Shown here: positions 1 to 64,000 of the stretch, one piece after another
How positions within the stretch are numbered: the stretch's first letter is position 1
Layout: each line of letters starts with the position of its first letter
DNA from: Chloroflexota bacterium
GTDB lineage: Bacteria > Chloroflexota > UBA11872 > VXOZ01
Assembly: GCA_965221905.1 (NCBI GenBank)
Contig: OZ244922.1
Coordinates: 97,394 to 161,393 of the forward strand
Reading direction: 5' to 3'
Length of the DNA: 64,000 bases
The notes under the pieces: model-generated
Told to the model about the DNA's origin: nothing
Seen by the model: only the letters and a program-made list of their open reading frames with translations
Databases searched by the model: none
Made by a program: the position numbers and the translations under genes

Positions 1-207
1 GACTCCTGACTTAATGTCCCTACTCCACTGACTTTGGAGCGGTGATCGCCTTGCGCGGTATTGTTTGTAAGTTTCTCAACCCGGCGGCTCGCCCTGCTAG
101 CCTTGGGGTCTTGGAAGGCAAAGTACAAGAACTCGGTGCTCTGACTGCGCCTCCGCGCTGCAGCGCTTGCAGGGACAGCGAAGAGTTAAGGAGCGACAAT
201 GAGAGTG

Positions 208-891
208 TTACTCTGCTCCAAGTATCCCATCCAGCACACGCTGGAACTCGGCCACCGGTTTCCCGCCTTCGAAGACCTCCACGATGCGGTGCTCTGCATC
301 GAGCAGATAGGTCGTGGGGAACGACCTAATCTGATAGGCAGTGCCGACCTGAATGCTGGGGTCGAAGAGCAGCGGGTAGGTGACGTTGTACTCCTCTTGG
401 AACCACTTGAGGTCGTCCATGGTGATGCGGGGTTCCGGGACAAGTTTACTCTTGGCCGGATAATCCTTGCCGAATGGCGTCGCGCTAATTGAAACGATGT
501 GCACCCGGTCGCCGTACTGGGCATGGATTTGATTGAGGCGCGGCGCTTCTTCCTGGCAGTGCGGGCACCACGGGGCAAAGAAAGACACGACCACCGGCTT
601 GCCCTTCAAGGACTCGAGGCTTATCGTCTCACCCTCAGTGTCTTCCAGCGAAAAACCGGGAGCAGTCGCGCCGACTTCCAGGGCCTTAGGTTGTTGAGAT
701 TCGCCCATGTCCTCCGTAGGCAGCGGGCTGCCGGCCGGCTGGGGCTGCCCAACCAAGCCGGGCAAGACCGTGGGTACCACAAGCGCCAGGACGCCAAGCA
801 CTACCACCACCGGAATGATCCACTTCCGCCATGCGCGTGCTATAGGCCTTCGGCTCTGTGGATTGCGTTTCTTCCCCTTCGCTCGCGCCAT
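208..891 (-). CDS. TlpA/ResA-like thiol:disulfide oxidoreductase (thioredoxin fold), N-terminal membrane anchor
   Basis: 227 aa; WCPHCQ thioredoxin active-site motif; single N-terminal TM helix (IIPVVVVLGVLALVV); TlpA-like layout. Confidence 0.8.
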   Translation of the reverse strand: MARAKGKKRNPQSRRPIARAWRKWIIPVVVVLGVLALVVPTVLPGLVGQPQPAGSPLPTEDMGESQQPKALEVGATAPGFSLEDTEGETISLESLKGKPVVVSFFAPWCPHCQEEAPRLNQIHAQYGDRVHIVSISATPFGKDYPAKSKLVPEPRITMDDLKWFQEEYNVTYPLLFDPSIQVGTAYQIRSFPTTYLLDAEHRIVEVFEGGKPVAEFQRVLDGILGAE

Positions 892-937
892 AGTACTTTC
901 CTCTCAAACTGCGGCCTTTGAGAATTCCATTTGTGCG

Positions 938-1342
938 CTACGGGAACCACTTCAGGATTGCCACCACCACACCGCCTGCCGCGATCGCTAACCCTGCCAG
1001 TTGTATCGTCTGACGATTCAGCCGTTGTTCAAGCCGTAACTCCAGGTCTTTCAGCTCGGTCTTGAAGTCGGCACGCACGGCGGCGATGTCTGCCGCAGTC
1101 GCGCGTGCTAGCTCTTGAATATCGTCCTTGGTCGCGCGTGCCAGGTCTTGGATATCGGCTTTGATCGTGCGTGCTAAGTCTTGAATATCGGCCGAGGTCG
1201 TTTGTGCCAGTTCTTGAACGTCGGCTTTGGTTGCCAGCGCGTCACGCGAATCACCCATCGTCTCAATCAAGGCTTCTGCTTGGGTCTCGCTGAAACCTGC
1301 ACCCGTGAGCGTCTTTACCGCCTTGTGGGTGTCTACACTCAT
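938..1342 (-). CDS. DUF1640-like coiled-coil repeat protein with C-terminal TM anchor
   Basis: 134 aa; tandem ADIQDLARxxKxDIQ(D/E)LAR repeats (visible as direct nucleotide repeats 1080-1210); hydrophobic C-terminus. Confidence 0.5.
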   Translation of the reverse strand: MSVDTHKAVKTLTGAGFSETQAEALIETMGDSRDALATKADVQELAQTTSADIQDLARTIKADIQDLARATKDDIQELARATAADIAAVRADFKTELKDLELRLEQRLNRQTIQLAGLAIAAGGVVVAILKWFP

Positions 1343-1609
1343 TTGCTTGCTCTCTCAGCTTGCAATGTAATTGGCTTCGTCGGCCAACTATCCGGATGTG
1401 TCCCACACGCCCCTGGATACGTCTTCACGCGCTGCCGGCTTTCTTGCCAAAGGAAAATCCACCCTTATCCGCATACTGCCGCAGAAGGCGCGACTCTGTC
1501 AATCCAAACGAGCGCAACTCGATACCTGGCGGCCCTAAGAGATAGTGGAAATGCAGCGGCAAATTGAATTGCCGCACGGCAGCCTTGGGGAACGGTATTG
1601 AGAATGGCG

Positions 1610-4108
1610 CTAAGTAAAGAGAGCGCGTTGCCGATTGCCGGGCTTGGGGATCAGGGTCACGCCGGCTACGGTGTCTTCCTCAGCGCGCATGCGCATGACG
1701 ATAACGCCCCGGGCCGTCCGGCCGACCTTTTTTATCTCGGTCAGCGGCACGCGCGTAATCTGACCCTTGCGCGTAATCAGGCAGATTTCGTCGTCATCGG
1801 GCGTGACAATGCGACCGCCAATCACCGGCCCGCTCTTCTCATCTACCTTCAGGGCGATGATGCCTTTGCCGCCCCGGGATTGCACGCGAAACTCCTCGAT
1901 GTCCACCTGCTTACCGTACCCATGCTCGGTGATGAGGAGCGCGCGGCTCTCCGGATCGACCAGCGCCATGCCGACGACACGATCGCCATCGCGGAGCGAG
2001 ATTCCGTTCACGCCGCCAGCGGTACGCGAATGGGCCGTAATGTTCGCTTCAGGGAAGCGGATACTTTGCCCTTGCGCTGTAAAGAGGATGACTTCTTGCT
2101 TGCCGTCTGTGAGAATTGCCGTGAACAACGCATCGTCGTCAGCCACGTTCATCGCGATCACGCCGTTTGTGCGGGCGTTCGCGAAGTCGCTGAGGCGCGT
2201 GCGCTTTATTTGACCTTGCAGCGACACCATCGTAATGTAGGCGCCGTCGGCTGCTTCGAATGAAGGTACCGGCACAATGGCGGTGATGTGCTCTCCGCGC
2301 GTGATTCCTTGGAGGAGATTTACCATGTTCTGACCGCGCGAGGTGCGGCTGCCCTCGGGTATCCCATAGGCGCGCAGGGTGAAAGCGCGCCCGCGGTCGC
2401 TGACAATGAGCATCCAATCGTGGGAATCGACCAATAGGAATTCTTGCACGGCATCGGACGCGCGGGTCGAAACGCCGATGATGCCCTTGCCGCCGCGCCG
2501 CTGGGCCTGAAAGTCGCCCGCGGGCTGGCGCTTCACGTAGCCGCGCTCGGTGAGGGTGATCAGCACGTCCTCTTTGGGCACCAAGTCTTCCTGCGAGAAG
2601 CTGGAATCGGCATATTCGGAAATGACCGTGCGGCGCTTGTCGCCGAATTTGTCCTTGAGGGCGGCAAGTTCCTGCTTGATGATGATGAAGACTTCACCAA
2701 CGTCGCCGAGGATGGTCTCCAGGCGCGCAATTGTTTGCTTGACTTGCTCATACTCGTCCAGGATAGCCTGGCGCTCCATGGCGGCCAGCCGGCGCAACTC
2801 CATTGCCAATACCGCATTGGCCTGTCTTTCACTGAGGTCGAAGCCCCGCTGCAAGTTGTTGCGTGCCGTCTGGGCGTTGCGGGACTTGCGGATGGTTGCG
2901 ATGACCTCGTCCAGGTTATCCAGCGCAATGCGTAGGCCGATCAAGATGTGGGCGCGGTCGCGGGCGCGCTCAAGCTCGTATTGCGTGCGCCGCGTGACGA
3001 CATTCTGACGAAAGCGGATGTATTCGCGCAGCAGGGCCTTAAGGCTGAGCACGCGCGGTTGCTGGTCCACCAGTGCCAGCATGTTGCAGTAGAATGACGA
3101 CTGCATTGCCGTGTGCTGGTAGAGGTGGTTGAGTACCTGTTGCGGGAAGGCGTCACGACGCAATTCGATTACCATGCGCATGCCGGAGCGGTCGGACTCA
3201 TCCCGCAGTTCGCTAATGCCCTCGAGTTTCTTTTCACGCACTAACTGCGCCATGCGTTCCAGCAGGGTCGCTTTGTTGACCTGGTACGGCAGTTCTGTGA
3301 CGATGATCTGGAACCGGTTGCCGCGCATCTCCTCGATGCGCGCCTTCGCTCGCACGATGACGCGGCCGCGTCCCGTGGCGTAGGCTTCCCGTATGCCTTC
3401 GGTGCCGATAATCGTGCCTGCGGTGGGGAAGTCCGGTCCGTGGACGAACTGCATCAGGTCTTCCACGCCAACGTCGTCCTCATGCCCCACGGCTATCTTG
3501 TCCGTGAGGAAAGTGAGCGCGTCTATCACCTCGACCAAGTTATGCGGCGGGATGTTGGTAGCCATGCCCACGGCGATGCCCGTTGCGCCGTTGACGAGCA
3601 GATTCGGCACTTTGCTGGGCAAAACCGTTGGTTCTTTCAGCGTATCGTCGAAGTTGCTGCTGAAGTCTACCGTTTCTTTATCGATGTCGGCCAGCATTTC
3701 CATCGCCAGGGAATGCAGGCGCGCCTCGGTGTAGCGCATGGCGGCGGGCGGATCGCCGTCCACGGACCCGTAGTTCCCCTGGCCGTCAATCAAGGGGTAG
3801 CGCATGCTAAACGTCTGCGCCATGCGCACCATGGCGTCGTAGATGGGCTCATTGCTGTGAGGATGGAAGCGCCCCATGGTGTCACCGACGATACGCGCGC
3901 TCTTCTTGTATGCCGTGCCCGGGCGGGCATTGAGCTCTTGCATGGAGTAGAGAATGCGCCGCTGCACGGGCTTAAGGCCGTCGCGCACGTCCGGCAACGC
4001 CCGGGAGACGATGACACTCATGGCGTAGTCCAAGTACGCCGACTGCATCTGGTCTTCGATATTGACCGGACTTACAGCTTCGATGTTGGGGTCAAGGGCA
4101 TCTGCCAT
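1610..4108 (-). CDS. gyrA: DNA gyrase subunit A
   Basis: 832 aa; N-terminus [32 protein letters not shown] is canonical GyrA; catalytic Tyr region and C-terminal beta-pinwheel repeats present. Confidence 0.95.
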
Positions 4109-4202
4109 ACTCTCTCCTTGCGGTCAGGAAGGGCAATCGCGGTTCTACTTTCCTGTAGTCCTGAAACTGCTCTGACATTGCTGTGAAAGCAGGTATTTTC
4201 GG

Positions 4203-4393
4203 CTGCCTTCGTCAAAGGTCCGATGTCGCTCTGGTAGCGTAGGTTTGAAACCTGCGCCCGCTGCCTTCGTCAGAGGCCCGGTTTCGCTCCGGTAGCGTAG
4301 GTTTGAAACCTGCGCCCGCTACCTTCGTCAGAGGCCCGGTTTCGTTCCGGTAGCGTAGGTTTGAAATCTGCGCCCGCTGCCGTCTCTCCGGCG
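4203..4393. repeat. Tandem direct repeat, about 59 bp unit x 3.2 copies, between moaC and the gyrA start
   Basis: Units at 4203-4260, 4261-4319, 4320-4378 plus a partial fourth; about 90% identical; each contains short hairpins (ccggtttcgctccgg, aggtttgaaacct). Confidence 0.9.
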
Positions 4394-4974
4394 CAAGCGG
4401 GACTTCACCTGCTCTGTGCCACTCGGCTCCGTCCCAAGCGGGGGACAAGCCCCGCGCTATTCTGTCTATCTGAAATTGCACGTGGTCTGCGACCCACGAC
4501 CTTAACCTCCGCACAAGCGAGCGCGGCGATTAGGAGATCGCCGATTTCATCTTTCGTATGCGGTCTGCCAAGACCAGGGGGTGCTTCCGGTACTTCTAGG
4601 AAACCAGGGTCCTCGTCTCTTCGCAGATTGCTCCGGTCGCAGCCACTGCCGGTATGCCTGCGCTGCGTTGTCCCAAGGCTGCACTGAATAAATAAAGGCC
4701 GGAAAGACGGAGTCGGTACGCTACGTGTCGTGGTGCTTGCCAGACTAGAAGCTATCTCATAAATCGGTTCGATAGCCAATTTGTGCTTCGACAAGGGCTT
4801 CGCGCAGCACTCAGCACGAACGGATTCTTGCCTTTTCCGTTCGCCCCCGTATCGTGTCGATACGCTGTATCGAGTACGGGGCAGGCTCTGAGCCTGCCTG
4901 TCCTGAGCTTGTCGAAGGGTCGAAGGGCAGGTCTACACCCAGCGATGTATTTGTGAGGCAAGTTCTAGAAACCC

Positions 4975-5502
4975 TTAGCCGCCGTTCGTGGCCCCAGCGG
5001 TATCCGCCGCAACGTAGTCGCCGGTCCGGCCGCCGCTCTTGTGCCGCAGATGCACGTTTTCAATGCGCATACCTTTGTCCACGGCTTTGCACATGTCGTA
5101 GATCGTTAGGGCGGCGACGCTGACGGCGGTCAGCGCTTCCATCTCCACGCCGGTCTTGCCGGTGGTGCGCACGGTGGCCTCAATTCGCACACAGCTCTGT
5201 TCGGCGTCCACGCTGAAGTCCATGTCCACGCCGCTCAGCGGCAAGGGATGGCACATTGGCACCAGTTGCCAGGTGGACTTGGCTGCCATGATGCCCGCCA
5301 CTTGCGCGACCGCCAGCACGTTGCCCTTCTTGAGCGGGCCGGTCTCGTCTGCCGGCGCTGCTTGCTGTTGCCGGATCAACCCCAGTGTCTCCGGCAGCAT
5401 AGCTACCGTACCCTGTGCCGTTGCCTCGCGTGCTGTGTCCGGCTTCTGCCCCACGTCTACCATGCGGGGTAAACCGGACTTATTGAAATGCGTAAATGCC
5501 AC
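4975..5502 (-). CDS. moaC: Cyclic pyranopterin monophosphate synthase accessory protein MoaC
   Basis: 175 aa; LTHF...MVDVG.K..T.R.A.A motif and overall MoaC length and pattern. Confidence 0.85.
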   Translation of the reverse strand: MAFTHFNKSGLPRMVDVGQKPDTAREATAQGTVAMLPETLGLIRQQQAAPADETGPLKKGNVLAVAQVAGIMAAKSTWQLVPMCHPLPLSGVDMDFSVDAEQSCVRIEATVRTTGKTGVEMEALTAVSVAALTIYDMCKAVDKGMRIENVHLRHKSGGRTGDYVAADTAGATNGG

Positions 5503-5919
5503 GGCAAGAATCGCCTTGTTGCCTTATGTGGTGGGCTAATTCCATTATACCATTGCCTTGTGATTCCTGCCCTGACTCTTGATTCTGGAAGCGGCATACG
5601 GCGCGAGCTTTTTGCGCGTTGATCATTGTCTGTACGGCGCCGAATTGCATGGGCGGAAGTGATGCAGTGATTCAGAATTTCAGGCCGTGAGGATGGCATT
5701 ACGCTTGTACGACAGCCGCGAAGGACGAGCGGCGACTTTCGCATTACTGCTCTCGTAACACAGCTCTTGCTCGTGTAGACGCGTATGCGGCAGGTGGGGC
5801 TATACTAGGCGTGAGAGCGGTATGGGATATCGCAACTGAGGGAATGGGAATCTGGGAGCGGCGAGTTGTGCGTGCCGGCTCCCAGTAGAAGCAATGCTAG
5901 CGCATAGAGGATAAGAACC

Positions 5920-6654
5920 ATGATCATCGACGCGCATGTCCATATCAAAGGCGGCGACACGTACCGCCGTGAACTGGACCCTGACGACACCATCCGGTAC
6001 ATGGACCAGGCCGGTGTGGATAAGTCGTGCGTGTTCAGCATCTGCCTGCCTAGCCGCGAATCGAACGAGATGACGCGCAAGGCCGTGAGCGGCCGCGAGG
6101 ATCGGCTAATACCGTTTGCGCACATGGTGCCGGAAGAAAGGTCGGTGGGTCTGGACGCCGTGCGCCGTGCAGTGGAAGACTGGGGGTTTCCCGGCCTCAA
6201 GCTGCACTTTGGCGAGGTGAAAGGCGAGATAACGGACAACCTCTTCCTGCCTATTCTGGAACTTGGCGCAAGCTACGATCTGCCGATCCTGCTCTGCTGC
6301 GCTCATCGGCCGGAGTTCCCGGACCGTTGGGCAGACGCCGTGCCGGAGGCCAAGATCATCATTCCTCACTTGGGCTCCAGCCGCGACCAGGACATGAACT
6401 GGCGCTTCTTCGACGTAGCGAAACGTCATGACAACATCTGGCTCGATACGTCGTTTACCAGCGGCCCGTGGATGATTCGCGAGGCCTACCACGCCCTTGG
6501 CCCAGACAAGCTTATTTGGGGCTCGGACGGCGGCGGCGACTACAATCCGCCCCTGCCCGAAATGGCCAAGGTAAAGGTCTGGGAGTTTCCGGAGCAGGAT
6601 TACGCGAGAATTATGGGCGGCAATATCCTGGAACTGCTGGGTGGAAAGGCGTAG
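5920..6654 (+). CDS. Amidohydrolase-2 (TIM-barrel metal-dependent hydrolase) family protein
   Basis: 244 aa; N-terminal MIIDAHVHI metal-binding motif; internal His/Asp ligands; good ATG context. Confidence 0.65.
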   Translation: MIIDAHVHIKGGDTYRRELDPDDTIRYMDQAGVDKSCVFSICLPSRESNEMTRKAVSGREDRLIPFAHMVPEERSVGLDAVRRAVEDWGFPGLKLHFGEVKGEITDNLFLPILELGASYDLPILLCCAHRPEFPDRWADAVPEAKIIIPHLGSSRDQDMNWRFFDVAKRHDNIWLDTSFTSGPWMIREAYHALGPDKLIWGSDGGGDYNPPLPEMAKVKVWEFPEQDYARIMGGNILELLGGKA

Positions 6655-6750
6655 TAACGGGGGGCATTGCCGCTGCAATGAACGACAGATACTTTGCATC
6701 TCGAAGTCGTTGATATAGGAAATGTCGGTTAGAACTGGTGAGGGATAATC

Positions 6751-8082
6751 ATGAATGTTGATACGGCAGACTCCAATCAACCAACCGATTCACCGCCGAT
6801 AGCAAGAGCTCGCAGTTTTCGCGTGCGGCATGAAACGTTGGCACGCATCCGGGCGGGACACAGGGTAATACTCGACGAACTCAAACCCACCAGGGCGCAA
6901 ATCAACCGAGGCTTGGAACTGCATTACAACAGCTTCGTCGCTGACGTCCAGGGGTCGGTTCAGATGAGCTCAACGCATGGCATTAGTGGAGACCGGCTGC
7001 AGGCAGACCTTGAACCATATCGCAAAGAACTTTCCAAGCAAGACCTGTACCCCGATGAGTTCCGGCGCAGCCTGGGCGCAATCCATTTCAAACGGAAGAC
7101 CTTCGAATCGGCTTTCGATCAGCAGTGGCTCGTGGAGTCGAAAGCGCTCTACAAGATCGCCGGGGTGCACCTGGGCACCTCAGATGTTGCCGGTCCCGAA
7201 GAGAATACCTTTGCAGCGGCCTTGGATCGCGTGAGTCGAATCAACTTCGTCTATGATCGGCGTGACGACCTCATGCGTGTCTCCGGGGTCGAAGACATCG
7301 AAAAGGGACTTCGCTGCGGGAAGCCGAGTGTGATGTTTCACCTGGCCGGCGTCGGCTGCTTCGCGGAAGCAGAAGATCCCCTGACAAACCTCGACCTATT
7401 CTACGCTCTCGGCGTGCGCATGTCCCAATTGACCTACATCCAAAACAATGCCCTCTGCTGTTCGTACTTGCAGGAGCACGATACCGGCCTGACGCCGCTT
7501 GGTAAGAAGGTTGTCCGGCGCATGAACGAATTGGGCATCATGGTGGACCTCGCCCATAGTGGCGACCAATCGTCATTCGACATCATAGAAGCCTCGACCG
7601 AACCGGTAATGATCAGCCACACCGGGTCCCGGACTGTGTACGACGACGCTTCGAACAGAGGGTATCTTGAAAGAGTGTTTGCGCAGCCCTATGCCCGTGG
7701 TCTGACCGCTCCTGAGAGATGGTGCAGCCGCAACGCGAGCGACGAGACTCTCCAGGCTGTGGCCGGGAAAGGCGGGCTTGTCGCGCTGTATTCTATCGAC
7801 TACATGCTCGGTACAGGCCCGGAATCCTTTCACACCTGGTATCGCCATCTGGAGCACGCGATCAGTGTTGCCGGCATCGATCACGTTGCCATCGGCACGG
7901 ATAGGACATTCTTTCCCGGCTGGCAACCCGGACCGCTGGACTGGACGAACTGGCCCTATTGGACCGTCGGCTTAGTCTGCAAGGGGCATTCGGACGCAGA
8001 AATCCAAAAGATAATCGGCGGCAACTACCTGCGCTACGCCCGTAAGGTTCTCAACAAACGCCCTTGGGGAGCGTTCATGTAA
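6751..8082 (+). CDS. Membrane dipeptidase (peptidase M19) family protein with an N-terminal extension
   Basis: 443 aa; matches the M19 signature ...LDLFYALGVR...; VDLAHSGD and ISHTGSR His-containing motifs; HVAIGTD. Confidence 0.7.
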   Translation: MNVDTADSNQPTDSPPIARARSFRVRHETLARIRAGHRVILDELKPTRAQINRGLELHYNSFVADVQGSVQMSSTHGISGDRLQADLEPYRKELSKQDLYPDEFRRSLGAIHFKRKTFESAFDQQWLVESKALYKIAGVHLGTSDVAGPEENTFAAALDRVSRINFVYDRRDDLMRVSGVEDIEKGLRCGKPSVMFHLAGVGCFAEAEDPLTNLDLFYALGVRMSQLTYIQNNALCCSYLQEHDTGLTPLGKKVVRRMNELGIMVDLAHSGDQSSFDIIEASTEPVMISHTGSRTVYDDASNRGYLERVFAQPYARGLTAPERWCSRNASDETLQAVAGKGGLVALYSIDYMLGTGPESFHTWYRHLEHAISVAGIDHVAIGTDRTFFPGWQPGPLDWTNWPYWTVGLVCKGHSDAEIQKIIGGNYLRYARKVLNKRPWGAFM

Positions 8083-8175
8083 GTCTCATCAATGGAGAGG
8101 ATTTGCAATTGCGTGGGATAATAGACCCACAGTTGACATCGATGTGTAGACGGAGGCCACCCGACAGGAGAAGGC

Positions 8176-8697
8176 ATGGCAGACGTAGAATTACAGGTCA
8201 AGACGCGAGGTGGCGCGACTATACACAAGGCCGCAGTGCTGGCAGCGTATCCTGATGGAAGATACCTTACAGGCCAGACTGACGCCGACGGCAAGTGCCG
8301 ACTAAACCTGTACCGCGTCGATCAGGAAATGAAGATACTTATAGCCGCAGACGGCCACCTTCCTTTCCATGAAGCCCTCGTCCCGGGGAATTCAGAAACC
8401 GTCTCCTTGGAGTTAGAGCCGTCCAAGGATGACAGAAGGGCGCTCCTATTCACCCGGAGCACAGGATACATCCCAGGGATTACGGGACGCCTCAATCCAC
8501 ACAAAGATGGCTATGTTTACGGTGACAATATTGCCATAAACGGGCAACTTGCAACGCCTGCCGCACATTTCGAGATAGAGGAGTACCTCCATCTGATCGA
8601 CGTGTACGGCGTCGAGACAACAATCCGATTCTTAGTGGTTGAAGGACAGTTTTCGCTTATTGAGTACACTGAGCCCAAGGCTTATGCAGGGGAATGA
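8176..8697 (+). CDS. Hypothetical protein (possible carboxypeptidase-regulatory-like beta-sandwich); translationally coupled to the next gene
   Basis: 173 aa; stop overlaps the next start (ATGA); GC about 52%, below flanks. Confidence 0.4.
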   Translation: MADVELQVKTRGGATIHKAAVLAAYPDGRYLTGQTDADGKCRLNLYRVDQEMKILIAADGHLPFHEALVPGNSETVSLELEPSKDDRRALLFTRSTGYIPGITGRLNPHKDGYVYGDNIAINGQLATPAAHFEIEEYLHLIDVYGVETTIRFLVVEGQFSLIEYTEPKAYAGE

Positions 8698-9068
8698 ATA
8701 TGGCCACGGCGGAGCAGCATCGAGAGATTAGCATTCAATTCTTGGATCATGCGGAGGACGAATTACGTAAGGGTGATTTCCTTCAGGCCTCCGAGAAAGC
8801 AGGGGGAGCGGTTTCCCATTATGTGAACTCTGTTGCCCGCCAGCGGCCAGTTCCGCTGGGGTCGCACAAGCGACTGATCGAAAATGCCAACAAGCTGATC
8901 GAGAAGGGCCCTGCTAATGCGAGCCATAAGCGGAGGTTGCTACTATCAATCGAGGTGCTTCATGCCAACTTCTATCATGCGCATTTGGACGAAGTTTTGG
9001 TTGGGGAGGGTATTGAGGACGCCAAGGAACTTATCAAAACCTTTGATGACCTTAACTCAGACATATAG
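8694..9068 (+). CDS. HEPN-superfamily protein (PaREP1-like)
   Basis: 124 aa; KGDFLQASEKAGGAVSHYVNSVA resembles the PaREP1/HEPN EKxWGA helix; all-helical pattern. Confidence 0.45.
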   Translation: MNMATAEQHREISIQFLDHAEDELRKGDFLQASEKAGGAVSHYVNSVARQRPVPLGSHKRLIENANKLIEKGPANASHKRRLLLSIEVLHANFYHAHLDEVLVGEGIEDAKELIKTFDDLNSDI

Positions 9069-9240
9069 AAGGTGACCGGGACGGCTAAAGAGGGCACTCG
9101 CTTTCTCGATCCGCTTGGCCTAGCCGGTAGAGTCCAAGTCGGTCAACTTATCGCAGACGCCCTGCATGTGCTCCGCTGAGAATATCGGTTGGAACACGAA
9201 GGATCGTGTACTGCATCAGTGGGGAATTCGAGGAGGAATC

Positions 9241-9747
9241 ATGGCTAACAGAATCCAACTTCCACATGAGGGCGAGGTTATAGACCGCCTAATACGTCAA
9301 ATCAAGGAAGCCGTCCGAGAGACACGAACGACAGTGGTCACCGGTGTTGAGATCACGTATTCGATCTGCGCTCCATGGCCTCGTGGCATGGATCCTGCGA
9401 TGTACGATCATGATGGCAATATATACCTGCCAGTGGAGCATGTCCGGTCAAACCCTATCCATGCCGACCTGGCGGCCTTCCACGAACACACCGAAATCCG
9501 CCACAAGCTGGCCGGCAAGTCACACGGGTACGCACACCACAGGGCACTGCTTGAGGAGTTGCTGGCGGCCAAGCAGATATTCGATAACGACGCGCTGACA
9601 GCGTTCGTGCATCAGAGAGTATTCGGCTATCCGGACTGGAAGTTGCCTGACAAGGAATCCATTGAGAAGAGACTTTGCGAATTTCTCTCAGTCGATCGCC
9701 CGTTGAGAGGTAAGCTCCTAGAAGTATTCAAAGAGGCGCGGATGTAG
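9241..9747 (+). CDS. Hypothetical protein (His-rich)
   Basis: ORF 9166..9747; preferred ATG at 9241 preceded by GGAGGA; no recognisable domain. Confidence 0.35.
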   Translation: MANRIQLPHEGEVIDRLIRQIKEAVRETRTTVVTGVEITYSICAPWPRGMDPAMYDHDGNIYLPVEHVRSNPIHADLAAFHEHTEIRHKLAGKSHGYAHHRALLEELLAAKQIFDNDALTAFVHQRVFGYPDWKLPDKESIEKRLCEFLSVDRPLRGKLLEVFKEARM

Positions 9748-10798
9748 GATGATGGACATGGTGTTACTGTCGGCACTGTTGATTTTGCCGCTCCTAAGTT
9801 CAGAATCCGCCGAATCTGTCTTGGCTGGTCAGTGTTGCCGGCTTGGCCCCAGTTGTATTTCCCCGCCAAGAATCGCGTGATTTCGGGAGGATAGCCGCTT
9901 TTCGGCATCTGTTACCCGCCGTGCTCGCAGCTGTAGACGGCTACCTGGACGTTGCTCCATCGGACCGGTCGCTCAGGCGGGGATTCTAACATTGTTTCTC
10001 CAAGTTTAGTGCAGTACCGCCCGGCACCGAGCGCTCCTCGCCGTGAAAGTGGTTGCAACAGCGGGCGCCGACCTCCCATGACCGCCTCGCTCTGTCCGAA
10101 GTACCCTCAGTCCGCCGTTATCTTGAAGCCGTTGCCAGCCATACTGCCTCCACCGCGCTGAACTTGAACCCGTCTTACTTTCCGCCTTGTGGGCCTCGTG
10201 CGCTTGGCAGAGCGCGCTGAAGCCGGGGGTGCTGGCGAGTGCGCCGCGTAGCATACACCGGTCGGTTTGCTCTTCTGTCCCAGCCAGACGAGCGCGAGCT
10301 TGCTGGCGTACGGCCGGATTCTCTATGAGGTCGATGGCTTGGCGCAGGCGACGCTCGCGGTTGCTTGCCTTCAAGGCGTTTTTCACCCCCATCCCGCGAC
10401 CTTCCCCGTCAAGGGGGGAAGGGGTATCGCAGAGGTCTCCCACGGGAAGCAAGCGTCCAGGCATGGGGAACCGGTGAGCGTACCCTGGCGCCGGAGCGAT
10501 ACAGCCGCGCGGCGTGAGGTCCGCTCCAGGAGCAAGGAGAAGACGAGCGCATCTGTCGATAGGCAGGTGAATTGGTGGAGAACCGGTGTCCACATTCTTG
10601 ACATAGCGCGTAGAGGGAATTAAACTTCTAACATTGACGAGCAAGAGATACTTTAAATCTCGAACTCGTTGCTATGGGAAATGTCGGGTGGAGTCGCTGC
10701 CGGTTTGCGGGAAGCTTACGGCTTGCAGCATGTTTCCGGCTTGCAACAATAGGTAGCGTACGCCCGGTAGAGTAATGTCACACATAGGAGATTGCAAC

Positions 10799-12103
10799 AT
10801 GTTGCGGATGAGTAGACGGCAGATGCTGGCGGGAGTTGGTGTAGGCATTGGCGCAAGCGTGCTTGCCGCCTGTGGGCAGGTACAGACGGTGGCAGCACCG
10901 GAGGCGCCGGAGGGTGATGCGGCTGCGGCGCCAAAGGAACCGGAAGGGATCACCGGAGTCTTTCACGTGTGGGGCTATCGCTCCCAATACCTGCCGGGAG
11001 CGGTGCTCAACGAGTTTGAACAGATGCATCCAGGAGCCGTGGTCGTGCAATCCCAGCCGGCCGGCAATTTCCGTGGTGAGAAATTCCCGGCTGCGGTGGC
11101 GGCCGGCGCGCCGCCGGCGCTCATGCAAGGCTTTCTCGACTTTGTCGCCATGTACGTTGACCGTGGTTTCCTAGCGGATCTTGGCCCCGCAGCCAAAGCG
11201 GGTGACTTTGGCGATCTGGGCGCTTACCTCCCCGGTATCGTCGAGGCCGGCACGTTTAGCGGCGTCCTGCACTTCCTCCCCCACCGGCAGAGCGTCAATA
11301 TTCCCCTCTACAACATGGATATGTTCGAGAACGCCGGCATCAACGAACCGCCCACCCAGTGGGATGACGTGGCGGAGATCGCGCGACAATTGACCAAGAA
11401 GAATGCGGACGGCTCCGACCAGTTCGGCCTAACCGTTACGACCAGTAAGAACACCCTCAACTCGTGGTTCAATCCGGTGCTCTGGCAGGCCGGCGGCGAG
11501 TTCTTTGCGGAAGACGGTCGCAGTGTCACGTTTGATTCAGATGCCGGTCTGGAGGCGCTGCTCTTTTTGACTGATCTCTTCAACAAAAAGATCGCCTCTG
11601 AGGGCACAAAGCCGTACTTCGAAGGATACGGCGCCATGATCAATGCCCGTACGCCCACCCACGTGAAGCGCCCCTTTGACAACGGCAACATCCCCTGGCT
11701 CGCGGCCAGTCCCGCCTGGCAGAAGGAAAAGCAACTCGGCTTTGGCTCGCTCTCAGGCTGGGTGGTGCCGGAAAGCCCGCAGTCCGATGCGGCGATACAA
11801 CTGCTGGCGCATACCCTAAAGCCCGAGAACGTGAAGGCCTTCCTCAAGCTCGTGTTCCTGCTGCCGGTGCGCAGCGACATTGAAGTGGACTTCGTTGACG
11901 AGAAGTACAACGGCTGGATGCCGACGTTCATCGAGCAGAGCCAGAATATGCACTATGACATCCCGCACCCGCACATCCGGGCTATCATGCCGCTCGTCTC
12001 AGGAGAGATGTATAAGGCGATTGCGGGGGAGGTTACGCCGCAGGAAGCTATTAGGACTGCAGGTCAGATAGCAAACCAATTCCTGGCAGACAACATGGGC
12101 TAG
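10799..12103 (+). CDS. ABC transporter substrate-binding lipoprotein (extracellular solute-binding family 1)
   Basis: Signal RRQMLAGVGVGIGASVLAAC (lipobox Cys); Ala/Pro/Glu-rich linker; SBP-family length. Confidence 0.7.
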   Translation: MLRMSRRQMLAGVGVGIGASVLAACGQVQTVAAPEAPEGDAAAAPKEPEGITGVFHVWGYRSQYLPGAVLNEFEQMHPGAVVVQSQPAGNFRGEKFPAAVAAGAPPALMQGFLDFVAMYVDRGFLADLGPAAKAGDFGDLGAYLPGIVEAGTFSGVLHFLPHRQSVNIPLYNMDMFENAGINEPPTQWDDVAEIARQLTKKNADGSDQFGLTVTTSKNTLNSWFNPVLWQAGGEFFAEDGRSVTFDSDAGLEALLFLTDLFNKKIASEGTKPYFEGYGAMINARTPTHVKRPFDNGNIPWLAASPAWQKEKQLGFGSLSGWVVPESPQSDAAIQLLAHTLKPENVKAFLKLVFLLPVRSDIEVDFVDEKYNGWMPTFIEQSQNMHYDIPHPHIRAIMPLVSGEMYKAIAGEVTPQEAIRTAGQIANQFLADNMG

Positions 12104-12179
12104 TAGCTGGCTCTCGTCTCCGGCCAACCGGACAAGAGCGAGAACCTTCACGCTGAGGATCGTTCTGTACCTGTCACGG

Positions 12180-12218
12180 GGCCGCGATCCCCCGTTGTAC
12201 GGAAGCGTACAACGGGGG
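12180..12218 (+). terminator. Perfect 15-bp-stem hairpin downstream of the SBP gene (terminator-like, no clear U-tract)
   Basis: gatcccccgttgtac-ggaagc-gtacaacgggggatc. Confidence 0.35.
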
Positions 12219-12285
12219 ATCGATGGGTCGACAATGTATGCCGCAGCCATAGGGCCTCTGATATACTCCGACTGAGGGACAGTCA

Positions 12286-13098
12286 TTGGCTATCCCAAAG
12301 CCTAAGCATCTTGGCACGGAATACGCCGATCAATTCAAGGATCGGAGCGTGGCTGACGCTTACGTCAACTATCCGCCATACGCTGCCGAGGTCTTCCAGG
12401 TGCTCGACGGGCTGATACAGGATGAACCGGGCATTGTGCTGGACGTTGGGTGCGGGACCGGGGACGTGGCGCGGCCTCTGGCAACCTTTGTGGAGCGAGT
12501 CGACGCCGTGGATCCTTCGGCGGCCATGATCGAGGTGGGCCGCTCTCGCGACGGCGGCGACCGACCGAGCATCAGGTGGGTCTGCCAAAGCGCGGAGGAA
12601 TTCGACTACGATAGCCGCTACAGCCTCATTGTGGCCGGCGCAAGCCTCCATTGGATGGACTGGTACACGGTCATCCCTCGCATGGCCGGTGCCCTATCCG
12701 GACGTGGCTACCTGGCGATTGTTGGCGGTCGTGGGATTGATACCGCCCCTTGGGTAAACGATCTCAACACAATCATCCCGAAATACTCGACGAACAAGGA
12801 CTTCGCGCCATACAACCTGCTCGACGAGCTTGAACGCCGGCAGCTCTTTGCGGTCGTCGGCAGGAATCGTACAGCGCCTCAGGAGTATTGTATGAACGTC
12901 GATCAGTATGTGGAGCTGTTTCACGCGCGCAACGGCTTTTCGAGACAGCGTATGGACGCGCATGCCGCCAAGGCGTTCGATGCTGCCGTCCGAGAACTCG
13001 TGACGCCCTTTGCGGACGAGCATTTCCTCACTTTCAACGTGACGACCGACATCGCTTGGGGACACCCATTGGCCGGCACTCGCATGGACCGTCACTAG
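12286..13098 (+). CDS. Class I SAM-dependent methyltransferase
   Basis: 270 aa; motif I VLDVGCGTGDVARPL; TTG start with GAGGGA 7 nt upstream. Confidence 0.75.
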   Translation: MAIPKPKHLGTEYADQFKDRSVADAYVNYPPYAAEVFQVLDGLIQDEPGIVLDVGCGTGDVARPLATFVERVDAVDPSAAMIEVGRSRDGGDRPSIRWVCQSAEEFDYDSRYSLIVAGASLHWMDWYTVIPRMAGALSGRGYLAIVGGRGIDTAPWVNDLNTIIPKYSTNKDFAPYNLLDELERRQLFAVVGRNRTAPQEYCMNVDQYVELFHARNGFSRQRMDAHAAKAFDAAVRELVTPFADEHFLTFNVTTDIAWGHPLAGTRMDRH

Positions 13099-13289
13099 AA
13101 CTCATTTCATAAATACATTGCTCCGCGCATGTCTGCCCCTCGACAGGCTCAGGGCGAACGGAAGAGCCAAGAAATCCGTACTTGCTGAGCACTTCGGCAA
13201 GCAGAGCACGGACGGTTTTTGGGGGCTTCTCAAACAACCGCTAAGAAGATCATGAATAGGCTGTAAGGTGCTGCAAGGAGATATATACC

Positions 13290-14543
13290 GTGGTAGCAAC
13301 AGCGCTTATTAACGGCAGGATCATTGACGGTAATGGCGGACCGCCGGTTGAGGACGGCGCCATTCTCATTGTGGATAACCTCATCGAGGCTGTGGGTACT
13401 GATGTGGATATCCCGCCGGATGCCCAGGTCATCGACGTTAAGGGTAAGAGTCTCCTGCCCGGCATGATGGACCTGCACGTGCACCTTAGAGGTCCGTACC
13501 ATTCACTGCAGAAGTTGAGAAAGTCGCTGCTGGCGGGTTTCACTACTATCGCTCACGTTGCCGGTACTATGCCGCCCGCATCGACAGATTGTCGTCAGGC
13601 TATTGAAGACGGCTGGTTCCCGGAATGTGCCCGACTGCTTGTGGGCGCCGTGGTGGACTGCACCAACGGGCACGTCCGCGGTCGGATAGCGGATGGACCG
13701 TGGGAAGTGCGGAAGGCCGTGCGCGAGATGGTGCAGGCCAAGGCAGACTTCATCAAGACGGCCGCCAGCGGCGGATTCTGGGCGGAGGACGAAGAAACCT
13801 GGTGGCGGGACTACACCCAAGAAGAGCTTGATGCCCTGGCTGACGAAGCCCACAGTGTCGGGAGGCTCGTGGTGGTGCATTGCCACACACAACCGGGTCT
13901 CGACATGGCCATTCAGGCCGGCTGCGATCAGATTCACCACGGCGCGCTCATCGACGAGAAAGCCTTGAAAGGAATTCTAGAGAATGACCTTTTCTTTGTG
14001 CCGACTCTCCGTGTCACTTCCCGGCAGAACATGGCGATAAAGTTCGGTGCGGGACGCCCGTGGGAAACGCGCAAGATGGGTGAGGCTCACTACGTCCACC
14101 GGGAAGGTGTGCGCTTGGCCCACAAGATGGGCGTGAAGATGGGTCTTGGCACGGACTGTCCGAGCACACCGCCCTGGGATATCTGGGATAGCGGCTTTGA
14201 ACTCCAGGAATTCGTGGGCTGCGGTCTCAGCCCGTTGGAAGCAATCGGCGTGGCCACCAAGGGTTCTGCTGAAGCAATGAAGATCGACGACAGGCTCGGC
14301 ACGTTAGAAAAGGGGAAGATTGCCGATGTGGTAGTGGTGGATGGCGATCCTGCCGGCGACATTCAGGTGGTTGTGAACTATGCGAACATCCGCTACGTCT
14401 TCAAGGATGGCAGGCTCGCGGTGAGTAGAGACCCGGAAAGGCCGGCAACCGCCCATCTGGAAACGTATCCGCCTGACTTTACCCCAATTGACGAGCGCTT
14501 TACGGCAGACCCGGCATGGGAAGCTGCGGCCGGCCTGGCATAG
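13290..14543 (+). CDS. Amidohydrolase family protein (metal-dependent hydrolase)
   Basis: 417 aa; LLPGMMDLHVHL metal-binding motif, HCH, GTD; AAGGAG RBS before the GTG start. Confidence 0.75.
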   Translation: MVATALINGRIIDGNGGPPVEDGAILIVDNLIEAVGTDVDIPPDAQVIDVKGKSLLPGMMDLHVHLRGPYHSLQKLRKSLLAGFTTIAHVAGTMPPASTDCRQAIEDGWFPECARLLVGAVVDCTNGHVRGRIADGPWEVRKAVREMVQAKADFIKTAASGGFWAEDEETWWRDYTQEELDALADEAHSVGRLVVVHCHTQPGLDMAIQAGCDQIHHGALIDEKALKGILENDLFFVPTLRVTSRQNMAIKFGAGRPWETRKMGEAHYVHREGVRLAHKMGVKMGLGTDCPSTPPWDIWDSGFELQEFVGCGLSPLEAIGVATKGSAEAMKIDDRLGTLEKGKIADVVVVDGDPAGDIQVVVNYANIRYVFKDGRLAVSRDPERPATAHLETYPPDFTPIDERFTADPAWEAAAGLA

Positions 14544-15000
14544 GTCGTCTTCGACGCAGTCGCAGTCCTCGACGCAGTCGCAGTCTTCGACGCAGTCAGC
14601 GAGCACGCCGCCGCCTTACTCTTACCCCGTATGCTCCCATTCCTCTTGACTATCTAGCGGCTGCTGTGTGCGCGTAACGTGATCGTCTGCTTTGTAGAGA
14701 GCGAGCGATCCTCTGTAAGAGGGTGTGTGAAAAGGGCGTCCCTTCATCCTTCGACAGGCTCAGGACGAACGGATCAGAAACTAAACCCATTGGATAATCA
14801 GTAGCCGTTCGTGGTGAGCACATCGACAGGCTCAGGACGAACGGGGTAGAAACTAAATTCGTCGGAAAAGCCACTATCCGTTCGTGGTGAGCACATCGAC
14901 AAGCTCAGCACAGGCTTGTCGAACCATGAACGGATACTGTTGCTGCGAGCTTCTCACACACCCTCTAAGATATTGAGATCACAAACAGGGGTAGTAAAGG
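14540..15000. repeat. Repeat-rich intergenic block: tandem cgacgcagtcgcagtcYt x3, two copies of a hairpin element (tcgacaggctcaggacgaacgg...cgttcgtggtgagcacatcgaca) and a flanking about 35-bp inverted repeat
   Basis: 14695-14730 gagagcgagcgatcctctgtaagagggtgtgtgaaaag versus 14945-14985 reverse complement; internal duplicated units at 14750-14815 and 14825-14895. Confidence 0.8.
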
Positions 15001-15007
15001 AGACGGA

Positions 15008-16453
15008 ATGTCGATCTCAGTGCAGAAAACCGGTCTGCACGTGCTCAATATGAAGACGCGCATGCCATTTCGCTACGGCATTGCGTCCCTGGTCTCTGTT
15101 CCCCATCTCTTTGTGCGCTTGGAGGCGGACATTAACGGCTCACGGGAAGTGGGCATTTCCGCGGAAGGCCTGCCCCCCAAGTGGTTCACCAAGTATGCCG
15201 ATACCTCCTTCAGCGACGACCTGTACGAGATGCTAGCGGTAATACGACAGGCCTGCGCCCTGGCGGAGGAGGCTCCACCTGCCAACAGCGCCTTCGCTTT
15301 TTGGGTCTGGCTTCACGATCAACAATTGGCATGGGCGGCTGAGACCAGCTATCCCCCTTTGCTCTGGGGTTTCGGTGTGAGTTTGGTGGAAAGAGCGCTG
15401 ATCGATGCCTTCTGCCGGAGCACCGGCACGCCCTTCGCCCGTGCTCTACGTGACAATACGCTTGGCATTCAGTTAGGTGCGATTCACAGTGAGCTTGATG
15501 GGTTCAGTCCGGCAGAGTTGCTGCCTGTGGAGCCACAGCGCAGTGTCATCGTGCGCCACACGGTCGGACTGACCGATCCCTTGAGTGACGAGGAGATACC
15601 GGCAGAGGAGCGTCTCGACGATGGGTTGCCGCAGTCGCTCGCGGCCAGCATTCGCTTCTATGGGCTGACCCACTTCAAAATCCTGCTCAGTGGCGATGCT
15701 GCTGCGGATCTCAGACGGCTCCGGCAAGTTGCCGACTTGTTGGAAGAGCACGTAGCCGGCGACTACGCCTTTACACTGGATGGCAGCGAGCACTACACAG
15801 AGTTGGAGCCCTTTCGGCGAGACTGGAATGCAATTCTCGCGGAGCCATCACTTCATGAATTCTTGGGGCATCTGCTCTTTGTAGAGCAGCCGCTGCGGCG
15901 TGACGTGGCTTTGAGCCCGCAGGCCAAGTCTGAGTTGCTCGCCTGGTCTGACCGTCCGCCTCTGATCATCGATGAGTCCGATGGCGCCCTGTCCAGCGTG
16001 GTGGAGGCGTTGGACTGTGGCTACGTGGGAGCCAGCTTCAAGAATTGTAAGGGCGTATTTGGCGGCATTGCGAACGCTTGTCTGCTGGCACAGCGCCGCC
16101 GCAGAGATCCGGGCGGATACTATGTGCAGAGCAGTGAAGACCTGGCCAGTGTCGGGCCGGTGGCAATGTTGCAAGACCTGGCGGTGCTGGCAAGTCTCGG
16201 GATCGGGCATTCCCAGCGCAACGGCCACCACTACTTCGCCGGTTTGAGCATGTTCCCAGCAGACGTGCAAGAGGACGTGCTTGCCAAGCACGCTACGCTC
16301 TACCGGCGCCATGCCCGGGGCTATCCGGTCTTGGACGTCCGTCAGGGCCGGCTGGATACCAGCAGTGTCGTGGCCGCCCCTCTTGGCTATGGTGTCGAAC
16401 TGGATACGCGGCGTTTTACGCCGCTGGAGCAGTGGTCAGTCGATTCGCTATGA
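15008..16453 (+). CDS. Enolase-superfamily (mandelate racemase/muconate lactonizing enzyme-like) protein, tentative
   Basis: 481 aa; N-terminal capping-domain-like region; candidate metal ligands in LDGSEHYT and IIDESDG; strong AGGAG RBS. Confidence 0.45.
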   Translation: MSISVQKTGLHVLNMKTRMPFRYGIASLVSVPHLFVRLEADINGSREVGISAEGLPPKWFTKYADTSFSDDLYEMLAVIRQACALAEEAPPANSAFAFWVWLHDQQLAWAAETSYPPLLWGFGVSLVERALIDAFCRSTGTPFARALRDNTLGIQLGAIHSELDGFSPAELLPVEPQRSVIVRHTVGLTDPLSDEEIPAEERLDDGLPQSLAASIRFYGLTHFKILLSGDAAADLRRLRQVADLLEEHVAGDYAFTLDGSEHYTELEPFRRDWNAILAEPSLHEFLGHLLFVEQPLRRDVALSPQAKSELLAWSDRPPLIIDESDGALSSVVEALDCGYVGASFKNCKGVFGGIANACLLAQRRRRDPGGYYVQSSEDLASVGPVAMLQDLAVLASLGIGHSQRNGHHYFAGLSMFPADVQEDVLAKHATLYRRHARGYPVLDVRQGRLDTSSVVAAPLGYGVELDTRRFTPLEQWSVDSL

Positions 16454-16529
16454 ATGATTGAAAGATATCCATGTCCCACTTATAATTCGACTGTACGAGG
16501 GTTGGTATGCATGTCTTAGGAGGATTAGC

Positions 16530-17918
16530 ATGCGAAAGCTAGTATCTCGACGAACGTTCCTTGGTGGCAGCGCCGTTGCCGGCGCGGGCATATTGCTGGC
16601 AGCCTGCGGCACTGCTGCGCCCGCTGCTATGGAAGAGGCGCCCGCGGCTCCGGAGAAGAAGGAGGCAGCAGCGCCCAAGATGGAGGAGGCAACGGAGATC
16701 AAGTATCTCCACTTCTCAACGCAGAGCGATGTGTGGGACAACGCCTACGACGGTATGTTCGCAGCGTTCGAGGAGATGCACCCCGGCCTCAAGCTCAAGG
16801 TTGATATTGCGGCCGGCAGTTTTCCTACTTCGCTGACCGAGAAGGCGGTAGCGGCGTTTGCCAGCGGTGTTCCCTATGATGTCTACTACGGCTGGTTTGG
16901 TTATCTCAGTCAGTTTTACACTGCGGAGATGCTGGTGCCGCTCGACCCGTTCCTGGCCGCGGACCCGGACGTCAACCTGGATGACTTCCATGAATATGCC
17001 CTCGAGCGTATCGGCGGGCAGGCCTACGGCATTGCCTGGTTCACGAATGGCAAGGAATACTGGTACAATGCCGATCTCATTGCGGAAGCGGGCCTGAAGT
17101 CTCCGCGCGAGCTGGAGGCGGAAGGCAATTGGACTTGGGATGCGGTGCTGGAGATGGCGACGAAGCTGACGAAGACCGAGGGGAATCGAATCACCCGCTT
17201 TGGCACGCAGCCATATCGCTTCAATCGTACCGGCTGGTTCTGGATTCATCTCTTTGCCTGGGGTGGGGCGTGGTGGAACGATGACTTCTCGGCGCCCACG
17301 ATCGATACGCAGCAGGCGGCCGAAGCCGCTCAAGATGCGCTGGATATGGTGATAAAGCATCGGGTGGCGTATGGCCTGACCCTGGGGAAAGAGCCGAATG
17401 TGGAGCCGGACTTCACGCAACAGACGGTTGCGGGTGTCATTACCGGCTCTTACTTTACCCGCACCATCAAAGCAAGGATCGAGACCCAGGAGGAGCCCTT
17501 CAAGGTAGAGCACACGCTGCTGCCGAAGGGCCCGGCAGGCCGCATGGCGGCGCAGTCCATCAACGCCAAGTGGATCAGCTCGTCAGCCACCGAGCCGGAT
17601 GCCGGCTGGGAGTTCTATAAATTCGCCATCGGGGAGGATGCCATACCGTTCATCGCACAGCTCGGTGGCAGCCGCTATGCGGCCAACAAGTCCATTCCGC
17701 CGTTCACCCAATACGAGTATGAAGACCCCGAGGTCTATGCGCAGACGGCGGCGATGAGCGTGGCCCACCGGCAAATGGTCCGCCAGTCTGAGCTGGACAA
17801 GCAGTGGGCGGAAGGCTGGATCAGTCTGGAAGAAGGTAAGACCACCATTCAAGAACTGCTGGAAGAAACGCAGAAAGTGGCGGAGGTCCACCTGGAGGAA
17901 GGTGGCTGCGTCTGCTAA
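16530..17918 (+). CDS. ABC transporter substrate-binding lipoprotein (family 1), Tat-type signal
   Basis: SRRTFLGGSAVAGAGILLAAC signal and lipobox; AGGAGG RBS; Ala/Pro/Glu linker. Confidence 0.75.
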   Translation: MRKLVSRRTFLGGSAVAGAGILLAACGTAAPAAMEEAPAAPEKKEAAAPKMEEATEIKYLHFSTQSDVWDNAYDGMFAAFEEMHPGLKLKVDIAAGSFPTSLTEKAVAAFASGVPYDVYYGWFGYLSQFYTAEMLVPLDPFLAADPDVNLDDFHEYALERIGGQAYGIAWFTNGKEYWYNADLIAEAGLKSPRELEAEGNWTWDAVLEMATKLTKTEGNRITRFGTQPYRFNRTGWFWIHLFAWGGAWWNDDFSAPTIDTQQAAEAAQDALDMVIKHRVAYGLTLGKEPNVEPDFTQQTVAGVITGSYFTRTIKARIETQEEPFKVEHTLLPKGPAGRMAAQSINAKWISSSATEPDAGWEFYKFAIGEDAIPFIAQLGGSRYAANKSIPPFTQYEYEDPEVYAQTAAMSVAHRQMVRQSELDKQWAEGWISLEEGKTTIQELLEETQKVAEVHLEEGGCVC

Positions 17919-18144
17919 ATACCTCTAGACCGTAATCGTTGGGGCCGGACATGCCAGTCCGGCCCCACTTTTATATGTAATCTCCCCTGACCTGCGGACT
18001 CTACCGCCTCTGACGAGGAGCTTGCCGACCGCTTGGCCGGGGTCTCAGCATGACCACTGCTCTGCGCCCATTCACACCGGCGAGTCGAACGCCGGTATAA
18101 TGACGTTTTAGTGGTGAATCCGAGCACAGATTGAGGAGTGATGG

Positions 18145-19458
18145 ATGGCGAACACATTAATGGCCGGCGCGGCAAAGGTGGCGATCACGCCGCCGCTGGG
18201 GAGCGCCTTTCAATCGAGCCGAGCGGATCTGCGTGTTGAGAGCGTCCTGCACGATCTCTACGCTACCGCCGTGGTACTCAGCGACGGCGAGCGGAAGGTG
18301 GCGATTGTTGGGCTTGACGTGCTCGGCTTGGATGCGCCGTTGGTCAATGCCGTGCGCGAGCGCGTGCAGCAGCAGACGTCCATTCCCGGGGCCAACGTGC
18401 TGATCAATGCCGCGCACAACCACTTCGGCCCGGCCATTCTGCAGGCCCTTCCCGATGAAATCGACGAGGCGTACTGGCAGGGGTTGGTGCAGTCGCTTGC
18501 CGATGCCGTGACCCGCGCCGCTACGAGCCTGGAGCCGGTCGCGCTCCGCGTGGGCGCTGCCGAAGGGAACTTTGCCATTAACCGGCGAAGGCTGGAAAAC
18601 GGCGAAGCCCAACTAGCGCCGAACTATGGCGGCATCGTAGACCAGCGCATCCGCGCATTGCGTTTCGAGCGGCTGGATGGTTCAATGGTCGCCGTGCTCT
18701 TCTCAGCAGCATTCCACCCGACCGGCTTTGCCTACCGGGCGCCGGTGGTAAACGGCGACTACGTGGCCGCTGCCCGGCAGGAAGTGGAGCGGCAGTTTGC
18801 GGACCAGGGAGCGCCCGTCGTCGGCTTCCTGCAGGGGTGTGCGGGCAATATGCGCGTGCGCGTCATCGCGCCGGGTGGCACCCGCTTTCATCCCTGCACG
18901 GTGGAAGAGATCGACACCCACGGGCGCGGCGTTGGCGCGCTCGCCGCCCGTGCCGCCCGGGAAGCAACCATGGTGGTTGGGTATCCCATTGGCGCGGCGG
19001 ACGAGATGGTGTCGCTGCCGTTGCAGGAGCCGCCCGATGAGGCAGAGCTTGAAAGCATGCGGCAAGGGGCCGCCGGCGACCACTTTTCGCGCCTCTGGAC
19101 AGACTCAATGCTTGCGCCCCTCCGGCGCGGCGAAGCACTGCCGACGAGCGTCGACTTTCCTGTGCAGGTATTCCGCATCGGCGGCCTGTGGATGGTGGGT
19201 ATGGGCGCTGAGGTGTTTTTGGAAATCGGTCAACAGATCGAGGCGGCGCTCATGGCCGATCACGTGGGACAGGCAGCTTGGACGCTCGGCTACACGAACG
19301 CTACCCTCGGCTACGTCTGCACCGAGCAGTCATATGAAGATGGCGGCTACGAACCCACGCGTTCCCACAGGTTCTACCACCTGCCGGCGGCCTACCAGCC
19401 CCAGACCGAACACCTGCTCGTGGCCGAAGCCCTCCGCATTGCGCGCACGCTCGCATAG
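18145..19458 (+). CDS. Neutral/alkaline ceramidase-like hydrolase family protein, tentative
   Basis: 437 aa; N-terminal AKVAITPPLG...GVHDDLYATAVVLSDG...VGLD pattern typical of that family. Confidence 0.5.
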   Translation: MANTLMAGAAKVAITPPLGSAFQSSRADLRVESVLHDLYATAVVLSDGERKVAIVGLDVLGLDAPLVNAVRERVQQQTSIPGANVLINAAHNHFGPAILQALPDEIDEAYWQGLVQSLADAVTRAATSLEPVALRVGAAEGNFAINRRRLENGEAQLAPNYGGIVDQRIRALRFERLDGSMVAVLFSAAFHPTGFAYRAPVVNGDYVAAARQEVERQFADQGAPVVGFLQGCAGNMRVRVIAPGGTRFHPCTVEEIDTHGRGVGALAARAAREATMVVGYPIGAADEMVSLPLQEPPDEAELESMRQGAAGDHFSRLWTDSMLAPLRRGEALPTSVDFPVQVFRIGGLWMVGMGAEVFLEIGQQIEAALMADHVGQAAWTLGYTNATLGYVCTEQSYEDGGYEPTRSHRFYHLPAAYQPQTEHLLVAEALRIARTLA

Positions 19459-19503
19459 TACAGACCAAGAGACGTATACTCCACTGAGCAAACTCAATTA
19501 AAA

Positions 19504-19537
19504 CCCTCTCCTGGGGGAGAGGGTTTGGGTGAGGGCG
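19504..19537. repeat. 34-bp element (hairpin ccctctcc-tggg-ggagaggg plus gggtgagggcg); left inverted copy flanking the DUF559 gene
   Basis: Near-identical reverse complement at 19887-19920 (3 mismatches). Confidence 0.85.
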
Positions 19538-19543
19538 AACAAA

Positions 19544-19900
19544 ATGGCACCACAAGGCGCTGCAAGGGCCCGACATCTCCGGCAGAGTTCAACAGAAGCC
19601 GAGAAGACCCTTTGGCGTCACTTGCGCAGCCGTCAGTTGGCGGGTTGCAAATTCCGCAGACAAGCACCTCTTGGCAGGTACATCGTTGACTTCTTGTGCT
19701 ATGAGCGAAACCTGGTGATCGAAGTCGATGGTGGTCAGCACCAGCTACGTTCAGAAGAAGATTCAATACGCACGAACTGGCTGGAGGCCTGCGGCTTTCG
19801 CGTGGCTCGCTTCTGGAACAATCAGGTGTTAGAAGAGACTGAAGCAGTCTTGGATGCCATCCTACGGCAGTTGCAGGGCGAAGAGTCGCCCTCACCCTAG
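19544..19900 (+). CDS. DUF559 (Vsr-like endonuclease fold) domain protein
   Basis: 118 aa; EAEKTLWRHLR...GYKFRRQ...DF...L.IE.DG..H motif order typical of DUF559. Confidence 0.7.
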   Translation: MAPQGAARARHLRQSSTEAEKTLWRHLRSRQLAGCKFRRQAPLGRYIVDFLCYERNLVIEVDGGQHQLRSEEDSIRTNWLEACGFRVARFWNNQVLEETEAVLDAILRQLQGEESPSP

Positions 19901-19920
19901 CCCTCTCCCCCAGGAGAGGG
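19887..19920. repeat. Right inverted copy of the 34-bp element, overlapping the DUF559 stop codon
   Basis: cgccctcaccctagccctctcccccaggagaggg. Confidence 0.85.
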
Positions 19921-20158
19921 AACTAGAGGGGCTCCGCGAGACGGATAGTGCCAGCGCAAGCGGGAATCCATCTACGAGAGTAGTCAAAGGGTATGGTAAA
20001 AGTGGCAAACATTGCCGCGCTCCTGGACTCCGGCGGAGGCCGGAGCGACTGACCCGGAACCAGGAAGCATTATAGCAGTTGCTAGGGCGCGGCGCACATT
20101 TGAAGGGCAAGCGAGGCGGCGTTACACTCTCGGGCAGCCCTAGAGGATTTGTGCCCCC

Positions 20159-20506
20159 TTAGCCTGCCTCTTGGAGCGGCATGGGGGAGGCGCCGCTGAA
20201 GTGGACGCCAATGTCGCTGGCCATGGTCTCGTGGTACTGCCATTCGGGGACCAGACAGCGGTAAGGCCGCCGGAGCAGCACACGCGGCTCGCCCTGCCAC
20301 TGCGTGACCGTCATGGAGCGTTGCAGGTTAACCTTCTGGTACTCCTCGGCATCTTCCAAAGACTTGTGCAGCGAATAGCCGTCTGGATAGTTCCGTCCCT
20401 CGGTGGCGCGCTTGCCCCACTCCACGCACCACAACGCCTGTTCATCCCGCATCGGCATGTGGAAGTAGTCTCCTAACTGCGAATAATCAGCCGGGTAGTC
20501 CGTCAT
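20159..20506 (-). CDS. Hypothetical protein
   Basis: 115 aa; no recognisable domain; lies between two half-copies of the GTCATTCC hairpin repeat. Confidence 0.35.
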   Translation of the reverse strand: MTDYPADYSQLGDYFHMPMRDEQALWCVEWGKRATEGRNYPDGYSLHKSLEDAEEYQKVNLQRSMTVTQWQGEPRVLLRRPYRCLVPEWQYHETMASDIGVHFSGASPMPLQEAG

Positions 20507-20672
20507 TCCCGCTTGCGCGGGAATCCATCTTCATACGAGCACTGTCTCACGCATCACGCAGAGATTATACCGTCAAGAGGGAGCGTTTTCAACGTTGACA
20601 GGAGATGGATCGCTTCTCCTCTGAAACAAGCGCGCGGCGAACGCTTGCTGAATGCGCCCTTCATACTCCAGC

Positions 20673-22367
20673 CTATTTCCAAAACACAGCTGGTGACACC
20701 CTATCTCCAAGCCATGGTAAGACCGAATCTCTAAACCAATCTAGTACGTGCTCTGGCACCCCGGTTACGTCCACAGCAGTACCGTCACCCGTAACCGTTA
20801 CCCACTCCCAAGCGCCCTTCGTTGTCTCCGTTGTTACCTGCACGGCAATTTGGGTAGCACTGCCTGCGCCCTGCCAGGCTCCCGCAGAGAAATCACCTAT
20901 ACCTTCTAAGGTGCCGTCAGGTAAGCCCTCTACTCCTTGCCAGGTTTGCACTGCGATACCTCGCGTACCTAGTATTGCGCTCCTGGGGGCACCTCCTAGT
21001 CCTTGCCAAGCACCGTCCGAGTAATTCCCAATTCCATGCAAGGCATCCTCAGAGAAACCCCCAATGCCCTGCCAGGCCCTTTCGGAGGCATCGCCTGCGC
21101 TCTTCAAGGCTTTTTCAGAAGCATATTCAACAGCTTTCTGAAAGCTCTCAAATGAACTGGCAGCTTGTGCCCAGGCCTGCTTTGGTATTTCCTTTGAGTT
21201 GTTCCAGGCTGTCATTACCGGTTCAAAACCGATGCGTTCTACCCACTCACTACTAAGACTGTAGAATTCACGTCCGTAAAGCAAGAATGTCATCACCACC
21301 ATTACCGGAGCTAAGGAAGTCAACAGTGATCCCAAAGCCGGCACTACCATAACCAAACCAAGCACGATGCCAAGGACACCCACAGCAAACAATGAATCTT
21401 TGCCAACTCTCGCAGCCACACTCGAAAAGAGTTCAGATAGACTTATCTCGCCATCGTTATAACGTAGTCCTTCCTCCAAAGCTACAACTGCCACTTCGAC
21501 CACCGCAATGGCTGCAGCCCCAGGCAGGATAGGCCGAGCCGCCAGTCTTAATGCCTGATTGAATGCCGGCGAGCTCAACTCTCTACGAATCGAAGTGATC
21601 TGATTAGCCGCCAACTTCCTTTCGCCGCGGCTTAAATTTTGAAGTCGAATCTGCTCAGCTTCTTCAATTAACGCCCGCTGCGCTTGCTCAAACTCAATTT
21701 CCGTCATGGGCCTGTCGCCACGTAAGAGGTTCTTTATTCTATCTTCGAAGATGCCATTGCTGGCGAGGTCGCTCCCTCCATGGCTTTTTGGGACTATGTG
21801 ACTCCAATGTTTATCGGAGCGAAACTTGCTCAATGCTTCCTCTTCGCCTAACACAATTCCCAAAGGAATGGTCTTGTACACCTTATACGCTTCCTGGAGG
21901 GTCCGATATGGGACACCACCCGCGGTATGGTAATACTGCCGGTGACTTGGAGGCAGTTTCTCCCAGACTTGCCTGTATATCCACTCTTCCACAATCTCAT
22001 TCGGTCCAGCATGGAGTATCGGTTCAGGAAGCCGCCCCCATATGCTCTGGGTTCCGACCGTAGGGTTCCTACCGAAATCTGCAAAGAGGGAAGGAAGGTT
22101 GGGAATGCGGGACAAGCTTGCGGCAAAGGTGCTAGCGATCCAGAGGGACAAAGTACCAGTGCGAGCATATTGCTCTACGTCGGAGTCCTCGGTTCTTTCG
22201 ATCAAGTCAGCAATCGTATATGAATCGGGACTTTCACCAGCGGGGTCGGTGATTTCAGCGTGAGCAGGCCGTTTAAGGGCAAAGTGTAGACCGCAAGCTG
22301 CGAGGCTTGCGCCTGAGAACTGCAAGAAGGCTCTCCGGTCAAGAACTATTCGCTGTCTCTTTCCCAC
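20673..22367 (-). CDS. Tat-signal membrane protein with an HNH-like nuclease motif and C-terminal AWQGxGG repeats
   Basis: 564 aa; RRAFLQFSGASLAA twin-arginine signal; SHIVPKSHGGSDLASN matches colicin-DNase/HNH spacing (H-x2-P-x3-GG-x5-N) but lacks Zn cysteines; at least 3 TM helices (aa 270-350); four AWQG(x)GG repeats; GC about 50%. Confidence 0.55.
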   Translation of the reverse strand: MGKRQRIVLDRRAFLQFSGASLAACGLHFALKRPAHAEITDPAGESPDSYTIADLIERTEDSDVEQYARTGTLSLWIASTFAASLSRIPNLPSLFADFGRNPTVGTQSIWGRLPEPILHAGPNEIVEEWIYRQVWEKLPPSHRQYYHTAGGVPYRTLQEAYKVYKTIPLGIVLGEEEALSKFRSDKHWSHIVPKSHGGSDLASNGIFEDRIKNLLRGDRPMTEIEFEQAQRALIEEAEQIRLQNLSRGERKLAANQITSIRRELSSPAFNQALRLAARPILPGAAAIAVVEVAVVALEEGLRYNDGEISLSELFSSVAARVGKDSLFAVGVLGIVLGLVMVVPALGSLLTSLAPVMVVMTFLLYGREFYSLSSEWVERIGFEPVMTAWNNSKEIPKQAWAQAASSFESFQKAVEYASEKALKSAGDASERAWQGIGGFSEDALHGIGNYSDGAWQGLGGAPRSAILGTRGIAVQTWQGVEGLPDGTLEGIGDFSAGAWQGAGSATQIAVQVTTETTKGAWEWVTVTGDGTAVDVTGVPEHVLDWFRDSVLPWLGDRVSPAVFWK

Positions 22368-22486
22368 TCGTTACTCCCCAGCCTCTTTTTCCAATCCCTT
22401 TGACATTCTACCGAGAACTCTAGATTCCTCGCTGCGCTCGGAATGACAATAATTGAAGGAACGAAGCCATAAGTAGATGCGAGGCC

Positions 22487-24028
22487 TCAGAACCACCTAG
22501 TTATCACCACTTTCCGTTCGGTGAAGAAGTCTATGGCGTCGCGGCCTTGGCCGTGGAGGGTGCCGAAGAAGGACTCTTTAGCGCCGCTGAAGGGGAAGTA
22601 GGCCATGGGCGCGGCCACGCCTACGTTGATGCCGATATTGCCGGTGGGCGCGCGGTAGCGAAATTCGCGGGCCGCCGCGCCGTCTTGGGTAAAGATCGAT
22701 GCGGCGTTGCCGTAGCGTTGGTTCTCGATCAGGGTGATGGCATCATCGAGCGTATCCACGTGGAGCATGCTGAGCACCGGGCCGAATATTTCGTCGGTGA
22801 AGAGCGCCATATCGGGCTGCACCCGGTCGAAGATGGTCGCGCCGACGAACGCGCCGTTTTCATTCTGCTCCGCCGCTGCCCCGCGGCCGTCCAGGAGCAG
22901 CGCCGCGCCTTCGTCCACGCCGCGCTCGATGCAGCCGAGAATGCGCTCCTTGGCGGTGTGGGAGATCACCGGGCCGAGCTCGACGCCGTCATCCGCGCCG
23001 TTGCCTACAGTAAGCGATCCGGCAGCTTCCACAATGGCGTCGCGCACGCGGTCGTGTCCCTCGCCCACCGTCACCACCACCGAACCGGCCAGGCAGCGTT
23101 GTCCGGCGGAGCCAAATGCCGAGTTGATCACGTTGCTCACCGTCTCATTCAGCGCGGCGTCGGGCATGACCACGAGCACATTCTTCGCGCCGCCCTGGGC
23201 CTGCACGCGCTTGCCCTGCTCGCCCGCGCGGGCGTAAAGATACCGGGCCGTTGGCGTGGAGCCGACGAACGAGATGCCGCGCACCTGCGGATTATCGAGC
23301 AGGGCGTCCACGGCCTCCTTGGAACCGTTCACCACGTTAATGACGCCGGGCGGAAAGCCGCAGGCGTCCAGCTCCTCGAAAATGAGCTGCATGCTGGTCG
23401 GCACCTGCTCCGAGGGCTTGATGATGTAGGTATTGCCGCAGGCGACGGCGTAGGGCCAGAACCAGAACGGCACCATGAGCGGGAAGTTGAACGGACACAC
23501 CGCCGCGAAGACTCCCAGCGGCTGGCGCACCACGTCTTCATCGATGCCTTTGGCGGCGCCGTCCTCCAGGCCGTAACCCATGAGCAGCGACGGAATACCG
23601 CACGCTACTTCGACGTTTTCGATAGCGCGGCGCACGGAGCCGCGCGCGTCCTCCAGGGTCTTGCCGTGTTCCTGCGTGACGGCGTTGGCAAGGTCTTCGA
23701 AACGCTCTTCCATGCGCGCTTTGACCGCGAATAGCAGACGCGCACGCTCCAAAGGCGGCGTGGCGCGCCAGGCGGGAAAGGCCGCGTGCGCCGCTGCCAC
23801 CGCCGCGTCGGTATCTTCTTTGGACGAGATGGGAACCTGAGCAATCACGTCACCGTTTGCCGGGTTCGTCACGTCCAGATACGTCTCTGTTTGCGGCGTC
23901 ACCCAACCGCCGTCCACGTAGTTGCGGAGCTTTGGAGGGGCGATCTCCGTGCCGGTGTCGGATTGCTTGATTTGGGTTTGCATGGGTCGATCCTTAAAGT
24001 ACTCTACGCTTTCACAAGTGTTGCTCAT
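22487..24028 (-). CDS. Aldehyde dehydrogenase family, methylmalonate-semialdehyde dehydrogenase-like
   Basis: 513 aa; ALDH fold with catalytic Cys/Glu regions; N-terminus resembles MmsA. Confidence 0.8.
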   Translation of the reverse strand: MSNTCESVEYFKDRPMQTQIKQSDTGTEIAPPKLRNYVDGGWVTPQTETYLDVTNPANGDVIAQVPISSKEDTDAAVAAAHAAFPAWRATPPLERARLLFAVKARMEERFEDLANAVTQEHGKTLEDARGSVRRAIENVEVACGIPSLLMGYGLEDGAAKGIDEDVVRQPLGVFAAVCPFNFPLMVPFWFWPYAVACGNTYIIKPSEQVPTSMQLIFEELDACGFPPGVINVVNGSKEAVDALLDNPQVRGISFVGSTPTARYLYARAGEQGKRVQAQGGAKNVLVVMPDAALNETVSNVINSAFGSAGQRCLAGSVVVTVGEGHDRVRDAIVEAAGSLTVGNGADDGVELGPVISHTAKERILGCIERGVDEGAALLLDGRGAAAEQNENGAFVGATIFDRVQPDMALFTDEIFGPVLSMLHVDTLDDAITLIENQRYGNAASIFTQDGAAAREFRYRAPTGNIGINVGVAAPMAYFPFSGAKESFFGTLHGQGRDAIDFFTERKVVITRWF

Positions 24029-24427
24029 TCTGACTAAAGACTAGATGGTGGTCATTATAGTGTATGCGAGACACTTCGTACGGGGGCAAACCCAAGACTT
24101 TAGTGCAACGGCCTATGCGCACTGGCTCATTCGCTGGGTTACTCAAGGAGGTAGTGATGCGACGCTCTTTTGGTGTCCAAGAGAAGAAGCCATTCATCCT
24201 TCGGCCCTTCGACATGCTCAGGACAGGCACGCTCAGGATGAACGGTACGAACATCTCCAACGGAAAGTCGCCGCTTGTGGCTGGCAAAGTGAGGTATAAA
24301 CGGCAATGAGGCAAGTGTTTCTGACTCACTCCCTCTATGGTGGGGGGGAATTAGTTACAGGAGTCTTGCACTAAAGAGCGGGGGACAAGCCCCCGCTCTA
24401 CGGTTTCGGAGTCGCATTTAGGAGGAT

Positions 24428-24441
24428 GGGGGGGGGGGGGG
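24428..24441. repeat. Homopolymeric G14 tract (intergenic)
   Basis: atg-g14-tgatc at 24428-24441. Confidence 0.9.
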
Positions 24442-24516
24442 TGATCGTTGGGATGAAGACCGAATAATCCTGTACGTACGCCAAGACGGCAAGTGATGGG
24501 GCCGTCGGTTCCTTAA

Positions 24517-24552
24517 CGACCGTAGGGGCACGGCATGCCGTGCCCCTACGGT
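24517..24552. repeat. 36-bp perfect palindrome gaccgtaggggcacggca|tgccgtgcccctacggtc
   Basis: Exact reverse-complement symmetry. Confidence 0.95.
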
Positions 24553-24735
24553 CTCACGCTTATGCGCCCTCACCCTAACCCTCTCCCACGGGGAGAGGGA
24601 ACAGTCGAGGAAGTTATCGCCCTCGCCTTAGCCCCCTTTACGCAGCGGGAGAGGGGACTTCAGGCTCAGTGAAAGACTTCTGTCTTGTCCAACGTGGTAG
24701 TGCACGTGTTTCTCACTTGCAGGGCGTTGTGCGGG

Positions 24736-26100
24736 CTACTGGTTACTCTCCCATTCGTCCACTGCGGCCTGCATCTGCTTGATTGCCAGTTCAATGGTCT
24801 CCTCGGCGGTGAGCGCCCCTTCCTCCACGAACGCGCGGATCGGGCCGGTTCCCGCAGAGGCGATAGCGCTCGAGGCCGGGTGCGGGAAGTAGCTGGTGGC
24901 GTAACCAATGGCCTTGACGAACGCGCTCTGGTCGGCGGGTCGCGGATCGTCCGCCGGTGGTGCGAACGTGTCCGCCGCCGAATTTAGCGCAGGCACGGAC
25001 CAGCCCTCGCTGCCCATCCAGCGCTGGTGCTTCTCCCCCATTGTCCAGATAGCGAACGCTTGCGCGTCCGGATTCTCGGCACCGCCCTCCAACAGGCCCA
25101 TCTGCTCGTGCCCGTTGAACGCGCCGCGAATTCTGGTGCCAGAGATTTCAGTATAAGGCACTTCCACCGTGGAAAACTCGAACGGGTCCGCTTCGCGGAA
25201 GGGCTTCATGATGAATGTGCCGCCCAGCACCATGGCGACCTTGCCGGTGGGAAAGACCCCGGTGCCGTAATAATCCTCTGCAGCGGCCAGGTCTTCCCGA
25301 TTGGGCGAGGCGCGGAATTTCTCAACCGAATCCTTCAGTATTAACTGAGTGAGGTGCACGGCAATTTCGCGGTCCACCACGACGTTGCCGTCCGAATCCA
25401 ACATACCCGAGTAGAGGAGCGGATAGTACGACCAGGCGTAGCTCAAGGCAGAGATACCCCAGCGCGTGCGCTCCTCGCCTTGGTTCAGGCGGCTGGCAAT
25501 GTCGGCGGAAACCGCGATGGTCTCTTCCCACGACATGTCATTTGTCGGCGGATTCTGGCCCGCTTCATCGAACATGTCACCTCTGTAGAAGAGCGCGGTG
25601 GTATTCGAGCCGGTGGGCACGCCCATAGTCTTGCCGCGCCAGGTGACGGCTTCGAAGAGCCGCCCGGCGAAATCAGCCTGATTTATGCCGGCGGCGGCCA
25701 TGATGGGACCGGCATCCAGCCAATTGTCCGCCAGAATGTGGGGCGCTGATGAGGTATTTGCGATATCCGGGATTTCACCGGCAGCCAGCAACGGCGGCAG
25801 GCTGCGTTTCCAGTGCTCCCACGTGATCCTCCACGTGACCTCGGGATACTCTTCCCCGAAGAGTTCCATGGCGGTATTCCAGCGCAATTGGCTGGTCTCG
25901 TCGCCCATCCACACGGCCCAAACCGGCGTGTGCTCCACCATGGGCGCTTCTTTGGCCTCGGCCTTCGGCGCCTCCTCTACTTTTTCCATTTCCGGAGCAG
26001 CCGTCGTCTGCACCTGACCGCACGCGGCGAGTAACGCGACGCCCGAAATGCCGAGCGTGCCGCCTAGTACCGTTCTTCTGGATAGATTCGTTGTAGACAT
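24736..26100 (-). CDS. ABC transporter substrate-binding lipoprotein (family 1), Tat-type signal
   Basis: MSTTNLSRRTVLGGTLGISGVALLAAC signal and lipobox; Ala/Pro/Glu-rich linker as in the other SBPs. Confidence 0.7.
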   Translation of the reverse strand: MSTTNLSRRTVLGGTLGISGVALLAACGQVQTTAAPEMEKVEEAPKAEAKEAPMVEHTPVWAVWMGDETSQLRWNTAMELFGEEYPEVTWRITWEHWKRSLPPLLAAGEIPDIANTSSAPHILADNWLDAGPIMAAAGINQADFAGRLFEAVTWRGKTMGVPTGSNTTALFYRGDMFDEAGQNPPTNDMSWEETIAVSADIASRLNQGEERTRWGISALSYAWSYYPLLYSGMLDSDGNVVVDREIAVHLTQLILKDSVEKFRASPNREDLAAAEDYYGTGVFPTGKVAMVLGGTFIMKPFREADPFEFSTVEVPYTEISGTRIRGAFNGHEQMGLLEGGAENPDAQAFAIWTMGEKHQRWMGSEGWSVPALNSAADTFAPPADDPRPADQSAFVKAIGYATSYFPHPASSAIASAGTGPIRAFVEEGALTAEETIELAIKQMQAAVDEWESNQ

Positions 26101-26438
26101 TAGAAGTGTCTCCTATTATGTTGCACCAGTGGAATCCTCGGTCTGCCACAGGCCGATGCTTTGCGCCCATTGCCACGTGCGCGTCGGATATCGAGGATTA
26201 GCGAAATATTAGCAAGCGGAGCATTGACCCGTAAGTGGGTTGCCACCTCCTTTTCTCCGCGTTGCACATGCTTACACAATACGCCTTACGGCATATAGTT
26301 GTCAAGGTATATCCTGACCACCGGCTCGCGCCAGGAGCTCCGCTGATCGTCTCTGACAGGTGATTTCAACAGGCTCTACGCTGCCGGTAAAAGGAAGAAA
26401 GGCATGATCTCTACCGAACGACCAGCCTTGTCGCCGGG

Positions 26439-26759
26439 TTAGCTCCCCTCTTCCTTTTGGGCGCTATGCAGCGCTATGGCATCCTCCAGCAACTTTGAGT
26501 TTGATTTCGCCAGTGTCTGAATGTCCGTCAGGAGGATGGTATCGGACTCACTGACCTTATTCTCAGCCCGCTGTTTCATCCTCCTCAGCAGGAAAAGCGA
26601 CAACACCACAATTACGACTGCTACTGCCGCGAGGCCATATGCGAGCCGGGCCGCTAGTTCGCTATCTGTGAGCGAAGCATCCGTGATGGAGGCCACAAAT
26701 ACCAGAGCGCATATCCAGGCCAGGCTAGATATTCCGCCATAAGAGCGCCAAAACTTCAT
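26439..26759 (-). CDS. Small two-TM membrane protein, hypothetical
   Basis: 106 aa; two hydrophobic helices. Confidence 0.4.
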   Translation of the reverse strand: MKFWRSYGGISSLAWICALVFVASITDASLTDSELAARLAYGLAAVAVVIVVLSLFLLRRMKQRAENKVSESDTILLTDIQTLAKSNSKLLEDAIALHSAQKEEGS

Positions 26760-26895
26760 TCTTGATCCTCCTTGTGGAAAACACTAGGTTTGTTTCGTCA
26801 GTCCTTGCACCGGCGAAACGCGGGATACTTCCTTTGTCAACCATTTCTTGACAATACGCCTATAGACTATCACATACAAACCGTCGTCAATACCG

Positions 26896-27729
26896 TTAAG
26901 TGCCAAATAGCCGCTCTGCGTTGCCCCTGAAGAGCGCTTGCTTTGTGTCATCCGCTACGTCAGCGTATTCGATGCTGAGCTTGGCTGATTCGGCGTAGTT
27001 GATCGGCAGGTTCGTGCCGAAGAGCAAGTGGTCCGCGCCCATGAGCGCGCAGAGGTCGTCCACGTCGCCGATGGGTCCCTGCACCCGCGAGTTTTCGAAG
27101 TAGAGGTTGTCCTGGTGGTAGGCGGAGGACCAGAGGCTGCGCACCTCGGAAAAGGTAGCCCCGCAAACCAAGAAGCGCACACCCGGAAAGCCATTAATCG
27201 CCTCCGCCGCGTCGATCATCGTCACCGAGGGCACTTTCATCAGCCAGTGAGCAAAGCGGGGGTCCTCCACGCCGATTGAGATGAGCACGACCAGGCCATG
27301 CTCCTCGGCCTTGCCCAAGAGTGCCTGCGCCTGGTCGTCGAGAAAGTGGTACTGCTGGTAGTTGGGATAGCCTCGCGCTTCGACTATACGCGGCACGTTG
27401 CCTTTGAGGCGGCTGTATTGATGGTAATTCGGGTGTAGGCGCAGGTTCCGCATGCCGAAGTCGTTGAGGCATATCTCCAGGTCGTGTTCCCAGCCGGGAA
27501 AGCCGGGGTTAATGGTGTAGGCCGGGATAAAACGGTCGGGGTACCGCTGCGCGATGGCGTGCAGCTCTTCGTTCCCTACCAAGAGGTCCTTATAGAAGAC
27601 GTTCTCCAAGCGCGAGACGACCGCCTTCTCGATGCCGAGGTCGTCCATCTTGCGTAGACGGTCTTCCGGCTGGGCGTAGGGCAAGCGGCGAAACGGCCAC
27701 TCGCCGAGAAAGGCGTTCACATCGATCAT
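26896..27729 (-). CDS. Amidohydrolase-2 family protein (ACMSD/LigJ-like)
   Basis: 277 aa; MIDVNAFLGEWPFR N-terminus typical of PF04909. Confidence 0.65.
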   Translation of the reverse strand: MIDVNAFLGEWPFRRLPYAQPEDRLRKMDDLGIEKAVVSRLENVFYKDLLVGNEELHAIAQRYPDRFIPAYTINPGFPGWEHDLEICLNDFGMRNLRLHPNYHQYSRLKGNVPRIVEARGYPNYQQYHFLDDQAQALLGKAEEHGLVVLISIGVEDPRFAHWLMKVPSVTMIDAAEAINGFPGVRFLVCGATFSEVRSLWSSAYHQDNLYFENSRVQGPIGDVDDLCALMGADHLLFGTNLPINYAESAKLSIEYADVADDTKQALFRGNAERLFGT

Positions 27730-27755
27730 GAGGCGACTATCCTATTGGAATTTAT

Positions 27756-27905
27756 TGATATTTTCCGTCATTCCGGCGAAAGCCGGAATCTAGTCTCTTG
27801 ATTAGAGACGAGCGTCCTGGGTTATTCTCCGTATCACGTGCGGGGCCAGAAACCATCTTCGCTGCATCCCTGGACTCCGGCGGAAGCCGGAATGACGAGC
27901 CGACC
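27756..27905. repeat. GTCATTCCGGCG-GNRA-hairpin repeat element (left arm cgtcattccggcgaaagccggaatc, right arm ctccggcggaagccggaatgacg)
   Basis: Related copies at 45775-45850, 46015-46045, 20010-20050 and 20500-20537; translate to FRRNDG/IPAFAGMT-type spurious peptides. Confidence 0.75.
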
Positions 27906-28085
27906 GCCTCTCTTGTTACCGCCCTTGACCTGGAGCGTCCGATTTGGCTGCATTCTTTACGCATCGCTGATTTCATGCTGGGTTCTTGCAGCTTTTTCAC
28001 ACTAGAACCAATTTGCCAACGATGTTTCTGACAGTTACAAGCGGGACAGGCACGAAAACTCGTTCATAGCAAACGGACTTGTATC

Positions 28086-28862
28086 TCAAAGATCAATACG
28101 TTCTAACTCCTGCTGCCGGTCGAAGATGCGCTGCACGTTGGAGCAGAGGATCTTCTCTTTCTCCGCAGCAGTGAGGTCGGCGCCCCATATCTTAGACAGT
28201 TGCGACGTGAACGACCGGCCGGAAGCGTCGCTGCCGTAGACGACGTGATCGGCGCCGACGTGCCTGACGAGGATTTCTGTGTAGCCGTTGTTCGCCTCGT
28301 TGCCGCCCACGTCCATCAGGACGTTAGGGAGACCGAGAGCGCACTTAGCGCCGACTTCGATATCACCGGCGGCATGGCCGAAGAAGAACGTAACGTCCGG
28401 GTGGCGCAGCGCCATTTCGCGCATGTCCGGGCCGCTGGTCTCGGTAGGCAAGTTGCCCGTAACCTCCGCGAACGTGTGCTGCAGCACGGGCAGGCGATAC
28501 TCGGCGCAGATCTGCATGATGCCGTCCACAATTGGGTTATTGCCCCGGACCGCTTCCCAAAGCTTGACCCCTTGGCGTCCCCGGAACCCTTTTACGCGGC
28601 GCTCCAATTCGTCGCAGGCGAACTGCCCGTGCACGGGATTGAGGTACCAGAACGGTATCACCCGCTGTGGGTGCTGCCGGGCGAGGCCCAAGGTGCGGCC
28701 GTTGCAGGCAGTCACGAATTCGCGTGACGGGAAGTTAGGCGAAGCGCTGCCTTCCAGGTTGATGCTGTTCGTGCAGAGCACCATGTCGAGGCGCTCCGCT
28801 TGCGCGAGCGCTCTCTGCATCATTTGCACGCTGCGGAAGTGTACGTGCACGTCGTAGATCAT
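28086..28862 (-). CDS. Amidohydrolase-2 family protein, paralog A
   Basis: 258 aa; MIYDVHVHFRS...; about 55% identical to the adjacent gene. Confidence 0.7.
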   Translation of the reverse strand: MIYDVHVHFRSVQMMQRALAQAERLDMVLCTNSINLEGSASPNFPSREFVTACNGRTLGLARQHPQRVIPFWYLNPVHGQFACDELERRVKGFRGRQGVKLWEAVRGNNPIVDGIMQICAEYRLPVLQHTFAEVTGNLPTETSGPDMREMALRHPDVTFFFGHAAGDIEVGAKCALGLPNVLMDVGGNEANNGYTEILVRHVGADHVVYGSDASGRSFTSQLSKIWGADLTAAEKEKILCSNVQRIFDRQQELERIDL

Positions 28863-29072
28863 CGCTTGACCTCCGCAAGGGGCGCTTGGACTAAGCAGTC
28901 AGATTCGGCCAATGTATTCTGGTTCGCGGAAGAACGGGCTCTATCAACGCCCCGTAGCGCGGGGGCTTGTCCCCCGCCTCTTAGTGCCAAGAGTCACCAC
29001 CATCTCGTGCAAGGCGCCTCGCACCACGCCTCCTTTGGCGATACTCCCTCCCGCTGCCACTTCATGATACCT

Positions 29073-29828
29073 CTACCTGGCAAAGAGTGCCGCGGCATTC
29101 CCGTAAAGAATCTTGTCGCGCTCGATTTCTGCAATGTCCGCGCCGTAAACCTTTGCCAACTGCGACGTGAACGACCTGCCCGTCGCATCGCTCCCAAAAA
29201 CAACACGCCCGGCTCCCAGGTAGCGGACGAGCATTTCAGTATAGCCGTTCGTCGCCTCGTTGCCGCCGATATCCATCAGCACGTTGTTAAGGCCGAGGGC
29301 GCACTTCACGCCGTACTCGAGGTCGCTGCCCGCGTGACCCCAAAGAAACGTGACGTCAGGATGCCGCAACGCCATCTGCCGCATCTCTTGCGGCGTGGTC
29401 TCGGTGGGGAGGGTGCCTGCCACCTCGATATTGGTGTGCTGCAGCACCGGCAGGCAATGCTGCGCGCAGAGGTCTAGCACGGGATCGAGCCGCGAATCAT
29501 CCCCCTTTACCGCCATCCAGAGCTTAACGCCCTGGGAACCCTCGTGGCGCGCGAGCCGCTGCCTCAGTTCCGCGCAAGCCGTTTCGCCGTGCGCCGGATT
29601 GAGGTACCAGAAGGGAATGACGCGCTGCGGATTCGCCTGCGCCGCCGCCTGTGTGCGGTCGTTGCAGGCTGTCACGAACTTTGCCGACGGGAAATGCGGC
29701 GAGGCGGTGCCTTCAAGATTGATCGTGTTCAGGCAGAGTACCATGTCAAGCTGCTCAGCCTGGCGCAGCGCCTGCGCAAGTTGCGCTTCGGAGCGATAGT
29801 GCACGTGTACGTCAATGACCATGGGCAA
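29073..29828 (-). CDS. Amidohydrolase-2 family protein, paralog B (tandem duplicate)
   Basis: 251 aa; MVIDVHVHYRS...; collinear similarity to 28086..28862. Confidence 0.7.
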   Translation of the reverse strand: MPMVIDVHVHYRSEAQLAQALRQAEQLDMVLCLNTINLEGTASPHFPSAKFVTACNDRTQAAAQANPQRVIPFWYLNPAHGETACAELRQRLARHEGSQGVKLWMAVKGDDSRLDPVLDLCAQHCLPVLQHTNIEVAGTLPTETTPQEMRQMALRHPDVTFLWGHAGSDLEYGVKCALGLNNVLMDIGGNEATNGYTEMLVRYLGAGRVVFGSDATGRSFTSQLAKVYGADIAEIERDKILYGNAAALFAR

Positions 29829-29984
29829 GAATTTATCTAGATCCAGTGACCCGAACGGCCCTGTGGCTCATAATCTATGGTAGCGGCAATTGCCGAACGT
29901 TGCGGGTAGAGTGCGCCGCAGGATATTACAATAGAAATTAGACGGATGTGCTGTGCCGTTGCGAGAGATTACGTGAAGGAGATG

Positions 29985-30428
29985 CCGGTGGCTGATTCGC
30001 TCGACGACATCAAGGAACGCTATGAGGCGCTCGACTTGCGGCTGGAAGCTGCCGATCCGGACGACATAGACCCCGCGTGCCTACTAACTTTTCCGTACGA
30101 CTATGCCGACAATCCCGCCGAGGTGATGATCGAGACCAACGAGTTTACGGCGGTCTGTCCGTGGACCGGCTTGCCGGACACCGGCAACTTGACCGTTACG
30201 TACGTACCGCGCGGGCAATGCATCGAGCTCAAGTCGCTCAAATACTATCTGCTGTCCTACCGGCAGGTCGGCATTGTGCAGGAACATGCCGCCAGCCGCA
30301 TTCTCAATGATCTCGTGCAGGCGTGCGGTCCGCGCGCAATGACCGTGTGCTTGGATTATACGCCCCGGGGCGGACTGCACACGGTGGTGACGGTGCGGTA
30401 TCCGCCTGAGACCTCTGGCGCGGATTAG
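29985..30428 (+). CDS. queF: NADPH-dependent 7-cyano-7-deazaguanine (preQ0) reductase QueF
   Basis: 147 aa from the ATG after GAAGGAG; catalytic Cys in FTAVCPWTGLPD and QueF motif ELKSLKYYL. Confidence 0.85.
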   Translation, partial: PVADSLDDIKERYEALDLRLEAADPDDIDPACLLTFPYDYADNPAEVMIETNEFTAVCPWTGLPDTGNLTVTYVPRGQCIELKSLKYYLLSYRQVGIVQEHAASRILNDLVQACGPRAMTVCLDYTPRGGLHTVVTVRYPPETSGAD

Positions 30429-30485
30429 TCTTCGAGGGACTTCTCGCTTGGCGTACTCGCCACCCTCCGCAACCAAACTATGTGA

Positions 30486-31238
30486 TCAGGCGTCTGCAGT
30501 TTCAGCCGCGTTGACGCTTGTCTCCGGGTCGCCGCCGAAGATGCCAAACGGATTCATAGAGCGTGGCACATCGTATACGTCCATGCGTTCGGTGCGCTTG
30601 AGCCAGCCCACCACCAGGTAGGTCAGCGGCGTGGCGAGGATTTCGTAGAGTGTCTTTGCGATCCAAGCGAGTATCATCGCGCGGAAGACGTCCATCGCAG
30701 GCCAGAGTCCGGAGATGCCGAAGGCAATGCCGTAGAACATCACCGAGTCGACGCCTTGGCCGACAAATGTCGACGATATGGTGCGCAGCCAAAGATGCCG
30801 ACCCGCCGTACGGTTCTTGAGGACCACCATCACCATGGCATTGGCGAATTCACCCACCAAGTACGCCGCGAACGAGCCCATCAAGACCCAGGTGGTGGTG
30901 CCCAGTATGGCCTGGTAGGCGTCCTGGTTCTCCCAGAAGACGGCGCCGGGGATGATGCCGCCAAGCCAAAAGAAGATGACCATAACCAGGTTGCATGCAA
31001 AACCAAGCCAGATGATGCCGCGAGCGACCCGAAAACCGTACACTTCGGTCAGAATGTCACTGATGATGTAGCTTAGAGGGAAGCAGATGACGGCAACGGA
31101 TACCACGAAACCGGTGCTGCCGAGGAATTCGAAGGGCAGATCGAAGAGCGAGAGGGGCTTGGCGGCGATCACGTTGCTCACAAGCAGCACGGTGACTGCC
31201 AGGGCGGCGATGATGACGAGCTTGCCGGAAAACCGCAT
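30486..31238 (-). CDS. yhhQ: Queuosine precursor transporter (YhhQ/DUF165 family)
   Basis: 250 aa; 6-7 TM helices; conserved YhhQ segment SYIISDILTEVYGFRVARGIIW; adjacent to queF. Confidence 0.8.
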   Translation of the reverse strand: MRFSGKLVIIAALAVTVLLVSNVIAAKPLSLFDLPFEFLGSTGFVVSVAVICFPLSYIISDILTEVYGFRVARGIIWLGFACNLVMVIFFWLGGIIPGAVFWENQDAYQAILGTTTWVLMGSFAAYLVGEFANAMVMVVLKNRTAGRHLWLRTISSTFVGQGVDSVMFYGIAFGISGLWPAMDVFRAMILAWIAKTLYEILATPLTYLVVGWLKRTERMDVYDVPRSMNPFGIFGGDPETSVNAAETADA

Positions 31239-31294
31239 TGACCCTTAGACCTCCTTGTTGTTGGCGAATTAAGTTTGCCTGACGTATCGCAGGC
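31239..31294 (-). ncRNA. Candidate preQ1-I-like riboswitch in the yhhQ leader (speculative)
   Basis: On the minus strand: 5-bp stem gcctg/caggc with 8-nt loop, then A-rich tail aaacuuaauucgccaacaacaaggagg running into the SD and ATG at 31238; layout resembles a preQ1-I aptamer plus SD sequestration. Confidence 0.2.
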
Positions 31295-31419
31295 AGTATA
31301 GTGCAAAATGCGCTGTCGGTTCAAGGCACGGGGTGTGACCGGGAGTTCGCGTGGCACCTGGGAGGCGCGACGTAGTGTTGGAATAAAAAAAGGCTATCGC
31401 CTGTGGGAGGTTTTTCAAC

Positions 31420-33027
31420 GTGGTAATAGATTCAGGCTTGGTCGGACATTGGATGTTAGACGGTAATTTTGACGATCGCTCGGGCAATGGCAATCACGGT
31501 CAAAGCAACGGAGCGGTTGCACTTACGCCGCCAAATCCGATTGCCAGCCTGCCGGGAACGGCCCAATTCGACGGTCGCAGTGCGTGCATCACGGTGCCCC
31601 ATAGCGAGACCCTGGCGCTAGGCACGGCGGACTTCTCCATGGCGGCGTGGGTGAACACGAACCGGATCACGACCGACGTGCCCGGCGATATCCTCAGCAA
31701 GTTCTGCGGCGGCACGCGGCGCGGCTTCAACTTCGGCATTCAGACCGCTGCCGGCGTGGCCTCCTCCCAAAGCAACTGGCGCAACGTCTTCTTCGGCATA
31801 GACGACGGCAAGGTGGAGCCGGGATGGACCAACAACGGCAGGCCAGGTAACGCGCAGTGCGTCATGGGCATGGCCGTGCACGAGGGCGCGCTCTACGCCG
31901 GCACCTATGAGGGCGGCGCGGGCGAGACCGGGCACGTCTACCGCTTCGCGGGCGGAACTGCTTGGGAGGACTGCGGTGCACCCGCCGACTGCAATGCCGT
32001 GAGCACGCTGGCAGTATACGACGGCGATCTTTACGCGGGGGTGAGTTGCTACCGCGCGCAGGGCTCCAGTCTGCCGGAGTCGCCGAACCGACGACCGGGC
32101 GGCAGCGTCTATCGCTATGCCGGGGGCAAGGAGTGGGTGGACTACGGCCAACTCGGTGACGCCGAGGACGTGTTCGGCTTGGCGGTCTACAACGGCGAAC
32201 TCTACGGCTCGGCCATGTACTCTGCGGGCATGTTCAAATACGCGGGCGGCAAGACCTGGCTGCCCTGCGGCGACCCGGGCACGCGAGTCGCGGTGCTGGG
32301 CGTCTTCCAAGGCGGTCTCTATGCCACGGGCTACGACGTGGGCGGCGTCTTCCGCTACGAGGGCGCACAACACTGGTCCTTCTGCGGGAATGCGAGCGCT
32401 TCAACCCAGCTCTATTCGTTTGCGTCGTATCAGGGCCTACTCCATACCGGTGTGTGGCCCAGCGGGTCCGTATACCGCCAGGAAGACGGCCTGCCTTGGC
32501 TCGATTGCGGACGCTTGGGCGAGGAGCTGGAAGTCATGGGCATGATGGTCTACAACGGGAAGCTCTACGCCGGCACGCTGCCTACAGGTTCCGTATATCG
32601 CTACGACGGTGAGGGCGAGTGGGTGTCCACGGGTCAACTCGACACCACGCCGGACGTCAAATACCGTCGCGCCTGGACCATGGCGGTCTACCAGGGCCGC
32701 CTCTTCTGCGGCACGCTGCCGTCAGGGAACGTGCTCTCGCTGGAGGGCGGCAAAAATGTGACCCACGACCATGCGCTGCCAGGCGGCTGGCATCACTTGG
32801 CGGCCGTCCGCGCCGACGACGTGTTGCGGCTGTACGTTGACGGCGCGCTGGTAGCAACGTCCGCGCCGTTCAACGCCGCCGATTACGACCTTTCAACCGA
32901 GGAGCCGCTGCACATCGGCTTCGGCGCCATCGGCCACTTCAGCGGCAGTCTGGGTGATGTGCGGCTCTACAACCGGGCGCTGAGCGATGCGGAGGTTGAG
33001 CAAGTCTTCGAGAGACCACGTCTATGA
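31420..33027 (+). CDS. LamG-like (concanavalin-type lectin) protein interrupted by about 8 YAG/beta-propeller-like repeats
   Basis: 535 aa; N-terminus LVGHWMLDGNFDDRSGNGNHG...FSMAAWV and C-terminus WHHLAAVRADDVLRLYVDGALV...GSLGDVRLYNRALSDAEV form two halves of one LamG_3-type domain; repeated VYRYAGG..W.DCG / LYAG(T) motifs between them; no signal peptide. Confidence 0.6.
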   Translation: MVIDSGLVGHWMLDGNFDDRSGNGNHGQSNGAVALTPPNPIASLPGTAQFDGRSACITVPHSETLALGTADFSMAAWVNTNRITTDVPGDILSKFCGGTRRGFNFGIQTAAGVASSQSNWRNVFFGIDDGKVEPGWTNNGRPGNAQCVMGMAVHEGALYAGTYEGGAGETGHVYRFAGGTAWEDCGAPADCNAVSTLAVYDGDLYAGVSCYRAQGSSLPESPNRRPGGSVYRYAGGKEWVDYGQLGDAEDVFGLAVYNGELYGSAMYSAGMFKYAGGKTWLPCGDPGTRVAVLGVFQGGLYATGYDVGGVFRYEGAQHWSFCGNASASTQLYSFASYQGLLHTGVWPSGSVYRQEDGLPWLDCGRLGEELEVMGMMVYNGKLYAGTLPTGSVYRYDGEGEWVSTGQLDTTPDVKYRRAWTMAVYQGRLFCGTLPSGNVLSLEGGKNVTHDHALPGGWHHLAAVRADDVLRLYVDGALVATSAPFNAADYDLSTEEPLHIGFGAIGHFSGSLGDVRLYNRALSDAEVEQVFERPRL

Positions 33028-33184
33028 ATAAGTTGCCACATGTTCGCAAGAACGCCTCCTGCGGATGGCCTTGACCGAAGAAATATCCCGAAGCCTTACG
33101 ACATGGTTTGCAAGCTAAGCCAACGAAGACTTGTCGTCACCTCGTACGGCCAGGGCCAGCTTAGCACCTAGCCAGAGAGCGAAA

Positions 33185-33781
33185 CTACGTGGCGGCGGTG
33201 GTGCTAATCTTCGATTCTCGCCTCCGCATCCGCTCTCGTTGGACTCGCTTGTTTGCACCGGTTGCGTTGATACGCCACCTAAGCATCGCTTCACTCGCGC
33301 CAAGGCGTTCCCGAGCTTCTTGCTCTGTGAATTTGCCTCGCGCGACAGCGAGTGCCATGTCAGAGGTGACCAGCAACTCGCCACCAAGCCAATTTGCTTC
33401 CTCTTCCCTACCATCATTCCAATTCCTGCATCCCGTCGACGGGTCAAGAGCGGGTTCAGGTTCGTGGAGTAGGAGGGCGTGGGCCAGTTCATGTGCCAAA
33501 TCACTATTCTGCCGAACCTTGGAGTGAGAATCGTTGTGGACGATTATCCTGCGATGACCGTCAAAGACGGTGAGAGCGGAGAATGCCTCCTGCTCTTCTG
33601 AAAGGAAATACTGAATTCTGGCCGAATCGGGTACGAGGCGGCTCAGCGGCTCAACAGGAATCTCTAAGTGTTGGGCAAGGCCGAGAGGGTCGAGGCCATC
33701 GAGCGGCCCAAGCCCAAGTTCAGCCCTGACTTCCAAAGCCAATTTGGTTGCTTCAGACTTGAATCCCCTTCGAAGTTTCAC
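33185..33781 (-). CDS. ImmA/IrrE-family Zn metallopeptidase (CapP-like)
   Basis: 198 aa; HEXXH motif in DLAHELAHALLLHEP; GTG start 3 nt after the HTH gene stop. Confidence 0.75.
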   Translation of the reverse strand: MKLRRGFKSEATKLALEVRAELGLGPLDGLDPLGLAQHLEIPVEPLSRLVPDSARIQYFLSEEQEAFSALTVFDGHRRIIVHNDSHSKVRQNSDLAHELAHALLLHEPEPALDPSTGCRNWNDGREEEANWLGGELLVTSDMALAVARGKFTEQEARERLGASEAMLRWRINATGANKRVQRERMRRRESKISTTAAT

Positions 33782-33784
33782 CAG

Positions 33785-34144
33785 CTACTCCTGTTTTCTC
33801 AGTCGCTGATAGGTCAGCTTTACTACCTCATCAAGTGTTGCCGCTGCTTCCGGCGTCAGGTTCTTGTCGCTTCTGAGGTAGGTCGAAATCATCGCCAGGG
33901 GCTCGGGCTCGCCTTGCTTGTTCTCAGAACGTACAAAGTCGTCTGCCTTGAGCCCAGACCAAGACACCAGCGCGGCTAGTCCATCGACATCCGGCCTCTT
34001 TCCTTGGGCCATTCTCGTCAGAGTCGAAGCGCTGACCCCCGACTGGGCGGCGACTTCCTTCCAGTTGAGGTTCCTTGACCTGCGCGTTGCGTCCAGTGCC
34101 TCGTAAAATCCCTTGCTGTCGAATTTCCCGTGCTTCTGGTCCAT
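33785..34144 (-). CDS. XRE-family helix-turn-helix transcriptional regulator (CapH-like)
   Basis: About 119 aa from MDQKHGKF; HTH LNWKEVAAQSGVSASTLTRMAQGKRPDVDGLAALVSW. Confidence 0.75.
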   Translation of the reverse strand: MDQKHGKFDSKGFYEALDATRRSRNLNWKEVAAQSGVSASTLTRMAQGKRPDVDGLAALVSWSGLKADDFVRSENKQGEPEPLAMISTYLRSDKNLTPEAAATLDEVVKLTYQRLRKQE

Positions 34145-34161
34145 CTGGGCCTCCCTATGGG

Positions 34162-34190
34162 TTGCAATTCTCAAAACGACCACCTATAAT
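34162..34190 (+). promoter_or_regulatory. Near-consensus sigma70-type promoter TTGCAA-N17-TATAAT facing the Ubl operon, with flanking inverted repeat ggttgc...gcaacc
   Basis: ttgcaa at 34162-34167, tataat at 34185-34190; inverted repeat at 34160-34166 and 34207-34213; about 55 bp upstream of the ATG at 34246. Confidence 0.5.
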
Positions 34191-34245
34191 AGAATTATTG
34201 GTTAGCAACCGAACACCGCAATAGCAATCGAAAGGATTGTACCAC

Positions 34246-34494
34246 ATGAATGGCGATACGCAAATCTACGTGAGCGGCCGAGAGCATAAAGTCTCAGGTA
34301 ATGTCGTGAGCTACGAGCAGATCGTGAAGATCTGGAACGAGCTGCACAAGACTGAGAACAAGCACATCATTGGCACGCCCGGCATCGACTACGAAGACGA
34401 CCTGAAAGGTGAGGACGGTGTCCTCCAGCAAGGCAAAGACGTTAGAGTCAAGGACGGCACGAGTTTCTCTGTCGACCCGGAACATGTCTCGTAA
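34246..34494 (+). CDS. Small beta-grasp ubiquitin-like protein (Mub/ThiS-like), first gene of the operon
   Basis: 82 aa; pattern I.VSG....VSG..VSYEQI....T.....I......YE....G.DG.L..GKDV.VKDGTSF resembles E1/E2-associated multiubiquitin-type Ubl domains; AAAGGA RBS; stop overlaps the next gene start by 11 nt. Confidence 0.5.
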   Translation: MNGDTQIYVSGREHKVSGNVVSYEQIVKIWNELHKTENKHIIGTPGIDYEDDLKGEDGVLQQGKDVRVKDGTSFSVDPEHVS

Positions 34495-35671
34495 GGACCG
34501 CCTCACTGCGTTCGGCGAGCAGGCCGGGTTTGGCGTCAAAGTCGAATCCGATTTAGTGCGGGCCGTACAGGTTCCGTGTCTCCTTTCAGACTGCTCTGTC
34601 GGCACTTGCACTATTGAGACGTCTTACAATCCCGCCAGCGGGAAACCGGACAGAAAGATCGGCGGGGACGTACATGCAGTGCGGATCACAATCAACGAAG
34701 AGTGCGACGGGCGCGTGTACCACGCAGATGGAACACCAATCGGGAACTACGTCGACGGTGACGACAAGACCTGGTCGAACATTTCAATCAAGAAAGGGTG
34801 GCAAGGAAGTCCCGAGGAAGACGCGACGGCAAGCGACTTGATCCACCGCTATGCGAAGCACATCGTAGGGGCAGTGTCGGCTGCCGGATACTCTGGGACC
34901 AATTTTCTTGCAAAGCCCGGTCCGTTCAAGATCCCCAACACTTTTGAGGCGCGGGCAGCGATAGGTCCAGTGCAAGACCGCATCCGTGATCAACGTATTG
35001 CGATCATCGGACTGGGTGGTACGGGTGCTTACGTCCTAGACCTCATGGCGAAGACGCCGGTGTCGGAAATCCATCTTCTGGATGCCGACTTTGTTGATTG
35101 GCACACCTTCATGCGGGCCCCCGGCGCACCTACTACCGAGGAGATTGAATCGCGGCGAAAAGAACGTTCGCGAAAAGTAGCTTACTACTATTCCAAGTAC
35201 GAGTCACTCCGCGAAGGCATATTCGTGCACGAAATTCGAGTGGACAGCGCCACAGTTTTCAATGAGTTTCTGTCGGACCATCCCATCGACTATGCCTTTG
35301 TGTGTATCGACCAACTGACCGAAGGTGATTCGCCGCGTCAGGATGTAGTGTACTGTGCGCTCTCTGAGGCGTGGGTTCCGTTCATAGATTCGGGCGTGAG
35401 CATTACGGTGGAGAACTCCGCCGTTAGCGGCGCGGTGACGACAAACTCCTTTGACGCGGGCTCTGTGGCGTGGAAGAAAAACATACCGAATGCTAGAGTC
35501 GAGGGCAACATGCCGGGCTATCGCAACATTCAACTGCCGGAAGTGAACGCGCTTGCGGCGGCACTCGCTGTGATGGAGTGGCGGCGGCGCACTGGGCAGT
35601 ATGTTTCGGAGTCAGAATCGTCTCTCCATAAGTTGCGATTTAAGAAGCCGGACATTTTATGTGTGAAATGA
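34484..35671 (+). CDS. Fusion of an N-terminal E2-like domain with a C-terminal E1-like ThiF/MoeB adenylyltransferase
   Basis: 395 aa; Rossmann motif RIAIIGLGGTGAYVLDLMAKT...HLLDADFVD (GxGxxG plus DxD) typical of ThiF/E1; N-terminal about 170 aa with conserved-looking HAVRITINEEC (His about 10 residues before Cys, UBC-like). Confidence 0.65.
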   Translation: MSRKDRLTAFGEQAGFGVKVESDLVRAVQVPCLLSDCSVGTCTIETSYNPASGKPDRKIGGDVHAVRITINEECDGRVYHADGTPIGNYVDGDDKTWSNISIKKGWQGSPEEDATASDLIHRYAKHIVGAVSAAGYSGTNFLAKPGPFKIPNTFEARAAIGPVQDRIRDQRIAIIGLGGTGAYVLDLMAKTPVSEIHLLDADFVDWHTFMRAPGAPTTEEIESRRKERSRKVAYYYSKYESLREGIFVHEIRVDSATVFNEFLSDHPIDYAFVCIDQLTEGDSPRQDVVYCALSEAWVPFIDSGVSITVENSAVSGAVTTNSFDAGSVAWKKNIPNARVEGNMPGYRNIQLPEVNALAAALAVMEWRRRTGQYVSESESSLHKLRFKKPDILCVK

Positions 35672-35689
35672 CCTGCGAGGGTAAATGCC

Positions 35690-36106
35690 TTGAAGCTCCA
35701 TCCCATCTTTGTGGAGATTATGCCCGATTTCGACGCAATCAAAGATGGCGAGCTTTGGATCAGCCACAAGCATCGGACAATAAATCTGCGCTGTCCATAT
35801 GGCTGTGGCGAATTGACGGTGCTGTCCCTCCACCCCAGTCGATGGCACGTTTACTTCGATGGGAAGTCGGTCTCCCTTGACGGTCCAACGGGTGGGTCCG
35901 TGTGGGCTAGATCCTGCTGTGGTAGCCACTACAAAATTCTAAACAACATTGTGATTTGGTTGGAAGGGATCGATCCAGGTCGCCATTCGGAGTATGCGGA
36001 TGGCGAGCGGACCCGCATGCTTGGCTCAACCTCGAATGGTCAGACTCTTCGTTCATGGCTCAGACGCATATGGCATGTTATGTCGTTGGGCAGTTGGCCT
36101 AAGTAG
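35690..36106 (+). CDS. Cys-rich small protein (CxxC ... CCxxH), probable Zn-binding, third operon gene (possibly DUF6527-like)
   Basis: 128-138 aa; CPYGCGE and SCCGSHY motifs; likely ATG at 35720 after GGAG; 19 nt after the E1 stop. Confidence 0.45.
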   Translation: MKLHPIFVEIMPDFDAIKDGELWISHKHRTINLRCPYGCGELTVLSLHPSRWHVYFDGKSVSLDGPTGGSVWARSCCGSHYKILNNIVIWLEGIDPGRHSEYADGERTRMLGSTSNGQTLRSWLRRIWHVMSLGSWPK

Positions 36107-36257
36107 TATTGCTCTATTCCGCTAGGTCGAGTGGGGCTATCTGATGCTCTGATCAGGCTAACCGTCCAATGGTCGCAAGACTAGCACACGTCTTATTGGG
36201 TCGCTGTAAAGGCGACGGGCCACACCGTCTCATCGAATCAAGTAAGGACTGATGACC

Positions 36258-37127
36258 TTAACCTCCCAGTTTGGATCGTATACCTTCCTCGAACTCAGTC
36301 AAAGTAACGGGAGAGCCACCCGTCAGTCCCTCGGTGGCCCTCTCAAGTGTCGTGATGTGGACACTATCCCTAACAAGCTTAAAGCGTCTGCCGTCGTCGA
36401 CTTCTTGGAAGTCTACAGTAAACCACGCTATGTCCCCGTTGGACAGGTCGCCAACCTCCTCCATATGCCCAAGGGATTCGAAGAAGTGCTTGTCAACCAC
36501 TACTGCCATCTTCTTGCCCCATCGACGGAGCGTAGGCACTTTGATCTGCAACTGGGGCATTAGACGCTTCGGGCCGCTACTCCGATAGTCAGGTCGCCGT
36601 ATCTGTCTCGGAAAGGGCGGGTGTTCTCCATCATAATCCCTGATGTACCGGAACTCTTCACTCATGCTCCTGCCGGAAAAGTAGACAGCTTGAATCTCCA
36701 AGGCGCACCAATTGAGCGCTGCCGAACAGGTCTCCTGATCTGCCAGAACCATGTCTATTCGCCCTACGTCGGTGTTTCCATCCTCTGCCCTCAGGAAGCC
36801 AATCTCGGTGGCTATGTCGGGTGCGGAAGTGCCCAAGACAGTTTCACCCACCCATTGAAAGATCGTCTTGTCCTCTTCAAATCGCCGTGGACAGAGCACC
36901 CTCAGTCCGGCCTCCGCACCCGATTCAGGTATTGCTACACCGTCGGAATCTTCGTACGATCTGAATGAACAAACACCTCCCCTCTTTGTGCATTGTCCTC
37001 CACCCATGCGAAAGGGGCATGGGTGGGAACCGGTTCCAGCGGAGTATGCGCGCCGTTCGTCTTGCGTCAAACCGACGAATGAATGTCCGTACCACTCCCC
37101 TATGCCAAAGCGTCGAGGCCGAGTCAT
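36258..37127 (-). CDS. Candidate type II restriction endonuclease with N-terminal Cys-cluster
   Basis: 289 aa; start overlaps the methyltransferase stop (ATGA); N-terminal HPCPFRMGGGQCTKRGGVCSF cluster; candidate PD-(D/E)xK-like segment IDMVLAD...ALEIQ. Confidence 0.45.
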   Translation of the reverse strand: MTRPRRFGIGEWYGHSFVGLTQDERRAYSAGTGSHPCPFRMGGGQCTKRGGVCSFRSYEDSDGVAIPESGAEAGLRVLCPRRFEEDKTIFQWVGETVLGTSAPDIATEIGFLRAEDGNTDVGRIDMVLADQETCSAALNWCALEIQAVYFSGRSMSEEFRYIRDYDGEHPPFPRQIRRPDYRSSGPKRLMPQLQIKVPTLRRWGKKMAVVVDKHFFESLGHMEEVGDLSNGDIAWFTVDFQEVDDGRRFKLVRDSVHITTLERATEGLTGGSPVTLTEFEEGIRSKLGG

Positions 37128-38080
37128 GGTGTTAGCTCGCGGGATGTGATGAGTAACTCGTACATCACCGCGTGGTGCGTATTCTTCATTGGAATCTTGG
37201 CCAGGTGGAATCCTCGCCTGAGCGCCATGTCAACTACGTCGGGACTCTCGTCGTAGGTCATCATGAAAACGCCTCGTACCCGCGACATACGCTCGAACAG
37301 GTTCTCGTGGTCGATCTCGTTGTACGTATACAGACGCCTTCCCGCCCGCTTGCCCGCGGCGGTGTAGGGAGGGTCGATGAAGAACGCGGCTGCCACGTTG
37401 TCCTTGCACAATTCTACGAGGCCCACACCATCTCCCTGGAAGAAGTCGAATCGCTCGGCATAGTTCCCTATGGCGCGAATGCGGGCTGCTAGAGTGTCGG
37501 CGTACCAGCGGGAGGAGATTCCATGGCCGTTCTCTCCCTGCTTCATCACCGAGGCGCCCTTGGCCATGATGCCACCCCGACTGACCCTATTCCGCAACAG
37601 GGTCTGAAAGGCGGCGTCCATTCCGGATGCCCCGGCATCCTCGAACACAGTGCTCACGTTCTCTGAAGTCGCTACGAAACCTTCGACGCGCCGAGCAAGT
37701 TCCTCGGCGTCATCGAGCATGCACTGCCAGAGATTGGATATGTCCGGGTCCCTCTCGCATAGCACTGCACGATCCACATAACTGTCCATGACAGCCGTTA
37801 GGGATGCGATTCCGCCACCAGCAAACGGTTCAACGAAAACTTCTGGGCGGAAGTCGAGCCCTGCCAGAAACCTCCGTATTTCGGGCACAAGCCATGTCTT
37901 GCCGCCTGGATAGCGCAAAGGGCTTCGCTGCGGAACCGACGAGACGTTTACGGCCGTGTCGGATAGCACCGGAATCGCTTGCGCGACTTTCAGTTCGGCG
38001 GCGCCTTTGGCCCGCTCCTCCGTAAGAGAGGTCGCGTCGCTTTGGTTGAATGTGAATAAGTCTGTTCGAGGTTCCGTCAT
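37124..38080 (-). CDS. Dam-family (D12 class) N6-adenine DNA methyltransferase
   Basis: 318 aa; SAM motif LRYPGGKTWL and catalytic FFIDPPY. Confidence 0.8.
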   Translation of the reverse strand: MTEPRTDLFTFNQSDATSLTEERAKGAAELKVAQAIPVLSDTAVNVSSVPQRSPLRYPGGKTWLVPEIRRFLAGLDFRPEVFVEPFAGGGIASLTAVMDSYVDRAVLCERDPDISNLWQCMLDDAEELARRVEGFVATSENVSTVFEDAGASGMDAAFQTLLRNRVSRGGIMAKGASVMKQGENGHGISSRWYADTLAARIRAIGNYAERFDFFQGDGVGLVELCKDNVAAAFFIDPPYTAAGKRAGRRLYTYNEIDHENLFERMSRVRGVFMMTYDESPDVVDMALRRGFHLAKIPMKNTHHAVMYELLITSRELTP

Positions 38081-38469
38081 TGGCGGTCTATGTACTCTTC
38101 AGAATAGCCAAGAGCACTGTCCTAAGTTCTTTTCGGTCTGTGCTGTAACTCTCTTCTGATCATGTCTCGTATCATCCCCAACAGTTGTGTTGAAGTCAAG
38201 GTGTCGTGTAGCCACTTGCTGGTGGTAACCAAGCTACGCACATAAGCCCTCTTCACGGGGTGACGGAATGTCGGGACCGCTGGTGGTGGTTTGTCCGTGC
38301 ACAGGAGAAGTGTGCGGCCGCAAGTTGCGTTTTGCGTTAGCGACTTGCAGAGAGCAATTACTCTTGTGACAGCAGCCAGGCTATCAAAGCTTCCACGAAG
38401 GCGTCGCCGTAGCCGGGGGCATGGCTGCTGCCCGCGTCCAGCCAAACGGCATTCGTGCTTGGCCCCGAA

Positions 38470-38590
38470 TCTTGGGACTAAGACAGGGCCGCGGCGAGCG
38501 AGGCTCGAAGTCGGCGATCAAGACGGTACACAGCGAGTAAGACTCGAGCTCTGCGACTAAGACAGGTACGCGGTGAGTAGGACAGAAGAA
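38470..38590. repeat. Degenerate short tandem repeats (gagtaagac / gactaagacagg-like units)
   Basis: Repeated taagac(a)g motifs at irregular spacing in the intergenic region. Confidence 0.4.
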
Positions 38591-38622
38591 CCCAAACGAG
38601 AAGGCAGAGTCCGGTGTGTGGG

Positions 38623-39858
38623 CTACGCTTGGGCTCGGGCCATGCGCAACCGGGCCAGAGGTCGGTCATTGATCGGCAGGTGAACTAGGGCGGCGAATAT
38701 GCCGAAGCCGACTCCCGCCCACCACATGGCGTCATAGGAACCTGTGCGGTCGTAGAGCAATCCGCCCAACCACACGCCAAGAAAGCCACCGACCTGATGG
38801 CTCAGAAAGACGATGCCGAACAGGGTGGCCATGAACTTGAGCCCGAACATCTGCGCCACTATGCCCGTGGTCAAAGGCACCGTTGAGAGCCAGAGCAGTC
38901 CCATAGACGCGGCAAATAGGTAGATTGTCAGTTCGTTGGTCGGGGCGAGCAGCAGTCCCAATATGATCAGCGCCCGGCCGGAATAGATGGCGGAAAGACC
39001 GAGTTTCTTGGAGTATCGTTGCCCGAACGCGCCTGAAAGCAGTGAACCGATGATGTTGAACAGGCCTACTATGGAGAGCGCGTATGCGCCTGCGCGCGCC
39101 GAGAGACCGAGATCGGTCACGAACGTGGGGAAATGTGCGGTGATAAACGCAACATGGAACCCGCACACGAAGAAACCCGCCGTTAGGAGCAAGAAGCTCC
39201 GATGACGCAGCGCCTCGCCCAAGGCATCGGTCAGGCCCTGGTCCGACGCCGGTTCTCCTCTTGATTCCGAGCCGCCTGGAAGGGTGAACGCCAGGGGGAC
39301 CAAAACCAAGGCCACGACAGACATTACCAATAGGGAGTCGTACCAGCCGTAACGGGATATCAGGGTCTGATTGATCGGAGAAAAGAGCACTTGGCCCAGG
39401 GATCCTGCGGCGGTGCCAAGCCCCAATGCCATGGACCGCCGTTCCGGCCCGATAATACGGGCAACGGCCGCCAACACGAGGGAGTAGGAGCAGAAGGCCA
39501 CTCCCAAACCAACGAGAACTCCTCCGGTCAGGAATAGTGCGAGCCCGCTGTCAGACATCGCCATTCCGGCAACGCCAATAGCGTACACCACCGCCCCCAG
39601 GGCGACTACCCTGGCCGTACCGAACCGGTCCGCAATCGCTCCGGCTACCGGAACGCCAATGCCCCACAATAGATTCTGGATCGCCAGCGCCAGCGAAAAG
39701 GTCTCCCGCGACCAGCCGTTCTCACTTGTCATCGGCGCCAGATAGAGGCCGAAGCTGGACCGGATTCCGAACCCGATGAGAGAGATCAGACATGCCGCCG
39801 CGATCACCGCTGGCACGGTAAGGCGTCCGGAAAAAACGTTTGTGGAGGTAAGGCTCAA
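38623..39858 (-). CDS. MFS transporter
   Basis: 411 aa; 12 predicted TM helices; MFS loop motifs (GAIADRFG). Confidence 0.8.
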   Translation of the reverse strand: MSLTSTNVFSGRLTVPAVIAAACLISLIGFGIRSSFGLYLAPMTSENGWSRETFSLALAIQNLLWGIGVPVAGAIADRFGTARVVALGAVVYAIGVAGMAMSDSGLALFLTGGVLVGLGVAFCSYSLVLAAVARIIGPERRSMALGLGTAAGSLGQVLFSPINQTLISRYGWYDSLLVMSVVALVLVPLAFTLPGGSESRGEPASDQGLTDALGEALRHRSFLLLTAGFFVCGFHVAFITAHFPTFVTDLGLSARAGAYALSIVGLFNIIGSLLSGAFGQRYSKKLGLSAIYSGRALIILGLLLAPTNELTIYLFAASMGLLWLSTVPLTTGIVAQMFGLKFMATLFGIVFLSHQVGGFLGVWLGGLLYDRTGSYDAMWWAGVGFGIFAALVHLPINDRPLARLRMARAQA

Positions 39859-40096
39859 GAGAGTTTGCTCCGCAGCAACGGAACGTGGTGGCAGGCGCGA
39901 AGTTCAAGCGTTCGCTGCCGGCGATTCGAACTGATGGAGGACTGAACCTCTCAGCCGAAAGACGTTCAACGCTGCCGTTCCTCGGCGACGAGTCGATCCT
40001 AGGAGCAGCCTGCCCGCCGGCCCAAATGATCAACTTTCTATCTGTCTGTTTTCACTGCAAACGCAGTTCTAGAGTGCGACGTGAAAATCATCGGGC

Positions 40097-41374
40097 TCAC
40101 TTGAATCGGCTAAGACCTGACTGGTCGACCAAAAGGCCAAAGAGCTTTCGTTCTCCACTGCTACCAGGGACGTATTCTTCCGAAGTGAATTTGCCGTCTT
40201 CTAGCTCAATCTTCTCAAATACGTCGCAAAACACCTCACGCAACACAATCTCTCCCCTTCTTTCCTGAGAATTGTACGCTATCCTCATAAAGCGCATTAG
40301 TGCTCCAAATCCCGTCGTGCGATTGAGAATGTTACCTCTAAATACATGGTCCCAGGAATTGGGCCACTTTGCTTGAACTGCCAAGAAATAGTTCCAAAGT
40401 ATAAGTGCTATATTGACATCCACTTCATTTATGAACCAATTTCTGAAAATCTGCCAATCAGTGTCCTTGCCGGAAATCCGGCTTAACTTTCTTCCGCGTC
40501 GCAGAGTATCACGATCGCCCATCGGATCTCTCGAAATGTACCTCAGCAAACGATCCACAAAAGTAGCCTGAGTTATAGTCTCTTGATCCTTTCCACTGCC
40601 CGTGCCCAGCATCTTCACTTTGGAGAAAAACGGACTTCCTCGCCTGTAGTTCAAGAATCGCACTATGTCGTGAGCCGTTCGCTGAGGACTACGGGTCTTA
40701 GTGAATTCGTACAAGTCATATGCCAAGGACTTGTTGACCTTGGTCTGTTTCAGATTGATCGTAGCAAACACCATAGCTTGATCCTGCAAATCCATATCAA
40801 TAAACACCGACACATTCACATCAAACTGGGGGCCTTCATACCCCTTCAGACCAGCAATGCGATGCTGTCCATCGATAATCTTTGCAGCCTTGCAATGACG
40901 GTCAATCGATATCGTAGAAGTCTCCTCATCATAGGAGGCTTGGTTGGACGACACTGCGATCAAGACCGAAGTGGGGAACGCGGCATCCTGGGTTCCAACA
41001 TATTGTCGGATCTCCTTAACTCTTCTTTGGCTCAGCTCTCTTTGTATTCCCAAGAATTCTTCAAAGTCTTGTTCATCAGCATTGAGGAATGCCTTGTCCA
41101 TTTCTTCGATCACTGAGTCGTCAACTTGGGAGGAGTCAATACTCGGCAGCAGGGGGACTTCTCCTTGGGGAGAAGCGGAATCTCCGATATCGCCTGCAAT
41201 CCTACGAATGTCTGCCCAAGCAATGTCTACAAGATCAGATGCACACATGGTGCCAATGTAGAAAGTCCCTATCGGTTGGGTTACTGGCAAACACGGGAAC
41301 TTGACTTTCGAATGGTCCTCAGTCATTGTAGGGCCTCTAGAATTCTCAACTAGTGATTTTAGGTCTGAGAGCAT
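40097..41374 (-). CDS. DGQHR-domain protein (DndB-like, ParB/sulfiredoxin-type fold)
   Basis: 425 aa; signature IIDGQHRIAG; GC about 47%. Confidence 0.8.
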   Translation of the reverse strand: MLSDLKSLVENSRGPTMTEDHSKVKFPCLPVTQPIGTFYIGTMCASDLVDIAWADIRRIAGDIGDSASPQGEVPLLPSIDSSQVDDSVIEEMDKAFLNADEQDFEEFLGIQRELSQRRVKEIRQYVGTQDAAFPTSVLIAVSSNQASYDEETSTISIDRHCKAAKIIDGQHRIAGLKGYEGPQFDVNVSVFIDMDLQDQAMVFATINLKQTKVNKSLAYDLYEFTKTRSPQRTAHDIVRFLNYRRGSPFFSKVKMLGTGSGKDQETITQATFVDRLLRYISRDPMGDRDTLRRGRKLSRISGKDTDWQIFRNWFINEVDVNIALILWNYFLAVQAKWPNSWDHVFRGNILNRTTGFGALMRFMRIAYNSQERRGEIVLREVFCDVFEKIELEDGKFTSEEYVPGSSGERKLFGLLVDQSGLSRFK

Positions 41375-41380
41375 GTCTGG

Positions 41381-41941
41381 CTATGTAGGGTCGTCTTCCA
41401 GTGACCGCTGCTCGCGATTGAACTCCTCTTCGAGCTTTCCTTGTCGGTTAGACCGTTCTTCCGCAACATTGAGTTCGTTGTATGCATTCTCGTGAACGTC
41501 CACGAAGAATGTCGCCGTCAGCGCGACAAGATAGATTGTGATGCTTAAAGTACGAAGAAAGGGAACGTTAATGTGTAAGTCACCTATTCTCAATGAATCT
41601 ACCACTGTCAGCCCGCTAAAAATTCCTGCAGCCACTATCAAACAGATTAGTATCAGCCACAGGTATAGTATCTTCTCTTGCCCCGATTCCCTTTTAAACA
41701 ATGGATACAGGATTGGCGATAGCGCCGCAGCAGCGTAGATAGCAAATTGGCCATTGTCGAGAAAGGTACCAAAAGCGATTGGCTGGCTGATCAAGAGTAG
41801 CAGCAAGACACTAAGCCAGACAGGCATTAGAGCTCCCATGGCGTAAAAGCCAATCGATAGCAGGGCATGCAGATAGTGCTCTTTCCGAGCCTGAGTGAGG
41901 ATGATCTTGAGCATCTTCAGGCTTTCTCCTGTGTAGGCCAT
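41381..41941 (-). CDS. Polytopic small membrane protein, hypothetical
   Basis: 186 aa; 4-5 TM helices; overlaps the upstream methyltransferase by 25 nt; low GC. Confidence 0.5.
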   Translation of the reverse strand: MAYTGESLKMLKIILTQARKEHYLHALLSIGFYAMGALMPVWLSVLLLLLISQPIAFGTFLDNGQFAIYAAAALSPILYPLFKRESGQEKILYLWLILICLIVAAGIFSGLTVVDSLRIGDLHINVPFLRTLSITIYLVALTATFFVDVHENAYNELNVAEERSNRQGKLEEEFNREQRSLEDDPT

Positions 41942-43068
41942 TTGAGAATGTATAGGTACTCATGGGCCAATAGGAATCCATCGGAGGACCAAAAATAGAA
42001 CTCGCTTGATCGATCACGGTGTTGAGTCTTGACTACTATGTCTTCAAGTTGAAATCCGGCCTTTGTGAAGGCGTCAAGGGTCCTAGCGCCTAGTGGAATG
42101 ATCTGCCCATTTCGCCTCACGTCACCGATCAATACTGCGCAAACGTTATTGGAGGCCAAGTAAGGAGTAGCGCCTTCAGCAAAGGTGGTGATACGTTCAA
42201 GGAAATCCCCAGGTTCTTTAATCTGCGACAAGTCTTCAGGAAGCCCGTTGGTGTAGGTCAATGCATCAAGATATGGAGGATGTACGCACAGCAAGTTGAC
42301 AGTGCCGGGTCGAATGTCATTGTAAGTAGCGCTGTCTTTTGCAAAGGTGGAATCTCCAAAAATGAGCTGAGGCCTATAGTGTGATTCAATCCTTGCACGG
42401 CTGTCCTGCTTAGATAATAATTCCATGCGCTCCAAGCGGGCGGAGGCGGTTTGGTGAGCTAGCTTGCTAACGTCGATGCCAACGCTGTGTCTGTTCAAGA
42501 GCCATGCCTCGATAAGAGTCGTTCCACCACCCATGAAGGCGTCCAAGACTAATTCTCCAGGCTTCGTGTACTTCAGTATGATGTTCCTTACCAATTGTGG
42601 TGGCCAGTTGCCTCGGTAGTCTCCAATGTGCACAGCCCAGCTTCCACGATTAGGAAAATCCCATAAAGTGGTTGTCTCTAACTTGAAATCAGGAGGTTCC
42701 CAAGTTCTGACGGACAAAATGGGCGGAGGGGCATACTTGTTGTCTCCTCGCTCTACTGAGGACCTGATTGCACGATCGATGACAGTCCATGAAAACAACA
42801 ACTGGCCATTCCCGGATTGAAACAGTTGCATGATCTTCTTTAGCGAAAGGCCATGGCGACGGAAATCAATAAAGAGCCCAACCCAGGTTGTCCACTCTTC
42901 GATATGGCTCTTTTTCATGTGGGGAACAATAGATCTCTTGAGGTGCTCTCCACAGAAACAGACAACGACTCGTTTACTTCCTACTTTTATAACACGGACC
43001 GAGTCAAGGAGTTTTGGACGGAGGCTGTTAGGGTCGAAGGAACAATCGGTATGATCCGGCTTAACCAT
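41917..43068 (-). CDS. DNA methyltransferase (N6-adenine/N4-cytosine, PF01555-like) with N-terminal Cys/His zinc-finger-like segment
   Basis: 383 aa; SAM-binding LVLDAFMGGGTT then catalytic LLCVHPPY; N-terminus C..C.C....H.....H. Confidence 0.75.
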   Translation of the reverse strand: MVKPDHTDCSFDPNSLRPKLLDSVRVIKVGSKRVVVCFCGEHLKRSIVPHMKKSHIEEWTTWVGLFIDFRRHGLSLKKIMQLFQSGNGQLLFSWTVIDRAIRSSVERGDNKYAPPPILSVRTWEPPDFKLETTTLWDFPNRGSWAVHIGDYRGNWPPQLVRNIILKYTKPGELVLDAFMGGGTTLIEAWLLNRHSVGIDVSKLAHQTASARLERMELLSKQDSRARIESHYRPQLIFGDSTFAKDSATYNDIRPGTVNLLCVHPPYLDALTYTNGLPEDLSQIKEPGDFLERITTFAEGATPYLASNNVCAVLIGDVRRNGQIIPLGARTLDAFTKAGFQLEDIVVKTQHRDRSSEFYFWSSDGFLLAHEYLYILKWPTQEKA

Positions 43069-43491
43069 GAGACACTCCTTGCAGCCTCGTGTATCTCTGT
43101 CTGTGCCAAGTGAGTACTTGCAGTAATATAGCCCAACAAGGCGGTGTCTACAAGCTGTGAGCTAGTCCCAGACCTTCATTGATTAGTCCCCTATAAGACG
43201 GCGGCCTGAGAGGATTATGCAGACGGCCTAGAGAATCCGTTTCCGGTACCACTTGCCCCAATGGAATGGCGAAGGACTGGGGAAAGCTTGGCCCACCGGC
43301 GATATGTTTTAGCCCTTTAATGGGAGCCGACACATGCGCTCCCTTACAGAGTACCCTCCAGCGTTCGAGGAACAGAACAGTACGCATAGCCCCCTTAAGG
43401 CCAGCGTAAAGCGCAGCCGCAAGCCTGGGGGCAAAGCGCATGGCGTCGGCAACGTCACTTGCAACTGCTGAGATAGTATAGAGCGCGTCGC

Positions 43492-43920
43492 CTAATCCAG
43501 CGCTGCTACCGCGTCGATTTCTACCAGCCAGTCTGTAGACGCCAGGGAGCCGATCTGGACCATGGTGGCGGCCGGGAAGGGTGCTTCCAGGATTTCGTTG
43601 CGCACCATGGTGATGGTCTCGCGGAAGCGAATATCGGTGACGTACATATTCATGAAGACGACGTTATTGAACGTCGCGCCGGCGGCCTCCAAGAGGGCCT
43701 GGATGTTGTCAAAGACCTGGCGCACCTGCGCTTCGATATCGCCCGCGCCGACAATACTGCCGTCGCCGGCCGTCGGCCCTTGACCGGCAATGTAAAGCAT
43801 CTCGTTGGCTTGCACGCGCAGGGCCATCGAGTATGGCGCGGAAGGCTGCGACATGCCTGCGCCAAGTAGGGGTTCTTTTTTCATTGTGGGAGTTCCCTTC
43901 TCTTGTGGAATTGCGATCAC
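43492..43920 (-). CDS. RidA/YjgF-family protein
   Basis: 142 aa; PSAPYSMALRV...YIAGQ...VFMNMYVTD...IGSLASTDWLVEIDAVAA. Confidence 0.8.
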   Translation of the reverse strand: MIAIPQEKGTPTMKKEPLLGAGMSQPSAPYSMALRVQANEMLYIAGQGPTAGDGSIVGAGDIEAQVRQVFDNIQALLEAAGATFNNVVFMNMYVTDIRFRETITMVRNEILEAPFPAATMVQIGSLASTDWLVEIDAVAALD

Positions 43921-44278
43921 ATTTCATACAACGGGCATTATAGCCGCTGAATAGGCAATCTCCAAGACGATTGAGGCCTCCCCGTGCCTGGATGGTGGGA
44001 TTCGTGAGGGTTGAGATTGGCGCAAGCGTTAGCGATGATGTTCCTGTCACGTGCGATGCTGCCGCGATACACTCCGCAATGCAGTGCCCCGCCTGTACAT
44101 GCTGCCCAGGGTCTTCACGTTGCTCTATGCTCGTATGGCATATAGGCAATAAGGGTGTGGATGCGCCATCGCGGGAGGTGGTGTGGTACATTTGTGGCTA
44201 ATGAAGGATGATGCCTCAATTGGAGTGACCCGCCAATTGAGGCATTTGTGGACGAAGGATGGGTAAGGAGTTGCTGCT

Positions 44279-45097
44279 ATGGCAGAATCGACCGCCACCG
44301 AGCCAGTCTTGAGCGATGCACAAATGGCGTCCTACCATGAAAACGGCTACCTGGTGCTCCCAAACGTGCTGTCGGCGCAGGAACTCGCGGCGCTGCGGGC
44401 AGCCGCCGACGCGCTGAACGAGGAGCGACTTCGTCGCGGCGGCGCGGAGCGCACCGTTGCCATACACGACGTAATCTTCTTGCAGGAAGCATTCATGGAA
44501 GCCGCCCACCACCCGGCGCTCGTGGGAGCTGCCGTGCAGCTTATCGGCGAGAACTTGCATCTGCTCCAGGCGCGGGTTCACTGGAAGCCCATCGCGAAAG
44601 GCGAAGGCGCCGTGGACTGGCATCAGGACTACCCTTTTCTGCCGCTGACCAATTACGACCTGCTGGCCGTGACCTTCCTGCTCGACGATACGACGGTGCA
44701 GAACGGTGCGTTGCAGGCTATCCCCGGCAGCCATGTGCGCGGCCCGCTGAATCACCACGACGCAGGCGGTACTTTTGTGGGGCGCTGCACGACAGCCGGC
44801 GATTACGCCCCGGACGTTGCCAACGGCAACCTATACGATTTGGTAGGCCCTGCAGGCAGCATGACAATCCACCACGGAAACCTGCTGCATTACACACACC
44901 CGAATAACGGCGACACCCCGCGCCGGGCGTTGGTCTACCAAATTGCGGCAGGCGATGCGAGGCTGCTCGGCGGCAACTTCTACAAAGTCTGGCCGGTCTA
45001 TCTTCACGGAAGCGACCCTTTGGTAGCGCGCTTTTTGGACGGTTCGACGCAGCGCTTGCCCCTGTCCTTTTGCAACCTGGGAGGGTTGGACCGGTGA
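44279..45097 (+). CDS. Phytanoyl-CoA dioxygenase (PhyH) family Fe(II)/2-oxoglutarate oxygenase
   Basis: 272 aa; YHENGYLVLPNVLS N-terminus, WHQDYPF His/Asp motif region. Confidence 0.7.
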   Translation: MAESTATEPVLSDAQMASYHENGYLVLPNVLSAQELAALRAAADALNEERLRRGGAERTVAIHDVIFLQEAFMEAAHHPALVGAAVQLIGENLHLLQARVHWKPIAKGEGAVDWHQDYPFLPLTNYDLLAVTFLLDDTTVQNGALQAIPGSHVRGPLNHHDAGGTFVGRCTTAGDYAPDVANGNLYDLVGPAGSMTIHHGNLLHYTHPNNGDTPRRALVYQIAAGDARLLGGNFYKVWPVYLHGSDPLVARFLDGSTQRLPLSFCNLGGLDR

Positions 45098-45186
45098 GAC
45101 GTTGACTTTAACGGAAACTGGACTCTATGATAAAAGTGCGAACAGATTTGGTGGGCACGTTCTGGGGGAACTGCTAAGGAATAAAC

Positions 45187-45654
45187 ATGTCTGGCGAACG
45201 CTATCTTCAGATCGGCGAGGTAGCAGAGCAACTCGGACTTACACCACGCACGCTCCGCTATTACGAAGAGATCGGCTTGCTCGCGCCGCCTTCCCGCATG
45301 GAGGGGGGCTTTCGGCTCTACTCTGCAGCGGATATCGTCCGCCTGGAAAATATCGTGCAACTCAAGCGGCTGCTGGGATTCTCGCTGGCCGAGATCAAGC
45401 AAGTGGTGGAGGCGATGGAGTCGCTCAAGCTCCTGAGACAGGAGAGCAAGCTAGCATCCGATCTGGAAACAAAGCGCGACACGCTGCAGAAGGCGCTGGT
45501 TATTCTGGAGCAACAGGTAGACGTGTTGGATGGCCGCTTGCGCCAGGTGGCTGAGATGCGCGACAGATTCAATGAGCGCTCACTGCGCGTGCGGGAACGG
45601 CTGGAGCAAATCGAAGCCGAACTCCAAGTAGTGTTAGTGAACACCTCTTCCTAG
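45187..45654 (+). CDS. MerR-family transcriptional regulator
   Basis: 155 aa; LQIGEVAEQLGLTPRTLRYYEEIGLL HTH; C-terminal coiled coil. Confidence 0.85.
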   Translation: MSGERYLQIGEVAEQLGLTPRTLRYYEEIGLLAPPSRMEGGFRLYSAADIVRLENIVQLKRLLGFSLAEIKQVVEAMESLKLLRQESKLASDLETKRDTLQKALVILEQQVDVLDGRLRQVAEMRDRFNERSLRVRERLEQIEAELQVVLVNTSS

Positions 45655-45774
45655 CATTAAGAATCTGATTAGGCAGCTACGCTAGGGCTTTCAAGCGAAG
45701 AATGCGCCGGGGGTGCCGTCATTCCTGTAAGTGTTGACTAATTCGTTGACAGTTTCATCAGTCCAATTGAAACC

Positions 45775-46050
45775 ATGAGAAGTAGAAGACGTTCAACTCC
45801 GTCATTCCGGCGCAAGCCGGAATCCATCTTCGCCGCACCCTCTGGACTCCGGCTTTCGCCGGAGTGACGATTCTCGTGCCGCCTGCGATATTAGTCTTTG
45901 ATGCATGAGCTGTCATTGCTCGTGATGCAGCAACCCAATGTGTTTGCAGCCGATACGAGGACACTATCTCTTTTTGTTTCATGTTCCCATTTGTCAACGA
46001 AATACCTAACACTTACATTTTCCGGCGGAAGCCGGAATCCAGGTCTCCCG
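45775..46050. repeat. Cluster of GTCATTCC-type GNRA-hairpin repeats (two copies)
   Basis: ccgtcattccggcgcaagccggaatcc...ctggactccggctttcgccggagtgacg at 45778-45850; tttccggcggaagccggaatcc at 46017-46043. Confidence 0.75.
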
Positions 46051-46353
46051 CGATACGATGTCCTCACCAGAGTATTGGCCCTGAGTTTGCCAAGAGCACG
46101 CCGTTATGGGGCCGTATGCGATGCTGTGATAGCGTGTCGTTCGCACCATCCTACTTCTCTTGGCGTACCGTGATCCCTCACCAACTCTCCGGTCGGTGCG
46201 ATCGCCTTGCGTTGGCATGTGTACTCCCCGACTATTGTTTCGGTACTGTGTAAGCGCGGCCCTTACAAGGGGCCGTACCGTCATGCGGGGATTGACTGAG
46301 TGAGAGTACATGAAATCAAATCGGTTGCACACTGCCCATGAAGGGAACAGCGC

Positions 46354-47397
46354 ATGGCAATTCAAGACCAGACGACGATTGCAGTAAAGACCTTTCAACA
46401 GGCCCTTGATGCCCTGCCGCGAGCGCAATTGGCAAATCTCCCCACGCCGCTGGACTATTGTCCGCGCCTCACGGCGCATTTGGGCGGCTCCGACGTCTAT
46501 ATCAAACGCGATGACCTTACCGGGCTGGCGCTCGGCGGCAACAAGACCCGCAACCTGGAGTTTCTCTTTGGGGAAGCCATTGCGCAGGGAGCGGACTGCA
46601 TCATTACCGGCGCCTATCCGCAATCGAACCAATGCCGGCAGACGGCGGCGGCTGCGGCGAAACTGGGGCTGGAATGCTATCTGGTGTTGGGTGCGTTGCG
46701 CCACCGGGCGGACGTGCAGGGCAACCTGCTCCTCGACCACCTTTTTGGCGCGCACGTGGAAGTGGCGGCGGACGCTGACGACATGGGCGTGCAGACCATC
46801 ATCGACGAGCGCGTGGAGTCGCTCGAAGCCCAGGGTAGACGGCCTTACCGCTTCACGAATAAGTACCCCGAACTGGCCGTAAAGTCAGTGGCGGGCTACC
46901 TGAGCGGCATGCTGGAGTTGCACGGGCAATTGGAGCGCCTGCCTGAACAGCCGACAACCATCGTCGTGACCTCCGGCTCCGGCTCTACGCACACCGGCAT
47001 TGCGGCCACGGTGAAGGCGCTGGGCCTGCCGTACCACGTCATCGGAATCTCCATCCGACCGCAGAATCCGCCGCAACGCGAACGCATTGCCGCCCTCTCC
47101 CAAAGCGCCGCGCAATACTATGGTATCCCCTGCGCCTTGACTCCGGCTGAAGTTGACGTGCGTGAGGAGTACTTCGGCGCCGGACATGGCGTAACCACCG
47201 CTGCGGGTAGGGAAGCCGTGCGCACTGTGGCGCGCACGGAAGGCATCCTGCTCGACCTTACGTACACGGGCAAGTCAATGTCCGGTCTCATAGACCTGGT
47301 GCGCAACGGCACGCTCAGCCGCGACGAACGCGTAGTATTCGTGCACACCGGCGGCATCCCGTCGCTCTTCGCCCACGCGGGCGAGGTGCTGGCGTAG
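46354..47397 (+). CDS. PLP-dependent ACC deaminase/D-cysteine desulfhydrase family enzyme
   Basis: 347 aa; LGGNKTRNLEF Lys-PLP motif characteristic of the family. Confidence 0.8.
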   Translation: MAIQDQTTIAVKTFQQALDALPRAQLANLPTPLDYCPRLTAHLGGSDVYIKRDDLTGLALGGNKTRNLEFLFGEAIAQGADCIITGAYPQSNQCRQTAAAAAKLGLECYLVLGALRHRADVQGNLLLDHLFGAHVEVAADADDMGVQTIIDERVESLEAQGRRPYRFTNKYPELAVKSVAGYLSGMLELHGQLERLPEQPTTIVVTSGSGSTHTGIAATVKALGLPYHVIGISIRPQNPPQRERIAALSQSAAQYYGIPCALTPAEVDVREEYFGAGHGVTTAAGREAVRTVARTEGILLDLTYTGKSMSGLIDLVRNGTLSRDERVVFVHTGGIPSLFAHAGEVLA

Positions 47398-47474
47398 CTA
47401 TAGAGAGTACGCTGGGGAGGACGCTCTCTGTTGCGCGCACACCTAGCTCACCAAGAGTGCAGGAGGAGATTCCC

Positions 47475-49649
47475 ATGAGCAACCGCGTAGACGTCGAAAT
47501 CTTGCGTTCCCTGAAGGGGCTGAGTATATACTCGCCGGTCGCCCTTTCCCCGGATGGCACCTTGGCCGCCTACGGTATCAGGGAGATGCATCGCGAAACA
47601 CCGCAGACTCCCTCAGGGATGCTCGCAATGGGAGCATTAACCGGCGTGCTAGGCGTCGAACTCTGGATTGCAGACCTTGCCGACGGTACGGCAAGAGCCC
47701 TTACCCCTGGCTGGGGGAGTAGCTGGGGGCCGCGCTGGTCTCCCGACGGGCAATGGCTGGCGTTCTACTCTGATCGCAATGGCGTGGCACACGTTTGGCT
47801 CTGGAACCGCTGGACCGAAGAAACCCGCGCGGCGTGCGAGGATCCTGTGTGCATGGCGGCTGAGTTCGAACAACTGCACTGGCTTTCGGACAGCACGCAT
47901 CTGGTAGCAAAGATGCGCGCGCCCGGTTGGGACCCGCCCCAAGAGAGTGAAGTGGAAGAAGCGGTGAGCGGCCGGGAAATCTGGGAATCTCCCGTGCTTG
48001 GGGCATCGGATCGAACCGAGGAAGAAGGTTGGCGCTGGTTCGATAGTGCACGGGGCGACATCGGCGTAATCAACATTGACACCGGCACAGCACGACGCCT
48101 GGGAACGGAGATATTTCCTTGTGGCTTCGCGCCATCGCCCGATGGGCGCCATGTCGCTGCGACGTGCGTGGCAGAGTTAGACCACTTTGACTTGCATGTA
48201 TTCGCAGTTGACGGCTCTCACAGCGAGGTACTTGTGGAGGGCATTCCCTCAAATTGGGGGGCGTTTGCGTGGTCGCCGGCGGGAGAGGCGATTGCCTACA
48301 CGACCTATGGCGATGAACCGGGGCAGCTTATCGTCGTGTCGCTGGATGGCGACCAACGCGTGCTCCACGACGGCAGCGAGGTCGACTTTGCCAACGAGGA
48401 GCCGTATCCGCCACCACTTTGGTCTCCGGACGGAGAGAAGGTCTACTGCTGGGCCAACCGGTCAATCTACGCAGTGTCCCTCTCCACCGGCGCTATGGAA
48501 ATCATCACCCGCGAACTGGAACACCATACCGTGTGGGGGTTCATTAACACGCTGGGCAACAATACCGTGAATGACGGCGGACGCCCCGGCGACGTTCTCG
48601 TGTTAGCGCAACACCGCCAGAGCAAGCGACAGGGCATCTACAGAGTCGGTAACGGTCCGCCGGAAGTAGTGCTGCCAGAACAACAGCGCCACCTAATTAA
48701 TCTGATGCTCTATGGTGACAGCAACGGGAATCACATTGTAGGCCCGATTGAATCCGCCTCGCATCCCGCCGATCTCTTTCGCATTGCAGTTGCAACCGGT
48801 GAGGAAGAGCGGATTACGCGGCTCAACCCATCACTTGAAGGTGTGTCTTGGGGTACCGCTCGGCTGCTCGACCATGCAGGCGCGGACGGTGAAGCATTGC
48901 AGGGTGCGGTGTTGCTCCCTGCCGGGTATCAAGAGGGCGTGCGCTATCCGACGATAGTCAATGTGGGCCTTGGCACGGGGGGCTCCGGTTTCGTCAATTA
49001 CTTTGAGTGGGATAGCCTCAGCTTCATCGAGCTGCACGCCTTAACGACCCGTGGCTATGTGGTGATTGTACCGTCAAACCCACGTCGTGGGCCGGACGTG
49101 GCCGATGAAGTAACCGCTCAGGTGCTGAATGCCCTTGATGCGTCGGTCGCGGCAGGGTACTCCGATCCGGAGCGGGCAGGTGTGATGGGGCATAGTCGCG
49201 GCGGTTACAGCGCCTGCTGTGTGGTAACGCGCACTGATCGCTTCCGCGCGGCTGTCGCCGGCGCCCCTATCACGAATTTTGTCAGTTTTGGCTTGTCCGT
49301 TTCCGGGAATGAGATGTCGGCTTGGGAGAAGACGACCGGGTATGTCTTCCACCTGCGCAATACCTTGTGGGAAGCACGGGAACAGTGGCTGGAGAACTCA
49401 CCAGTACTCTTCTGCGATCGTGTTACCACTCCAATGCTCCTCATATGCGGTACCGCCGACGAAGACTGCATGGCGCAGGCTGAAGAGATGTATGGCGGCC
49501 TGCGTCAGCTTGGCAAGAAGGCAACCCTCGTGCGGTACCATGGCGAAGGTCATGCGGTTGGTTGGTGGTCGACAGAGAATGCGCAAGATTGCTGGGACCG
49601 CATCATCGGCTGGTTCGATCGCTACGTAAAGGGTGATGCGGCGGAGTAG
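47475..49649 (+). CDS. S9 (prolyl oligopeptidase) family serine peptidase with N-terminal beta-propeller
   Basis: About 724 aa; TolB-like WSPDG repeats; nucleophile elbow MGHSRGGY; C-terminal GTADEDC...HGEGH (Asp/His of the triad); AGGAGG RBS. Confidence 0.8.
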   Translation: MSNRVDVEILRSLKGLSIYSPVALSPDGTLAAYGIREMHRETPQTPSGMLAMGALTGVLGVELWIADLADGTARALTPGWGSSWGPRWSPDGQWLAFYSDRNGVAHVWLWNRWTEETRAACEDPVCMAAEFEQLHWLSDSTHLVAKMRAPGWDPPQESEVEEAVSGREIWESPVLGASDRTEEEGWRWFDSARGDIGVINIDTGTARRLGTEIFPCGFAPSPDGRHVAATCVAELDHFDLHVFAVDGSHSEVLVEGIPSNWGAFAWSPAGEAIAYTTYGDEPGQLIVVSLDGDQRVLHDGSEVDFANEEPYPPPLWSPDGEKVYCWANRSIYAVSLSTGAMEIITRELEHHTVWGFINTLGNNTVNDGGRPGDVLVLAQHRQSKRQGIYRVGNGPPEVVLPEQQRHLINLMLYGDSNGNHIVGPIESASHPADLFRIAVATGEEERITRLNPSLEGVSWGTARLLDHAGADGEALQGAVLLPAGYQEGVRYPTIVNVGLGTGGSGFVNYFEWDSLSFIELHALTTRGYVVIVPSNPRRGPDVADEVTAQVLNALDASVAAGYSDPERAGVMGHSRGGYSACCVVTRTDRFRAAVAGAPITNFVSFGLSVSGNEMSAWEKTTGYVFHLRNTLWEAREQWLENSPVLFCDRVTTPMLLICGTADEDCMAQAEEMYGGLRQLGKKATLVRYHGEGHAVGWWSTENAQDCWDRIIGWFDRYVKGDAAE

Positions 49650-49680
49650 TCCAATATTCTTGTATTGATCAAGAGGAGCT

Positions 49681-49740
49681 CGGGTAGCGCAGGTTCGCAA
49701 CCTGCGGCCATAGTAGGATCCTGCGCTTTCGCTCCGTGTT
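49681..49740. repeat. Solo diverged copy of the 59-bp unit seen in the gyrA-upstream tandem array
   Basis: ggtagcgcaggttcgcaacctgcggcc...cctgcgctttcgctccg versus ggtagcgtaggtttgaaacctgcgccc...ccggtttcgctccgg. Confidence 0.6.
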
Positions 49741-49977
49741 GTTGGGCAATTCGCCTCAATCGGAGTGACTCCGCAAGAGAAAGCTGTTCGACGAGGAGAT
49801 GACAGCGGGCTGGGACTCTTCAGAAGGAAGAAGCGGCCAAAGCTCCCCTAAGTTCCGCACAGTGATAGTATACGGACAGTGCCGTGGCGCGACCGGCAAA
49901 GGTATCCAATCGGGCTGAACACTTAAGCAACCTTCACTCTAGGCCAACAAACACCTGAACATGAGGGATGAGAGCGC

Positions 49978-51294
49978 ATGAAGTCTGTGTCTGAGGCGAG
50001 CATGTTGCAGCAGGAACTCTTAGCGACCAGCCGGCAGGTTTTTCCGGGAGGGTCGTCGGGCTTGTGGCGTCTGCCGGACGAGTATCATATCGTGGTCAAC
50101 CACGGGCTCGGCAGCCACGTGTGGGACATGACCGGCAGGGAGTACATCGACTGCATCCTGGGTTCGGGGCCGGTAATCGTCGGTCATGCCCATCCGGCGG
50201 TGGTGGCGGCGGTGCAAGCCCAGGTGGCACAGGGCGCGACCTACTTTCTCCTCAATGAACCGGCAATTCGGCTGGCGGAAATGGTGGTTGATGCCGTGCC
50301 GTGCGCCGAACAGATTCGCTTCGTCAGCACCGGCACAGAGGCGACGTTCTACGCTATTCGCATTGCCCGCGCCTTTACCGGACGCAACAAGGTGCTCAAG
50401 TTCGAAGGCGCGCTCCACGGCGGGAACGACTACGCCACCATGAGCACCGTGCCGCCGCGCACCAGCGACTACCCCCACGGCATACCGGATAGCAGCGGCA
50501 TTCCGCCGCAGGTGCAGGAACAGGTGCTGGTCTCCGAATTCAACAATCTCGCGCTCACCCGCGAGTTGGTGCTCCGTCACGGCGACGACTTGGCGGCGAT
50601 CATCATGGAGCCGCTGCAGCGCGCGCTCAATCCGGACCCGGGTTTCCTGGCTGCCATGCGCGACCTGGCCCACGAGGTCGGGGCGCTGCTTATCTTCGAT
50701 GAGATCGTCACCGGCTTCCGCTTGGCATGGGGAGGCGCGCAGGAATACTACGGCGTGGAGCCGGATCTGGCGGTGCTGGGCAAAGCGTTGGGCGGCGGCT
50801 ACTCAGTGGGCGCGGTGGCGGGACCCGCCGAGATTATGGAAGTGGTCTCGTCGGCCATCAGAGGCACGCCGCGTTACGTCTGGATGGGCGGTACGTTTAG
50901 CGGCAACCCGCTGAGCTCGGTAGCAGGCCTGGCGACCCTGGGCGTGCTCCAAGAAGAGGGGAGCTTTGCGCGGCTGCACGAGATTGGCGACCAGGTGCGC
51001 ACCGGACTTGAGGCGCTGGGTAGAGAGTGCGGCGAGCCGCTGCAGGCGATTGGCGCCGGGCCGTTGCTCCAGGTCTTCTTCGGCGAAGGCACCCTGCGCA
51101 GCTACCGCGATTGCCTGCAAACGGACAACACCAAACGCATCGCCTTCGCCCGCGAACTGCTTCGCTCCGGCATCCTCACCAACCCCGGCGAGAAGCTCTA
51201 CTTCTCCCTGGCCCACACCGATGAGGACGTGGGAGAAATCCTCGACCGCGCTCGGGCGGCACTGAAGACGGTGCAGGAGGGGGCGTCCGCTTGA
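49978..51294 (+). CDS. Class-III aminotransferase (glutamate-1-semialdehyde aminomutase-like)
   Basis: 438 aa; YIDCILGSGPVIVGHAHPAV, FDEIVTGFR and PLP-Lys region. Confidence 0.8.
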   Translation: MKSVSEASMLQQELLATSRQVFPGGSSGLWRLPDEYHIVVNHGLGSHVWDMTGREYIDCILGSGPVIVGHAHPAVVAAVQAQVAQGATYFLLNEPAIRLAEMVVDAVPCAEQIRFVSTGTEATFYAIRIARAFTGRNKVLKFEGALHGGNDYATMSTVPPRTSDYPHGIPDSSGIPPQVQEQVLVSEFNNLALTRELVLRHGDDLAAIIMEPLQRALNPDPGFLAAMRDLAHEVGALLIFDEIVTGFRLAWGGAQEYYGVEPDLAVLGKALGGGYSVGAVAGPAEIMEVVSSAIRGTPRYVWMGGTFSGNPLSSVAGLATLGVLQEEGSFARLHEIGDQVRTGLEALGRECGEPLQAIGAGPLLQVFFGEGTLRSYRDCLQTDNTKRIAFARELLRSGILTNPGEKLYFSLAHTDEDVGEILDRARAALKTVQEGASA

Positions 51295-51397
51295 ATGACA
51301 ATGCTAATGAGCTGCCTCTTCGGAAGGTGTCTTTTGCTGCGTCTCACGAGTGTTCGTGACTGGGTGGAGATGCTGGAATAGTAGTGGATTCTCAACT

Positions 51398-52159
51398 TTA
51401 CGACCAGCCGATAACGGGAGTGACAATCCAGGGGTGAAGCAATGGGTCTGATGAGAACCGCGGAAAGCTGTCTGGCCAAGGCAACTCAATGAGGTGGTTC
51501 TTGCTTGCCGCGTCAATCAGGTCCTGACTGTGTCCTACACCAAGCAAGTAGACCCTCACGCCGCGACTCTTGAGTTCGTTGATCATTTCCGCGTATCCGC
51601 CATCTCTCGTGATAAGTACGAGAATGGTGCGTGACGGGTCCTGGCCGCAGTAGGTACTACAGTGATGGATTATCTTCTCGTCCAAGTCATCGCTTTCTTC
51701 CCACACGTCCCAGTCATGGTTTTCTAACGTCTCCGTAGGGTCGAAGAAACTGTAACCCGGGGTGGAGCGGACGAATGCCTTGAATTTTCGTTGGGCCGTA
51801 GTCGAAAATCGCTCTTCAAGCTCTGCCCTCAGCCAGGCATCCAAATGGGGCAAGTGTTGAATTTGTGCAGCTAGATTCGGAAAATCCCATACAACCAGCA
51901 TGCGAGTGGGTTTCATAATCTGCTTCTTCCTCTTCTTAAAGAAACTGGGGGTAATACCTCTTTCCATCGCAATCGAATGGATTGCAGCGAGTGACGTGGC
52001 ATCTGGCGTAGTGGCCCCAGTCTCCCAACGTGATACCGTGTTTTGCGGTATACCGAGAGAGGTTGCGAGCTTAGCTTGTGACAGGCTAAGTCTCTTTCGC
52101 AACTCTACGATGCTCTCTGGGCTAAAGCTATACCGTTGCTGCTTTACGGGTGCCATCAT
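51398..52159 (-). CDS. HTH-XRE / NYN (LabA-like PIN-type RNase) fusion protein
   Basis: 253 aa; HTH LSQAKLATSLGIPQNTVSRWETG; NYN segments MLVVWDFPN and LVLITRDGGYAEMINELKSRGVRVYLLG; lower GC. Confidence 0.65.
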   Translation of the reverse strand: MMAPVKQQRYSFSPESIVELRKRLSLSQAKLATSLGIPQNTVSRWETGATTPDATSLAAIHSIAMERGITPSFFKKRKKQIMKPTRMLVVWDFPNLAAQIQHLPHLDAWLRAELEERFSTTAQRKFKAFVRSTPGYSFFDPTETLENHDWDVWEESDDLDEKIIHHCSTYCGQDPSRTILVLITRDGGYAEMINELKSRGVRVYLLGVGHSQDLIDAASKNHLIELPWPDSFPRFSSDPLLHPWIVTPVIGWS

Positions 52160-52303
52160 TGTCTCCGTTGTTCGAAAAGCGAAAGCAAAACATCAAAGTC
52201 ACAGTACCATAGATATAGGGAGAAGTCTACAGATCTGTAGAATGTTGTGTGACTTCCGTGACAGTCTTGCCTTATGAAGTCTGGGCTAGCTGAGGAGGTC
52301 AAG

Positions 52304-52867
52304 TTACTTTAGGCTCTCGCAGGCGGTGCCGTCTTCATCTCTATCGAGCTGGTTTGGGTCTGAACTATCGGCATCCAATACCGCTTGAGCCTGCCACTGG
52401 AACTCAAAGTCTCCGCAATTATACTCGTCCCCTTGGCCAAGGTACTGTTGCGGGTCGAAGTCACTCTGCGGCGGTGCGGTAGGTATTGGGATTGGCGATG
52501 GGATGGCGGTCGGTGCGGGAGAAGGAGTTGGTATTGGTGACGGAATAGCAGTAGGCATGGAAGTTGGAGAGGGCTTGGGTGCTGGGACAGCCGTTGGCAC
52601 AGGAGAAGGAGTAGCCAGCGGCGTAAGGACAGGTGTAGCTGTTGGCTCAGGTGTAGCAGCAATAGTAGCAAGCAGCAAAGGTGTGGCGGTTGCTTTAACA
52701 CGGGCGGTGGGAGGCGCCGCGGCAGAGTTCGAATCGCTCTCTTCGTCTCCTCCACAGGCGAGCACACTGATGCAGGAGCCTATCAGCAGGATATAAATAA
52801 GACTAGCGGCAATCTGATTCCCGCGCGTGGCCGAACGGAAACCGGGAATTCTGCGTAGAACACCCAT
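52304..52867 (-). CDS. Lipoprotein with Pro/Thr-rich linker and C-terminal Excalibur calcium-binding domain
   Basis: 187 aa; (TAIPSPIPTP)n low-complexity linker; DEYNCGDF...DRDEDGTACE. Confidence 0.7.
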   Translation of the reverse strand: MGVLRRIPGFRSATRGNQIAASLIYILLIGSCISVLACGGDEESDSNSAAAPPTARVKATATPLLLATIAATPEPTATPVLTPLATPSPVPTAVPAPKPSPTSMPTAIPSPIPTPSPAPTAIPSPIPIPTAPPQSDFDPQQYLGQGDEYNCGDFEFQWQAQAVLDADSSDPNQLDRDEDGTACESLK

Positions 52868-53029
52868 GTATTCTTACTGCTCAAGTGTCAGGAATTGCAT
52901 TCCCACCTCGCAACGAGTGCGGAACATGAATTGTGGGGGAAGGGTGGTAAGAGGCCTACACATCCAAGTTGCCATGCTAATACACTGCTACCGCCTCCTC
53001 GTGCACAGCGATTCCTAGCGAAACCCACG

Positions 53030-53371
53030 TCAGGAGACATCAGACTGTGCTAAAAAGGCGCTGGCAAGGACTGTCTTGACTAGCGCAGCGTCTTGCGCAT
53101 GGCACGACCGGCCCTTGCCTGCCACGCGGCGCACGATGCGCTGTCCGACACGCCCCTTGCGCACGGCGTTCACGTCACCGAGAAGCCGCGCCAACCAGTA
53201 GAGAAGTGACCGTATCTTCATCCGAGCTCCACAGTGCCATTCCAATCTGGTGGGGAGTGTACCACAGACCTCCGCGCAGCAGCTGACCGGCAATGCGTAG
53301 ACAAGACTGGTAACGACCTGCTTCCAACGCACGCTCGAGCGAAATCCGGTGATCTTGCGTATGAGACCCAC
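53030..53371 (-). CDS. Hypothetical protein whose N-terminus is paralogous to the Excalibur lipoprotein
   Basis: 113 aa; MGLIRKITGFRSSVRWKQVVTSLVYAL versus MGVLRRIPGFRSATRGNQIAASLIYIL. Confidence 0.35.
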   Translation of the reverse strand: MGLIRKITGFRSSVRWKQVVTSLVYALPVSCCAEVCGTLPTRLEWHCGARMKIRSLLYWLARLLGDVNAVRKGRVGQRIVRRVAGKGRSCHAQDAALVKTVLASAFLAQSDVS

Positions 53372-53481
53372 TCGACGGTGAGACTACAACGTCACCATCG
53401 GCTCCAGGCCTATCGGCAACTAACTGATGTGCGCACATGTGAGGAAGGGCAACTGTAAATGTACTACTTTGACCTTCCCAA

Positions 53482-53775
53482 TTGCACAGATGGTACTGTT
53501 TAATGGTACCATCTCTTTATATGAGGAGGAAGCATCAGCGCACCTTAGAACGAGTCTTCACAAGGCCCACGCCATCCGATATCAGGTGGGCTGATATCGA
53601 GAGTATGTTAGAGGCGGTCGGCGTGGAGGTCTCAGAGGGGTCAGGGTCGCGGGTGCGCCTGGTTGCTACTGACAGGGTGATGGTTGTTCATCGCCCACAC
53701 CCGCGGCCAGAGACAGGAAAAGCAACCGTAAGGGATGTTGTCGCGTTTCTTGCGTCTGTAGGAGTTGAGCCATGA
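53482..53775 (+). CDS. HicA-like toxin (YcfA/HicA family), start uncertain (possibly ATG at 53521)
   Basis: ...GSGSRVRLV...HRPHP...TVRDVVAFL pattern; overlaps hicB (ATGA). Confidence 0.55.
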   Translation: MHRWYCLMVPSLYMRRKHQRTLERVFTRPTPSDIRWADIESMLEAVGVEVSEGSGSRVRLVATDRVMVVHRPHPRPETGKATVRDVVAFLASVGVEP

Positions 53776-54107
53776 TGGAGTACAAGGGCTACGTTGCCAC
53801 AGTCGAATTCGATGATTCTGTCGGCTTGCTGCACGGCAGAGTTGTGAATAGCGGCGACTATCCCGTCGCTACCTTCGAGGCAGCGGATGTGGCAGGGCTG
53901 CGTGCCGAGTTCCGCCTATCTGTGGACGAATACCTTAGTGCGTGTCAAGAAGCAGGAATCGAGCCCCGGCCGCCGTTCTCCGGCAAGCTCAATCTGCGGC
54001 TCGGATCGGACCTGCATCAGCGCGTGGCGGTCACAGCGCTGCAGAGCGGCATGAGCATCAACGAGTGGATCAAGCACGTGCTTACAGAGAACGTGCAGGG
54101 CCGGTGA
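53772..54107 (+). CDS. HicB-family antitoxin
   Basis: 111 aa; MMEYKGYVATVEFDDS...LHGRVVN N-terminal HicB fold; C-terminal RHH-like LNLRLGSDLHQRV. Confidence 0.75.
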   Translation: MMEYKGYVATVEFDDSVGLLHGRVVNSGDYPVATFEAADVAGLRAEFRLSVDEYLSACQEAGIEPRPPFSGKLNLRLGSDLHQRVAVTALQSGMSINEWIKHVLTENVQGR

Positions 54108-54339
54108 GGGCGCATTCAAGTCTGCGGGTGGAGTAACTTTTGGCGAGTTTACAGCACGCTTGCGAAAGAGTCCCGCCTCTGCAGTGGCAACTAGCAGATA
54201 TTCGCCTATTAATGTCAATCCGAGAGGTGTGGAATTTCAGAGGCTTGCGGGCGGTTTCCGATTGCTTGCCGGCAAGCCTCTGGTCACCCTCATCCCAACC
54301 TTCTCCCGTCAAGGGAGAAGGGGTGCCGGAAAGGACTTC

Positions 54340-54705
54340 CTATGAAGCGGCTGGGAGGGCGCCTTTCGCCACGTTGGCGAGCTCGGCAAACGCTGCGCTG
54401 TCTTGGACGGCGAGGTCTGCCAGCATCTTGCGGTCCAGGGTAACGTTAGCTTCGCTGAGGCCGTGTATGAAGGCGCTGTAGGAGAGTCCGTTTTGGCGCG
54501 CGGCGGCGTTGATACGGACGATCCACAGGCGGCGCATTTCGCGCTTGCGGGTACGGCGGTGGCGGTAGGCAAACGCCATGCCGCGCATCACGGCTTCATT
54601 GGCGGTCTTGAAGAGGCGATGTCGGCCGCCCCAGTAACCTGAAGCGCGCTTGAGGACTTTCTTGTGGCGTTTGTGCGATGTTACGCCGCGTTTTACTCGG
54701 GGCAT
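54340..54705 (-). CDS. rplT: 50S ribosomal protein L20
   Basis: 121 aa; [19 protein letters not shown]...GYWGGR canonical. Confidence 0.9.
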
Positions 54706-54809
54706 GGTCTCTCTACTCTTTGGTGTTCGCTACGTTTCTTCCAATGATTCACGTGCCCGGTAAAATAGCCGCGGGACAAGCCCCACGCGCTACAGTAACT
54801 CCAGGCTCT

Positions 54810-54905
54810 CTGTCGAATTCAGCTTCCTCAGCCTCAATCCGTTCGTCGGCCTCAATTTGATTGTCAGCCTCAGTCCGTTCGTCCTGAGCTTGTCGAAGGA
54901 TGAAC
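54810..54905. repeat. Repeat insertion between rpmI and rplT: tandem agcctcaRtccgttcgtc x2 plus cctgagcttgtcgaagg element
   Basis: cctgagcttgtcgaagg recurs at 4900-4920; related tcgacaggctcaggacgaacgg units at 13140, 14755, 14835 and 24200. Confidence 0.7.
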
Positions 54906-54974
54906 CGAGGGCACTGAGAACTCTTGAACTAATCTAATTGCCCGATCGCTGGAAGCTACACCGGCTCTTGGCAC

Positions 54975-55181
54975 TTACTTGATACCAGCGCCGGGTAGGA
55001 GTTTCTTGACGCGCTTCCTTTCGCCGTCGGGAGATTCGAAATAGTGCGCCGTAGTACGCAGCGTGCGCGGCTTCTTCTTGCGGCGCAAGTGGTTCATGCT
55101 CCCTTTAGGCCGCATCAGCTTGCCGGTGCCGCTGACCTTGAACCGCTTGCGCGTGCTCTTATGTGTCTTCATCTTAGGCAC
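54975..55181 (-). CDS. rpmI: 50S ribosomal protein L35 (GTG start)
   Basis: (V)[20 protein letters not shown]...; canonical L35 N-terminus. Confidence 0.85.
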
Positions 55182-55322
55182 GAGTCTATCGCCTCTCTTC
55201 ATTTAGAGGAATCGAGTGCTATGGTATCATACACGGAGCGGTGCGCACAACCTGCCAGCCGTCCAGATGTACCCCGTGTTTTGCCTCACTCGCGCTTCGC
55301 ATCCGTTCTTGGGAGACAGGGC

Positions 55323-57314
55323 ATGCCTCCGTTTCAAATGGTAACAGACCTAGCGCCGCGCGGCGATCAGCCCCAGGCGATTGACCAACTGGTCAGCGGG
55401 TGCCATGCCGAATACCCGTTCCAGACCCTTCTCGGCGTAACCGGTTCCGGTAAGACTCTCACCATGGCCCGGGTCATCCAAGCGATTCAGAAGCCGGCGC
55501 TTGTTCTTGCCCCCAACAAAACCCTGGCCGCGCAGCTTTTTTCCGAGTTTCGCGACTTCTTTCCGGAGAATGCGGTCGAGTACTTCGTCTCCTACTACGA
55601 CTACTACCAGCCCGAGGCGTACCTCCCGCGCACGGATACGTACATAGAAAAGGACTCGGACATCAACGAGGAGGTAGAGAAGCTCCGGCTCTCGGCCACA
55701 CGGTCTCTCATGGAGCGGCCGGATGTCGTTATCGTCGCGAGCGTCTCCTGCATCTACGGCATGGGCTCGCCCCACGACTACGGGCAAGTGGTCGTACCGC
55801 TGAACGTTGGCGAGCAGTACCGCCGCCAGAACGTGTTGCGGCATCTGAACGATATTCAGTACGAGAGGAACAACGTAGATTTTAAGCGGGGCACATATCG
55901 GGTGAAGGGCGATGTGCTCGACATCTTTCCGGCCTATGGCGATACCGCAATCCGCATAGACTTCTTTGGCGACGAAATAGACCGCATCATCGAGATCGAT
56001 CCGCTTACCGGTGAGATTCTGGATACGCGGCAAGCGATCAATATCTATCCGGCGAGCCACTTCGTGACGCCGGTGGAGCGCATTGACGAGGCCGTCAAGA
56101 GCATCGAGACGGAGCTCGACGAGCACGTCGCCGTGCTGCAAAGCGAGGGTAAGCTGCTCGAAACGCAGCGCCTGCTGCAACGCACCCGGTTCGATCTGGA
56201 GATGCTGCGCGAGACCGGCCACTGCAAGGGCATCGAGAACTATAGCCGCCATCTCGACGGGCGTAACGCCGGCGATCCCTCGTGGACGCTGCTGGACTAT
56301 TTCCCCAAGGACTTCCTCATGTTCATCGATGAGTCTCACGTCGCCGTGCCGCAACTGCGCGGCATGCATGCCGGGGACCGCTCGCGTAAGCAAGTGCTGG
56401 TGGATTACGGCTTTCGCTTGCCGAGTGCGCTCGATAACCGCCCGCTCATGTTTCAGGAGCTAGAGCAGCGTCTCAATCAGGTGATCTTCGTTTCCGCGAC
56501 GCCCAATATGTACGAACGCGAACGGAGCAGCCAGGTGGTGGAGCAGATTATCCGCCCCACCGGTCTGGTGGACCCTTCTATCGAAATACAGCCCACTACC
56601 GGTCAGATCGACCATCTCGTCAGTCATATTCGTCAGCGGGTGGCGCAGCACGAGCGTGTGCTGGTGACAACGCTGACAAAGCGCATGGCGGAGCAACTCG
56701 CCGATTACCTCAACGAAATCGGTATCAAGGTGCACTACCTGCACTCGGAGATCGATACCCTGGAGCGTGTGGAAATTCTGCGCGACCTCCGGCTGGGCGT
56801 GTACGACGTGGTAGTGGGCATCAACCTGCTGCGTGAAGGTCTAGACTTGCCGGAAGTATCGCTGGTGGCGATTCTGGATGCGGATAAGGAAGGCTACCTG
56901 CGCAGCGAGACCTCGCTGGTGCAGACCATCGGCCGCGCGGCGCGTCACATCAACGGCCACGTGGTCCTCTACGCCGATGTGGTGACCAATTCTATGCGCC
57001 GCGCCATCGACGAAACCTACCGCCGCCGCGATAGGCAGCTTGCCCACAACGATCAACACGGCATTAAGCCGGAGAGCGTGCACAAGGCGATTCGCGATAT
57101 TACCGATACCATTCGCGCCGTAGCGGAAGAGGAATCAAGCTACCAGGCGGAAAATAAGCCGCTCTCGGCCAAAGAGGCGCTGAAGCTCATCAAGGAGCTT
57201 GAGAAGCAGATGCGCAAGGCGGCGAGAGATCTGGACTTCGAGCGCGCCGCGCTCGTCCGCGATCAAATCCGCGAAATCCGCGCCGGCCAGCAGGAAGTGA
57301 TAACAGTCGAGTAG
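55323..57314 (+). CDS. uvrB: Excinuclease ABC subunit B
   Basis: About 663 aa from [20 protein letters not shown]; Walker A GVTGSGKT, helicase motifs, C-terminal UVR domain ([10 protein letters not shown]). Confidence 0.9.
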
Positions 57315-57612
57315 GCGGGCCCGGGGTTAGGCGACTGGCGTCGGCTGACCGGGGTTGCCCGACGCTTTGCATAAGTCTCCCTCTCCCAAGAGTGGGAGAG
57401 GGTCGGGGTGAGGGTTGAACTGCTAACTTCAAGAGCACGGGCGGTGAACGGGCGCGTCAAGTTGCACGCCCACGTCTGACCAACTTGCTAACTGCATGCT
57501 CCAGGACTCCCACTCCGCTTTGCTCGGCTGGTAGTCGGGATGCACGATCTCTACTTCGCGCGGCGCCGGCTTGTCCGTCATGGCTTCCCTCCGAGGTGTT
57601 CTTGTATAGACC

Positions 57613-58880
57613 GGGGACATAGGTTACACATGTTCGGGGACATAGGTAACAGATGTTCGGGGACATAGGTTACACCATAAGGCATGGAGAATCTTTTAGA
57701 TGGAGGAGGACCATGCCTTGGAAAGTGGGTACACCCATGTCTTTGCGCAAAGAGTTTATTGCTCTGGCACAATCTGACGGAGTGAACATGAGCGAGTTGT
57801 GTCGTCGCATGGAAATCAGCCGCAAGACCGGCTACAAGTGGCTGCGGCGGTACGCGCAGGCCGGAGGGCAGAGCCTTCACGATCTGCCCAGGCGCCCGCA
57901 CTCCAGTCCGCAGCAGACGAGCCGGGAGATGGAGGAACGCATCATAGCGTTGCGCCAGGCGCATCCCACCAAGGGTGCGCATGTGCTGGCCAGGATGTTG
58001 CAGGATCGCGGCTATACGGGCGTGCCTGCCAAGAGTACGATCACTGCCATTCTCAGACGACATGGGCTCATCGATGAATCCGAGGCTGCCAAGCACACAC
58101 CCTATGTACGCTTTGAGCGTGCCGAACCCAACGAGCTGTGGCAGATGGACTTCAAGGGACACATTGCCGTGCAACACCACCGCTGCCATCCGTTCACCCT
58201 CCTGGACGATCACTCTCGCTTCAACCTGGCGCTGCGGGCCTGTGCCAACGAGCAGGGAAACACGGTCCAAGACCGCCTCACCCACGTCTTTCGGCGTTAC
58301 GGCTTGCCTCAGGCCATGCTGATAGAAAACGGCTCCCCCTGGGGTAGCGACAGCGCTCATCCCTTTACTCCCCTCACCGTCTGGCTCATGCAACTGGGTA
58401 TCAGCGTGCACCACAGCAGACCGTACCATCCCCAAACACTCGGCAAGCTGGAACGCTTCCACCGCTCGCTCAAGAGCGAGTTGCTTACAGGCCGCACCTT
58501 CACCGACCTCCCCCACTGCCAACGTGCCTTCGACACCTGGCGTGACTTCTACAACTTGGAGCGCCCACACTATGCCCTCGACCTCGACACCCCGGTCAGC
58601 CGATACACACCCAGTGGTAAAACTTTCCCCGAGACCCTACCCGCCATCGACTACGCCCCCGACGACCACGTGCGTTCTGTGGATGTCTCCGGTCGCATCT
58701 CTTTCCAGGGCAGACCACTGCGTGTGGGGAAGGCCTTCACGCATAAGCGGGTCGCGCTCAGACCCACCCAAACCGACGGCGTATGGGACGTTTACTTCTC
58801 CGTCCAACGCATAAAAACCCTAGACCTCAATGAACAAAATGTGTAACCTATGTCCCCGAACATCTGTTACCTATCTCCCC
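57613..58880 (+). mobile_element. IS481-family insertion sequence with tandem 23-bp subterminal repeats
   Basis: Left end: three units ggggacataggt(t/a)aca(c/g)atgttc (57613-57676); right end: inverted gtgtaacctatgtcccc-gaacatctgttacctatctcccc (58841-58880); single rve transposase inside. Confidence 0.75.
57712..58846 (+). CDS. IS481-family DDE transposase
   Basis: 378 aa; N-terminal HTH (LCRRMEISRKTGYKWLRRY), rve core WQMDFKGH ... LIENGSPW ... RPYHPQTLGKLERFHRSL. Confidence 0.85.
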
Positions 58881-59116
58881 AGTCTGTACACGTATCAAGT
58901 ACGGGGCAGGCTCTAGCCCTCTGCCTCAGTAAGAGAGGACTTTTGGCCCCCAGGTGAGGGGATTCTTGCTCCCGCCAAGGTTTTGCAAAGGTCTCCATAG
59001 GGACAAACGCAGCTCATTAGAGGTATGAATGGGCTTCGGCTTTTTCTCGCCAATTGGGAGAAGTGCGCGCGGAATACAGGCCGGATTGCAGATGCAGCAA
59101 AGGAAATGCGGGCGTA

Positions 59117-59788
59117 TTAGCAGGCGACTGCGTCCGGTAGCTCGGCGACGCTTGCAATGACGCTCTGGCAGGCGTGGGCGTTGAATGCTGCCTGTGTGGT
59201 GACACCGGAGAGCACGGCGAGGAACGGCACGTCTGCCCGCTGCGCGGCCTTGGCATCGGTCACGCTGTCACCCACGTAGCAGGTGTTCGCCGGTACTCCC
59301 CCCAGCGCCGACATGGCCGTGAGCAGGCCCTCGGGGTCCGGTTTGGAGGCAATGACGTCTTCTCTCCCCACAATCACGTCGAAGTCCGCACGTAAGTCCT
59401 CCCGTTCCAGCACGTGCTCGATGCGGTAGCGGAACTTAGAGGAGACGATGCCCAGCGCAAGACCTCTACGCTTTAGGGCGTGAGCCGCTCCTGCCACGTA
59501 CGGAAATATCACCGTGTGGTCAGCCATGATGGCGTCCGCCTGCCGGATGAAGAGACGGTCGAATTCCTTACTCGCAGCCGGAAACCGGTCTGCCGGGACG
59601 CTGGTCCCGACAATGTATGCAAACGCGTCCTCAAGCGAGAGGCCGATGGTCTGCCGAATGACGTCCGGCGGCGCGACAGGCAACCCCAGCGCTTCCAAGG
59701 CGAAATTCGTACAGGCGATCACGCCGGTAGATGAGTCCGCCAGCGTGTAGTCGAAGTCGAATAGGATTGTGCGCAGATGAGAAGGCAT
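59117..59788 (-). CDS. HAD-IA family hydrolase (phosphatase)
   Basis: 223 aa; motif I ILFDFDYTLADS; HAD motifs II-IV present. Confidence 0.8.
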   Translation of the reverse strand: MPSHLRTILFDFDYTLADSSTGVIACTNFALEALGLPVAPPDVIRQTIGLSLEDAFAYIVGTSVPADRFPAASKEFDRLFIRQADAIMADHTVIFPYVAGAAHALKRRGLALGIVSSKFRYRIEHVLEREDLRADFDVIVGREDVIASKPDPEGLLTAMSALGGVPANTCYVGDSVTDAKAAQRADVPFLAVLSGVTTQAAFNAHACQSVIASVAELPDAVAC

Positions 59789-59839
59789 AGCAATACAGAA
59801 GGAGCTAATGGGGTTAGAGGCAGGTTACACGTAGCCTGC

Positions 59840-60364
59840 TTAGGTTCTTTTACCGGTAAGGTGAAGAATTTCAAGCTTGCTAACCGACGCGCCCTCCGCT
59901 CGCTTAAAGTCTGAGTCAGCAGTTACGAAAGTTCCCGCGTGTTTCTCTGCGAGGGCGAGGTGAAGGGCATCATCAGGGGTAAAATCAAGGTCGCGCATGT
60001 AGCGGATTGCCGCTGAGGTCATTGCTGGAGCGAAGGTCTTGCTATCCGGAACAACGTCTACCGGATGACCGGCTTCCTGCCAATCGTGAATCGCTTGCGC
60101 GACGCCTTCAATCCAGTCGCCGTGCTTTTCGAAGGCCGCTGCCCTATGCCTGCGAAATGCGCTCCTTGAAAAGCGAGAATCGGGCCGTTGCCTATTGAGC
60201 GTACGGTAAGATTCCCTGAACATCCCCCACCACGCTTCTTGCACAGTGATCATAGACACAAGGATTGGAGCTCCAGCGACAAGCAACTCTCCAATGACAT
60301 CCTTACAACTCTTGTAGAGGTCGTGGTTACTTACTACATAACCAACAAGCACGTTCGCATCTAG
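59840..60364 (-). pseudogene. PIN-domain (VapC-like) gene whose 5' end has been cut off by the IS5 insertion
   Basis: PIN acidic residues (LDANVL, TVQEA, FVTADSDF); reading across the IS junction reconnects in frame to 61555-61605, which encodes MLVKRWQPGHSFQSPVY immediately downstream of the 61607..61969 gene. Confidence 0.6.
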
Positions 60365-61550
60365 GAAAACTCTGAACAAGTCCCTGGCATAGTATCATAG
60401 CAAGAAAGCAGGATACGGTGAGGAGCTGGGTAATGGAGCAACCGACGTTTGCCGACTTGGAGTACGCGCAGAAGAAGCGCAAGACGCGCCGGGAGAAGTT
60501 CTTGGAGCGGATGGACGCGCTGCTCCCGTGGGCGGAGATGGAGGCGCGCATTGCGCCGTACTATCCCAAGCCAGGGCGGGGGCGGCGGCCGTATCCCTTG
60601 TCGGTAATGCTGCGGATACACTGCGTGCAGTTGTTCTACAACCTGAGCGATCCTGGGATGGAGGACATGCTGTACGAGGTAGAACCGGTGCGGCGGTTCG
60701 TGGGGCTGCGGCTGTCAGAGGCGCTGCCGGACGAGACGACTATTCTGCACTTTCGGCATTTGCTGGAGAAGCACCGGTTAGGAGAGGGGTTGTTGGCGGA
60801 GATCAACGCGCATTTGGCAGGTCGGGGCTTGCGGCTGCGAGCGGGGACGGTAGTGGACGCGACCATCATCGCGGCGCCGACATCGACGAAGAACCGAGAG
60901 GGGGAGCGAGACCCGGCGATGCGGCAGGTGAAGAAGGGGAACCAGTATTACTTTGGGATGAAGCTGCACATCGGCGTCGACGCACAGACGGGGCTCGTGC
61001 ATAGCTTCACCACCACATCGGCCAACGTGCACGACGTAACGCAAGCGGCGGCGTTGCTGCACGGCGCAGAGCAGCAGGTGTGGGGAGACGCCGGGTACGT
61101 GGGGGTGCAGAAGCGACCGGAGCATCAGGGGCGCGCCGTAGCGTGGCAGGTGGCGCTCAAGCCGGGGCTGCGGCGGAAACTGGCGCCTGAGAGCGCGGCG
61201 GCGCTGGCAGAGCAGCGCAAAGCATCGGTTAGGGCCAAAGTAGAGCATCCGTTCCTGTGGGTGAAGCGGCACTTCGGCTACGCCACGGTGCGCTACCGGG
61301 GTCTGTCCAAGAACAGGCAACGGCTGGCGTTGCTGCTGGGGCTGACCAATGTGATGACGGCCGCACGCCAGTTGGCAACATGACACGGGAGCAGTGCGCC
61401 CAAAACACGGCCAGGAGCGTATTGCGCTTCCAACGGGACCGCATCAAAGCCAAAACAGCCCCTCCCACATGCCAAGACACACCTCAAACCACCCCACAAT
61501 CCCGCACATACCCATAAACCGATGCATATCCCGACTTGCTCAGACCTTTC
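60365..61550 (+). mobile_element. IS5-family insertion sequence (E. coli IS5-like, about 1186 bp) with 4-bp CTAG target-site duplication
   Basis: IRL ggaaaactctgaacaagtcc (60365-) versus IRR reverse complement ggaaaggtctgagcaagtcg (ending 61550); flanking CTAG at 60361-60364 and 61551-61554. Confidence 0.85.
60433..61383 (+). CDS. IS5-family DDE transposase (InsH-like)
   Basis: 316 aa; collinear with IS5 InsH (QPTFADLEY...GRRPYPL..MLRIHC...NLSD.GMED.LYE...DATII.AP.STKN...DP.M...KKGNQ..FGMK.HIGVDA..GL.HS..TT.AN.HD...). Confidence 0.9.
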   Translation: MEQPTFADLEYAQKKRKTRREKFLERMDALLPWAEMEARIAPYYPKPGRGRRPYPLSVMLRIHCVQLFYNLSDPGMEDMLYEVEPVRRFVGLRLSEALPDETTILHFRHLLEKHRLGEGLLAEINAHLAGRGLRLRAGTVVDATIIAAPTSTKNREGERDPAMRQVKKGNQYYFGMKLHIGVDAQTGLVHSFTTTSANVHDVTQAAALLHGAEQQVWGDAGYVGVQKRPEHQGRAVAWQVALKPGLRRKLAPESAAALAEQRKASVRAKVEHPFLWVKRHFGYATVRYRGLSKNRQRLALLLGLTNVMTAARQLAT

Positions 61551-61606
61551 CTAGATAGACAGGTGACTGAAACGAATGACCGGGCTGCCACCTCTTCACG
61601 AGCATG

Positions 61607-61969
61607 CTAAAGGTCCGGTAGCGTGGTAAGTTCTACAACATCGAGTCCAGGTGAGCCGGGAACCATACCCATGTGCCGCACAAATGCCGTGAACAGTTTC
61701 GGAGTCATTCGCTGACGGTAGTAATCGAGGTCGACCTCGGCAAACCGCCGCTGGTATTCGGATTTCTTCACATAGAAGTCTGGAGCAACCTTGATCCATG
61801 GTTCTTCATGGGCCGATGGCTTCTCTTGCACAGCACTTCTCTGCGGGGCCCCACTTAACCACTGGAATTTTTCAGTGTCTGGATTCTTGGGAGAAAAGAC
61901 ATTTACTAGTGCGCCGCTTTGATCGGTGACTTCTCTATCAAGTGCTATGCTGAAATCTGTAGACATCAC
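61607..61969 (-). CDS. Hypothetical protein, directly upstream of the original PIN gene start (possible antitoxin or partner)
   Basis: 120 aa; stop 1 nt before the reconstructed PIN ATG (61605); low GC. Confidence 0.4.
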   Translation of the reverse strand: MMSTDFSIALDREVTDQSGALVNVFSPKNPDTEKFQWLSGAPQRSAVQEKPSAHEEPWIKVAPDFYVKKSEYQRRFAEVDLDYYRQRMTPKLFTAFVRHMGMVPGSPGLDVVELTTLPDL

Positions 61970-62643
61970 CCACCTGCAGTCTTACTGAGATCCGATTGCA
62001 CGAGTTGAATGGCGGACTCTTGCCACGAACGAGCGTCCGCAAGGACATTTCCTAGTTCCTGAGAGGTGTATTCCATCTCAACATTCCACTGAAACCCTAA
62101 ACTCATGAATAGAAATCGCTCTGGCATAGTGTCCCTTTCCCACCGGAGAAACGTTTCCTGCAGTTGCTTAGGTTCCATTGGGCCAAGTTGGACGTGCTTA
62201 AACACATGGCCTTCGTCCCGGTCAATTGTAACGCCAAGATCAGTTGCCCGCTGAATTAGCGCCGTATCTTGGAGATATGTCCGCTCAAATAGCGAACAGA
62301 GTTCGCGAAACGATAGTGCATAGGGTTCTATGAATATAGAGTCAATGCGCACTTTTGTCAGACTGGGAAAGGAAGAAACGTCATTAAGCTCAGAGAATGC
62401 CTGCAAGGCATTCTGTACAACCATTTCGGTTGTTCTGTCTCCTTCCTGCTCGAAAGAGAACCCGCGCATTTGGAATCCGATGCGCTGCTTATTTTCCTCA
62501 TTCTCGAAGTACGTAGTTTCGCCCTTTAGTTCAGAATTCTCATCACCGCTGGCTACGCGAAACAAACCACGTACTTCCAGCCAAGGCCGCAAAGCCTCTG
62601 TGAACTCTAGCCGGATAATTGTTCTTACAAGCTCTACAGCCAT
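61966..62643 (-). CDS. Hypothetical protein, first gene of the low-GC three-gene unit
   Basis: 225 aa; overlaps the next gene by 4 nt; no recognisable domain. Confidence 0.4.
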   Translation of the reverse strand: MAVELVRTIIRLEFTEALRPWLEVRGLFRVASGDENSELKGETTYFENEENKQRIGFQMRGFSFEQEGDRTTEMVVQNALQAFSELNDVSSFPSLTKVRIDSIFIEPYALSFRELCSLFERTYLQDTALIQRATDLGVTIDRDEGHVFKHVQLGPMEPKQLQETFLRWERDTMPERFLFMSLGFQWNVEMEYTSQELGNVLADARSWQESAIQLVQSDLSKTAGG

Positions 62644-62994
62644 TTTCTACTCGTCAACTGGCATGCCAATTCCCAAGACAATAGTTCACTAACGTCTACC
62701 AGGCCATAAGCCAACTATACTAAACCGTTGCGGATCGCATTACAATCGAGGCAAAGCAACTAACGGCAAGCCGAAGTCTAAAACGAATGAACGAGCCGGC
62801 AATGTAGGATTCTTGGCTAAGTCTGCCCCGCTCGCATGTTGTCGAGATCTTGAAGAGCCACGCTTGGGTCATTTGAATATGTAGTGACCCGTCTGGGGAA
62901 CGGTGATTACTTAAGTGCCGTAACTACGAACACTAGGCCCTTCTCATAGCAAATCGCGAATGCAGTGAGACTTCGCAAGCGGGGAAGGGCAGTC

Positions 62995-64000
62995 CTAGGA
63001 AGACGAAGGCGTGGGGGTGGCTTGCGCGGACTGAATCTGCATTTGGATGGCGTTGTGGGTGTCGGCGGCGGCTTGCTGCGCGGTGGCTTGACCGGTGAGG
63101 ACGGGGAAGACGAGCGAGGCGAAGATGAGGAACGCAAGCCATTCCGGCGCATCGGCGTCGATGTATTGACTTTGCTCCATGCTTTCCAAGAGCACCAGCG
63201 AGTCATTGACCGTAAGCGTCTGGTGCACGGAACGCAGCGTCTCCGCGCTAACGCGTATGGCGGGCATGCTCAGGATCAGAGAGGCTGCTTGCAGGAGTGG
63301 GTCCAGCACCTCGTAGGCAGCATCCGGTTGGTTGCTCTCCTGCGCCACGCCTGCCATGTGCTCCGTCATCCCCCACGTCGCCGCATCGTTGCCGCGAGGA
63401 ACCTCGACGAGCTCAAGGGAAGCACGTCCGGCGCCGCGCCAAAAAACCTCTGCCTTGACCATACTACCCACCATGGCGATCTGGCCGGAAAGCATCATGT
63501 CCCGCGCCTTGCCGGTAAGGTTAATAGTGAGATTGTCCGTGCGGTAATCTACGACGTTGAGGGGCGGCGCAACCTCATGGTGCAGGATCAAATTTGCTTG
63601 GAATTGTAACGCATCGATGACCCCGGGGTGCGTGACGTCCCAGTTGCGGTCTTGAAAGAGGGTGCTGCCATCTTGCCAAGCCATGGCAAAGAACGGCGGG
63701 ACTAACGGTGCTTGTAACGTGCCCCAGACACGCGGCGTGGCAGTTTCGTCGTTGAGCGATTGAGCCAGCGTTAAGAAGTCCTGCCAGCTCCAGTTATCCT
63801 CCGGCAGAGGGGTATTCGATTGAGAAAAAAGCGCCGGGTTGTACAGCAGGGCACAAACCGACGCCGCAAGAGGGAGAGCATGCAGCGTACCGCGGTAGGC
63901 GCCGCTACTTAGGATGTGCGGCCAGAAGTTATCAGTAGAGAAATCAATATCACGACGCGTATACTCGGTGAGCTCGCGCGTCACGCCTTGTTGTGCCAGA
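62995..64000 (-). CDS. ABC transporter substrate-binding protein (family 1), N-terminus beyond the window
   Basis: C-terminal about 330 aa of an SBP; Ala/Gln/Thr-rich C-terminal tail; reading frame is open to the window edge. Confidence 0.6.
   Translation of the reverse strand, partial: LAQQGVTRELTEYTRRDIDFSTDNFWPHILSSGAYRGTLHALPLAASVCALLYNPALFSQSNTPLPEDNWSWQDFLTLAQSLNDETATPRVWGTLQAPLVPPFFAMAWQDGSTLFQDRNWDVTHPGVIDALQFQANLILHHEVAPPLNVVDYRTDNLTINLTGKARDMMLSGQIAMVGSMVKAEVFWRGAGRASLELVEVPRGNDAATWGMTEHMAGVAQESNQPDAAYEVLDPLLQAASLILSMPAIRVSAETLRSVHQTLTVNDSLVLLESMEQSQYIDADAPEWLAFLIFASLVFPVLTGQATAQQAAADTHNAIQMQIQSAQATPTPSSS

What the first reader, a model, noticed from the sequence alone, without database searches (positions are those of the whole stretch)
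33185..36106. Candidate ubiquitin-like conjugation (Bil/Bub-like) operon with a divergent CapH/CapP-like regulator pair and an extra Cys-rich gene
A three-gene plus-strand operon with overlapping or near-overlapping starts runs across a lower-GC segment. Its genes are an 82-aa beta-grasp Ubl-like protein, a 395-aa fusion of an E2-like domain (His-x-x-Asn...Cys) to a ThiF/E1 adenylation domain (GLGGTG...DADFVD), and a 128-aa Cys-rich protein (CPYGCGE / SCCGSHY). On the other strand lies an HTH-XRE regulator tightly coupled to an ImmA/IrrE Zn-metallopeptidase (HELAH). That pair is the arrangement known to gate CBASS and other anti-phage systems in response to DNA damage. The divergent intergenic region holds a near-consensus promoter flanked by an inverted repeat. 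The presence of an E2 domain and the absence of a JAB/DUB gene distinguish this from sulfur-carrier ThiF/MoeB systems. The Ubl has no C-terminal Gly-Gly (it ends ...DPEHVS), and the third gene has no assigned role here, so this may be an undescribed variant.
Basis: partly seen in the sequence, partly recalled or inferred. Interest (0 to 1): 0.85.

Follow-up and report, generated by a model that had tools for sequence, protein, structure and literature searches.

The report
Type II Bub ubiquitin-like conjugation operon
This is a real, intact copy of an already described bacterial ubiquitin-like protein-tagging system (a "Type II Bub" operon) with its usual damage-responsive repressor/protease pair, so it is a new member of a known family, not a new kind of system.

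Summary
All five genes exist at the stated coordinates. They are a CapP-like ImmA/IrrE metallopeptidase and a CapH-like HTH repressor on the minus strand. Divergent from them are bubA (82-aa Multi_ubiq Ubl), bubBD (395-aa E2-E1 fusion) and bubE (DUF6527, 138 aa from a TTG start, not 128).

This is the gene set of Type II Bub (formerly 6E.2/DUF6527) operons described by Ye, Gong, Chambers and Corbett (bioRxiv 2024; PDB 9ea4-9eav). They report CapH+CapP beside 31% of 544 Bub operons.

- Type II BubA proteins end in Ser, not Gly-Gly.
- No JAB gene is expected.
- The "Cys-rich" gene is BubE, a Zn-binding Ser-His peptidase.
- The E2 works through Ser, not Cys.

The window carries the published catalytic set: E2 H64/S101/K103, E1 R211 and crossover-loop Y346, BubE S70/H80.

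About 40 relatives at 52-79% identity occur in uncultured-bacterium genomes of many phyla, always bubA-bubBD-bubE. Local peculiarities are a divergent E2 domain, a CapP-like protein without a GAF domain, and a displaced zinc-ligand Cys in BubE.

Verdict: a new member of a known kind, of modest interest. The biological role of Bub (defence?) is still unproven.

The parts
33185..33781 (-). capP-like gene: ImmA/IrrE (Peptidase_M78) Zn-metallopeptidase, 198 aa. It has H97-E98-xx-H101, E128, and Cys118 in the loop between them. It has no GAF domain.
   Evidence: Pfam PF06114 at 1.3e-16. PADLOC capP at 9.3e-8, covering only the peptidase part of the profile. HExxH and E126 are invariant in 19 related proteins.
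33785..34144 (-). capH-like gene: XRE/HTH_3 repressor, 119 aa from the ATG at 34144. The mechanical ORF runs up to the GTG at 34183.
   Evidence: Pfam HTH_3 at 1.2e-5. PADLOC capH at 1e-3 over 23-123 of the 132-aa ORF. A GGGAGG ribosome-binding site lies before the ATG. L010 has a 99% identical protein aligned over residues 1-119.
34145..34245 (.). Divergent 101-bp control region. The sigma-70-type promoter for bubA has its -35 TTGCAA at 34162-34167 and its -10 TATAAT at 34185-34190. T(T/A)GCAA(T/C) motifs at 34162, 34203 and 34222 are candidate CapH operator half-sites. Weak 6-nt inverted arms lie at 34166-34171 and 34191-34196.
   Evidence: Promoter scan, 10/12 match. Direct repeat at 34203 and 34222. 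Both hexamers and both TAGCAA copies are conserved in L010 and L017, which carry orthologous CapH. Operator function is inferred, not shown.
34246..34494 (+). bubA: ubiquitin-like protein with a single beta-grasp (Multi_ubiq), 82 aa. Its C-terminal tail ...DGTSFSVDPEHVS ends in Ser82.
   Evidence: Pfam PF14452 at 3.1e-5, 24.5 bits, exactly at the cut-off. 318 relatives, one named 'multiubiquitin domain-containing protein'. The tail DPEHVS is identical in 42 loci and DGTSFSVDPEHVS in 36 of them. The terminal Ser is shared with Type II BubA of E. coli, P. aeruginosa, Spirosoma, Pacificitalea, Cytobacillus and Rhizobium.
34484..35671 (+). bubBD: E2-E1 fusion, 395 aa. Residues ~1-135 form the E2-like (UBC/RWD-fold) domain with H64, S101 (34784-34786) and K103. 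Residues ~153-395 form the ThiF-type adenylation domain, with GLGGTG at 176-181, D200/D202, R211, K231 and crossover-loop Y346 (35519-35521).
35690..36106 (+). bubE: DUF6527 protein, 138 aa from a TTG start. The Cys cluster is C35, C39, C76 and C77, with Tyr at the usual Cys37. The Ser-His dyad candidates are S70 (35897-35899) and H80 (35927-35929).
   Evidence: Pfam PF20137 at 3.6e-10. BLASTP to Citrobacter BubE at 1e-7 and E. coli BubE at 6e-7. 44-sequence alignment. Function taken from Ye et al..

Best explanation

Proposed working, with each step marked as shown elsewhere or inferred here:
1. The 119-aa HTH repressor binds the 101-bp divergent control region and keeps bubA-bubBD-bubE off. 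This is inferred by analogy with CapH.
2. A stress signal activates the ImmA/IrrE-type metallopeptidase, which cleaves the repressor and releases transcription from the TTGCAA-17-TATAAT promoter. The signal is most likely DNA damage or phage replication. It is shown for CBASS CapH/CapP; the signal here is uncertain because this peptidase lacks the GAF domain.
3. The E1 half of BubBD adenylates the C-terminal Ser82 carboxylate of the 82-aa Ubl BubA. The residues involved are GLGGTG, D200/D202, R211 and K231.
4. BubA passes as an oxyester to Tyr346 on the flexible crossover loop. It then passes as an oxyester to Ser101 of the fused E2 domain, assisted by His64 and Lys103, and finally to a lysine of a target protein. 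This chemistry is shown for E. coli and Citrobacter Bub proteins. Here it is inferred from conserved residues.
5. BubE is a small Zn-binding Ser70/His80 peptidase. It removes BubA from targets and so limits or resets the pathway.

The targets and the benefit to the cell are unknown. An anti-phage or stress-response role is the best guess from the regulators and the adjacent restriction-modification genes.
For: Gene set and order match the published definition: Ubl, E2-E1 fusion and DUF6527, with no JAB gene, and CapH+CapP beside 31% of 544 operons.

The same five-gene layout is annotated on plasmids of P. aeruginosa and Pacificitalea.

Catalytic residues, from a 101-sequence alignment of diverse family members plus E. 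coli BubBD:
- H64: 101/101.
- S101: 96 Ser plus 5 Cys.
- K103: 79 Lys plus 8 Arg.
- R211, D200, D202 and K231: 101/101.
- Family motif Y..NiQ with Tyr in 91/101. The window has GY346RNIQ, offset by one alignment column.

E1 domain:
- A profile of the family hits Citrobacter BubCD best (2.8e-10), ahead of UBA5 and MccB, and far ahead of MoeB/ThiF at ~6e-3.
- Foldseek agrees.
- Y346 lies in a low-confidence, probably mobile loop at residues 336-347.

E2 domain:
- AF2 model with pLDDT 80.6.
- hhalign to E. coli-type E2 domains gives E=2.9e-5.

BubE: S70, C39, C77 and H80 are conserved with Citrobacter and E. coli BubE.

BubA: the final six residues DPEHVS are invariant in 42 loci, and the terminal Ser is shared across Type II BubA proteins.

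Regulators: HExxH and the Glu ligand are intact, and the promoter is conserved with the orthologous repressor.

Neighbours: a NotI-family restriction enzyme and a D12 methyltransferase.
Against: - No biochemical or genetic data exist for this clade.
- Which Ser is catalytic is not fully settled. hhalign and three pairwise alignments place E. coli S106 opposite window Q107 (WQGSP vs FSxKP) instead of S101.
- NCBIfam BubBD-type models (PRK06153) match only residues 116-379 and fall below their cut-offs, so the E2 half is divergent.
- BubA reaches Pfam's threshold only exactly, and its fold was not modelled.
- The CapP-like protein lacks the GAF domain that forms half of the ssDNA groove in canonical CapP, so a DNA-damage signal is not assured.
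- BubE has lost one canonical Zn-ligand Cys (C37Y), unique among the 44 compared.
- Anti-phage activity of any Bub operon has not been demonstrated in the papers read.
- Downstream neighbours of related loci are mostly not defence genes.
Confidence: 0.8

Rival explanations
1. The biochemistry is the same (Bub conjugation), but the role is not anti-phage defence. It could be a DNA-damage or general stress-response module, or a module that benefits a mobile element. Conjugation of BubA might change the activity or assembly of host proteins.
For: No phage-protection data for Bub appear in the papers read. The authors themselves say future work may need to look beyond anti-phage immunity. Downstream neighbours in 36 related loci are mostly housekeeping genes, and only a minority are restriction-modification or other defence genes. 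CapH/CapP-like pairs also control DNA-damage regulons and mobile elements.
Against: In the window the operon sits in a lower-GC stretch next to a restriction-modification pair, with a second methyltransferase/DGQHR island 4 kb away. CapH/CapP and CapW regulators are typical of immune operons. The plasmid examples lie beside DarT/macro, HipA and nuclease genes.
Confidence: 0.25
2. The operon is decaying or deregulated in this genome. The C37Y change in BubE removes a zinc ligand, so the deconjugating peptidase is impaired and the system is inactive or mis-regulated.
For: The window's BubE is the only one of 44 with Tyr at the CPCGCG position.
Against: All three reading frames are intact with conserved starts and overlaps. 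A second, equally unique change, G76C, puts a new Cys next to ligand C77. That looks like compensation, not decay. S70 and H80 are intact. E. coli BubE as transcribed from the paper's supplement also shows fewer Cys.
Confidence: 0.1
3. A cysteine/thioester-based system of the Bil or Type II CBASS Cap2 kind, as the first reader's 'E2 ... Cys' implied.
For: The protein is an E2-E1 fusion like Cap2. PADLOC 'E1-E2' models give weak hits of ~1e-5, and 18 of the 19 cover only ~40-60 residues at the start of the ThiF region. Five of 101 family members carry Cys at the S101 column.
Against: There is no JAB/Cap3 gene and no CD-NTase nearby. There is no Cys in the crossover loop (residues 320-350). The E2-domain Cys residues are clade-specific, not family-wide. 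A DUF6527 gene and a Multi_ubiq Ubl are present, and these define Bub, not Bil or CBASS.
Confidence: 0.03
4. A ThiF/MoeB-type sulfur-carrier activation system, with BubA as a ThiS/MoaD-like carrier.
For: Pfam names only ThiF for the large protein. Weak NCBIfam hits to ThiF and MoeB at 1e-7 to 1e-4.
Against: The family profile scores Bub E1 and UBA5 some 7 orders of magnitude better than MoeB or ThiF. There is no Gly-Gly terminus, and there are no rhodanese, ThiG/ThiH or MoaE partners among the neighbouring genes. A fused E2-like domain and a dedicated peptidase are present.
Confidence: 0.02

Closest known systems
Type II Bub operon (6E.2 / DUF6527), e.g. E. coli ZDHYS365 BubA-BubBD-BubE (Ye, Gong, Chambers, Corbett, bioRxiv 10.1101/2024.11.21.623953)
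   Same: - Gene order Ubl, then E2-E1 fusion, then DUF6527, with no JAB gene.
- Overlapping genes.
- E2 His/Ser/Lys, adenylation Arg and crossover-loop Tyr.
- BubE Ser/His plus a Cys cluster.
- The Ubl ends in Ser.
- A divergent HTH plus ImmA pair.
   Different: - Only 32% identity, and only over the E1 half.
- The E2 domain is so divergent that most family representatives and the NCBIfam models do not align to it.
- BubA has one beta-grasp domain (82 aa) where E. coli has three.
- The tail is VDPEHVS, not T(P/Q)TDKS.
- The BubE zinc ligand is displaced.
- The hosts are uncultured lineages absent from the published table, which is based on IMG genomes and mostly names cultured species.
[quoted passage not shown]
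   Different: In Type I the E2 is fused to the Ubl and a JAB peptidase is fused to the E1. The mature Ubl ends in Gly after JAB cleavage. The E2 helper residues are His plus Asp, not Lys plus His.
CapH + CapP regulators of CBASS (E. coli MS115-1, Thauera sp. K11)
   Same: - An HTH repressor and an HExxH M78 peptidase encoded as a tightly coupled pair, divergent from the controlled operon.
- H97/E98/H101/E128 carry the same numbering as E. coli CapP.
- A Cys lies in the loop between them.
   Different: The peptidase is 198 aa against at least 272 aa. It has no GAF domain, so half of the ssDNA-binding groove is missing, and it carries a basic C-terminal tail in its place. Matches to the PADLOC capH and capP models are weak (1e-3 and 9e-8). 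In size it is closer to ImmA/ImmR-type pairs of mobile elements.
Bil (bacterial ISG15-like) operons, Type I/II
   Same: A ubiquitin-like protein conjugated by E1 and E2 homologues. Bil is linked to anti-phage defence.
   Different: Bil has separate E1 and E2 proteins, a catalytic-Cys domain in the E1, a JAB deubiquitinase, thioester chemistry and no DUF6527 gene.
Type II CBASS Cap2 (E2-E1 fusion) / Cap3
   Same: The E2 is fused N-terminally to a ThiF-type E1. CapH/CapP regulation is common.
   Different: Cap2 uses Cys residues and conjugates the CD-NTase itself. It has no separate Ubl and no DUF6527 gene, and a JAB Cap3 is present. No CD-NTase is found here.

Membership tests
Type II Bub (6E.2/DUF6527) operon | Three co-directional genes: Ubl (BubA), E2-E1 fusion (BubBD) and DUF6527 protein (BubE), with no JAB/JAMM peptidase | tested here: met
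   Pfam finds Multi_ubiq, ThiF and DUF6527 in that order, and no JAB in the region. The same order holds in every related genome locus that retains all three genes.
Type II Bub (6E.2/DUF6527) operon | BubBD C-terminal half is an E1 adenylation domain with the invariant Arg (R219 in E. coli) and no catalytic Cys, but an invariant Tyr in the crossover loop (Y342 in E. coli) | tested here: met
   R211 is 101/101. The family motif Y..NiQ has Tyr in 91/101, and the window has GY346RNIQ. There is no Cys in residues 320-350. Best PDB profile hit is Citrobacter BubCD at 2.8e-10. Caveat: the held text of the E. coli sequence is imperfect around Y342, so the equivalence rests on the family consensus.
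Type II Bub (6E.2/DUF6527) operon | BubBD N-terminal half has a UBC/E2-like fold | tested here: met
Type II Bub (6E.2/DUF6527) operon | E2 active site: invariant Ser (S106 in E. coli) with invariant His and Lys, and no catalytic Cys | tested here: met
   H64 is 101/101, S101 is 96 Ser plus 5 Cys, and K103 is 79 Lys plus 8 Arg. The window motif I-S-I-K aligns with F-S-N-K. S101 is present in all ten full-length or near-full-length relatives of the window clade examined. Caveat: hhalign and pairwise alignments shift E. coli S106 to window Q107. A residue-level structural superposition was not possible.
Type II Bub (6E.2/DUF6527) operon | BubE: DUF6527 fold with an invariant Ser-His dyad and a four-Cys zinc site | tested here: met
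   Pfam PF20137 at 3.6e-10. H80 is present in 44/44 aligned sequences and S70 in 41/44, with gaps in the E. coli-type sequences where the alignment is ambiguous. C35, C39 and C77 are present. The fourth ligand position, 37, is Tyr here, with a new Cys at 76.
Type II Bub (6E.2/DUF6527) operon | BubA is a beta-grasp Ubl whose free C-terminus is the conjugated end (a terminal Ser in the Type II examples) | tested here: inconclusive
   The Pfam Multi_ubiq score sits exactly at the cut-off (24.5 bits). BLASTP to the third beta-grasp of E. coli BubA gives E=0.008 in a six-sequence database. The terminal Ser and the spacing after the last strand are shared with six other Type II BubA proteins. The fold was not modelled, and no PDB sequence hit was found.
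Type II Bub (6E.2/DUF6527) operon | ATP-dependent BubA conjugation through Tyr and Ser oxyester intermediates, with deconjugation by BubE | not testable with these tools
   Shown only for the Citrobacter and E. coli proteins.
CapH + CapP regulator pair | HTH repressor and HExxH Zn-metallopeptidase encoded together, upstream of and divergent from the regulated operon | tested here: met
   HTH_3 at 1.2e-5 and Peptidase_M78 at 1.3e-16. The genes are 3 nt apart on the minus strand, and a 101-bp divergent region holds the promoter. H97, E98, H101 and E126 are invariant in 19 relatives.
CapH + CapP regulator pair | [quoted passage not shown] | tested here: not met
   The protein is 198 aa, against at least 272 residues in canonical CapP. 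The PADLOC capP match covers only profile positions 34-113 of 242. Pfam finds only the peptidase domain.
CapH + CapP regulator pair | Cysteine-switch loop (present in about a third of CapP proteins) | tested here: inconclusive
   Cys118 lies between HExxH and E128. A Cys occurs in this loop in most related proteins, though at shifted positions. No structure was modelled.
CapH + CapP regulator pair | ssDNA- or DNA-damage-stimulated cleavage of the repressor | not testable with these tools
   Known for E. coli MS115-1 CapH/CapP.
Bil (bacterial ISG15-like) operon | Separate E1 (IAD-AAD-CYS) and E2 proteins plus a JAB peptidase | tested here: not met
   The E2 is fused to a single-adenylation-domain E1. 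There is no JAB gene, and DUF6527 is present in its place.
ThiF/MoeB sulfur-carrier system | Carrier protein ending in Gly-Gly, a sulfur-transfer partner, and an E1 closest to MoeB/ThiF | tested here: not met
   The tail DPEHVS is invariant. There is no rhodanese and there are no thiamine or molybdopterin genes among the neighbours. MoeB and ThiF score ~6e-3, against 2.8e-10 for Bub E1.
Type II CBASS (Cap2/Cap3) | A CD-NTase substrate gene, catalytic Cys residues and a JAB Cap3 | tested here: not met
   No CD-NTase or JAB was found among the ORFs of 30-39.5 kb or among the PADLOC hits.

The most novel reading that the evidence does not exclude
The window belongs to a distinct, uncatalogued clade of Type II Bub. 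Its features are:
- A strongly divergent E2 domain, with a clade-specific Cys32/Cys42 pair and an extra loop after the catalytic Ser.
- A minimal one-domain Ubl whose last six residues (DPEHVS) are frozen across at least 8 phyla.
- A GAF-less CapP-like protease.

This compact cassette has spread recently by horizontal transfer among uncultured, apparently sponge-associated bacteria. It may recognise a different target or respond to a different signal from the characterised E. coli and Citrobacter systems.
Probability: 0.2. Interest if true: 0.5.

Novelty: new member of a known kind. Interest (0 to 1): 0.3.

Why it matters
Bub operons are the most diverged bacterial relatives of eukaryotic ubiquitination. 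They are the only ones known to run on oxyester (Tyr/Ser) intermediates where the others use thioesters. Their biological role is still unproven.

This locus does not change that picture. It does add three things:
- A clean, minimal example: an 82-aa one-domain Ubl, a 395-aa E2-E1 fusion and a 138-aa peptidase.
- Evidence that the same cassette, with 52-79% identical proteins, sits in genomes of many bacterial phyla, which indicates frequent horizontal transfer.
- Natural variation that could guide experiments: the invariant DPEHVS tail, a displaced zinc ligand in BubE, and regulator modules swapped independently of the enzyme cassette.

Tried and rejected
- Single-sequence PDB searches were barely informative for BubBD (Citrobacter BubCD only at E 0.53) and found nothing for BubA. 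A narrow BubA profile also found nothing. Only the diverse BubBD profile worked.
- Foldseek on the full-length model saw only the E1 half. Foldseek on the E2-only model gave no significant match.
- The exact-protein contig look-up for BubBD returned nothing, so the source organism was not identified.
- There is no tRNA, no Rfam family and no integrase that would delimit a mobile element.
- No close relative was found in viral contigs, so there is no sign that this clade is phage-borne.
- The published Table S1 holds no Chloroflexota, Acidobacteriota, Gemmatimonadota or sponge entries.
- The E. coli and Citrobacter sequences taken from the paper's supplementary PDF are imperfect. Numbering is off by 2 at R219, Y342 is unreadable and Citrobacter BubCD is 11 residues short. 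I therefore did not rely on them for residue numbering beyond S106.
- A bubBD-bubE read-through fusion was considered, because the two genes are in the same frame here. I dropped it because the frame relation is not conserved in related loci.

Full report
**1. What is in the sequence**

- On the minus strand are a 198-aa ImmA/IrrE peptidase (33185-33781; Pfam Peptidase_M78, 1.3e-16) and, 3 nt upstream of it, an HTH_3 protein.
- The HTH protein's mechanical ORF starts at 34183. The ATG at 34144 follows a GGGAGG ribosome-binding site and gives 119 aa, the length matched end to end by a 99% identical protein in locus L010.
- On the plus strand, bubA (ATG 34246 to 34494, 82 aa) overlaps bubBD (ATG 34484 to 35671, 395 aa) by 11 nt.
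- The third gene follows bubBD after 18 nt. The ten extra residues are conserved as protein in 39 related loci.
- The 82-, 395- and 138-aa products are all present with exactly these sequences in the public protein collection.
- GC is 0.53-0.57 here, against 0.65-0.67 just upstream.
- The 101-bp divergent region holds TTGCAA-17-TATAAT at 34162-34190, a 10/12 match.
- The claimed inverted repeat is only a pair of 6-nt arms. The repeat finder reports a direct repeat TAGCAA(C/T)CGAA at 34203 and 34222 and no inverted repeat.

**2. What the genes are**

- Pfam assigns Multi_ubiq to the 82-aa protein (3.1e-5, exactly at the cut-off), ThiF to residues 188-303 of the 420-aa ORF that contains bubBD, and DUF6527 to the third protein (3.6e-10).
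- The literature search for DUF6527 leads to two 2024 preprints from the Corbett laboratory.
- Ye et al. rename the '6E/DUF6527' operons Bub (bacterial ubiquitination-like). [quoted passage not shown] They find CapH+CapP next to 168 of 544 Bub operons.
- They show that Bub enzymes have no catalytic cysteines. The E1 passes the Ubl to a crossover-loop Tyr, and the E2 uses a Ser helped, in Type II, by an invariant Lys and His (E. coli BubBD R219, Y342, S106).
- BubE is a Zn-binding peptidase with a Ser-His dyad that removes BubA conjugates in cells.
- The window therefore has precisely the published Type II Bub layout.

**3. Membership tests**

*E1 half of BubBD*
- BLASTP of the window BubBD against the E. 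coli ZDHYS365 BubBD sequence from the paper's Table S2 gives 32% identity, E=2e-31, over residues 119-379.
- An exhaustive HMMER search of 1.84 billion representatives found 774 relatives.
- I aligned 99 full-length representatives with the window and E. coli proteins. Residue counts are:
  - H64: 101/101.
  - S101 column: 96 Ser and 5 Cys.
  - K103: 79 Lys and 8 Arg.
  - D200, D202, R211 and K231: 101/101.
  - Family motif Y..NiQ with Tyr in 91/101. The window has GY346RNIQ, one column off in the alignment.
- There is no Cys in the crossover region.
- A profile of 56 diverse members hits Citrobacter BubCD best in the PDB (2.8e-10). UBA5 (4e-9) and MccB follow, and MoeB/ThiF reach only ~6e-3.
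- An AF2 model of the full protein (pLDDT 73) matches UBA5 and BubCD by Foldseek at ~2e-10. It places Y346 in a low-confidence loop at 336-347, as expected for a mobile crossover loop.

*E2 half of BubBD*
- This half is divergent. Most representatives and the NCBIfam PRK06153 models align only from about residue 115 onward.
- A separate AF2 model of residues 1-140 has pLDDT 80.6.
- Foldseek on the same model was not significant.
- hhalign between the window-clade E2 alignment and an E. coli-type E2 alignment gives E=2.9e-5, probability 74%. It pairs H64 with E. coli H66.
- One ambiguity remains. hhalign and three pairwise alignments put E. coli S106 opposite window Q107 (WQGSP vs FSxKP). The multiple alignment pairs it with S101 (ISIK vs FSNK).
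- I favour S101 for three reasons. It is the only Ser conserved throughout the window clade. It keeps the S-x-K spacing. The WQGSP segment is absent from several clade members.

*BubE*
- The window protein aligns with Citrobacter and E. coli BubE (1e-7 and 6e-7). It keeps S70, H80, C35, C39 and C77.
- Uniquely among 44 sequences it has Tyr at Cys position 37 and Cys at the usual Gly position 76.

*BubA*
- The final six residues DPEHVS are identical in all 42 related loci, and the thirteen-residue tail DGTSFSVDPEHVS in 36 of them.
- Type II BubA proteins of E. coli, P. aeruginosa, Spirosoma, Pacificitalea, Cytobacillus and Rhizobium also end in Ser at the same distance from the last strand (...T(P/Q)TDKS and variants).
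- The missing Gly-Gly is therefore a family trait.

**4. Regulators**

- The peptidase has H97-E98-xx-H101 and E128, the same numbering as E. coli MS115-1 CapP. It has Cys118 in the intervening loop, where canonical CapP carries its 'cysteine switch'.
- It is only 198 aa, against at least 272 aa for canonical CapP. It lacks the GAF domain that forms half of the ssDNA-binding groove.
- 'CapH/CapP-like' is therefore fair, but strict membership is not met, and the activating signal is inferred.
- By tblastn, 16 of the 44 related loci show recognisable homologues of both CapH and CapP (two more show CapP only). At least 14 of the other 19 examined carry a more distant HTH plus HExxH pair, or a fusion of the two.
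- L010 shares CapH at 99% identity, CapP at 89% and the promoter region with the window, although its BubBD is only 73% identical. Regulator and enzyme modules recombine independently.

**5. Distribution and context**

- The 44 genome loci are metagenome-assembled genomes. They include Dehalococcoidia, other Chloroflexota, Latescibacterota, Longimicrobiales and other Gemmatimonadota, Vicinamibacterales and other Acidobacteriota, Binatia, Alpha- and Gammaproteobacteria and 'Poriferihabitaceae'. Full-length BubBD matches are 52-77% identical, and one genome has three copies.
- The order bubA-bubBD-bubE is kept in every locus that retains all three genes.
- More distant relatives (about 30-46% identity) lie on about 126-128 plasmids. 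There they are annotated as 'multiubiquitin domain-containing protein / ThiF family adenylyltransferase / DUF6527 family protein', in some cases with the same divergent HTH/ImmA pair.
- No close relative is found in viral contigs.
- In the window the operon is followed, convergently, by a NotI-family endonuclease and a D12 adenine methyltransferase.
- In related loci the downstream genes are mixed: some Type I and Type II restriction-modification genes and mad2, but many housekeeping genes.

**6. How it most likely works**

See the best explanation for the full sequence. In outline:
- A repressor/protease switch releases transcription.
- BubBD adenylates BubA Ser82 and relays it through Tyr346 and Ser101 oxyesters to target lysines.
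- BubE deconjugates.

The chemistry is shown for the E. coli and Citrobacter homologues and is inferred here from conserved residues. The biological outcome is unknown.

**7. Verdict**

- The proposed novelty is not there. Every 'odd' feature is part of the published description of Type II Bub.
- The locus is a new member of a known kind, from a clade not listed in the published catalogue.
- It has a divergent E2 domain, a GAF-less CapP-like protease and a displaced zinc ligand in BubE as local peculiarities.

Noticed in passing
window 35798-35800 and 35915-35917 (bubE codons 37 and 76): The window's BubE is the only one of 44 compared with Tyr replacing the second Cys of CPCGCG and with Cys replacing Gly in SGCGSH. 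Each change needs one nucleotide substitution. This may be a compensated move of a zinc ligand, or early decay.
   Followed up: partly
L010:4705-5780 versus window 33185-34260: A Chloroflexota MAG shares CapH at 99% identity, CapP at 89% and the intergenic promoter with the window. Its BubBD is only 73% identical. The regulator pair and the Bub cassette seem to recombine as separate modules.
   Followed up: partly
window 36258-38080 (-): A NotI-family restriction endonuclease (Pfam 7.1e-68) overlaps by 4 nt a D12-class N6-adenine methyltransferase (PADLOC PD-Lambda-5_B, 4.5e-43). The pair is convergent with bubE and lies in the same lower-GC stretch.
   Followed up: partly
window 40000-43100 (-): A second, sharper low-GC island (46-50% GC) carries three genes: a DGQHR/DndB-like protein (40097-41374, TIGR03187 3.7e-54), a 186-aa predicted membrane protein (41381-41941, no family) and an N6/N4 DNA methyltransferase (41917-43068). 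It looks like another DNA-modification or defence module.
   Followed up: partly
window 33185-33350 (C-terminal ~55 residues of the CapP-like protein): The ImmA-like peptidase ends in a short helical segment and a strongly basic tail (RVQRERMRRRESK) where canonical CapP has a GAF domain. The tail might substitute for the missing half of the nucleic-acid-binding groove. This is speculation.
   Followed up: no
L004, L006, L041 (one Latescibacterota MAG, contig CBDCJO010000002.1): One genome carries three copies of the cassette. In L006 bubA is truncated (only residues 43-82 match) and a 474-aa ORF lies just upstream.
   Followed up: no
window 34577-34609 (bubBD codons 32-42): Cys32 and Cys42 are invariant in the window's close relatives (59 sequences), but are Tyr and Gly in most of the wider family. 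They form a clade-specific Cys pair in two adjacent predicted strands of the E2 domain, of unknown meaning.
   Followed up: partly
window 31420-33027 (+): Immediately upstream of the island lies a 535-aa protein with a C-terminal LamG/concanavalin-like domain (Pfam Laminin_G_3, 1.8e-18) and a Gly/Tyr-rich repetitive N-terminal part, in a 65-67% GC stretch.
   Followed up: no

Follow-up and report, generated by a model that had tools for sequence, protein, structure and literature searches.

A mobile three-gene operon linking a DGQHR-domain protein and a small membrane protein to a DNA methyltransferase

Introduction

The DGQHR pentapeptide, a QR pair and an FxxxN element are listed as the signature motifs of the DGQHR domain (PMC4619093). 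DndB, a member of this superfamily, represses transcription of the dnd operon and curbs modification (PMC4507180), and DndB-like proteins bind ATP and GTP. A sensing function has been described for DndI (DUF262 + HNH), an ATP-hydrolysing protein that senses phosphorothioate (PT) and leaves self DNA intact; its NTPase is stimulated by the mark, and this releases the protein from self DNA (PMC11662687).

Here, we describe a cassette in which a DGQHR protein is combined with a small membrane protein and a DNA methyltransferase (MTase). It lies in a 64-kb window, the whole stretch of DNA that was analysed, from a Chloroflexota bacterium. The DGQHR protein shares with DndB its superfamily, the DGQHR, QR and FxxxN motifs, a match to the Pfam DndB model and an operon with a DNA-modifying enzyme. 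However, DndB is partnered by DndCDE, whereas the window protein is partnered by a methyltransferase, and no gene for a small membrane protein adjoins dndB in the cluster of E. coli 55989, whereas the window DGQHR gene has a near-obligate one. With SspE and DndI, the window protein has in common a DGQ(H/Q)R motif, coupling to a modification module and, as a prediction, a ParB-fold NTPase. SspE and DndI carry HNH/DUF1524, which the window protein lacks, its putative effector being the C-terminal helical domain or the separate membrane protein, and the mark would be methylation instead.

The closest named subfamily is TIGR04172 (PT-associated DGQHR protein 1), to which the window protein is about 23-28% identical. 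TIGR04172 genes are found beside Pbe/CxC-DndE or between dptFGH and dndBCDE; in the two examples read, they are attached to a DNA-modification system and preceded by a gene for a small polytopic membrane protein. In E. coli 55989, the TM protein and DGQHR pair is located between dptH and dndE and appears, from the text of PMC11662687, to occupy the position where Salmonella has dndI, so that this distant pair and DndI apparently share a dpt-dnd slot. The TIGR04172 systems differ from the window cassette in that the modification is phosphorothioation, not methylation, and that the membrane partners are not detectably homologous; TIGR04172 is itself uncharacterised.

Results

The window ORFs and their translations revealed three closely spaced minus-strand genes in the order MTase, membrane protein and DGQHR protein (Table 1), with housekeeping genes on both flanks. 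All three same-strand ORFs reported in the initial annotation were present, but the gene overlap and the length of 186 aa given there were not borne out. Judging from alignments with homologs, gene calls in databases and Shine-Dalgarno-like sequences, the membrane protein gene is likely to start at 41914 (177 aa) and the DGQHR gene at 41326 (409 aa and not 425); the genes are therefore separated by spacers of 2 nt (MTase/membrane protein) and 54 nt (membrane protein/DGQHR) and do not overlap. An AAGGAG sequence lies 8 nt upstream of the MTase ATG, and AGGAG is found upstream of the M10 start of the membrane protein. The GC content of the cassette is 0.477, uniformly low across the unit, against 0.578 for the window, which makes it the lowest-GC 3-kb stretch in the 64 kb, about 3.8 sd under the mean. 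The low GC noted initially was thus real, while the value of about 62% used for comparison was too high. The short spacers and the uniformly low GC between housekeeping genes support an operon that was acquired.

No tRNA gene was found in the window, no convincing direct or inverted repeats flank the cassette, and a promoter/terminator scan gave signal no higher than background. The GATC frequency in the window equals expectation (observed/expected 1.0) and is uninformative. A PADLOC scan detected no core Dnd, Ssp or Dpd protein among the 54 other window ORFs, in agreement with the initial annotation as regards Dnd and Ssp, and no BREX core PglZ or BrxC in the 64 kb. The PbeA and DpdF models gave weak matches only, for which the scan does not give the matching ORF; these likely stem from UvrB, the sole SF2 helicase among the window proteins checked.

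Table 1. Genes and conserved motifs of the cassette, in window coordinates.
Feature	Position	Strand	Remarks
MTase	41917..43068	-	383 aa
Putative zinc finger of MTase, C-x-C-x10-H-x4-H (CFCGEHLKRSIVPHMKKSH)	42904..42960	-	C37, C39, H50, H55 invariant in 24 homologs; translation checked
MTase motif I (SAM binding), DAFMGGGTT	42517..42543	-	D176, F178, G180-T184 invariant in homologs; translation checked
MTase motif IV, HPPY, unusual first residue	42271..42282	-	H263, P264, P265, Y266 invariant in 24 homologs; translation checked
Membrane protein	41381..41914	-	177 aa; longest ORF, from 41941, 186 aa
DGQHR protein	40097..41326	-	409 aa; longest ORF, from 41374, 425 aa
GIQR ("QR pair" hallmark of DGQHR domains), residues 93-96	41039..41050	-	G93, I94, R96 invariant in 54 homologs
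DGQHR signature, residues 152-156	40859..40873	-	Equivalent of the ParB Box II / sulfiredoxin GCHR phosphate-binding motif; invariant in 54 homologs; translation checked
FATIN (FxxxN hallmark of DGQHR domains), residues 187-191	40754..40768	-	F187, N191 invariant in 54 homologs
PGSSGE, C-terminal, near-invariant family-wide	40151..40168	-	G388, G391, E392 invariant, P387 nearly so

By family, the MTase is a DNA amino-methyltransferase. It matches PF01555 (N6_N4) with 68.8 bits against a cut-off of 26.7, and its residues 121-376 match the PADLOC model MTase_II PDLC03376 from end to end (E 2.8e-50); the match to the PglX model is weak (E 4e-7) and confined to the MTase core. A CCHH finger and a helical domain (about residues 1-120) precede the N6_N4-type catalytic core, which is described as non-permuted; motif I comes before motif IV, which is a permuted order when set against the classical enzymes of the beta class. 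The N-terminal Cys/His finger recognised in the initial annotation is real, with two Cys and two His residues that are invariant (Table 1). More than 100 homologs, with identities of 47-87%, were found, and the two further contigs that were fetched for window-type MTases both carry the same three-gene cassette.

The membrane protein displays three strong hydrophobic segments in a hydropathy scan and four helices in a low-confidence AF2 model (pLDDT 52) that is too poor for a structure search; its C-terminal tail is charged. It could not be assigned to any family in Pfam, NCBIfam or PADLOC. Twenty close homologs lie on contigs whose lengths equal those of DGQHR and MTase matches, and all three cassette genes are adjacent wherever contigs were read. 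PGAP names the membrane partner in E. coli AgrB (PF04647); this name was rejected for the window protein, which has no AgrB match up to E 10, and the E. coli protein itself scores at the borderline (24 bits vs 23). Homology of the window membrane-protein family to the E. coli and Ruegeria partners was not detected by hhalign, so that what connects it with the PT-type pairs is architecture alone.

The DGQHR protein carries IIDGQHRIAG, the sequence by which the domain was first recognised, and exceeds the cut-offs of TIGR03187 (184.3 bits, cut-off 58.85) and of the Pfam DndB family PF14072 (47.5 bits, cut-off 29.1). It falls under those of the more specific models, namely the DndB equivalog TIGR03233 (18.4 bits, cut-off 328), DpdB NF041060 (64.4 bits, cut-off 300; DpdA and DpdC are absent from the window) and TIGR04172 (174.6 bits, cut-off 450; no PT genes lie nearby). 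The suggestion of a BREX- or Dpd-like fragment therefore failed, since there are no relatives of PglZ/BrxC or DpdA/C and the DGQHR protein scores far under the DpdB and DndB cut-offs. Its layout comprises a putative ParB-like domain of NTPase type at the N terminus, an acidic insert that is variable (about residues 40-95) and a conserved C-terminal helical domain. In the AF2 model (pLDDT 72.6, above 80 over the last 160 residues) the C-terminal domain is all-helical. Foldseek returned weak ParB/Noc/Srx matches for the model, and a PDB profile search with the family gave nothing relevant. Pfam detected no HNH/DUF1524 in the DGQHR protein, neither it nor the membrane protein matched a restriction endonuclease (REase) family in Pfam, NCBIfam or PADLOC, and Pfam and the weak fold matches yielded no recognisable nuclease domain in either. 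A candidate HEPN-like R-x6-H motif is present at R212...H219. The family comprises 282 clusters at E<=1e-30 in a search of 1.84 billion representatives; the best relatives are Dehalococcoidia MAGs.

The genomic context of the DGQHR family was compared at 80 ortholog loci from more than 10 phyla. In 77 of them, an ORF of 100 aa or more on the same strand ends at the DGQHR start, nearly always with 2-4 TM segments, and in 77 of the 80 the ORF directly upstream is homologous to the window membrane protein; homology also connects the two main clusters of membrane proteins (hhalign probability 93%). The conserved unit is thus the membrane-protein and DGQHR pair, which is near-obligate. An MTase gene is encoded within 2.6 kb at 68 of the 80 loci, usually immediately upstream of the pair, co-oriented and with a spacer of less than 100 nt, and within about 3.5 kb in 10 of 10 IMG/VR orthologs. 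The initial annotation would have stood refuted if homologs of the three genes were never co-located; these counts decisively show that they do occur together. The compact layout recurs in unrelated genomes, on plasmids, on prophage-like contigs and as minimal three-gene islets without other genes amid metabolic genes, which identifies the cassette as a horizontally mobile operon. Core genes of Dnd, Ssp, Dpd and BREX are absent from the recurrent neighbour gene clusters of the 80 loci. No description of the cassette was found in the literature under the themes of DGQHR, DndB-like or ParB-like proteins with methyltransferases, nor does PADLOC hold a model for it. The module is widespread and uncharacterised. 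The initial proposal of an uncharacterised modification-linked module, with a methyltransferase in place of the Dnd/Ssp enzymes as partner of the DGQHR protein, is strongly supported by the conserved synteny, while methylation sensing is what we infer.

The MTases at the 68 loci belong to D12 (45), N6_N4 (9), the Zn-finger type (6), a second D12-like group (4) and MT-A70 (4). The Zn-finger MTase is only one of at least five interchangeable families, the commonest partner being a predicted DpnM/Dam-like GATC methylase; D12 partners from three phyla match DpnM best (E 1e-43 to 1e-56) and E. coli Dam next. Near-identical DGQHR proteins are accompanied by different MTase families (82% identity between L069 and L074; 67-68% among L001, L003 and L004), as expected if the mark matters and not the enzyme. 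Nine pairs are embedded in complete DpnII (GATC) restriction-modification (R-M) cassettes, dpnM-dpnB(-dpnA), and a BglII/BstYI-type R-M system adjoins the pair in L006, pTR3_1 and pRiA4. A GATC core is common to all neighbouring REases identified by Pfam; "RE_BanI" matches among the neighbours were rejected as weak secondary matches of DpnII proteins. In a Fusobacterium DpnM-DpnII cassette, the position of the second methylase is taken by a 244-aa homolog of the window MTase core (37% identity, same HPPY). Collectively, the pair shows strong linkage both to methyltransferases and to R-M systems of the GATC type. The mark set by the window MTase is probably exocyclic-amino methylation at a GATC-type site. 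The window cassette differs from DpnII-type R-M in having no DpnII endonuclease or other recognisable REase and an MTase of a different family, and from classical type II R-M in that no cognate REase of a recognised family lies beside the MTase. Three loci with full flanks, L031, L044 and a B. thuringiensis plasmid, have no nearby MTase, which suggests that the pair may not be lethal without a linked methylase.

Discussion

We tentatively propose that the cassette is a methylation-based analogue of SspE/DndI-type sensing, in which the MTase marks self and the DGQHR NTPase and its membrane partner act on unmarked DNA. The three genes would form one mobile operon, resembling an R-M system with an unconventional second half. 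The methyltransferase would mark the host DNA, and the DGQHR protein, with a predicted ParB/sulfiredoxin fold that binds NTP and DNA, would survey DNA and tell marked from unmarked, as the ParB-like domains of SspE and DndI do on phosphorothioate. Together with the small membrane partner it would then act against unmarked incoming DNA, either by nicking at the membrane, the site of DNA entry, or by activating the membrane protein, which would then be the effector of abortive infection. That the DGQHR protein reads the methyl mark, what it then brings about, what the membrane protein does and which site the MTase recognises are all inferred; other ParB-fold proteins, being NTPases tied to DNA modification, may serve as precedent. 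Given that the pair is also present in systems with their own REase (DpnII, BglII), it is not simply "the" restriction enzyme. Weighing against our proposal are the lack of a recognisable nuclease domain in the non-MTase proteins, the atypical HPPY motif of the window MTase, and the analogy with DndB, the best-studied DGQHR protein, which is a repressor and not a restriction factor (PMC4507180).

That last comparison leads to a different role, which seems rather unlikely but still competes with our proposal: the DGQHR protein may be an NTP-modulated DNA-binding repressor that adjusts how strongly the adjacent MTase or the whole R-M operon is expressed or active, with the membrane protein coupling a membrane or envelope signal, so that the cassette would be an epigenetic or R-M control module and not an effector. 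Such a role agrees with the repression of dnd by DndB, with pairs inside complete DpnII and BglII systems that already possess a nuclease, with pairs that occur without a linked MTase, and with the failure of Pfam and Foldseek to detect a nuclease domain. However, R-M controllers are normally small HTH proteins, one of which already adjoins the BglII-type REase in pTR3_1, whereas this protein of about 400 aa keeps invariant NTPase-type motifs and a strongly conserved C-terminal domain across phyla while MTase partner and promoter swap freely, a pattern that is hard to square with sequence-specific operator binding. A regulatory role also leaves the near-obligate membrane partner unexplained, and the DndB equivalog score is 18 bits against a cut-off of 328.

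We consider it improbable that the pair is an independent Abi- or TA-like unit hitch-hiking with methylases, composed of a ParB-fold NTPase or nucleotide-depleting enzyme and a membrane effector with a trigger unrelated to methylation, MTase adjacency merely reflecting defence-island clustering. For ParB-family proteins of conflict systems, a role as nucleotide-degrading co-effectors has been proposed by the Aravind group, and some pairs without an MTase do lie near other defence genes, such as TIR (L044), a DUF4145 protein (L031), Pbe/CxC-DndE (Ruegeria) and dptFGH (E. coli). Yet the linkage to MTases at the 80 loci is too tight and too ordered for clustering of this kind, the minimal three-gene islets have no further genes, and the neighbouring REases identified by Pfam share the GATC core.

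Equally doubtful is a nuclease-free but methylation-gated abortive-infection system, in which the DGQHR protein, driven by NTP, would act as a clamp or sensor lingering on DNA without the mark and, via the cytosolic tail of its partner, would open or assemble the four-helix membrane protein, leading to collapse of the membrane potential. Self and non-self would be told apart as in R-M, but the response would take place at the membrane and not by cutting DNA. Such a system would also account for the addition of the pair to systems already equipped with a restriction enzyme, namely as a second, suicidal layer. RexAB and similar abortive-infection pairs consist of a gene for a cytosolic DNA-associated sensor beside one for a four-TM membrane protein about 150-200 aa long; this architecture is analogous only, there is no sequence or fold relationship to the window pair, and the analogy serves for one possible output. 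Finally, a remnant of a Dnd, Ssp, Dpd or BREX system, the rest of which has been lost or is encoded at another place, deserves hardly any credence: the nearest named families are PT- or Dpd-associated (TIGR04172, 175 bits; DpdB, 64 bits), but all such scores are far under the family cut-offs, neither the 64 kb nor the recurrent neighbour clusters of the 80 loci contain a core gene of these systems, and the identical compact three-gene layout occurs in unrelated genomes.

If the cassette proves to be a defence system as we propose, it would be a widespread addition to modification-based immunity, with 282 clusters in more than 10 phyla, on plasmids, on prophage-like contigs and in chromosomal islets. 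The SspE/DndI principle, a ParB-fold NTPase sensing the self-mark, would be extended from phosphorothioate to ordinary methylation, and a DNA-modification system would gain a new near-obligate membrane component. At only 3 kb, the cassette is readily testable. The proposal, if true, would also provide a function for the uncharacterised "DGQHR protein 1" of the E. coli dpt-dnd clusters and for many "orphan" DpnM/Dam-like methylases that are actually trailed by these two genes.

Layout and composition of the cassette

The three ORFs of the cassette are arranged head to tail on the minus strand (see table). For the small membrane protein (TM) and the DGQHR protein, starts shorter than those of the longest ORFs were backed by homolog alignments and database gene calls, and a Shine-Dalgarno-like sequence precedes each revised start, so the spacers are 2 nt and 54 nt. 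The GC content of the cassette is 0.477 versus 0.578 for the window, of which it is the lowest-GC 3 kb (mean 0.578, SD 0.026 over 64 kb); its GC3 is about 0.52, compared with 0.72 in the neighbouring MFS transporter gene. The flanks are ordinary genes (MFS transporter, RidA, PhyH, MerR and an ACC-deaminase-like gene), and the GyrA and UvrB genes lie elsewhere in the window, away from the cassette. Given such low GC between ordinary flanking genes, the cassette is a compact foreign insert in the chromosome. The search of the window found no tRNA genes, and no flanking repeats were found around the cassette.

Beyond the MFS transporter gene lies a second, milder low-GC island (33185-38080, GC 0.53-0.56), which looks like a small defence island. 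Farther off, two tandem paralogous genes have long identical-looking stretches in common (e.g., RVIPFWYLNP and LPVLQHT) and look like a metabolic gene that was duplicated recently.

Features of the window and of the compared loci
Feature	Position	Strand	Remarks
Methyltransferase (MTase)	41917-43068	-	383 aa, ORF
Small hydrophobic membrane protein	41381-41941 (longest ORF)	-	177 aa; likely start 41914
DGQHR protein	40097-41374 (longest ORF)	-	409 aa; likely start 41326
R-S-P-Q-R-T-x-H motif	40670-40693		DGQHR residues 212-219
IrrE/ImmA-type M78 peptidase	33185-33781	-
XRE HTH	33785-34183	-
ThiF/E1-like protein	34409-35671	+
DUF6527 protein	35690-36106	+
NotI-family endonuclease	36258-37127	-	overlaps D12-class MTase
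D12-class MTase	37124-38080	-	best PADLOC match PD-Lambda-5_B
Tandem paralogous genes	28086-28862 and 29073-29828	-	~250 aa each
L014, DndB/DGQHR-domain protein	1502-3931	-	~790-810 aa; domain at ~235-420
L030, DndB/DGQHR-domain protein	4180-6540	+	~790-810 aa; domain at ~235-420
L031 (Paenibacillus sp.), TM-DGQHR pair and downstream genes	7463-13386
L088 (Fusobacterium vincentii NZ_CP084075.1), GATC-type four-gene cassette	1363-4729		DpnM-like MTase, DpnII, Mrr_cat, HPPY MTase
L100 (Ralstonia solanacearum CP059377.1), gene trio	87-1918
L102 (E. coli 55989, NC_011748.1), TM-DGQHR pair	4957121-4958800		between dptH and dndE

Conservation and mobility of the TM-DGQHR pair

With one genome taken per species, 80 loci with DGQHR orthologs (35-63% identity) were surveyed, from Chloroflexota, Acidobacteriota, Planctomycetota, Pseudomonadota, Bacteroidota, Bacillota, Elusimicrobiota, CPR and others. 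Clustering of neighbouring ORFs, together with a hydropathy scan, revealed the membrane partner: in 77 of the 80 loci an ORF of 100 aa or more, on the same strand, runs up to the DGQHR start, and almost all of these ORFs encode 2-4 TM segments. Of the other three loci, two are truncated where the contig ends, and the third (L005) has a split DGQHR gene with its upstream ORF at a greater distance. An MTase was located within 2.6 kb of the DGQHR gene in 68/80 loci, usually as the next upstream gene on the same strand, and belonged to the D12 class (45 loci), the N6_N4 class (9), the Zn-finger type of the window (6), a second D12-like group (4) or the MT-A70 class (4). The MTase linkage is tight and ordered across interchangeable families.

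Contigs were fetched for two more homologs of the window MTase, and both have the same three-gene cassette with metabolic genes around it. Plasmid-borne cassettes occur on Acinetobacter pTR3_1, pRiA4 and a Roseateles replicon, and ten prophage-like IMG/VR contigs carry the cassette; in all ten, the distance from the DGQHR gene to a D12 or MT-A70 methylase is no more than about 3.5 kb.

Some loci have the TM-DGQHR module in duplicate or fused with further domains. One locus (L019) has two tandem DGQHR genes, and in L014 and L030 a large protein with the domain in its middle adjoins an ordinary pair. The Paenibacillus pair is without a nearby methylase and is followed by a 758-aa DUF4145-domain protein and then a 460-aa protein; DUF4145, a HEPN-type domain, is fused to DndF according to Makarova et al. 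In R. solanacearum, genes for multiubiquitin-domain, ThiF-family and small hypothetical proteins lie a few kb from a solitary gene annotated 'DndB', an arrangement that echoes the ThiF and DUF6527 pair near the window cassette.

Properties of the three proteins

The window DGQHR protein passed both TIGR03187, which models the DGQHR domain (184 bits), and the Pfam DndB model, and all three domain hallmarks (GIQR, DGQHR and FATIN) are present. It scored far below the cut-offs of the DndB (18 versus 328 bits), DpdB (64 versus 300) and phosphorothioation (PT)-associated DGQHR protein 1 (175 versus 450) models. AlphaFold (pLDDT 72.6) predicted a beta/alpha domain at the N terminus, then an acidic, disordered insert that many homologs lack, and finally a C-terminal domain that is entirely helical and confidently modelled. 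Foldseek returned only weak ParB/Noc/PadC/sulfiredoxin similarity for the model and no match for the helical domain, and sequence search found no relative of solved structure. The DGQHR subfamily numbers 282 clusters at 50% identity (E ≤ 1e-30). R-S-P-Q-R-T-x-H is nearly invariant in the family; it is a putative HEPN RNase motif by its match to the pattern R-x4-6-H. DndB is said by Makarova et al. to carry a HEPN domain.

The membrane protein had no family match in Pfam, NCBIfam or PADLOC, and is predicted to have roughly four hydrophobic helices, with a tail of charged residues at the C terminus. The two main clusters of membrane proteins among the loci are homologous (hhalign probability 93%), sharing a TM1 proline, a G-E/Q-x3-Y motif and a C-terminal L-x3-F.

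The MTase matches PF01555, and a PADLOC type II MTase model covers its whole catalytic core. In its family the C-x-C-x10-H-x4-H finger is invariant, motif I is D-x-F-x-GGGTT, and motif IV is an invariant and unusual H-P-P-Y. Its solved relatives (CcrM, DpnA, N4-cytosine MTases and M.MboIIA) match around motif I only.

GATC contexts of the pair

D12 partners from three phyla best matched DpnM, the GATC methylase of DpnII, followed by E. coli Dam. Nine loci have a complete DpnII cassette that includes the pair: its gene order is dpnM-dpnB-TM-DGQHR-dpnA in the Bacteroidota, whereas two genomes of Alphaproteobacteria have dpnM-dpnA-dpnB-TM-DGQHR. In L006, pTR3_1 and pRiA4 the pair adjoins an endonuclease of the BglII/BstYI family, the characterised members of which cleave at GATC-core sites. 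A 244-aa Fusobacterium MTase, 37% identical to the window MTase core and likewise bearing HPPY and HEYL motifs, stands last in a cassette behind a DpnM-like MTase, the DpnII endonuclease and an Mrr-like protein. From these contexts we infer methylation of a GATC-type site by the window MTase. Different MTase families accompany DGQHR proteins of 67-82% mutual identity, which is consistent with one constant mark that any of several interchangeable enzymes can supply. An Mrr-type nuclease within the Fusobacterium DpnII cassette is odd; such nucleases are normally methylation-dependent. The record is labelled a plasmid yet spans 2.1 Mb.

Relationship to phosphorothioation systems

The nearest named relatives of the window DGQHR protein are PT-associated DGQHR proteins, which, in the two loci read, have the same architecture of a small membrane protein and a DGQHR protein. 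On a Ruegeria plasmid, Pbe/CxC-DndE genes are followed by a polytopic protein of 180 aa that directly adjoins 'DGQHR protein 1'. The gene order in E. coli 55989, shared with about 110 further genomes of the species, runs dptFGH, a small membrane protein, DGQHR and then, on the opposite strand, dndEDCB; at ≥99% identity, the L102 sequence was found in 125 of the 5,426 complete genomes of E. coli. The E. coli partner (172 aa) is named AgrB-family by PGAP, with a borderline Pfam AgrB match (24 bits), and the 55989 DGQHR gene, annotated as two ORFs (101-aa 'DndB' and 268 aa), may be frameshifted. Homology of the E. coli and Ruegeria membrane partners to the window family was not detectable, and the parallel is therefore architectural only.

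Judging from the text of PMC11662687, the E. coli pair occupies the position of dndI in Salmonella. DndI joins a ParB-like NTPase of the DUF262 (DGQQR) type to an HNH nickase in one protein, and PT-modified self DNA stimulates its ATPase, so that unmodified DNA alone is cut (PMC11662687).

Interpretation of the cassette

We take five facts to stand: the obligate TM-DGQHR pair, the ordered MTase linkage, the embedding in GATC restriction-modification systems, the mobility, and relatives that read or regulate DNA modification in an NTP-dependent way. The most likely reading, which we hold tentatively, is that the cassette works by analogy with SspE/DndI-type sensing, with methylation as its basis. 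The MTase would mark self DNA, and the DGQHR NTPase would tell marked from unmarked DNA and, with the membrane protein, act on the latter; the output might be abortive infection through the membrane, or else nicking of DNA there.

The chief alternative, in which the methylase or restriction-modification operon would be under DndB-like regulation, seems unlikely: it would suit the pair's occurrence in systems that already have a restriction endonuclease and the few loci without a nearby MTase, but enzyme-like motifs are conserved in the DGQHR protein, MTase partners are swapped freely, and the membrane protein is left unexplained. An independent Abi/TA-like pair is less probable still, and a remnant of a Dnd, Dpd or BREX system is very improbable.

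PADLOC-DB v2 holds no model for the membrane protein and gave weak DpdB/DndB matches for the DGQHR protein, and full-text literature searches found no description of the cassette; the nearest mentions are incidental. Among the accessory genes that one paper lists for a Mycobacterium abscessus lineage, a DGQHR gene appears alongside a DpnIIA methylase, and in reviews DndB figures as a member of the ParB superfamily whose role is unclear. Therefore, we rate the cassette as a new variant within modification-based self/non-self systems, a candidate system of this kind with a ParB-fold component.

Follow-up and report, generated by a model that had tools for sequence, protein, structure and literature searches.

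Organization and conservation of the locus

The window, by which we mean the whole 64-kb stretch of DNA that was analysed, contains on its minus strand a tightly packed operon in the order A (225 aa), B (119 aa) and C (a 191-aa PIN protein), with C split by an insertion sequence (IS). The features of the locus are listed below by their coordinates in the window.

59840-60364, minus strand: 3' fragment of the PIN gene (C), codons 18-191 plus the stop codon, recognized by PF01850 and by full-length homologues
59840-60379, minus strand: hybrid ORF of 179 aa, with a TTG start inside the left IS end (MFRVF) and running into LDANVL...
60361-60364, no strand: target-site duplication CTAG, copy 1; in relatives CTAG occurs once here
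60365-60382, no strand: left terminal inverted repeat, GAAAACTCTGAACAAGTC, agreeing with the reverse-complemented right end in 15 of 18 positions
60365-61550, plus strand: IS5-family insertion sequence, delimited by the inverted repeats and the duplicated CTAG; the empty site of L001 and L004 and the copy in L013 confirm these limits
60433-61383, plus strand: IS transposase, 316 aa from ATG, recognized by NCBIfam NF033581 and by Pfam DDE_Tnp_1 and DUF772
61533-61550, no strand: right terminal inverted repeat, GAAAGGTCTGAGCAAGTC
61551-61554, no strand: target-site duplication CTAG, copy 2; single CTAG in relatives
61555-61605, minus strand: 5' fragment of the PIN gene (C), codons 1-17, MLVKRWQPGHSFQSPVY, recognized by empty-site comparison and reconstruction
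61607-61966, minus strand: gene B, 119 aa, putative antitoxin or adaptor, with homologues that co-occur with A and PIN
61966-62643, minus strand: gene A, 225 aa, first in the operon, an acidic protein (pI 4.66) of an orphan family
62656-62671, no strand: palindrome AACTGGCATGCCAATT, 12-28 nt upstream of the A start codon
62727-62755, minus strand: promoter-like block TTGTAA, 17 nt, TAGTAT, conserved across 7 genomes

The original prediction described three genes that overlap or abut, and the arrangement was confirmed. Read from ATG, the middle ORF shares 1 nt with the 225-aa ORF, and read from GTG it shares 4 nt; a gap of 1 nt separates its stop codon (61607-61609) from the start codon of the PIN gene (61605), a spacing that is the same in relatives. 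The middle ORF had been given as 120 aa; its position relative to the PIN start was correct, but gene callers pick the ATG, which gives a protein of 119 aa. A GC content of about 48% had been claimed for the operon, whereas the three genes have 48.4, 50.4, and 53.1% (50.4% overall) in a window of 57.8%. The GC content of the operon is persistently below that of its flanks.

The gene order SBP-A-B-C-HAD is retained in 13 related loci with the same two host genes on the flanks. In the Chloroflexota clade the operon occupies one fixed chromosomal site, is vertically inherited rather than patchy and evolves at about the rate of its housekeeping neighbours. The dN/dS values of A, B, and C (0.11-0.24) indicate purifying selection. 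The PIN gene, predicted to end the operon, is indeed the third gene of a conserved A-B-PIN unit, but in relatives a HAD-hydrolase gene follows it on the same strand after 52-58 nt. A consensus scan of the minus strand detected no terminator downstream of the PIN gene and, with the HAD gene so close behind, the transcript may not end at the PIN gene.

Upstream of A, the TAGTAT hexamer and its flanking bases are invariant in 7 genomes, in contrast to the remainder of the 350-bp intergenic region, which has diverged. The consensus-scan score of this block was below threshold, so a promoter at 62727-62755 is proposed from conservation only. The palindrome AACTGGCATGCCAATT is possibly an operator or an RNA hairpin; it is kept in the closest relatives, a variant in L015 (TTGACATGTCGA) preserves the dyad symmetry, and it is absent in L016. 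No Rfam RNA family was found in positions 57000-64000.

The IS5-family element and its insertion site

The element spans 60365-61550, and its length of 1186 bp reproduces the earlier figure. The transposase matched the NCBIfam model for IS5-family transposases (NF033581) with an E-value of 1.4e-98 over profile positions 1-284 of 285 and also matched Pfam DDE_Tnp_1 and DUF772; it is a DDE transposase of the IS5 type. Its ATG is preceded by a GAGGAG motif 7 nt upstream, and an alternative GTG start at 60418 would give a protein of 321 aa. Imperfect inverted repeats bound the element as predicted; the two ends match at 15 of 18 positions, or at 15 of 20 if the repeats are counted as 20 bp. The ends of the copy in L013 are the same.

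IS5 targets a 4-bp YTAR sequence, which is duplicated on insertion (PMC5009759). CTAG is present on both flanks of the window's element, and the empty site in the related genomes (L001 and L004) has one CTAG, exactly at the junction, as expected if the two copies are a target duplication. The tetranucleotide is rare in the window (82 copies observed against about 238 expected from base composition). The probability of two chance flanking CTAGs is about 1e-6. Another copy of the element, 92% identical and also flanked on both sides by CTAG, is present at 409-1614 in the related genome OZ244145 (L013), which shows that the element occurs at different sites; no further copy was found within the 64-kb window. 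Like IS5 itself (IS5 family, IS5 group), the element is about 1.2 kb long, encodes a single DDE transposase, ends in short, imperfect inverted repeats and is flanked by a 4-bp YTAR duplication, but its nucleotide identity to annotated IS5-family elements, found on plasmids, is only 64-67%. The element is a new member of the family from Chloroflexota.

An active-looking IS5-family element thus jumped into a CTAG within PIN codons 18-19, and this CTAG was duplicated. Neither PIN fragment has decayed, so the insertion is recent. The event is an ordinary, routine gene inactivation, and its importance is limited to annotation, namely a PIN gene that is a pseudogene here and an addition to the IS5 family.

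Reconstruction of the PIN gene

When the IS and one CTAG are removed, MLVKRWQPGHSFQSPVY joins LDANVLVGYV... in a 191-aa ORF. The original prediction held that removal would restore a VapC-like gene in frame and named stops in the reconstructed frame as evidence against it; the ORF contains none. The reconstructed protein matched Pfam PF01850 (E 4.5e-14) over residues 16-174, a match that therefore spans the junction. Homologues extend over its full length (P0021-P0063), intact 191-aa PIN proteins align with it at 95% identity and 100% coverage, and related Chloroflexota genomes have an intact PIN gene at the same site.

In the alignment of PIN proteins, three acidic residues (D19, E60, and D149) are invariant and a fourth, D167, is nearly so; the protein has the conserved acidic active-site residues of a PIN-domain toxin. 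W6, P15, V16, and Y17 are nearly invariant across the 190-aa PIN subfamily. A conserved insertion of 49 residues (residues 64-112) is basic, with a pI of 11. The best solved relative found with the PIN profile was a VapC (7by2_B, E 9e-4), and a single-sequence search of the PDB gave no match. The NCBIfam VapC model scored 20 bits, far below its cutoff of 73.6.

The IS leaves genes A and B intact. For gene C, the original prediction of inactivation is likely to be correct: the promoter of the operon and the translational coupling to B are lost and 17 N-terminal residues, including conserved positions, are removed, and for these reasons the PIN toxin is most likely silenced. The claim is weakened in one respect, which is that the 179-aa hybrid ORF retains the whole PIN core. 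Read-through or an outward IS promoter could in principle yield an active PIN protein in which MFRVF replaces the first 17 residues. Such a protein would keep strand beta-1 (VFLD for VYLD) and all catalytic residues, and the Pfam PIN domain begins only at residue 16. It would, however, lack the nearly invariant W6 and P15, and the Shine-Dalgarno-like AGGGA motif lies only about 1 nt before the TTG. A consensus scan of the IS end gave no credible promoter-like site on the minus strand, and a toxin made without coupling to B would be counterselected. We therefore regard an active hybrid PIN as very unlikely.

Proteins A and B

The profile (HMM) search of the 225-aa and middle proteins that accompanied the original prediction as a proposed check assigned neither to a Pfam, NCBIfam, PADLOC or PHROGs family. 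For A this includes scans of 72 diverse members of its family, for which a search of 1.84 billion proteins gave 178 representative clusters (E<=1e-3). The AF2 model of A has a duplicated beta-alpha-beta3-alpha unit (pLDDT 71; four of the five models were poorer), and a Foldseek search of the PDB with this model gave weak TBP-like matches (TM-score 0.26-0.35). Two candidate relatives of A were rejected. The archaeal Connectase MJ0548 (E 0.03) was lost when a second family alignment was used and was treated as a chance match; TIGR04255, considered as a possible relative, gave no match in the NCBIfam search.

Twenty homologues of B were detected, all of them alongside A and/or PIN. The N-terminal half of B is variable and predicted to be disordered, and the C-terminal 65 aa are conserved; the AF2 model has pLDDT values below 50 at residues 1-50 and of 72-89 at residues 51-100. 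At appreciable divergence, dN/dS of B was 0.14-0.21. No match to B was found in Pfam, NCBIfam or PADLOC (all at E<=1) or in PHROGs, its profile matched nothing in the PDB, and no DNA-binding domain was recognisable in it. Foldseek matches of the B model were meaningless.

Distant relatives of the operon

More distant A-B-PIN operons are present in metagenomes; with a narrower A alignment the metagenome search returned 4 loci only. Wherever the sequence extended far enough downstream, all A-first loci of clade I and of an 11-representative subcluster in clade II have the order A-B-PIN (loci counted: L012-L017, L019-L021, and L023-L025). The middle gene changes with the type of PIN, since B accompanies the 190-aa PIN and B' a 129-aa PIN. 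Homology of clade I B to the middle proteins of the 129-aa PIN modules was unsupported (hhalign probability 0.15%), and each of the two has a variable N-terminus and a conserved C-terminus. Cognate antitoxins are expected to show such a pattern. Genes of 91 aa precede A in L008 and L025; they were considered as a fourth component and rejected because the two are unrelated to each other.

In other branches A has different partners. In L029 and L030 two small soluble proteins follow it. In L027, L028, and L031, the last of which adjoins a serine recombinase, the proteins that follow are small and have transmembrane segments by prediction. The A-family module occurs in unrelated genomic contexts. 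Tentatively, A might be the constant hub or sensor of an undescribed modular conflict system (TA or anti-phage) with interchangeable effectors, these being a PIN RNase with a subtype-specific inhibitor in two branches and a small membrane protein or a small soluble pair in the others; the window would then hold a natural effector knockout. This is possible but doubtful, as a hypothesis based on about 20 loci with a variable-partner pattern based on five distant loci only.

Comparison with known PIN and three-component systems

The operon shares several features with VapBC. Its last gene encodes a PIN protein with four conserved acidic residues, whose closest solved relative by profile is a VapC. 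The small gene that abuts it, 1 nt upstream, co-varies with the PIN subtype, and half of its product is variable and predicted to be disordered. Unlike the two genes of vapBC, three genes are present here, and gene A is always upstream with a 1-nt or 4-nt overlap. None of the domains AbrB, RHH, Phd and HTH is present in the putative antitoxin B, whose conserved half is the C-terminal one. The PIN protein has about 60 more residues and carries an N-terminal extension and the basic insertion.

The genes of omega-epsilon-zeta and paaR-paaA-parE are ordered accessory protein, antitoxin, toxin, and the window has the same succession of accessory A, putative antitoxin B and toxin. In TAC operons (HigB-HigA-SecB) the chaperone gene is last, whereas the accessory gene A is first here. 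A is acidic, as SecB-type chaperones are, but neither its sequence nor its fold resembles omega, PaaR or SecB; it has no Pfam match, and its Foldseek matches in the PDB are TBP-like, not SecB. The toxin here is a PIN protein, unlike the toxins of all three systems.

Three-component PIN systems were predicted by Matelska et al. (2017), one of DUF4411 with an HTH protein and a DUF955 protease and another of COG2405/DUF3368 (PMC5499597). As in those systems, a PIN toxin candidate is accompanied by two further operon genes. The window's PIN protein, however, matches the generic PF01850 only and not DUF4411 or DUF3368, and its partners are neither HTH nor DUF955 proteins and have no Pfam match.

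Function of the A-B-PIN operon

We consider it moderately probable that the IS-hit operon is an undescribed three-part type II toxin-antitoxin (TA)-like module, most likely silenced by the recent IS5 insertion. In this scheme C would be a Mg2+-dependent VapC-like RNase toxin with a complete D-E-D-D active site and a basic insertion. B would be its cognate inhibitor, translationally coupled to C and co-varying with the PIN subtype, and may grip C through its conserved C-terminal domain and an acidic tail. A would be a constant accessory partner that stabilises or regulates B or else senses a trigger. By separating C from the promoter of the operon, uncoupling it from B and removing 17 N-terminal residues, the IS would silence the toxin. 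We infer both the toxicity of the PIN protein and its neutralisation by B. That the IS lies in the toxin gene rather than in B would be an outcome tolerable for a live TA module and was counted in favour of this reading.

The original prediction of a candidate TA or defence module remains the best reading in this hedged form, in that the acidic residues are kept and a small gene abuts the PIN gene. Against it, no DNA-binding domain is recognisable in B, and neither A nor B has a match among TA and defence profiles. Vertical inheritance at a fixed site and a housekeeping-like rate are atypical of TA loci, A is acidic and its modelled fold can be assigned only weakly, and the hybrid ORF could still give a PIN core.

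The conserved chromosomal position, held while the flanking proteins diverged to 74-79% identity, and purifying selection on par with that on neighbouring genes would also suit a non-toxic, housekeeping-type RNA-processing complex of a PIN RNase and two partners, dispensable in this strain. The unusual length of the PIN protein (190 aa) with its conserved basic insertion and the lack of an antitoxin-type domain in B would be in keeping with such a complex. We think it quite unlikely, however, as the family is uncommon and scattered, with 178 clusters in a set of 1.84 billion representatives, is found in unrelated genomic contexts and has swapped partners in other branches; the GC content stays below that of the flanks, and the close coupling of A, B and C, in which a small gene adjoins the PIN gene, follows the pattern of vapBC.

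An anti-phage (abortive-infection) system, in which A senses infection and controls interchangeable effectors (a B-restrained PIN RNase or small membrane proteins) and the effector was disarmed by the IS, seems rather unlikely to us. A is a constant first gene with varying partners downstream, but this pattern comes from just five distant loci. A serine recombinase lies beside A in one of them (L031), yet the neighbours in the Chloroflexota clade, L028, and L029 are housekeeping genes and not defence islands, and searches of viral contigs and of plasmids did not find A. The existence of fusions between TBP-like domains and RNase toxins (PMC3710099) and of IS insertions in immune genes (PMC10359306) would be consistent with a defence role; none of A, B, and PIN matched a PADLOC-DB v2 defence profile at E<=1.

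The operon is more useful than the IS, as a compact, conserved PIN module in which both accessory proteins lie outside described families. If toxicity and neutralisation were confirmed, the TA-like module would be a new three-part architecture among PIN toxin systems, and the orphan A family, with its roughly 180 clusters, would gain a function. Strains for comparison are already at hand in the naturally disrupted copy and in its intact relatives.

Insertion of an IS5-family element into a PIN gene

The original prediction, that an IS5 insertion with a CTAG duplication splits the PIN gene of a three-gene operon, proved real and correctly described as a whole. The insertion comprises:

60365-61550, IS5-family element (IS), 1186 bp, with inverted repeats and flanking CTAG
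60361-60364 and 61551-61554, CTAG target duplication directly outside both IS ends
60433-61383, plus strand, IS transposase, 316 aa, the sole IS gene

The transposase matched the NCBIfam IS5-family transposase model NF033581 from end to end (E = 1.4e-98) and was also matched by Pfam DDE_Tnp_1 and DUF772. The IS ends, GAAAACTCTGAACAAGTC and the reverse complement of ...GACTTGCTCAGACCTTTC, were identical at 15 of 18 positions. The sequence bore out the predicted size of 1186 bp, the imperfect inverted repeats and CTAG on both sides, and CTAG agrees with the YTAR motif of the 4-bp targets duplicated by IS5 (PMC5009759). CTAG occurs in the window about three times less often than base composition predicts (82 occurrences vs. 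~238 expected), so that two flanking copies by chance would be very improbable (roughly 1e-6). IS5 thereby has fewer preferred targets in the window; apart from the two duplicated copies, 5 of the 82 CTAGs are within the operon or a short way upstream of it.

Deletion of the IS and one CTAG gave an uninterrupted, minus-strand ORF of 191 aa, with MLVKRWQPGHSFQSPVY joined to LDANVLVGYV..., and restored the PIN gene in frame as predicted. The Pfam PIN match (PF01850, E = 4.5e-14) covers residues 16-174 of the reconstructed protein and thus crosses the IS junction. Full-length, 191-aa homologues with up to 95% identity and 100% coverage were found among 5.8 billion proteins searched, and seven contigs of such homologues (L001-L007) were colinear with the window on either side of the IS. 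The window flanks of the IS, when mapped onto the relatives' loci, overlapped by exactly four bases, CTAG, the classic picture of an empty site. Neither PIN fragment contained a stop codon or frameshift, leaving the reconstructed frame free of stops, and the dN/dS of the PIN gene against its nearest relative (0.24) revealed no relaxation of selection; the insertion is therefore recent.

A second copy of the IS, 92% identical, was detected in the Chloroflexota genome OZ244145 (L013), ~5.5 kb upstream of its operon and likewise with CTAG at each end. In that copy (409-1614) the transposase frame appears broken into two ORFs (266 and 109 aa), and the copy may be frameshifted or decaying. The reconstruction, the homologues, the empty site and the second CTAG-bounded copy establish the IS, its limits and the target duplication. 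The insertion event itself is ordinary.

Conservation of the operon

The operon and its upstream region include the following features:

61966-62643, minus strand, gene A, 225 aa
61607-61966, minus strand, gene B, 119 aa with the ATG start, 120 aa with a GTG start 3 nt further upstream
minus strand, gene C, the split PIN gene, third in the order A-B-C
62656-62671, palindrome of 16 bp just before the A start codon
62727-62755, candidate promoter (TTGTAA-17 nt-TAGTAT) inside an invariant block upstream of A

The overlap between A and B is 1 nt, or 4 nt if B begins at GTG, and a gap of 1 nt lies between B and C, consistent with the three overlapping or abutting genes, ending in PIN, that had been proposed. 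Hosts of the loci from genome collections were Chloroflexota MAGs. The gene order SBP-A-B-C-HAD, where SBP and HAD are the flanking host genes, was constant in 13 related loci, and A, B and C diverged in step with the flanking proteins, whose identity to the window dropped from 98% to 74%. At appreciable divergence, dN/dS was 0.11-0.24 for A, B and C and similar for the flanking genes, showing that A, B and C are real, selected genes. Purifying selection and the conserved three-gene architecture are direct observations, as are the IS insertion and the split PIN gene. The GC content of A (~0.48), B (~0.50) and C (0.53-0.56) is low clade-wide relative to the flanks (0.59-0.69) and is not the signature of a recent island.

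The intergenic region upstream of A (350 bp, low GC) includes the invariant block, and an Rfam search of it found no RNA family. By its conservation, the TTGTAA/TAGTAT pair is a plausible promoter. The palindrome is partly conserved, with one symmetric variant. The HAD-hydrolase gene lies on the same strand as the PIN gene, 52-58 nt downstream, and a terminator scan found no terminator-like site on the operon strand after the PIN gene. Transcription may read through from the operon into the HAD gene, on which the IS could also have a polar effect. A 10-bp stem-loop (59818-59841) over the PIN stop codon, between the two genes, has a T-run after it on the plus strand and so qualifies as a terminator solely for the strand opposite the operon.

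Proteins of the module

The active site of C is complete: D19, E60 and D149 did not vary in the family, even in members of 35% identity and in two 129-aa PINs of distant modules, and D167 was nearly invariant. C as a single sequence had no match in the PDB; the best solved relative of its family profile was the VapC ribonuclease 7by2_B (E = 9e-4). Compared to classic VapC, C has an N-terminal extension of ~15 aa, in which W6, P15, V16 and Y17 are nearly invariant, and a basic, 49-residue insertion (residues 64-112; pI 11.2).

All 20 homologues of B were on contigs also carrying A and/or the PIN gene. The N-terminal ~50 residues of B are variable and predicted to be disordered, residues 55-100 are predicted with moderate confidence to form a small, hairpin-plus-three-helix unit, and the tail, VPGSPGLDVVELTTLPD, is almost invariant. 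Searches by family (Pfam, NCBIfam, PADLOC, PHROGs), fold (Foldseek) and PDB profile gave no match to B.

A complete HMMER search of 1.84 billion representatives assigned 178 clusters to the A family at E<=1e-3, nearly all of 215-230 aa, and none of the 72 members scanned matched Pfam or NCBIfam. The AF2 model of A is a duplicated beta-alpha-beta3-alpha unit (pLDDT 71, pTM 0.69; the other four models were worse). Its best PDB matches were TATA-binding proteins, weakly (E about 1e-3, TM-score 0.26-0.35), and its best viral match was an unnamed protein (TM-score 0.59); a TBP-like fold is a lead from modeling, not a result. TBP-like domains fused to RNase toxins were noted earlier (PMC3710099) and are a weak precedent for a nucleic-acid-recognizing partner. 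The acidity of A (pI 4.66) argues against simple nucleic-acid binding.

Distribution and varying partners

The A-B-PIN arrangement was kept in unrelated genomic contexts by four loci with PIN homologues of ~45% identity (L008-L011) and three with A homologues of ~35% identity (L019-L021). In L023, L024 and L025 the genes after A, which here is only ~18-20% identical, encode a protein of 133-148 aa and then a PIN of the classic type with 129 aa. These middle proteins are mutually homologous over their C-terminal 67 aa, and hhalign detected no homology between them and B. The middle gene thus changes with the PIN subtype, as expected of a cognate inhibitor, whereas A is common to both. Other distant A members precede small proteins that are not PIN: proteins with apparent transmembrane segments in L027, L028 and L031, the last of which adjoins a serine recombinase, and two soluble proteins (85 and 75 aa) in L029 and L030. 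Clustering placed the window A in a clade of 53-59 representatives; a second clade (68 representatives) includes the other architectures. Searches of viral contigs and plasmids returned no A-family member.

Other features of the window

57603-58890, second insertion sequence, IS481 family, between uvrB (55044-57314) and the HAD gene
51398-52159, minus strand, 253-aa protein, XRE-type HTH (HTH_3) at the N terminus and NYN domain at the C terminus

The IS481-family element encodes a 397-aa transposase (domains rve, HTH_32 and LZ_Tnp_IS481) and has 55-nt terminal inverted repeats containing an internal repeated motif. Synteny with related genomes ends beside it, at ~59065-59118, and the element may therefore mark a rearrangement. 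The NYN domain has a PIN-like nuclease fold and the HTH had a weak MqsA-antitoxin match; the 253-aa protein may be a single-chain regulator-nuclease. A 54-bp segment (24193-24246) is 89% identical to one ~5 kb upstream of the operon in L004, L012 and L017, where the surrounding sequence does not align; it is possibly a short element that is conserved or repeated.

Proposed mechanism and relation to known systems

We infer that C would be an RNase toxin and B its direct inhibitor, with A as an accessory component that may stabilize or regulate B or sense a trigger. The IS would silence C by severing it from its promoter and from translational coupling, and by removing 17 N-terminal residues, conserved positions among them. 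Residual PIN expression could come from a hybrid ORF of 179 aa, which has its TTG start codon within the IS end and would encode the whole PIN core, but a promoter scan detected no promoter for it in the IS end and its ribosome-binding motif is badly spaced, making such expression unlikely. Silencing of C is the likely outcome.

The module resembles vapBC in its putative PIN toxin and abutting upstream gene, and omega-epsilon-zeta and paaR-paaA-parE in gene order, without any homology to the latter two. It lacks a SecB-like chaperone and so is not a TAC system. Matelska et al. (PMC5499597) catalogued three-component PIN systems, DUF4411 with HTH plus DUF955, and COG2405; the module is unlike these as well. 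PADLOC defence models had no match to A, B or the PIN protein. The operon hit by the IS forms a three-part PIN module not described before, two of whose proteins belong to orphan families. It is best placed among toxin-antitoxin-like systems, as a variant; less probably, A stands at the head of a wider conflict system with a modular design.
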